From sequence record SRR31156797_1064: a DNA stretch of 20,000 nucleotides. The stretch is one strand, 5' to 3'. The position numbers and the translations under genes are program-made. Below, piece by piece: positions 1 through 20,000 of this stretch. The notes below the pieces were generated by a model that worked only from the letters and a program-made list of their open reading frames with translations, did not search any database and had not been told where the DNA came from. Position 1 is the stretch's first letter, and every line of letters begins with the position of its first letter.

Positions 1-136
1 CTGGGGTAAAGGGCTGCGGATAAAGGAAAATCCGGAAGATGAACAAGGTTGCAATGATGGTACATGCTATTGCCAAAAAGACGATGACGGCTACTTGTTT
101 GCCAGAAAATTTATTCTTTTGCTGCTTTTGCTCCAT
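1..136 (-). CDS. 5' part of a membrane-anchored hypothetical protein (runs off the left edge)
   Basis: Not in the ORF track. Read manually: ATG at 136 preceded by a strong RBS (GAAGGAGGAA, 141-150 on the - strand). Translation MEQKQQKNKFSGKQVAVIVFLAIACTIIATLFIFRIFLYPQPFTP stays open to the window edge, with a basic N-terminus and one hydrophobic helix. Confidence 0.8.
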   Translation of the reverse strand, partial: MEQKQQKNKFSGKQVAVIVFLAIACTIIATLFIFRIFLYPQPFTP

Positions 137-355
137 GTCTTTCCTCCTTCATGTGTACCAGCCTAAGAATTATTTTATACCATTAGGCATATGGCAGGGG
201 AATAAAGAATATATTCGATTCATGCTGGTTTTCCTTTTTCTGCTACTTATTATTTTATTGCGCTGGCAGCCTATCACCGGTAAATCAGCTTGTTACTTGT
301 TTTTGAAGACTTTCCCGTTGTCGCTAAAAATATTTTTCCTGTGAGCTTGGTAGTT

Positions 356-1603
356 ATGAATGGTTATCTCCTTTTTATTGTCGGTGTTATTGTAGCGCAT
401 TACCTGCTAGATGTGACCGTATCGTTACTGAATCTGCGATCCCTTGACCCTGAGCTGCCCGAAGAGTTTACGGGCGTCTATGATAATGCCAAGTATAGAG
501 AGTCTCAGGAATACATACGGGTCACCACCAGGTTCTCATTGCTGCAGACAACTATTGTTACTGCTGTCACCTTACTGTTTATTGTTTGCGGCGGGTTTAA
601 TTATCTAGACACGTTGGCAAGATCTTTTGCCTTTTCTTCGCTTTTTACCGGCCTCTTGTTTATTGGCATTTTAGCTTTGCTTTCTTCAGTATTGAGCCTT
701 CCCTTTTCCCTTTATTCAACCTTTGTTATCGAGCAGCGGTTTGGTTTCAATACAACCACCCCAATAACCTACTTACTTGATATGGCAAAAGCAATGTTGC
801 TTGCCGTGCTGCTTGGGGCACCACTTTTAGGTTTTATTCTATGGTTTTTTGAGACAAGTGGCCAGTGGGCATGGCTTTACTGCTGGTTGGCTGTTGTTGC
901 TTTTATTGTTATTGCGCAGTTTTTAGCACCAGTGCTCATCATGCCGCTTTTTAACAAATTTATTCCTCTCGAAGAGGGGGAGCTTAAAGACGCCGTTACC
1001 GGCTATGCTGGAAAGCAGCAGTTTGCATTGCAGGGGATATATACCATGGACGGTTCCAAACGTTCCACACGATTGAATGCCTTTTTCACTGGATTTGGCA
1101 AGTATCGCCGGATTGTCTTTTTTGATACGTTGCTTGAGAAGGTGTCGACCAGTGAACTGGTAGCCATCTTAGCCCATGAAATGGGGCATTTTAAGAAAAA
1201 ACATATAATGATGATGCTGGCTGCCTCCATCCTGCAGACTGGAATCATGTTTTATATCATGTCCTTTTTTATTAAAAATGAGCACCTTTTTGCTGCTTTT
1301 CAGATGGAACACCTGTCCATTTACGCAAGCCTGGTATTTTTTAGTTTTCTCTATTCACCCCTATCCACAGTTCTTTCCATTTTTTTTCACGCCGCATCCA
1401 GACGTCATGAATATGAGGCCGATGCCTTTGCAGTGACAACCACCAGTGATAAAGAAAGTCTTATTAGTGGATTAAAGAAACTCAGTGTCAGTAATCTGTC
1501 TAACCTGACTCCCCATCCACTCAACGTCTTTTTACACTACAGTCACCCGCCGATTTTGCGTCGTATACAAGCCTTGCGGGAACTCCATATCCCAAATGTA
1601 TAG
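356..1603 (+). CDS. M48 family zinc metalloprotease (Ste24/CAAX-protease-like)
   Basis: Multiple TM helices, YSTFVIEQRFGFN, DGSKRS..NAFFTGFG, HEMGH zinc motif, HEYEADAFA and C-terminal SHPP. ATG at 356 is preferred over the TTG at 290. Confidence 0.93.
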   Translation: MNGYLLFIVGVIVAHYLLDVTVSLLNLRSLDPELPEEFTGVYDNAKYRESQEYIRVTTRFSLLQTTIVTAVTLLFIVCGGFNYLDTLARSFAFSSLFTGLLFIGILALLSSVLSLPFSLYSTFVIEQRFGFNTTTPITYLLDMAKAMLLAVLLGAPLLGFILWFFETSGQWAWLYCWLAVVAFIVIAQFLAPVLIMPLFNKFIPLEEGELKDAVTGYAGKQQFALQGIYTMDGSKRSTRLNAFFTGFGKYRRIVFFDTLLEKVSTSELVAILAHEMGHFKKKHIMMMLAASILQTGIMFYIMSFFIKNEHLFAAFQMEHLSIYASLVFFSFLYSPLSTVLSIFFHAASRRHEYEADAFAVTTTSDKESLISGLKKLSVSNLSNLTPHPLNVFLHYSHPPILRRIQALRELHIPNV

Positions 1604-1666
1604 AATGAATTCGACTCATGCAAGAAAGTGGTGATGTATATGCGGTGTGAGCAGGAAAAAGAGTAA

Positions 1667-2788
1667 ATGAAGAAGATTGCCATCCAGATGGAAAGTGCGT
1701 GGTTGTCCCAGCTTAGCACTGAATTTGATAACATTTGTTACCAGTACAGATTACAGTTGCGGCCCCCTATCCTGCAGATTTCCAGATCAACAAGGGTACT
1801 GGGCAGCTGGGAAGGGCAATCGCGAACTCTGAGTATCAGCAGCTATCTTATACTAGAGCATCCGTGGCAGGTAACGCTGCAGGTATTAAAACATGAAATG
1901 GCCCACCAGATATGCAGTGAGATTTATCGTGATCAAAAAAACGGCCATGGGGAGGGGTTTAAGAAAGCATGTTGTTTGATTGGGGTGGACCAATGCTTTA
2001 AGCGGGCAGCGGCAGACACTGCAGAATTTCTTTCTGCCTGGCAAGAAGAAGAAAAAGCGCCTCAACAGCATATTCTGGATAAGATAAAGAAGTTATTTGC
2101 TCTGGGCCAATCTGGAAACGAACATGAAGCAGCCCTGGCTCTGCAAAAGGCAGGCAATCTGCTTCGGCAGCATAACTTGTCCATGGCTCATCTCGTGCAA
2201 AGCAATGATCTTACACACAGGACCATTGACACTAAGAAACAAAGAATGGCTGTGCATTTGAAGGTGATTTCTTCCCTCCTGGATGGCTACTTCGGTGTGC
2301 GCGTGATCCATGCAAGCCAGTATGATCCCTATTTGGATAAAGTCCATAAGACCATAGAACTGATGGGTACGAGGGAAAATGTTACCATTGCTGAGCATTG
2401 CTATTATTTTCTAGAAGAGCGGTTGGGTACACTTTGGAAGTCTCATCAGGGTGGCCTTGTTGGCGACCGCAGGATGGCAAAGAAGAGTTATTATCTGGGA
2501 CTTTTGGCTGGATTTAAAGAAAAACTTGCAAGCGAGAAAAAGGCTTCTGTTGCTCGGAAGGAACCTTTAGACAAAGCGCTTATGGAGAAGGCCTTATTGA
2601 AAACAGAAGACATGCTCGATATCTTTGTGACTAAGCGTTTCCCACGGCTGCGCACAACCAAAACCAACAAGATGTATATCAATCCTGATGTCTATCGCAA
2701 AGGTTGTGCGACAGGGAAAAAAATCCATCTTCGGCAGCCAATGGACGGTGGCCGTAAACCGCTGTTGTTGCCTGGAAAGGATGACTAA
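1667..2788 (+). CDS. SprT-like (HExxH) domain plus DUF2786-like domain protein
   Basis: N-terminal LGSW...LKHEMAHQ...HGEGFKKAC is an SprT-like metallopeptidase pattern. Central ILDKIKKLFALGQSGNEHEAALALQKAGNLLRQHNL is the typical DUF2786 pattern. Confidence 0.8.
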   Translation: MKKIAIQMESAWLSQLSTEFDNICYQYRLQLRPPILQISRSTRVLGSWEGQSRTLSISSYLILEHPWQVTLQVLKHEMAHQICSEIYRDQKNGHGEGFKKACCLIGVDQCFKRAAADTAEFLSAWQEEEKAPQQHILDKIKKLFALGQSGNEHEAALALQKAGNLLRQHNLSMAHLVQSNDLTHRTIDTKKQRMAVHLKVISSLLDGYFGVRVIHASQYDPYLDKVHKTIELMGTRENVTIAEHCYYFLEERLGTLWKSHQGGLVGDRRMAKKSYYLGLLAGFKEKLASEKKASVARKEPLDKALMEKALLKTEDMLDIFVTKRFPRLRTTKTNKMYINPDVYRKGCATGKKIHLRQPMDGGRKPLLLPGKDD

Positions 2789-5658
2789 TCATCTGTTTGG
2801 GTATCCTGAGGATTATTGGGACTCAGAAACTCGATACACTTCGGTAAAGGCATGGGCGGTGAGAAAAAATATCCCTGAATTTCAAAGCACCCCAGATTTT
2901 GAAGGCACTGCAGTTGTTCATTGTGCTCAACTCCCTCAGCGACCAGGCCTAAATTTAATTTTTTTGCCATGAGTATAATGGTTTCAACGATGGTGAAGTT
3001 CTCTCTGTCGCTAAGGATATCGTCTATAAAGGACTTGTCTATCTTAAGCACAGAGATCGGCAATTTTTTTAAATAGGCCATAGACGAGTAACCGGTTCCA
3101 AAGTCATCGACTGCAAGCATGATTTTGTGCTTCTCAAACCAATTTAACAGTTTACGAGTGGTGTCATCAGACTCCATGAGCAGTGATTCAGTAATTTCCA
3201 ATTCCAGAGAGGCTGGCGAGTAACCGGTCTGCTTGAGGGCTGTTTCTACCATTTCCTGGAAACCAGGATCAGCAAATTGTTTGGCCGAGACATTGACTGA
3301 TAATCTCAGGTTATATCCCGTAACCTTGCTTATCTCCTGAATGCCTTTAATCGCTTTATAAAGAATCTGCTGGCCCAAAGTGATGATGAGGCCGGATTCT
3401 TCTGCAACCGGGATGAACATATTGGGTGGAATAACCTTGCCGTTTGGCTTAATCCATCTAGCCAGCGCCTCAAAACAAACTGTGGTATTGGTGCGGCTGT
3501 CGATCCGTGGCTGGAAGTAAATCTGAAATTCATCATTTTCCACTGCACCACGCAGTTCGTGCTCTAGCTGCACTTTTCGACGTAGCTGTTGTTCTATTTC
3601 CGGATCAAAAAGATGATACATGTCTTTGCCATGATGTTTGGCCTGATACATGGCCAAATCAGCATTTTTTAACAATTCACCCGGAGTGGTCCCGTCGTCC
3701 GGGTAGACTGTTAGGCCGATGCTGCATGTAATGTGAAAATGATGTTCAGCAAGGTCAAAAGACTGGGTAAAAGCGGATTGCACCCGGTGGAGTACCTCAT
3801 CGATCTCTTGTTGGTTTTTGATATCCGGGATCATTGTGATAAATTCATCTCCGCCAAGTCTGGCCACTGTGTCACCAGTCCGAACAGAGGCCAGCAATCT
3901 CTGGGCCGCCTGTTGCAGTAGAACATCGCCTACGGCGTGACCAACGGTATCGTTGACCTTTTTAAAGTTATCCAGATCTATGAACAGAATAAGGATACGC
4001 TGTCCTTTTCTTTTCGCTGCGGCAATGGCTTGGGTAAGTCTATCGTTGAGCAGGGCACGGTTGGGAAGATCGGTGAGGGAGTCGTGATAGGCAAGATGAG
4101 TAATTTGTTTTTCTTTTGCCTTGATTTCCGAAATGTCATGGGACACAACCACATAATAGAAGGTACCGGTTGTATCATTGCGAATATTATTGACAGTCAA
4201 GAGTTCTGGAAAAATATCACCATTTTGACGTACATTCCATATTTCGCCGGACCATGTTCCTTCTTGGACAAGGCTCTCCCACATTATATCGTAAAAGTTT
4301 TCGTTATAATGATCAGTTTTATAGGCTCGCAGTTGTTTCCCCAAAGTCTCTGCAACAGGGTACCCGCTTATCTCTTCAAATGCCGGGTTGGCCGCCTGGA
4401 TGATGCCTTGATTGTCAATGATACTGATACCTTCAACAATGCTGTTGAAAACCTCTTCATATAAAAAGAGCTGCTTTTCTTTTTCCTGGCGATGTATGAT
4501 CTCCTGTTGGAGTTGCTTGTTTGCCCCCTCAAGTCTGTCCATGAACAAGTTAAAGCTGGTTGCCAGGCGGCCGATTTCATCCTGCCGTCCGCTGTCCATT
4601 CGAACCGTCCAGTCTTCTTTACCATGTTCAAGACGGTGAATGAATTGAATCAATGGTTTGAGAATGGTGGAACTGACAAGTAAGGTAATGATACCTGTAA
4701 TGCAAAGGGTGGTAAGCAGAATGAGAGCAAAAAGTTTTTGGATACGGGTAAGGGGTTCCAGCACTTCTTCGGCATAAACAGACGAGGCTACAATCCAGTC
4801 AAAGGAGGGGAGGGAGTCATAGGCCACGATCTTGGTACGGGCAATCTGGTCAGACGGATTTTTCCACGAATAGTAAAAGCTCCCTGTCTGGGTGTCTATC
4901 ATGTTTTTTATAAACGGCTGTCCGTTGTTGTCAACAGCGTCATAATGATTACCGCTAATTTCTGGGTGAACAATGATATCACCGCGGGTATTAACCACAA
5001 AGGGATACCCTGTGTCGCCAAAGGAAACATCCAGTATTTTATCTCTGAAATCACTTATATTGATAAGGTCGAAAAAATCCTTTTTGTAGGAAGTGACTGA
5101 GATGATCCAGTCCCAAGGCTCGAAATAAGCCATATAAAGAGCTTTGGGACTTTCCTGTTGTTCATTGGGATTTTTCCAGAAATATTCGAGGTAGCCGTTT
5201 TTGCGTTGGATCTGCTGCTGAATAAATTTTCGGTGAGAAAAATCTTCCCCTTGCACCCCTGTTTTTGGGTGCACCTGTGCTATGCCCCTACTGTCAATGC
5301 AGTAAACGTAACCTGTTTTGCCAACACTCTGGTTATCCAAAATTTCCATGGCATACTGCTTTGCCTCTAGCTCAGAAAGCATTCCCTGAAGGTATTTATC
5401 GTACATGCTCTCTATTACTTCAAGGTTACTTTCGGCGATGGCTCGCAGATGGTTTTTGATGGACACACTGGTAGTTGTTTCCACCATATCACGGATAATT
5501 TTATTAGTTTTATGAAGCTCTTGCTCAATGTTTTCAGTGAGGGTTGTTTTAAACTGGTGATAGAGAAGGGAAAAACTCGCTAGGAATATGAGGACAAAGA
5601 TGAGCCCGTAGGTCCAGAAAAGTCGAGTTCGAATTGAGGTGTTATTTGAAAAATGCAT
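2785..5658 (-). CDS. Membrane-bound diguanylate cyclase/phosphodiesterase (Cache-HAMP-PAS-GGDEF-EAL)
   Basis: TM1, two Cache-like repeats (GKTGYVYCID..HP...WDWII; GDTGYPFVVN..HP...FDWIV), TM2, HAMP (QDEIGRLATSFN), PAS (NPAFEEISGY...WSGEIWN), AYHDSLTDLPNR, DLDNFKKVND, RTGD-x5-GGDEF, FEALARW, ELEITES, DDFGTGYSS, AEGVE, QGYFFS. ATG at 5658 or TTG at 5667. The stop overlaps the stop of the convergent gene. Confidence 0.95.
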   Translation of the reverse strand: MHFSNNTSIRTRLFWTYGLIFVLIFLASFSLLYHQFKTTLTENIEQELHKTNKIIRDMVETTTSVSIKNHLRAIAESNLEVIESMYDKYLQGMLSELEAKQYAMEILDNQSVGKTGYVYCIDSRGIAQVHPKTGVQGEDFSHRKFIQQQIQRKNGYLEYFWKNPNEQQESPKALYMAYFEPWDWIISVTSYKKDFFDLINISDFRDKILDVSFGDTGYPFVVNTRGDIIVHPEISGNHYDAVDNNGQPFIKNMIDTQTGSFYYSWKNPSDQIARTKIVAYDSLPSFDWIVASSVYAEEVLEPLTRIQKLFALILLTTLCITGIITLLVSSTILKPLIQFIHRLEHGKEDWTVRMDSGRQDEIGRLATSFNLFMDRLEGANKQLQQEIIHRQEKEKQLFLYEEVFNSIVEGISIIDNQGIIQAANPAFEEISGYPVAETLGKQLRAYKTDHYNENFYDIMWESLVQEGTWSGEIWNVRQNGDIFPELLTVNNIRNDTTGTFYYVVVSHDISEIKAKEKQITHLAYHDSLTDLPNRALLNDRLTQAIAAAKRKGQRILILFIDLDNFKKVNDTVGHAVGDVLLQQAAQRLLASVRTGDTVARLGGDEFITMIPDIKNQQEIDEVLHRVQSAFTQSFDLAEHHFHITCSIGLTVYPDDGTTPGELLKNADLAMYQAKHHGKDMYHLFDPEIEQQLRRKVQLEHELRGAVENDEFQIYFQPRIDSRTNTTVCFEALARWIKPNGKVIPPNMFIPVAEESGLIITLGQQILYKAIKGIQEISKVTGYNLRLSVNVSAKQFADPGFQEMVETALKQTGYSPASLELEITESLLMESDDTTRKLLNWFEKHKIMLAVDDFGTGYSSMAYLKKLPISVLKIDKSFIDDILSDRENFTIVETIILMAKKLNLGLVAEGVEHNEQLQCLQNLGCFEIQGYFFSPPMPLPKCIEFLSPNNPQDTQTDD

Positions 5659-5741
5659 AAAGCCCAAGGAGGTGAGGGAGACTGTGCAGCTTTTTTTACT
5701 TCTTGCGAAAAGAGGCTTACCTCTTCAGAATAATTATGCAC

Positions 5742-5768
5742 CAGTTCCCTGCAAGAGGCAAGGAACTG
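5742..5768 (-). terminator. Stem-loop downstream of dat; possible terminator or mRNA-stabilising hairpin
   Basis: On the - strand CAGTTCCTTGC-CTCTT-GCAGGGAACTG forms an 11-bp stem with one G-U pair, which is a mismatch on the + strand and so favours - orientation. There is no clear U-tract. Confidence 0.45.
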
Positions 5769-5816
5769 ATCAACTTTTAAAAAAAAAATGGCTGTCTTTG
5801 CAGATGATTGGGTGGA

Positions 5817-6683
5817 TTATGATTTGATGGCTGTTTGGGCAAGTGCCATGTCGGTGTAGAGCTGGCGCAGCTTCAGGGTAAGCTCCCCAGGTTTTCCTGT
5901 ACCCACGGGGTGATTGTTGATCTCAACGATGGGGACCACAAAGGCTGCTGAACCTGTCATAAATGCTTCTTTGGCGCTTTGTGCTTCGTCCACGGTAAAA
6001 GCCCGCTCTTCAAAGCTGATGTCGTTTTCTTGGGCCAAGGCAAGTATGGATTGTCTGGTAATACCCGAGAGGATAGACTTGCTGAGATGACGGGTAAGCA
6101 GTTTGTTGTCGTTTGTTATTATGTAGGCATTACTGGCTGTAGCCTCTGTTATTAGGCCATTTGGGTCAACCAGCCATGCATCGTCTTTTCCCTCATGCAT
6201 GGCCTGCATTTTGGCCATGCTGGATGCAAGGAGGCCAACGGTTTTAATATCGGGTCGTCCCCAGCGGATATCTGGAGTAGTGATGATGCGGATTCCCTTT
6301 TCAGCTGGAGGAGAGTGAAGAAGTGACTTTACCTGTGTGAATGCAATCAGGGTAGGGATTACCTTGTGCGGAAAGGCAAAGTCCCGGTCTGCTGCACCCC
6401 GGGTAACCTGCAGGTAGACTATACCCTCCTCAAGGCCGTTGCGCCTGATGAGTTCTTCCTGCACAGCAATAAGCTTTTTATCGTCAATGGGGGCTGGGAT
6501 GTCTAGTTCGGAAAGCGATCTATGCAGTCTTTTCAGGTGTTGATTGTTTTCAATCATTTTTCCCTGAAGAACTCCGGTTACCTCGTATACGCCATCGGCA
6601 AAGAGAAAACCACGATCGAAAATGGAAATTTTAGCTTCATTTTCGGGCACAAAAGCGCCGTTAACATAGACAATACGCTGCAT
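5817..6683 (-). CDS. dat: D-amino-acid aminotransferase (PLP fold type IV)
   Basis: DRGFLFADGVYE, YLQVTRG..RDFAFP, RWGRPDIKTVGLL (PLP lysine), TEATASN, LSGITR, EAFMT and G.GKPG. The pattern is closer to D-alanine transaminase than to IlvE. Confidence 0.85.
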   Translation of the reverse strand: MQRIVYVNGAFVPENEAKISIFDRGFLFADGVYEVTGVLQGKMIENNQHLKRLHRSLSELDIPAPIDDKKLIAVQEELIRRNGLEEGIVYLQVTRGAADRDFAFPHKVIPTLIAFTQVKSLLHSPPAEKGIRIITTPDIRWGRPDIKTVGLLASSMAKMQAMHEGKDDAWLVDPNGLITEATASNAYIITNDNKLLTRHLSKSILSGITRQSILALAQENDISFEERAFTVDEAQSAKEAFMTGSAAFVVPIVEINNHPVGTGKPGELTLKLRQLYTDMALAQTAIKS

Positions 6684-6752
6684 CTTTTCTTACCTTTATA
6701 GAGGGCATCTGTAGAGAGTAATGGAAAATGAAAATAGTTATCCGCATCATCC

Positions 6753-7484
6753 TCAGAGATGGGAAATAACCATGCCAAGAAACTCTTTAAGGCGTTCATT
6801 TTCCGGATTGGTAAAGAACTGTTCCGGTGGTCCCTGCTCTTGGATTTTACCTTGGTCAATAAAAATGACTCTATCAGCGACCTCGCGAGCAAAACCCATT
6901 TCATGGGTCACAACCACCATGGTCATGCCTTCGCGTGCGAGTTGCTTCATGACCTCCAGCACTTCTCCAACAAGTTCGGGATCAAGTGCTGAGGTCGGCT
7001 CGTCAAAGAGAATGACTTTTGGTTGCAGGGCAAGGGCACGAGCAATGGCCACCCGTTGTTTCTGCCCCCCGGAAAGTTGTTCTGGAAAGTTGCTGGCTTT
7101 GTCAGCAAGGCCGACTTTTTTCAGCAGGGAGAGGCCCAAGGTCTGTGCTTCCTTCTTTGTCATGGAGCGGACTTTTATGGGGCCCAGTGAAACATTTTCA
7201 AGCACGGTCATGTGCGGGAAAAGGTTAAACTGCTGAAACACCATTCCTGCCTCTGCACGTACGGTGTTAATGTTGGTAGCTTTGGCCATGATATCGTGTC
7301 CATCAACGATAATTCGACCGGACGTTGCTTCCTCCAGGCGGTTTATGCAACGCAGCACTGTGGATTTTCCTGAACCTGAAGGCCCGATGATGCACACCAC
7401 CTCACCGGTTTTTACATGGAGATCTACTCCTTTGATGACTTCCAGGGAACCGAAACTTTTATGAAGATCCTCGATTTGAATCAT
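6753..7484 (-). CDS. glnQ: Polar amino acid ABC transporter ATP-binding protein
   Basis: Walker [11 protein letters not shown]-loop [11 protein letters not shown], signature LSGGQKQR, Walker [14 protein letters not shown] and H-loop VTHEMGFA. Confidence 0.93.
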
Positions 7485-7487
7485 GAG

Positions 7488-8156
7488 TTATCCTTTATTG
7501 GTGTTGAGCCGGTTTTCAAAAAAAATCATGGCCCTGGAAATAGATATGGTCATCACCAAGTAGACGAGTGCTACTGCCATGTACACCTCAAAAGCACGAA
7601 AATTCACCGCTGTAATTTCCTGCCCGGTCCGCATCAGTTCTCCCACTCCGATAACCATCAATAGAGAGGTATCCTTAAGGCTGATAATAAATTGATTGCC
7701 CAGAGGAGGAATCATTCTTTTTAATGCTTGGGGCCAGATAATATAAAGCATTGTCTGGGTGTGAGTAAGGCCAATGGAACGACCAGCCTCCATCTGACCT
7801 GGGTTGATAGACTGCACTGCGCCGCGAACTATTTCAGCGATGTAAGCCCCTGAATTAACGGCAATAATTATGATGCCTGCAGTTATAGGTGAAATACGGA
7901 TGCCTATGGCCATGGGGACGCCGTAATAGAGAAACATCGCTTGAACCAGCATGGGAGTTCCGCGAATGGATTCTATATAGATTCCGGCGAGCTTACGGAT
8001 AAAAAAGTTGCGTGAGATTTTCAACAGGCCTGCTCCAGAACCAAGGATAAAGCCGAGGAAGATGCCGCCGATAGTTATCTGTAAGGTGAGCTTGAGTCCA
8101 CGCATGAGCATGGGAATGGTTTCAATAACAACAGCTGGTTCAAATTGAAAAGCCAT
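7488..8156 (-). CDS. glnP: Polar amino acid ABC transporter permease
   Basis: IRGTPMLVQ, SGAYIAEIVRG, GQMEAGRSIG (EAA loop) and LKDTSL. Probable start is the ATG at 8156 (MAFQFE) rather than 8207. Confidence 0.9.
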   Translation of the reverse strand: MAFQFEPAVVIETIPMLMRGLKLTLQITIGGIFLGFILGSGAGLLKISRNFFIRKLAGIYIESIRGTPMLVQAMFLYYGVPMAIGIRISPITAGIIIIAVNSGAYIAEIVRGAVQSINPGQMEAGRSIGLTHTQTMLYIIWPQALKRMIPPLGNQFIISLKDTSLLMVIGVGELMRTGQEITAVNFRAFEVYMAVALVYLVMTISISRAMIFFENRLNTNKG

Positions 8157-8363
8157 AAATATCCGGAAGATTAATTTGAATAAACGGGGTTCCTGGTGTC
8201 GCGTCAACGATGAAAAATCGAAATATTACGCTGTGTTTTTTGGGTCTTGGATTTCTTTGACTGGTTGTTCATAATGGGCTATCTACAACCGGTTAAAGAA
8301 ATTCAGGTGCAAAAATGACAAGCAAGGTGCGTCAGGACAGCGTTGACGAGACACTAGAGCAGG

Positions 8364-8430
8364 AACGAAAAAGGCCGTTACCCCATAACAGGCGGGCTGG
8401 TATGGGGTAACGGCCAAGTACCTTTTCGTT
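8364..8430 (-). terminator. Intrinsic terminator or stabilising hairpin between glnH and glnP
   Basis: Perfect 15-bp inverted repeat GGCCGTTACCCCATA (8373-8387) / TATGGGGTAACGGCC (8401-8415). On the - strand it is followed by TTTTTCGTT. Flanks AACGAAAA / TTTTCGTT can also pair. Confidence 0.8.
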
Positions 8431-8448
8431 TTACATAAGAACTCTCTC

Positions 8449-9195
8449 TTATTTAGGATCTGTCCCAAACCATTTTACATAGAGTTCTTTGTAGGTACCG
8501 TTGGCACGCAATGCTTCCAGGGCTTTGTTAACCTTGGCAACCAGTTCGCTGCCCTTGGGAAATCCGATACCATAAGACTGTCCCTGATAAATGGGGCCGA
8601 CAATTTTAACCTTGCCATGACCGGCTTTGCGTACGAAATCACTTATAACTGGCGAATCAAAAATAACCGCATCCGCACCACCGCTCATCAATTCCATAAA
8701 CATTGCGTCATTATTGGGGAAAAGTTTTACTTCTTTTGCCTTAGCATTGGCTTTGACAAAGTCCACGGAGGTCGTTCCGAGTTTAGTGGATACAATCTTG
8801 CCTTTTAATCCCTCAATGTCACTGATCTGCTGATTGTCTTTGCTGACCAGAAGGAGTAAGCCTGCATTGTAATACCCATCGGAAAAATCGACGACTTTGG
8901 CACGTTCCGGTTTAATGGTTATGCCTGCAATGCCGACATCCAGTTGCCCTGATTGGAGACCGGGAATGATGCCGTTAAAATCCATTGGTTGGAGTTCGTA
9001 TTCTACGCCGATTTCTTTGGCGATCGCGTCCCATAGTTCAACGTCAAAACCGGTATGTTTGCCGGTTTTGGGATCCTTAAATTCAAAAGGGGGGAAGTTG
9101 GTGTCGCAGGCAACAGTAAGTTTTTTTGCCATTGCAGTTGTATTGGCGGCAATGACGATAGCAATTACTGCCATCAGGGTAATGACTTTTTTCAT
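8449..9195 (-). CDS. glnH: Glutamine-like amino acid ABC transporter periplasmic binding protein (SBP family 3)
   Basis: Signal peptide, DTNFPPFEF, GFDVELWDAIAK, PMDFNGIIPGLQ, AGITI..ER, DFSDGYY, YGIGFPKGS and KWFG, all GlnH-like. RBS GAGGAGG lies upstream. Confidence 0.9.
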   Translation of the reverse strand: MKKVITLMAVIAIVIAANTTAMAKKLTVACDTNFPPFEFKDPKTGKHTGFDVELWDAIAKEIGVEYELQPMDFNGIIPGLQSGQLDVGIAGITIKPERAKVVDFSDGYYNAGLLLLVSKDNQQISDIEGLKGKIVSTKLGTTSVDFVKANAKAKEVKLFPNNDAMFMELMSGGADAVIFDSPVISDFVRKAGHGKVKIVGPIYQGQSYGIGFPKGSELVAKVNKALEALRANGTYKELYVKWFGTDPK

Positions 9196-9349
9196 ACATC
9201 CTCCTCAGATTTTGTTGCGGGTTAACTAGAGCGGTACTGCAGCGCTGAGTCATTGTAAGAACTTTTATAAAAAATGCTGCTGTTTATGACACAAACAGTA
9301 CCCGTGAGCATGACAGATTACGGGTGAGAGTTCAACTGTTAAATAGTTC

Positions 9350-9364
9350 TCATGATTCGTGCCT
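9350..9364 (-). promoter_or_regulatory. Possible sigma54-type promoter for glnHPQ-dat
   Basis: The - strand reads AGGCACGAATCATGA versus consensus TGGCACG-N4-TTGC. The -24 box matches well; the -12 box is imperfect (GA instead of GC). Confidence 0.3.
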
Positions 9365-9545
9365 TTTTGTATTTTTACCTAAGTAAATTGGAGAGCCGTT
9401 TTTGAATGAGGGTCAGTTCGAAAAGAGTAGTGTCTGTGTGCAGGAGAAGGTGATGTTTTTCTGGTTACTTTTAGTGTTTATAAGGCTACTTTGGGAAGAG
9501 GTGCGGAAAACTGTTGACCTGCTGGCCTGAAACGTTGAAAATCGC

Positions 9546-9574
9546 TTGTCTCTCAGCAGATTCTGACGCATAAT
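9546..9574 (+). promoter_or_regulatory. Candidate sigma70 promoter for the fadL-like gene
   Basis: TTGTCT (9546-9551), 17-bp spacer, CATAAT (9569-9574), about 80 bp upstream of the ATG at 9653. Confidence 0.45.
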
Positions 9575-9652
9575 AATCTTGTGCTGGTCACTGCAAGCAG
9601 GCAGTAATTAGCTTGATTCATAAACAATATTCATCATTTTTCAGCCCATTCT

Positions 9653-10942
9653 ATGGCGTCATTTGTTAAAATATTAAAAGTTGGTTGCGGTCTTTACCTT
9701 GCCTGGCTCTTGTTGTTTCCTGTTCAGGCAATAGGCAGTGGGTTTCGGATTGCCAATCAGTCTGCAGTTGCTGTGGGGCTCGCAGGTGCGCATGTCGCCT
9801 ACACTCCAGGTGCAGATGCAGGGTTCTATAACCCCGCTAATATGACTGTTCTTGCTGATAGATGGCAAGTTGAAGCGAGCCTGACTACCCTCCATCTGCC
9901 CTCCATTGATTATCGTGACAACAGGTCTGCACTGTTGAATGGGAGTTCAGCCGAAGAGTGGTTCTTTTTTCCCCTTATCCATATGGTTTCTCCTGAATAT
10001 AACGGGTTCAGATTTGGGTTTGCCCTGACTTACCCTTTCGGGCTTTCCAAACAATGGGATCAAGTGTTCCCGCAGATGTATGCCCGCAATTTTTCGATGC
10101 TGACTGTGGAGGGCAACCCTACCGTTGCCTATGCTTTGACAGACAAGTTGTCTGTAGGTGGCGGATTGCGCCTGGTGTATGGCACCGGTGAAATGGAAAA
10201 TGTTGTTCAGAATCCACCGGCAGAGCAGTTAGCACCTTTGTCCTCTCTACAAAATAGTCTGGATGGTGATGCTCTGGAATTTGGGTATAACCTTGCACTT
10301 ACCTTTTCCCCGGTTGAGAGCATGAATTTCGCTGCAACCTTTCGTTCAGAGGTAGTAATGCATCTTGAGGGTGATGCAGAGCTTACTGCCTTGGCTGGGG
10401 ATATGACGGTACAGCAATTTGCTGGCGATGGTCAACTCGATGTGCCTCTCCCTGCCGTTTTTGCTCTGGCAGCATCATGGCAGCTTGACAAGTGGACATT
10501 TGAATTCGTTTGGGATCGGACATTCTGGTCCGGTGTCAGGGAATTCGACCCCAATTATGGAGTTTCTCTCAGGCAAACGCCCTTTAATGGATTTGACGTT
10601 CCAGTTGCAAAAAACTGGGAGGATGCCGATGCCTACCGGTTTGGTGTCTGGTACCAATGGAATGAAGTCTTGACAACAACCGTAGGCATTGCTTTTGAGC
10701 AGACTCCGGTTCCTGAGGAGACGCTGGGGTTCGACCTGCCGGATGCCGATGCTGTAGTCTATGCGGTTGGTATCCAGTATAGCCTGAATTCCCAGTTCGA
10801 CCTCGCCCTTTCTTACATGTATCATCATACCAAGAGCCGCTCAGTTGAAAATGCAGGTAATGCTGGGCTTGTGGGGGTTGATGGTTCTTTTAGCGGAGGA
10901 GGTGCGCATGCAGTTGCTGTGGGAGTGCGCTACCTCTTTTAG
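9653..10942 (+). CDS. fadL: FadL/OmpP1/TodX family outer-membrane channel for long-chain fatty acids or other hydrophobic compounds
   Basis: Signal peptide followed by SGF..NQS...G.AGA, the conserved NPA hatch motif (FYNPAN), PFGL..W, NPTVAY, LSVGGG, W.DA..YRFG, LPDAD and a C-terminal aromatic BAM signal (VRYLF). Confidence 0.9.
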   Translation: MASFVKILKVGCGLYLAWLLLFPVQAIGSGFRIANQSAVAVGLAGAHVAYTPGADAGFYNPANMTVLADRWQVEASLTTLHLPSIDYRDNRSALLNGSSAEEWFFFPLIHMVSPEYNGFRFGFALTYPFGLSKQWDQVFPQMYARNFSMLTVEGNPTVAYALTDKLSVGGGLRLVYGTGEMENVVQNPPAEQLAPLSSLQNSLDGDALEFGYNLALTFSPVESMNFAATFRSEVVMHLEGDAELTALAGDMTVQQFAGDGQLDVPLPAVFALAASWQLDKWTFEFVWDRTFWSGVREFDPNYGVSLRQTPFNGFDVPVAKNWEDADAYRFGVWYQWNEVLTTTVGIAFEQTPVPEETLGFDLPDADAVVYAVGIQYSLNSQFDLALSYMYHHTKSRSVENAGNAGLVGVDGSFSGGGAHAVAVGVRYLF

Positions 10943-10974
10943 GTCGTCTTATGAAGTAATTTTCGTTATTTCCC

Positions 10975-11039
10975 ATCCGGGTTAAGCTGTGCGTAAAAGG
11001 ATTTAACCACAGCTTACCCCGGATTTCTTGTCAGTTCAG
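10975..11039 (+). terminator. Intrinsic terminator after the fadL-like gene
   Basis: Inverted repeat ATCCGGG-T-TAAGCTGTG ... CACAGCTTA-C-CCCGGAT followed by TTCTT. Confidence 0.7.
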
Positions 11040-11296
11040 GCGGCGTCAAATTTGAAATTTTTTGGCAATGAATAGGTAGGCGTATACGCCGATAGCAGCT
11101 TATCTTGGTTGCAAAAATACTGAAGAAAATGATGCTGGATGGGCTGATCTTTGATGTATATTGTGTAAATTTGCAAACTCCATGAGATGCCGCCTAAAAT
11201 AGATAAATTGTTTAAAAAATAAAACCAGGCGCAATGTTCATGAGAAATCCTGGTTAGTGCTTAATTGTAAAAACCTATACCTTTGCAGGAGCAGCT

Positions 11297-12817
11297 ATGC
11301 CATCAGAAGTTGGAACATCTTTTTTCTCTCAAACGTCCATGGAGGACGAATCCCGACTGCTCCAGTCGGTTCTTGGACATGCCGTCCACCAAGCTTTTAT
11401 GCCTGAAGAGCCGATCCTCGCCCCAGGTACCGATACAGATGCATTTTACTACGTCATTAGGGGTGCAGTGGAAGTCAGCTACACTGATAATCATGATACT
11501 CGAATTACCGTGGCTCTGATTGGTCAGGGTGAATTTTTTGGTGAGATCGGCTTTTTTGACGGCGAGTCAAGGGTGAGGGATATCAGAGCTGTTGAAAATG
11601 CTGAAATCGCCATTTTCAATGGGCGTGTCATGGATAAACTACAGCAAGAATCACCTCAGGTGAGTATGGATTTTTTGGTTTTTTTAACCAAAAAAATATG
11701 CCGCAAGTTTAGACGAATAGCAGGAGAAAGGGAACCCCTTGCGGGGTATGCGGATTCCCTTTCTAGCCGAAGGTCTGGACGGTACAGCGAATCGAAACCA
11801 CTTCCAGCTTCACTTATCCATGCAGATAGTTGGCATACTATCAGCAGCAGTGTCGAGGGTTTCAAAGCTGAGTTGTTTAATTTTTCCCACCAACTTCAAC
11901 AGAAAGAAGCCGTTGGAGAAACAGATCAGGACTGTGAGAGCAGGTGTTACAATGTGCTTTCCACATTAAATGATGCTCTTCCTGTTTTTCAGAAAAAAAT
12001 GGCCGGTACAGGGTATGAGAAGGTGATGTGGGGGTATGTGTTCAAGGAAATTTTTCCTTATTTCATGCGCAGTGAATTTGCCGAGCGAGCTTACTTCAAG
12101 CCCAAGGGGTATGCAGGTGATTTCCTGATGATGGAACATATTTATGCCAATATCCCCAAAGGGGAGGGGACGCTGGGTAAAATTATTGATCAATTTTGCC
12201 TCCAGCGTCCGGGAGCGCTTGCCATCCACGGCAGGAGGCGACTGTTGAAGAGAGAGCTGTTACGGATGAGCAGTAAGCTCGCTGAATCGGGGAATCGAAT
12301 CAGGATAATGAACTTGGCTTGCGGTCCCAATAGGGAGCTGTTTGATTTTCTGGCAGAGTGTGAGTGTAGCGAACTGGTGGAAGCGCTGTGTATTGATATT
12401 GATTCCGATGCGTTGCGATACACCAACCAACATGTCAATGTGTTCCCCCACAACGCATCTGTCAGGTTGATGAGTGAAAATGTTATCAAGTGGTCCTTGG
12501 GAAGGGTAAAGCAACAAATTGCACCCCAAGATATTATTTACTCTGCCGGTTTATGCGATTACCTGGACACTCGGCTTTTTCGGGCATTGATAACCCAGTG
12601 CCATAAGCACTTGAAGCCCGGTGGTACGCTGCTGTTAGGAAATTTCACCCACTATACTGACTCCCTGTTTCTCGATAAGCTGCTCCGTTGGGAATTGATC
12701 TACAGAACGGAAGAGGACCTGAAAGAGCTCTTTGCACCCACCCCTTTTGGCAACAATGTAAGTATTCTCTCTGAAAGTGAAGAAGTAAATCTTTTTGCGA
12801 TGGCTGTGAAGGAATAA
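11297..12817 (+). CDS. cNMP-binding domain fused to a class I SAM-dependent methyltransferase, PhcB-like (putative fatty-acid methyl ester signal synthase)
   Basis: N-terminal CAP/cNMP fold (FYYVIRGAVEV...GQGEFFGEIGF....R). C-terminal RAYFKPKGYAGDFLMM (KPK...GDF at 12098-12124), IMNLACGP (motif I), IDID, IYSAGLCDYL and LKPGGTLLLGNF...W.LIYRT. I recognise the KPxGYAGD + GLxDYL + WxLxYR set as typical of the PhcB-like family; this is not database-verified. Confidence 0.85.
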   Translation: MPSEVGTSFFSQTSMEDESRLLQSVLGHAVHQAFMPEEPILAPGTDTDAFYYVIRGAVEVSYTDNHDTRITVALIGQGEFFGEIGFFDGESRVRDIRAVENAEIAIFNGRVMDKLQQESPQVSMDFLVFLTKKICRKFRRIAGEREPLAGYADSLSSRRSGRYSESKPLPASLIHADSWHTISSSVEGFKAELFNFSHQLQQKEAVGETDQDCESRCYNVLSTLNDALPVFQKKMAGTGYEKVMWGYVFKEIFPYFMRSEFAERAYFKPKGYAGDFLMMEHIYANIPKGEGTLGKIIDQFCLQRPGALAIHGRRRLLKRELLRMSSKLAESGNRIRIMNLACGPNRELFDFLAECECSELVEALCIDIDSDALRYTNQHVNVFPHNASVRLMSENVIKWSLGRVKQQIAPQDIIYSAGLCDYLDTRLFRALITQCHKHLKPGGTLLLGNFTHYTDSLFLDKLLRWELIYRTEEDLKELFAPTPFGNNVSILSESEEVNLFAMAVKE

Positions 12818-14521
12818 ATGATATCGCTGCAAAGTCATTCGTTGTCGAATAGTTTTACCGGGGACCTGAACCTGCTTTTTTATCAGCGTGCTCTTTTCTG
12901 CTTGTGGCTCTGCGCTATATTTTTTTCTATTTTCTCGCTGCTTGACTATGTCTGCTATCCTGAACATTTTTATCGTTTTGGCTTGTATAGGTTGGCTTAT
13001 GTACTCACGCTTTTATTTATGGTTGCATTCATTCGCCTGTCGGTTGGCAGGCGTTATGTCCGGCAGGTTATATATGTGGGGATGCTGCTGGGAAGCATGA
13101 CCATTTCCCTAATGACTGTTGAGTTGGGTGGTTTTGTCTCAGGGTACTATGTTGGTATTTTGCTTATGATAGCAGGAGGGTTTACTGTATTGCCCTTCAC
13201 TGTTTCTCAGGCGATAGTCACCGGATTGTCCATGTATTGTGTGTATGTGGTCACAGTAATAACTGCAATGGAGCCTCTGCAGCCTCAGGCTATACATTAT
13301 GCCTTAAATAATAGTTTCTTTTTTTTCTGTATAACCGGTGTGACTGCCATTCAAAGTTTTGATGATCTTCGGATACAGCTTAAGGCTTTGCAGTCGCAGA
13401 AAAGCCTTCGCAGTTTGAAAGCCGACCTGGTTAAGTATAAGGATAACTTGGAAGAGTTGGTGCGGCAGCGTGTTCAACAAAAAGAAGAGTCAGAATTGCG
13501 TTTCAAGGATCTGTATAACAACATTGATGATCTGATTGTTGTTATTGATGGTATGGGGGTGATACAGCAGTCAAACGGCAGTGCATCTAAATTGTTGGCA
13601 GGTGGGGAAAACACTTTATACGCTAGACCATTGAGTCAGTTTTTTCCAGATCAGGAAAGTGGGAAAAGTGTAGCTGCTGTGGTGGCAAGGCTTGAAAATG
13701 GGGAAGCGATAAGCAGTTTGCAACTGCAGCTGCAGACTGAAAAGAAGCGGCTGATTGAAGCTGAAATGAGTGGAACCAGGGTTTACATTTCGGGTAGTGA
13801 TCCGCTGTATCAGCTGATTATCCGTGATATAAGCGCCACCAAAGAGATGGAGCGTAAAGTGCTTGAGTCGAACCGGCTCCTTGATTCCTCTCGTCAGGCT
13901 GCAATATTCGGCCTGGCCCATCTAGCTGAATGTAGAGATGATGAAACCGGTGCCCACCTCAATCGCATTCGCGAATACACTTTATTGTTGGCAGAAGAGC
14001 TTGAAAAAGAACCAGAGGTGCAGCGGCAGGTCACTGAGAGTTTTAAAGAAGATATTTATCGATCATCTGTTCTCCATGATATCGGCAAAGTGGGAATACC
14101 CGATGATATTTTGTTGAAGCCCGGGAAGTTGATTGATGAGGAAATGAAAATAATGCAGCAGCACTGTTACCTGGGCAGTCAAGTGCTTAAAAATGCGGAA
14201 GAGATGTCGGGTGTCAGGTCTTTTTTAACGATGGGACAGGAGATCTGCTGCCACCATCATGAGCGTTGGGATGGGACCGGTTATCCTGAAAAATTAGCAG
14301 GTGGAGATATTCCCCTGGCAGCAAGGATCGTGGCTCTGGCTGATGTGTACGATGCATTGACATCAAGACGAACATATAAACCGGCTTATTCCCATGACCA
14401 CGCGCGGCAATTCATTATCAGTAGTAGTGGTAAACACTTTGACCCATTGGTGGTTAAAGCCTTCTTACGTCAAGAAACTGAATTCAAAAGGGTGCGGAAA
14501 AACTTACTGCTGAACGGGTAA
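12818..14521 (+). CDS. Multi-TM sensor-PAS-HD-GYP cyclic dinucleotide phosphodiesterase (canonical motifs)
   Basis: About 5-6 hydrophobic helices in aa 20-180, a coiled coil, PAS (RFKDLYNN...IRDIS), then ECRDDETGAH, LHDIGKVGIPD.IL.KPGKL, HHHERWDGTGYP, IPLAARIVALADVYDAL and RRTYK. The ATG directly abuts the upstream TAA. Confidence 0.92.
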   Translation: MISLQSHSLSNSFTGDLNLLFYQRALFCLWLCAIFFSIFSLLDYVCYPEHFYRFGLYRLAYVLTLLFMVAFIRLSVGRRYVRQVIYVGMLLGSMTISLMTVELGGFVSGYYVGILLMIAGGFTVLPFTVSQAIVTGLSMYCVYVVTVITAMEPLQPQAIHYALNNSFFFFCITGVTAIQSFDDLRIQLKALQSQKSLRSLKADLVKYKDNLEELVRQRVQQKEESELRFKDLYNNIDDLIVVIDGMGVIQQSNGSASKLLAGGENTLYARPLSQFFPDQESGKSVAAVVARLENGEAISSLQLQLQTEKKRLIEAEMSGTRVYISGSDPLYQLIIRDISATKEMERKVLESNRLLDSSRQAAIFGLAHLAECRDDETGAHLNRIREYTLLLAEELEKEPEVQRQVTESFKEDIYRSSVLHDIGKVGIPDDILLKPGKLIDEEMKIMQQHCYLGSQVLKNAEEMSGVRSFLTMGQEICCHHHERWDGTGYPEKLAGGDIPLAARIVALADVYDALTSRRTYKPAYSHDHARQFIISSSGKHFDPLVVKAFLRQETEFKRVRKNLLLNG

Positions 14522-14540
14522 GTGATAGCGGATAAAGGAA

Positions 14541-16238
14541 ATGGCAACGGTAACTAAAGAGAACGGGTACTTGACTGAGGTGCAGGAACTGCATCACCGG
14601 AGGGTTTATTATATCCTGCTGCTCGGGATCGCCCTCATGTTAAGTTTTAGTTTGCTGGACTATATACTCGTTCCTTTCTATTTCAATGAATTCTTAATCT
14701 ATCGCTTGATAGTGTGTGCGGGTGGCCTGCTTCTGGTGGGAGCCAATTACTATGATCGTCAAAAGAGATGGTCGCTTGCGATCGGGTTGTTTGGTTATAT
14801 CCTCGCCGGTACGGTGATCTTGATTATGATCTACAGGATGGGGGGGGCCCAATCGCCTTATTATGTGGGTTTGATTGTCATCATGACCATCTATACCACC
14901 CTGACACCGTTGACTCTGAGTCAGACCCTTGTTTCGGGATTTTTACTGATCGCCGGTTATCTACTTGCTGTAATCAGCGGTGATTTGCTTATTACTGTTC
15001 AGCCATTGTGGGTCTTCAGTAACTTCTTTTTTATGTTTTGTTTTGTCTGTATCGCAGCTACCCAGAGTGCTACTGAAACAAGTGCCAGGAAATTTGAGTA
15101 CAGGCTGCGCCAACAGGAGCAGCGAGCAGCTTTTGATCTACAAAAACAGGCTCTCAATCTTGAAAAGGAGGTCAGTCAGAGGACAGCGCAGATAAAGTTG
15201 TCTGAAGAGAAGTATCAACTCTTATTTAACAATCTTGCTGATGATGTGGTCTTGGTTAATCCGTTTGGTATGATTTTGCAGGCCAATGCTGCTTTTATTC
15301 GCCATTTCGGGAGTGAGATTGTAACAGAAAAGCATTCTATTTTTGATATTATGCCTGTCAAAAAGCAGTTGGAATTACAGCATATTCTGGACTCTGTCAT
15401 GACGTCGGAATCCTCTTTTTCCGCTTACCAGGTTGAGCTAACACTCAAAAAGAAAGGGCAATGCACCGTTGAGATAACGGCCTCCCTGCTGCAGCGGGAA
15501 GGTAAACGGGTCGGTGTGCAGCTGGTACTGCGGGATATCAGCGTTCGTCTGGGATTGGAAAGGAAACTCGTAGATTCTCTGAAAACAGTGCGGTATACGG
15601 AGGAGGCTGCCATCCTTGCTCTGGCAAAGCTTTCGGAATATCGGGAAATGCGATCGGGAAACCATTTGGAACGTATTCGTGCATTCTGTAAAGTGATAGC
15701 CCAGGGGGTTGTCGATGAGCCAGACTATATTGATAGTGTTACACCAGCCTTTGTTGATGACATCTACCATGCTTCTGTATTGCATGATATCGGCAAGGTG
15801 ACTATTTCCGATACACTCTTACGTAAAACAGAATCGCTTACCGCCTTGGAACGTGATATCATTCGTAATCACACTTTGGCCGGGGGGGATGTGATAAAGG
15901 ACATGGAGGCAGAAGGCCACGGAAGCGGCTTTCTTGCCATGGCTAAAAGCATTGCCTATTTTCATCATGAAAGGTGGGATGGAAAGGGATATCCGCACGG
16001 ACTTATCGGTACCGAAATTCCTTTGGCCGCTCGAATTTTGTCGGTAGCAGACGGATATGAGGAAATGACGCGATTCAATAGTGCCGGCCACAGAAGGCTG
16101 GACCATGATGAGGCGTTGGTGCAGATAATGAATAGCAGTGGTAAGGCTTTTGATCCGGTCGTGGTCAAGGTGGTTGTTAATTGCGAGAAAAAAATGGATG
16201 AAATCCGGGTACATTTTGCAAGAAGCCTGGGCGACTAG
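14541..16238 (+). CDS. Multi-TM sensor-PAS-HD-GYP protein, paralog with a partly degenerate C-terminal motif
   Basis: Same architecture as the preceding gene. LHDIGK and HHERWDGKGYP are intact, but ADGYEEMTRFNSAGH replaces ADVYDALTSRRTYK and LRKTESL replaces LLKPGKL. RBS AAAGGAA. Confidence 0.9.
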   Translation: MATVTKENGYLTEVQELHHRRVYYILLLGIALMLSFSLLDYILVPFYFNEFLIYRLIVCAGGLLLVGANYYDRQKRWSLAIGLFGYILAGTVILIMIYRMGGAQSPYYVGLIVIMTIYTTLTPLTLSQTLVSGFLLIAGYLLAVISGDLLITVQPLWVFSNFFFMFCFVCIAATQSATETSARKFEYRLRQQEQRAAFDLQKQALNLEKEVSQRTAQIKLSEEKYQLLFNNLADDVVLVNPFGMILQANAAFIRHFGSEIVTEKHSIFDIMPVKKQLELQHILDSVMTSESSFSAYQVELTLKKKGQCTVEITASLLQREGKRVGVQLVLRDISVRLGLERKLVDSLKTVRYTEEAAILALAKLSEYREMRSGNHLERIRAFCKVIAQGVVDEPDYIDSVTPAFVDDIYHASVLHDIGKVTISDTLLRKTESLTALERDIIRNHTLAGGDVIKDMEAEGHGSGFLAMAKSIAYFHHERWDGKGYPHGLIGTEIPLAARILSVADGYEEMTRFNSAGHRRLDHDEALVQIMNSSGKAFDPVVVKVVVNCEKKMDEIRVHFARSLGD

Positions 16239-16433
16239 GAACAGATTTGAGATCGGTCTTTATAAAAAAAATTGATGAGTATGTGTAGAGAAATTTCACA
16301 TATTTCCCTTGCTGTTCACGGCTAAATACACTAAAAAACAGCACAGACATTTTGTAAATTAATGCCTATGTCCTGTCTGTTGAGACAGTATAATCACAGG
16401 CAAGACTGACATTCTGAAACGGAGGAATACTGA

Positions 16434-17447
16434 ATGAAGCAAAACATTATGCGCGGCCCACTGCTTAAAGCCGGGGTTGTACTGCTTATCTTTACCCTGC
16501 TTGTGTACTTTACCAGTACTTCAGCAAATGGAAGTGTTTGGAGTAGCATTGCAATGATTTTTATTGGTGCCATTAATCTGATCAAGTGGGCTATTGGGAT
16601 GATTATTGGGTTGGGAGTCTGCCTGGCTGTACTTTTCGGTATTTTTCTTGGTGCCGTAGCTATGGTCAACAAGGAAAGCGCTGCGAGTATGTATGCAGCT
16701 TTGAAAGTAACCCTCGGGGAATGGCTTGCAGAGGGTTTGGTCGCTGCTGGTAACATGAAGGCCTGTGCCCAGCAACGGGAAACTGCATCCCCGCAAGTAC
16801 AGCAGCCGGTGATTACTGACAGCACCAAGGTCGATGATATTCACAATATGCTGGAAAGCAAGCTCGACGATTTGACCGCTAAAATTCATGCTCTTGAATC
16901 GAAAATGGAAGCTTTCGCCTCCACTGATAAACTTGACCAGGTGGCAGGAGAAGTCAATGCTTCCGGTGATGCCTTGCAGAAACTCAGTGAGGTCCTTACT
17001 GGATTAGAGACAAAAGTAGACGATGCCCATGGTAAACTGCAGGATATTTCCTCTGAAAAATTGCTTGGTGACTTACCTGGTCGAGTGACCAGTATCGAAG
17101 CAAAGGATGTTGCCAGTAAGGATGACATCAAGCCTATCGTCGATTTGGTGGAAAGGCTGCAGACAGAAATCCAGGATGGTATTGCTGGCATTGCTCAAAG
17201 CGGCGAAGAAGCAGGCCACGGTGGCAACGCAAGCGATCAAGAAGTCCATCGCTTGTTCAGTTACTTTGAGGATGTTGCGGACCAGGAAAAAATCCAGTCC
17301 CTGGTTGAGGAAACATTGAAAAAAGATATGACTTATGCCCAGGTGATGAATCATCTGGTGGTAGAAATGGGTACTGAAAAAGGACAAATTATTTCAGATC
17401 ATCCATCGCTTGCAAAGGATTACATTCGTCAGGCCAGACGCGCTTAA
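16434..17447 (+). CDS. Hypothetical membrane-anchored coiled-coil protein
   Basis: Strong RBS GGAGGAA. Two or three N-terminal hydrophobic segments, a heptad-rich acidic central region, a Gly-rich linker and a small C-terminal helical domain. Confidence 0.85.
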   Translation: MKQNIMRGPLLKAGVVLLIFTLLVYFTSTSANGSVWSSIAMIFIGAINLIKWAIGMIIGLGVCLAVLFGIFLGAVAMVNKESAASMYAALKVTLGEWLAEGLVAAGNMKACAQQRETASPQVQQPVITDSTKVDDIHNMLESKLDDLTAKIHALESKMEAFASTDKLDQVAGEVNASGDALQKLSEVLTGLETKVDDAHGKLQDISSEKLLGDLPGRVTSIEAKDVASKDDIKPIVDLVERLQTEIQDGIAGIAQSGEEAGHGGNASDQEVHRLFSYFEDVADQEKIQSLVEETLKKDMTYAQVMNHLVVEMGTEKGQIISDHPSLAKDYIRQARRA

Positions 17448-17459
17448 GTTAGAAAGCTG

Positions 17460-17616
17460 GTAGCTACTCACAGGGCATCGAACCTTCTTACGATCAGACT
17501 GGTTTACGTATGACCAATACGCGATACCAGGCTGCTTGTAAAAAACTCCGGCACCCTGCAAGTAGTTACAATTACAGGGTGTTGCCAAATAGAATTGCGC
17601 CCCCGTGAGTAGTTAC
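17460..17616. repeat. 157-bp element bounded by imperfect 16-bp inverted repeats (MITE/REP-like)
   Basis: Left GTAGCTACTCACAGGG (17460-17475) and right CCCCGTGAGTAGTTAC (17601-17616) are 14/16 reverse-complementary. A third internal copy CCCTGCAAGTAGTTAC (17554-17569) matches 13/16. Confidence 0.55.
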
Positions 17617-17637
17617 GAAAACTGTATGTAAGAAAGG

Positions 17638-17679
17638 AAAACCCTGTCTTCTGCTTTGCAGAAGACAGGGTTTTTTTTT
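17638..17679. terminator. Bidirectional intrinsic terminator between convergent genes
   Basis: AAAACCCTGTCTTCTGC-TTT-GCAGAAGACAGGGTTTT is a perfect 17-bp stem with a 9-T tract on the + side and a short A-tract on the other side. Confidence 0.9.
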
Positions 17680-17732
17680 ATGTGCTATGTACATTGTCGC
17701 CATATCTTGACTGGGGAGACGACCAACATTTT

Positions 17733-18416
17733 TCAGCGAGGCAGCAGCTCTTTGAAATATTCAATGGATGGGAACCTGCATGAATACTGAACCCGCTGTC
17801 TACTGCTGGGTCGGGCAACAAAAAGTAGGTGGCCCATGCCATATTGCTCTGCTGAAGAGAGAACCTTCTCCGTGTCATCAATAAGCAACGTCCGGTTTTT
17901 ATCATAGTTGAGAACTCTTTCCAATTTGTTCCAGAAAAGTGGCTCTTCTTTGGCATAGCCAATTTCTTCGGCGCAGATAATTTGATCAAACCACGGGCTA
18001 AGGGCTGTTTTTTCAAGCTTTATAGAGAGTGTGCTTGAATGAGCGTTGGTTACAAGATAGAGCTTTTTGCGCATCTTGATACAGGATTCAAGGAATTCAA
18101 TTACATAAGGATGGACACCTATGAGGTGGTTGATACGCAGCTTGAGTTCAGGGATGTCCAGACCCAGTTCACGGGACCAGAAACTGGTGTCAGCCCAAGT
18201 TAAGGTGTTCTCAACCTCAGAATATCTATCAAGCAGTTCCTTTTTAGCCGCTTCCACCGAAATGTCACGGACGAGACTATAGTGTTCTGGCAAGTATTGT
18301 TCCCAGAAGTAGTCATCAAAATGTTTGTCCAACAGGGTGCCGTCCATGTCTAAAAGGACGGTATCAATGGCGTCCCATGAGAACTCAGGTATTGTTTTAT
18401 CGCAGTAATTTTGCAT
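17733..18416 (-). CDS. yrfG: HAD-superfamily hydrolase, GMP/IMP nucleotidase YrfG-like
   Basis: IDTVLLDMDGTLLD.HFD.YFW, W...FWSRELGLDI, LVTNAH, GYAKE...FW and TLLIDD. It starts 5 bp after the mfd stop. Confidence 0.8.
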   Translation of the reverse strand: MQNYCDKTIPEFSWDAIDTVLLDMDGTLLDKHFDDYFWEQYLPEHYSLVRDISVEAAKKELLDRYSEVENTLTWADTSFWSRELGLDIPELKLRINHLIGVHPYVIEFLESCIKMRKKLYLVTNAHSSTLSIKLEKTALSPWFDQIICAEEIGYAKEEPLFWNKLERVLNYDKNRTLLIDDTEKVLSSAEQYGMGHLLFVARPSSRQRVQYSCRFPSIEYFKELLPR

Positions 18417-18421
18417 GATGG

Positions 18422-20000
18422 TTAATTGTCCTCAAGGGTGTTGAGCACCGTGTTTATTTGTTGATGAAGGCTTTTGTCTCCGGTAAACGGCACCAGAAGT
18501 CGATGATCAGGTGTCAGGCGCGGAGCATCTTCTAATTTGCCTTTGTGGTTTTGGATCAGAACAATGAGCCGTTGCGGATCAAGGGGGCTGTTTTTCACGA
18601 AGTGAAAGACAAGCATTTTGGGTGATTGCTCCAGCTTGTTTATATAAAGCGGGCGCAGTCTCTGTTTGAGTTCGATTATTTTAACCAGGTTTTGCGCTTC
18701 CTCCGGTAAGGGCCCGTAGCGATCGGTGAGTTCCTCGCAGAGATCTTGTAGTTCTTCATACGTAGTGTTGCCCATAGCAGAGAGACGTCGATACGCCTGA
18801 TAACGCTGGGGAGTATCTGTGATGTAGTCGTCTGGGAGAAATGCTGTAAATTGCAGTTTAACTTCTGGGTCAATATCAATAATGACGGATTGACCGTTTT
18901 CGCGCGCCTGTGCCTGTTTTTTGAGATCTGCAACCGTTGCCTGGAGGAGTTCCAGGTAGAGGTCGTAGCCCACAGCCGCAATATGCCCAGACTGAGAAAC
19001 ACCTAGCAGATTCCCGCCGCCCCGGATTTGGAGATCATTCATGGCTAATTTGAAGCCGCTGCCAAGTTCTGAGTTGTCCATCAGGGCGCGAAGCCGCTTT
19101 TTAGCATCAGGAGTCAAGCTGTCCAGAGAAGGTACAAACAGGTAGGCATATGCCTGTCGTGAGGAGCGACCAACGCGGCCGCGTAGCTGATAAATATCGG
19201 CAAGACCCAGGTGGTCGGCGCGGTTGATGATGATGGTATTAGCGTTGGGGATATCAAGGCCGGACTCGATGATGGTGGTACAGACAAGAATGTCGATTTT
19301 GTGATTAATAAACTGCACCATCACGTCCTCAAGCTGCTGGCCAGACATCTGGCCATGGGCAATCCCAATGCGCGCCTGAGGAACCAGGTTAGATATGGTT
19401 TCTGCGACTCGTTGGATGGTGCGGACCCGGTTATGGACGAAAAACAACTGGCCGCCTCGCTGCATCTCTTTCATCACCGCTTCCCTGATAACCAATTGAT
19501 CGTGACGGGCTAGAAAGGTTTTAACCGCTCTACGTTGTTGAGGCGGGGTAGAAATAACCGATAGGTCTCTTATGCCGAGTAACGACATTTGCAGAGTCCT
19601 TGGAATGGGAGTTGCGGTTAGGGTAAGGACGTCGACCGAGGCTTTAATCCGTTTAATTTTCTCCTTGTGACTGACCCCAAATCGATGTTCTTCATCGATG
19701 ATGAGCAGGCCCAGTCGATTGAATTGAATATCTTTAGAGAGCAACCTATGGGTGCCGACAACAAGATCAATTGAACCCTCGGCCACACCTGCACTAATTT
19801 CTTTTTGTTGTTTGGTGGTACGGAACCGGTTCAAACATTTTATCTCAACCGGAAAGGAGGTGAAACGATCGCGAAAGGTGGCTGCATGCTGCTCTGCCAG
19901 TACGGTGGTTGGGACAAGGATGGCTACCTGAAACCCGTCCTCTATCGCTTTAAACGCCGCCCTTGCTGCAACCTCGGTCTTGCCGTAGCCGACATCCCCG
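18422..20000 (-). CDS. mfd: Transcription-repair coupling factor, 3' part (continues beyond the right edge)
   Basis: The frame is open to the window edge: GDVGYGKTEVA (Walker A), PTTVLAEQH, DEEHRFG, LTATPIPRTL, QLRGRVGRS, DLQIRGGGNLLG.QSGH and a C-terminal TRCF domain (DRYGPLP). Confidence 0.97.
   Translation of the reverse strand, partial: GDVGYGKTEVAARAAFKAIEDGFQVAILVPTTVLAEQHAATFRDRFTSFPVEIKCLNRFRTTKQQKEISAGVAEGSIDLVVGTHRLLSKDIQFNRLGLLIIDEEHRFGVSHKEKIKRIKASVDVLTLTATPIPRTLQMSLLGIRDLSVISTPPQQRRAVKTFLARHDQLVIREAVMKEMQRGGQLFFVHNRVRTIQRVAETISNLVPQARIGIAHGQMSGQQLEDVMVQFINHKIDILVCTTIIESGLDIPNANTIIINRADHLGLADIYQLRGRVGRSSRQAYAYLFVPSLDSLTPDAKKRLRALMDNSELGSGFKLAMNDLQIRGGGNLLGVSQSGHIAAVGYDLYLELLQATVADLKKQAQARENGQSVIIDIDPEVKLQFTAFLPDDYITDTPQRYQAYRRLSAMGNTTYEELQDLCEELTDRYGPLPEEAQNLVKIIELKQRLRPLYINKLEQSPKMLVFHFVKNSPLDPQRLIVLIQNHKGKLEDAPRLTPDHRLLVPFTGDKSLHQQINTVLNTLEDN

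Follow-up and report, generated by a model that had tools for sequence, protein, structure and literature searches.

A candidate Phc-like methyltransferase/receptor module with a predicted direct c-di-GMP phosphodiesterase output in a Desulfobulbus-like bacterium

The window analysed here, a stretch of DNA of 20,000 nucleotides, carries a locus that is best read as a Phc-like synthase/receptor module with a direct c-di-GMP phosphodiesterase output, an interpretation to which we assign a probability of roughly 0.55. At its centre, a gene for a SAM methyltransferase (MT) related to the Ralstonia synthase PhcB is directly followed by genes for two membrane receptors, in which a six-transmembrane (6-TM) sensor domain of the PhcS type is joined to an HD-GYP domain. 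The locus would be remote kin of the Ralstonia/Cupriavidus Phc pair, rebuilt with other input and output domains.

The locus and the open reading frame (ORF) downstream of it are laid out as follows:

9653..10942, + strand: FadL/TodX-family outer-membrane channel gene, 429 aa, Pfam PF03349
10943..11296, + strand: spacer before the MT gene, 354 bases, with one promoter-like site at 11171-11200
11297..12817, + strand: cNMP-binding and PhcB-family SAM methyltransferase, 506 aa, the proposed signal synthase
12818..14521, + strand: receptor 1, with PhcS-type 6-TM sensor, coiled coil, PAS and HD-GYP, 567 aa
14541..16238, + strand: receptor 2, a paralogue of receptor 1 with the same architecture, 565 aa
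16434..17447, + strand: co-oriented ORF of 337 aa with two N-terminal TM segments (by hydropathy) and a coiled coil

In the ORF list, the gaps between the four genes are, in order, 354, 0 and 19 bases, all on the + strand, and the arrangement described in the initial annotation, four co-oriented genes of which the last three are tightly coupled, holds as given. Its claim that the cluster contains neither a kinase nor a response regulator is likewise borne out, as Pfam detects no histidine kinase and no response regulator among the ORFs of 9653-17447. The closest other signalling gene encodes a dCache-HAMP-PAS-GGDEF-EAL protein on the - strand (2785-5667, Pfam). The ORF at 16434..17447 has no Pfam family above threshold, and a relative of it was matched in 24 of 50 Desulfobulbales loci at 33-51% identity, some loci ending short of the position; that it forms part of the module is doubtful. 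The closest relatives are Desulfobulbales, a Desulfobulbus MAG at 92% identity and Desulfogranum mediterraneum at 74%, and the carrier is a Desulfobulbus-like bacterium. Sulfate reduction is not evident from the window itself.

The non-coding sequence offered few landmarks. Promoter consensus matches numbered 16 against 13.6 in shuffled sequence, which is no enrichment, and the promoter-like site at 11171-11200 is therefore weak; promoter and terminator scans of 9100-17800 did no better than in shuffles. Rfam recognised no family in the 10943..11296 spacer and nothing above threshold overall, its sole hit, at 31 bits against a threshold of 90, sitting on a terminator hairpin. No tRNAs were found.

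The MT consists of two parts, of which the second relates it to PhcB:

11393..11647, + strand: cyclic-nucleotide-binding domain, MT residues 33-117 (Pfam PF00027, E=1.7e-15)
11945..12811, + strand: helical lid and Rossmann methyltransferase domain, residues 217-505 (hhalign to the PhcB family; BLASTP to Ralstonia PhcB)

The KPxGYAGD signature that had been noted for this protein is present as KPKGYAGD at residues 268-275, and the motif is invariant across three separate family alignments. By BLASTP, residues 252-503 align with the named PhcB of Ralstonia pseudosolanacearum at 29% identity (E=3e-30), and hhalign of the window MT family against the PhcB family gives a probability of 99.9 and E=2.3e-33. 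On these scores, the catalytic domain of the MT is a true homologue of that of PhcB. The protein also matches Pfam Methyltransf_20 (31.7 bits, cut-off 21) and is 59-77% identical among its Desulfobulbales relatives. The description of the protein as a PhcB-like synthase stands as far as this catalytic homology goes, and does not extend to membership of the PhcB clade; a position outside that clade had been named beforehand as grounds for refutation. In both the FastTree and the IQ-TREE phylogeny, the PhcB sequences form a clade of their own at a starred support of 100, and the window MT falls in another starred clade. The two trees conflict on the deep branching: FastTree places the window clade and the PhcB clade on the same side of a split with starred support of 99, whereas IQ-TREE joins the window clade to a receptor-less MT clade with support of 91, and we therefore claim no sister relationship to PhcB. 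Besides, the N-terminal parts of the two proteins do not align in hhalign, leaving only the catalytic domain in common; the PhcB N-terminus aligns with PilZ-type MTs, whereas the window MT carries the cNMP-binding domain. Because identity is 29%, is confined to the catalytic domain and links proteins of separate clades, the substrate and product of the MT may differ from those of PhcB.

Structure comparison points to chemistry on small molecules. The nearest solved folds to the MT model are 3ocj, SgvM, AprA MT2, PsoF, CurJ C-MT and CmoA, which are small-molecule or polyketide methyltransferases, none of them a protein methyltransferase. A PDB sequence search with the MT protein returned matches for the cNMP domain only and none for the methyltransferase part, and protein cluster searches returned generic methyltransferase clusters only, with 10 representatives lacking informative names.

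The N-terminal domain of the MT suggests how synthesis might be controlled. It is of the CRP/PKA type, scoring 57.2 bits against the PF00027 cut-off of 27.5, and it matches CRP structures both by sequence (E=5e-9) and by fold. F81-G82-E83 and R92, which we take to be the phosphate-binding cassette residues, with roles transferred from CRP, are invariant in the family alignment. Fusions of the cyclase-cNMP-MT type exist, class III cyclases occur in three of three related genomes, and related MT clades carry PilZ in place of the cNMP domain. We propose that the domain is a putative cyclic-nucleotide binder gating the MT.

The sensor domains of the receptors provide the second link to the Phc system:

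12866..13387, + strand: 6-TM sensor domain of receptor 1, about residues 17-190 (BLASTP to a PhcS-like kinase; AlphaFold model)
14598..15080, + strand: 6-TM sensor domain of receptor 2, about residues 20-180 (BLASTP to a PhcS-like kinase; hydropathy)

In both receptors, about 200 hydrophobic residues that have no Pfam assignment precede the PAS and HD_5/HD matches. The AlphaFold model of receptor 1 resolves this region into six helices, modelled at pLDDT above 90 and linked by very short loops, and hydropathy indicates six hydrophobic segments in receptor 2. The partner used for comparison was the kinase of an orthologous Paraburkholderia operon, which stands in for Ralstonia PhcS itself; this plasmid operon of Paraburkholderia graminis has the order MT(468)-kinase(445)-RR-RR, and its MT shares 64% identity with Ralstonia PhcB. 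Against the TM domain of this PhcS-like kinase, BLASTP scored the sensors of receptors 1 and 2 at E=2e-12 and E=1e-9, and an HMM built from 92 Desulfobulbales sensor domains alone scored the kinase at E=8e-23. By these comparisons, the 6-TM domains of both HD-GYP receptors are homologous to the sensor of PhcS-type kinases, a relationship newly found here. The HMM is specific: it matched 145 of 2965 ORFs at E<=10, the weakest at 1.7e-8, and each of the 145 is a receptor whose gene neighbours that of an MT or of another such receptor. Three Desulfobulbales genomes contain the domain exactly twice each, both copies at this locus. Pfam MASE8 was considered as a family for the sensor, covering most of the model in receptor 1 (E=0.0077, 16.9 bits) and in the PhcS-like kinase (E=0.0044, 17.6 bits), with no match in receptor 2. 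Because both scores lie below the gathering cut-off of 26.2, we do not assign the sensor to MASE8, which is at best a distant relative.

Downstream of the sensor, the receptors carry the following domains:

13502..13831, + strand: PAS domain of receptor 1, residues 229-338 (Pfam PAS, E=3.8e-6)
13925..14449, + strand: HD-GYP domain of receptor 1, residues 370-544 (HD_5, E=2e-30), with all catalytic motifs kept
15207..15539, + strand: PAS domain of receptor 2, residues 223-333 (Pfam PAS, E=1.3e-7)
15741..16163, + strand: HD-GYP domain of receptor 2, residues 401-541 (HD_5, E=1e-24)

The two proteins share 31% identity and repeat the series 6-TM, PAS and HD_5/HD, in agreement with their earlier description as paralogous membrane sensors fused to HD-GYP domains; Pfam found PAS and HD_5/HD only, and no HisKA-HATPase transmitter in either. 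In receptor 1, the HD and HHE..DG.GYP motifs with their metal ligands show no variation among 46 orthologues, and the domain resembles that of PA4781 (4r8z) at 43% identity, with a TM-score of 0.90 and an rmsd of 2.1 Å. Receptor 1 looks like a fully catalytic c-di-GMP phosphodiesterase. Receptor 2 retains HD and GYP and is missing part of the C-terminal ADVYDALTS.R.YK that is conserved in receptor 1 (46 orthologues); this divergent protein may act as a weaker enzyme or as a modulator. PA4781 and PmGH (4r8z, 4mcw) differ from both window receptors in carrying REC or other soluble N-terminal domains instead of a 6-TM sensor and PAS.

The association of the MT with its receptors is conserved. The trio of MT and two HD-GYP receptors is kept in 43 of 45 assessable Desulfobulbales loci. 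Among cultured bacteria, the locus is carried by Desulfogranum mediterraneum, Desulfogranum japonicum, Desulfopila aestuarii and Desulfosediminicola flagellatus. In a wider survey of 401 genomes of the phylum, a sensor-domain gene adjoins the MT, co-oriented, in 23 of 29 loci. The outputs attached to the sensor in these 23 loci are swapped: a hybrid kinase in 17 (including one assigned by way of a near-identical locus), TM-HD-GYP in three, PAS-HD-GYP in one and PP2C in two, one of the PP2C loci bearing an extra GGDEF-EAL receptor. Of the six receptor-less loci, five share a common other context and one lies at a contig edge. The comparative data cover two lineages, Desulfobacterota and Burkholderiales. 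As a control, the sensor domain was sought beside MTs of the sister cNMP-MT clade and occurred in none of 80 metagenome loci, 49 of which had a flank of 1.5 kb or more on one side.

FadL, by contrast with the trio, comes and goes. The product of 9653..10942 belongs to the FadL/TodX family, matching Toluene_X/FadL (PF03349) at E=4e-56 over profile positions 6-421 of 421; identity as the E. coli FadL equivalog was rejected (NCBIfam 92 bits, cut-off 585). The gene is found upstream, in the same orientation, in 28 of the 42 Desulfobulbales loci that could be assessed and is missing in the other 14, and the 29 loci of the wider survey contain no match. FadL is thus a facultative neighbour of the MT-receptor module, and the four-gene synteny proposed at the outset reduces to its last three members.

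Compared with the Phc systems of Ralstonia and Cupriavidus, the locus shares the catalytic domain, the sensor domain (via the PhcS-like kinase) and the placement of synthase and sensor genes, which are adjacent and co-oriented in both. In the portions of the literature available to us, PhcB is reported to make 3-OH PAME/MAME, and phcBSRQ forms one operon. The window locus departs from Phc in the clade and N-terminus of its MT, in a PAS-HD-GYP output where Phc has HisKA-HATPase, and in having two receptors, no response regulators and no PhcA-type regulator. It also lies in a different phylum from the Phc carriers; the phc cluster is reported as restricted to Betaproteobacteria in the accessible part of a study that compared Pseudomonadota genomes only. 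In a literature search whose coverage lay largely outside subscription journals, we found no report on a PhcB/HD-GYP combination or on phc-type signalling in sulfate reducers or Deltaproteobacteria.

In the DSF/Rpf system of Xanthomonas, a lipid-type signal likewise ends in an HD-GYP phosphodiesterase. The proposal for the window parallels this system (RpfF, RpfC, RpfG) in logic, not in descent. RpfG is described, in the available excerpt of its source, as a member of the REC-HD-GYP family, and Pfam found no RpfF-type crotonase, no RpfC-type hybrid kinase and no REC on HD-GYP proteins among the window ORFs. Because these defining parts, an RpfF-type synthase and the RpfC-RpfG phosphorelay, are absent, membership in DSF/Rpf is rejected, and the Xanthomonas parallel drawn in the initial annotation is one of analogy alone. 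Overall, the interpretation offered there survives in its homology, in the conservation of the trio and in the lack of kinase and response regulator, and gives way on PhcB clade membership, on FadL as a constant member and on likeness to DSF/Rpf.

In the mechanism that we favour, the CRP-like N-terminal domain would bind a cyclic nucleotide and so gate the MT, whose product would be methylated and hydrophobic; a methyl ester derived from a fatty acid, like that of PhcB, is the most plausible candidate. The PhcS-type six-helix domains of both receptors would sense this product inside the membrane, and coiled coil and PAS would relay the signal to HD-GYP, altering c-di-GMP hydrolysis directly, without phosphotransfer. 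FadL, where present, may help the hydrophobic signal to cross the outer membrane. In this scheme, we infer the product, its spread between cells, the direction of regulation, the cNMP ligand and a role in quorum sensing.

Adjacency itself fits alike an MT that makes the ligand, an MT that modifies the receptor and mere co-regulation, and cannot separate them. Were the MT a protein methyltransferase modifying the adjacent receptors in a CheR-like manner, the pairing would be one of enzyme and substrate, in keeping with its strict adjacency to sensor-domain proteins regardless of output. Matches to CheR models point the same way, weak and mostly below cut-off, with one reaching 28.9 bits against 27 and no single stretch of it passing alone, as does an NCBI record that names one PhcB-family member "MCP methyltransferase, CheR-type". 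These matches are, however, confined to the generic, SAM-binding Rossmann part, the nearest solved folds are those of small-molecule and acyl-carrier-linked methyltransferases, and the homology is to PhcB, a signal synthase according to the accessible reports; we regard receptor methylation as the least probable of the readings weighed here. Co-transcription without any ligand link, with the 6-TM domain sensing another membrane or environmental cue and the MT acting on an unrelated metabolite, would agree with the receptor-less clade, where the MT family can evidently work without the sensor. Yet the adjacency survives MT divergence to 28-78% identity and four output types, the sensor domain is confined to this locus in three genomes, and the Ralstonia counterpart is described, in the part of the source at hand, as a synthase with its sensor, which together make this account very unlikely.

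It is also conceivable that the signal never leaves the cell. A cyclic nucleotide would switch on the MT, a membrane lipid or fatty acid would be methylated, and the cell's own 6-TM domains would adjust c-di-GMP, amounting to cross-talk from cAMP/cGMP to c-di-GMP instead of intercellular communication. The second-messenger input on the synthase (cNMP here, PilZ in related clades) suits such a relay, as do a sensor almost without periplasmic loops in the receptor 1 model, a window that itself bears no sign of export or of cell-density dependence, and a FadL gene that 14 of 42 Desulfobulbales loci can dispense with. Against it, the product of PhcB, the characterised homologue, is described in the passages available as a diffusible signal that cells secrete, two thirds of the Desulfobulbales loci have FadL next to the module, and two receptors for a single internal cue would be less economical. 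We consider this relay unlikely, and retain the Phc-like synthase/receptor module as the best reading.

A broader view can be put forward tentatively. Phc could be one late branch of an old, wider two-gene family, in which a second-messenger-gated MT (cNMP or PilZ) producing a lipophilic signal is paired with an intramembrane 6-TM receptor whose outputs (kinase, HD-GYP, PP2C, GGDEF-EAL) have been swapped repeatedly. The Desulfobulbales version might then be a chemical link of a single step, in which a diffusible ester connects cAMP/cGMP to c-di-GMP hydrolysis, and would provide these anaerobes with non-AHL quorum sensing that controls whether they form biofilm or disperse.

The literature available to us treats Phc signalling as peculiar to Ralstonia and related Betaproteobacteria. 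If our reading is true, the Phc synthase and sensor domain are members of a broader family extending into the anaerobic Desulfobacterota, with at least four kinds of output, and in the window locus a lipid-type signal would reach c-di-GMP turnover by a shorter route than in any system so far, its synthesis being gated by a cyclic nucleotide. The variety of outputs provides a natural domain-swap set for learning how PhcS-type sensors recognise their ligands.

The cluster consists of four co-oriented genes, separated in gene order by gaps of 354, 0 and 19 bases, and this observation of the initial annotation is confirmed by the open reading frame (ORF) coordinates, strand, gaps and Pfam domains:

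9653-10942, + strand: FadL/TodX channel, full-length Pfam match (E=4e-56)
11297-12817, + strand: cNMP-binding and Methyltransf_20-type SAM methyltransferase (MT) by Pfam, cNMP domain at residues 33-117 (E=1.7e-15)
12818-14521, + strand: receptor 1, about 200 hydrophobic residues without a Pfam match, then PAS and HD-GYP (HD_5, E=2e-30)
14541-16238, + strand: receptor 2, about 200 hydrophobic residues without a Pfam match, then PAS and HD-GYP (HD_5, E=1e-24)

The KPKGYAGD motif occupies MT residues 268-275, the two receptors are 31% identical, and the closest relatives belong to Desulfobulbales (a Desulfobulbus MAG at 92% identity, Desulfogranum mediterraneum at 74%). Across 50 Desulfobulbales loci, whose MTs are 59-92% identical to that of the window, the synteny of MT and the two receptors is conserved, the order MT, receptor 1, receptor 2 being found in 43 of the 45 loci long enough to show it; one exception (L012) has a receptor 1 ORF cut short at 444 aa, and in the other (L018) receptor 1 is present outside the distance filter used for the count. 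FadL, initially taken as part of the module, proved peripheral: of the 42 Desulfobulbales loci with enough upstream sequence, 28 have it immediately before the MT gene and 14 have other genes there, and it has no match in the 29 more distant loci of the phylum, so that it is a frequent yet dispensable neighbor. There is a precedent for a part of FadL in signal traffic: in a rhizobium, it is reported to modulate long-chain AHLs outside the cell.

When 1.84 billion representative sequences were searched with the MT domain, 4501 relatives were recovered. The Ralstonia pseudosolanacearum protein that NCBI names "class I SAM-dependent methyltransferase PhcB" aligns with residues 252-503 of the window MT at 29% identity (E=3e-30), and profile-profile comparison of the two families gave a probability of 99.9 (E=2.3e-33) over the MT domain only (residues 217-505), with no alignment between their N-terminal domains. 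KPxGYAGD is invariant in three alignments, those of the PhcB family, the window family and a third clade. In both FastTree and IQ-TREE phylogenies, the Burkholderiales PhcB sequences form one clade (support 100), while the window MT falls in a separate, well-supported clade together with orthologues that other genomes in its phylum carry; since the two trees disagree on the deep branches, we claim no deep branching order. The proposal of a PhcB-like synthase thus holds as superfamily homology but not as orthology: judged by sequence, the window MT is a PhcB superfamily member lying outside the PhcB clade. Its AlphaFold model (mean pLDDT 79.6) is nearest to the solved folds of 3ocj, SgvM (an alpha-keto acid C-methyltransferase), AprA MT2, PsoF, the CurJ C-methyltransferase and CmoA, enzymes whose substrates are small molecules or acyl chains.

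A tblastn search of plasmids uncovered, in Paraburkholderia graminis, an operon for an MT (468 aa), a kinase (445 aa) and two response regulators, and the 64% full-length identity of this MT to Ralstonia PhcB identifies it as a Phc orthologue. The N-terminal membrane domains of receptor 1 (E=2e-12) and receptor 2 (E=1e-9) match the sensor domain of the Paraburkholderia PhcS-like kinase, which in turn scored E=8e-23 with a sensor-domain HMM trained on 92 Desulfobulbales sensor domains only. It is this homology that alters our view of the locus. Applied to 2965 ORFs from all loci collected by then, the HMM gave 145 matches at E<=10, the weakest at 1.7e-8 and none between that value and 10. They comprise the training sequences, the window's own pair and truncated orthologues; every other match is a receptor whose gene neighbors that of an MT or of another such receptor. 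In each of three Desulfobulbales genomes the domain occurs in exactly two copies, both at this locus. Shared positions include LD(Y), an Arg in helix 2, S.YY.GL, a Pro and N(N).FF, and Pfam MASE8 gives below-threshold matches in both receptor 1 and the Paraburkholderia kinase. The receptor 1 model shows six helices (pLDDT above 90) with very short loops, and helix six has a long helical extension that leads into PAS.

Among 401 genomes sampled from the phylum to which D. mediterraneum belongs, 38 hold an MT relative at E<=1e-10, 14 of these at E<=1e-99. Flanks were retrieved for 29 MT places (13 orthologous and 16 distant loci), and a sensor-domain gene is adjacent to and co-oriented with MT in 23, including all 13 orthologous loci; near-duplicates (L089/L090, L100/L103) make the independent cases fewer than 23. 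Outputs at the orthologous loci are nine hybrid kinases (HisKA-HATPase-REC), three TM-HD-GYP proteins without PAS and one TM-PAS-HD-GYP pair. The distant loci carry hybrid kinases in eight cases (that of L103 inferred from the near-identical L100, not from Pfam) and PP2C/SpoIIE phosphatases in two, one with an extra TM-PAS-GGDEF-EAL protein; five others lack a receptor and share another context, and one ends at a contig edge. The five receptor-less genes (L094-L098) lie downstream of an EF-G-like GTPase, a small ORF and a MoCF_biosynth protein, as judged from a domain scan of L095 neighbors only. As a control, a large receptor-less cNMP-MT clade had the sensor domain in 0 of 80 metagenome loci, with flanks of at least 1.5 kb on one side in 49 and on both in 21; its neighbors varied, with cyclases in two of 12 loci inspected.

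Every HD-GYP motif of receptor 1 is kept in 46 orthologues, and the domain resembles PA4781 (43% identity, TM-score 0.90). Receptor 2 retains HD and GYP and, consistently across orthologues, is without the C-terminal ADVYDALTS.R.YK stretch that receptor 1 keeps, which suggests a division of labor between the paralogues. REC-HD-GYP (RpfG-type) response regulators stand beside PilZ-MT and hybrid-kinase pairs in L106 (7155-8267) and L108 (12571-13689), so in some relatives HD-GYP output also runs via a phosphorelay. In L081, the closest genome beyond the 50 Desulfobulbales loci, two ORFs separate the two TM-PAS-HD-GYP genes, one of them encoding a 690-aa PilZ-PAS-sigma54 activator (5018-7090, - strand), possibly a c-di-GMP reader beside the phosphodiesterases.

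On the input side, a cNMP-binding domain precedes MT in most of the 75 relatives scanned, the longer ones among 150 listed of 4501. Two are adenylate/guanylate cyclase-cNMP-MT fusions (P0147 and P0213, 979 aa each), an arrangement that supports the prediction of real cNMP control in the MT family. The G-E and Arg of the phosphate-binding cassette, whose roles we take to be as in CRP, are invariant in the family alignment, and class III cyclases occur in all three related genomes. PilZ stands in the place of the cNMP domain in 9 of 11 distant MT relatives scanned from the phylum. These N-terminal Pfam matches (L095, L097, L100, L102, L105-L109) all reach the gathering cut-off except L097, and seven of the nine genes adjoin a sensor-domain receptor, L095 and L097 being without one. 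Because the alignment of the PhcB family with the PilZ-MTs covers almost the whole PhcB length (E=2e-46), the PhcB N-terminus, in which Pfam found no PilZ, may be a degenerate PilZ-like domain.

Several further features surround the cluster. A 960-aa dCache-HAMP-PAS-GGDEF-EAL protein is encoded 4 kb upstream (2785-5667, - strand), its gene still being close to the module only in L001 and L048, the closest relatives. A SprT-like, DUF2786 and DUF7168 protein (1667-2788, + strand) adjoins an M48 peptidase gene (290-1603), a pair also near the module in L001, L009, L017 and L050. Downstream, a 337-aa ORF (16434-17447, + strand) with two N-terminal TM segments and a coiled coil has relatives in 24 of 50 Desulfobulbales loci, and a family search assigned it no family. 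Between it and a convergent HAD hydrolase gene (17733-18416), a perfect 17-bp hairpin (17638-17674) looks like a two-way terminator and gives a sub-threshold Rfam sRNA match.

The simplest account, to which we give a probability of about 0.55, is that the locus encodes a Phc-like synthase/receptor pair, in which the synthase would be gated by a cyclic nucleotide and the receptors would hydrolyze c-di-GMP directly. It sets the observed homologies, MT-sensor pairing and intact catalytic motifs beside a product, a diffusion between cells, a sign of regulation and a bound nucleotide that we infer. A cell-autonomous relay would share this machinery and dispense with that diffusion, and we consider it unlikely. 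Mere co-transcription, to be viewed alongside the recurrence of the pairing across the phylum, seems quite improbable, and methylation of the receptors by MT, to be viewed alongside the substrates of the nearest-fold enzymes, is the least probable of these readings.

In the accessible parts of the literature, PhcB is described as the methyltransferase responsible for 3-OH PAME/MAME synthesis, phcBSRQ as one operon, and the phc cluster as restricted in distribution within Betaproteobacteria, in a comparison of Pseudomonadota genomes only. Several membrane sensor domains are named in the available text of a survey on HD-GYP domain architectures, but the present one is not, nor does the word methyltransferase occur there. 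Our search, which covered few subscription journals, recovered no account of Phc-like genes in Desulfobacterota and none that links PhcB to HD-GYP. The initial proposal is partly supported: the module is real and conserved and is linked to the PhcB superfamily, with FadL at its periphery and PhcB orthology set aside, and it represents a new variation on the Phc system.
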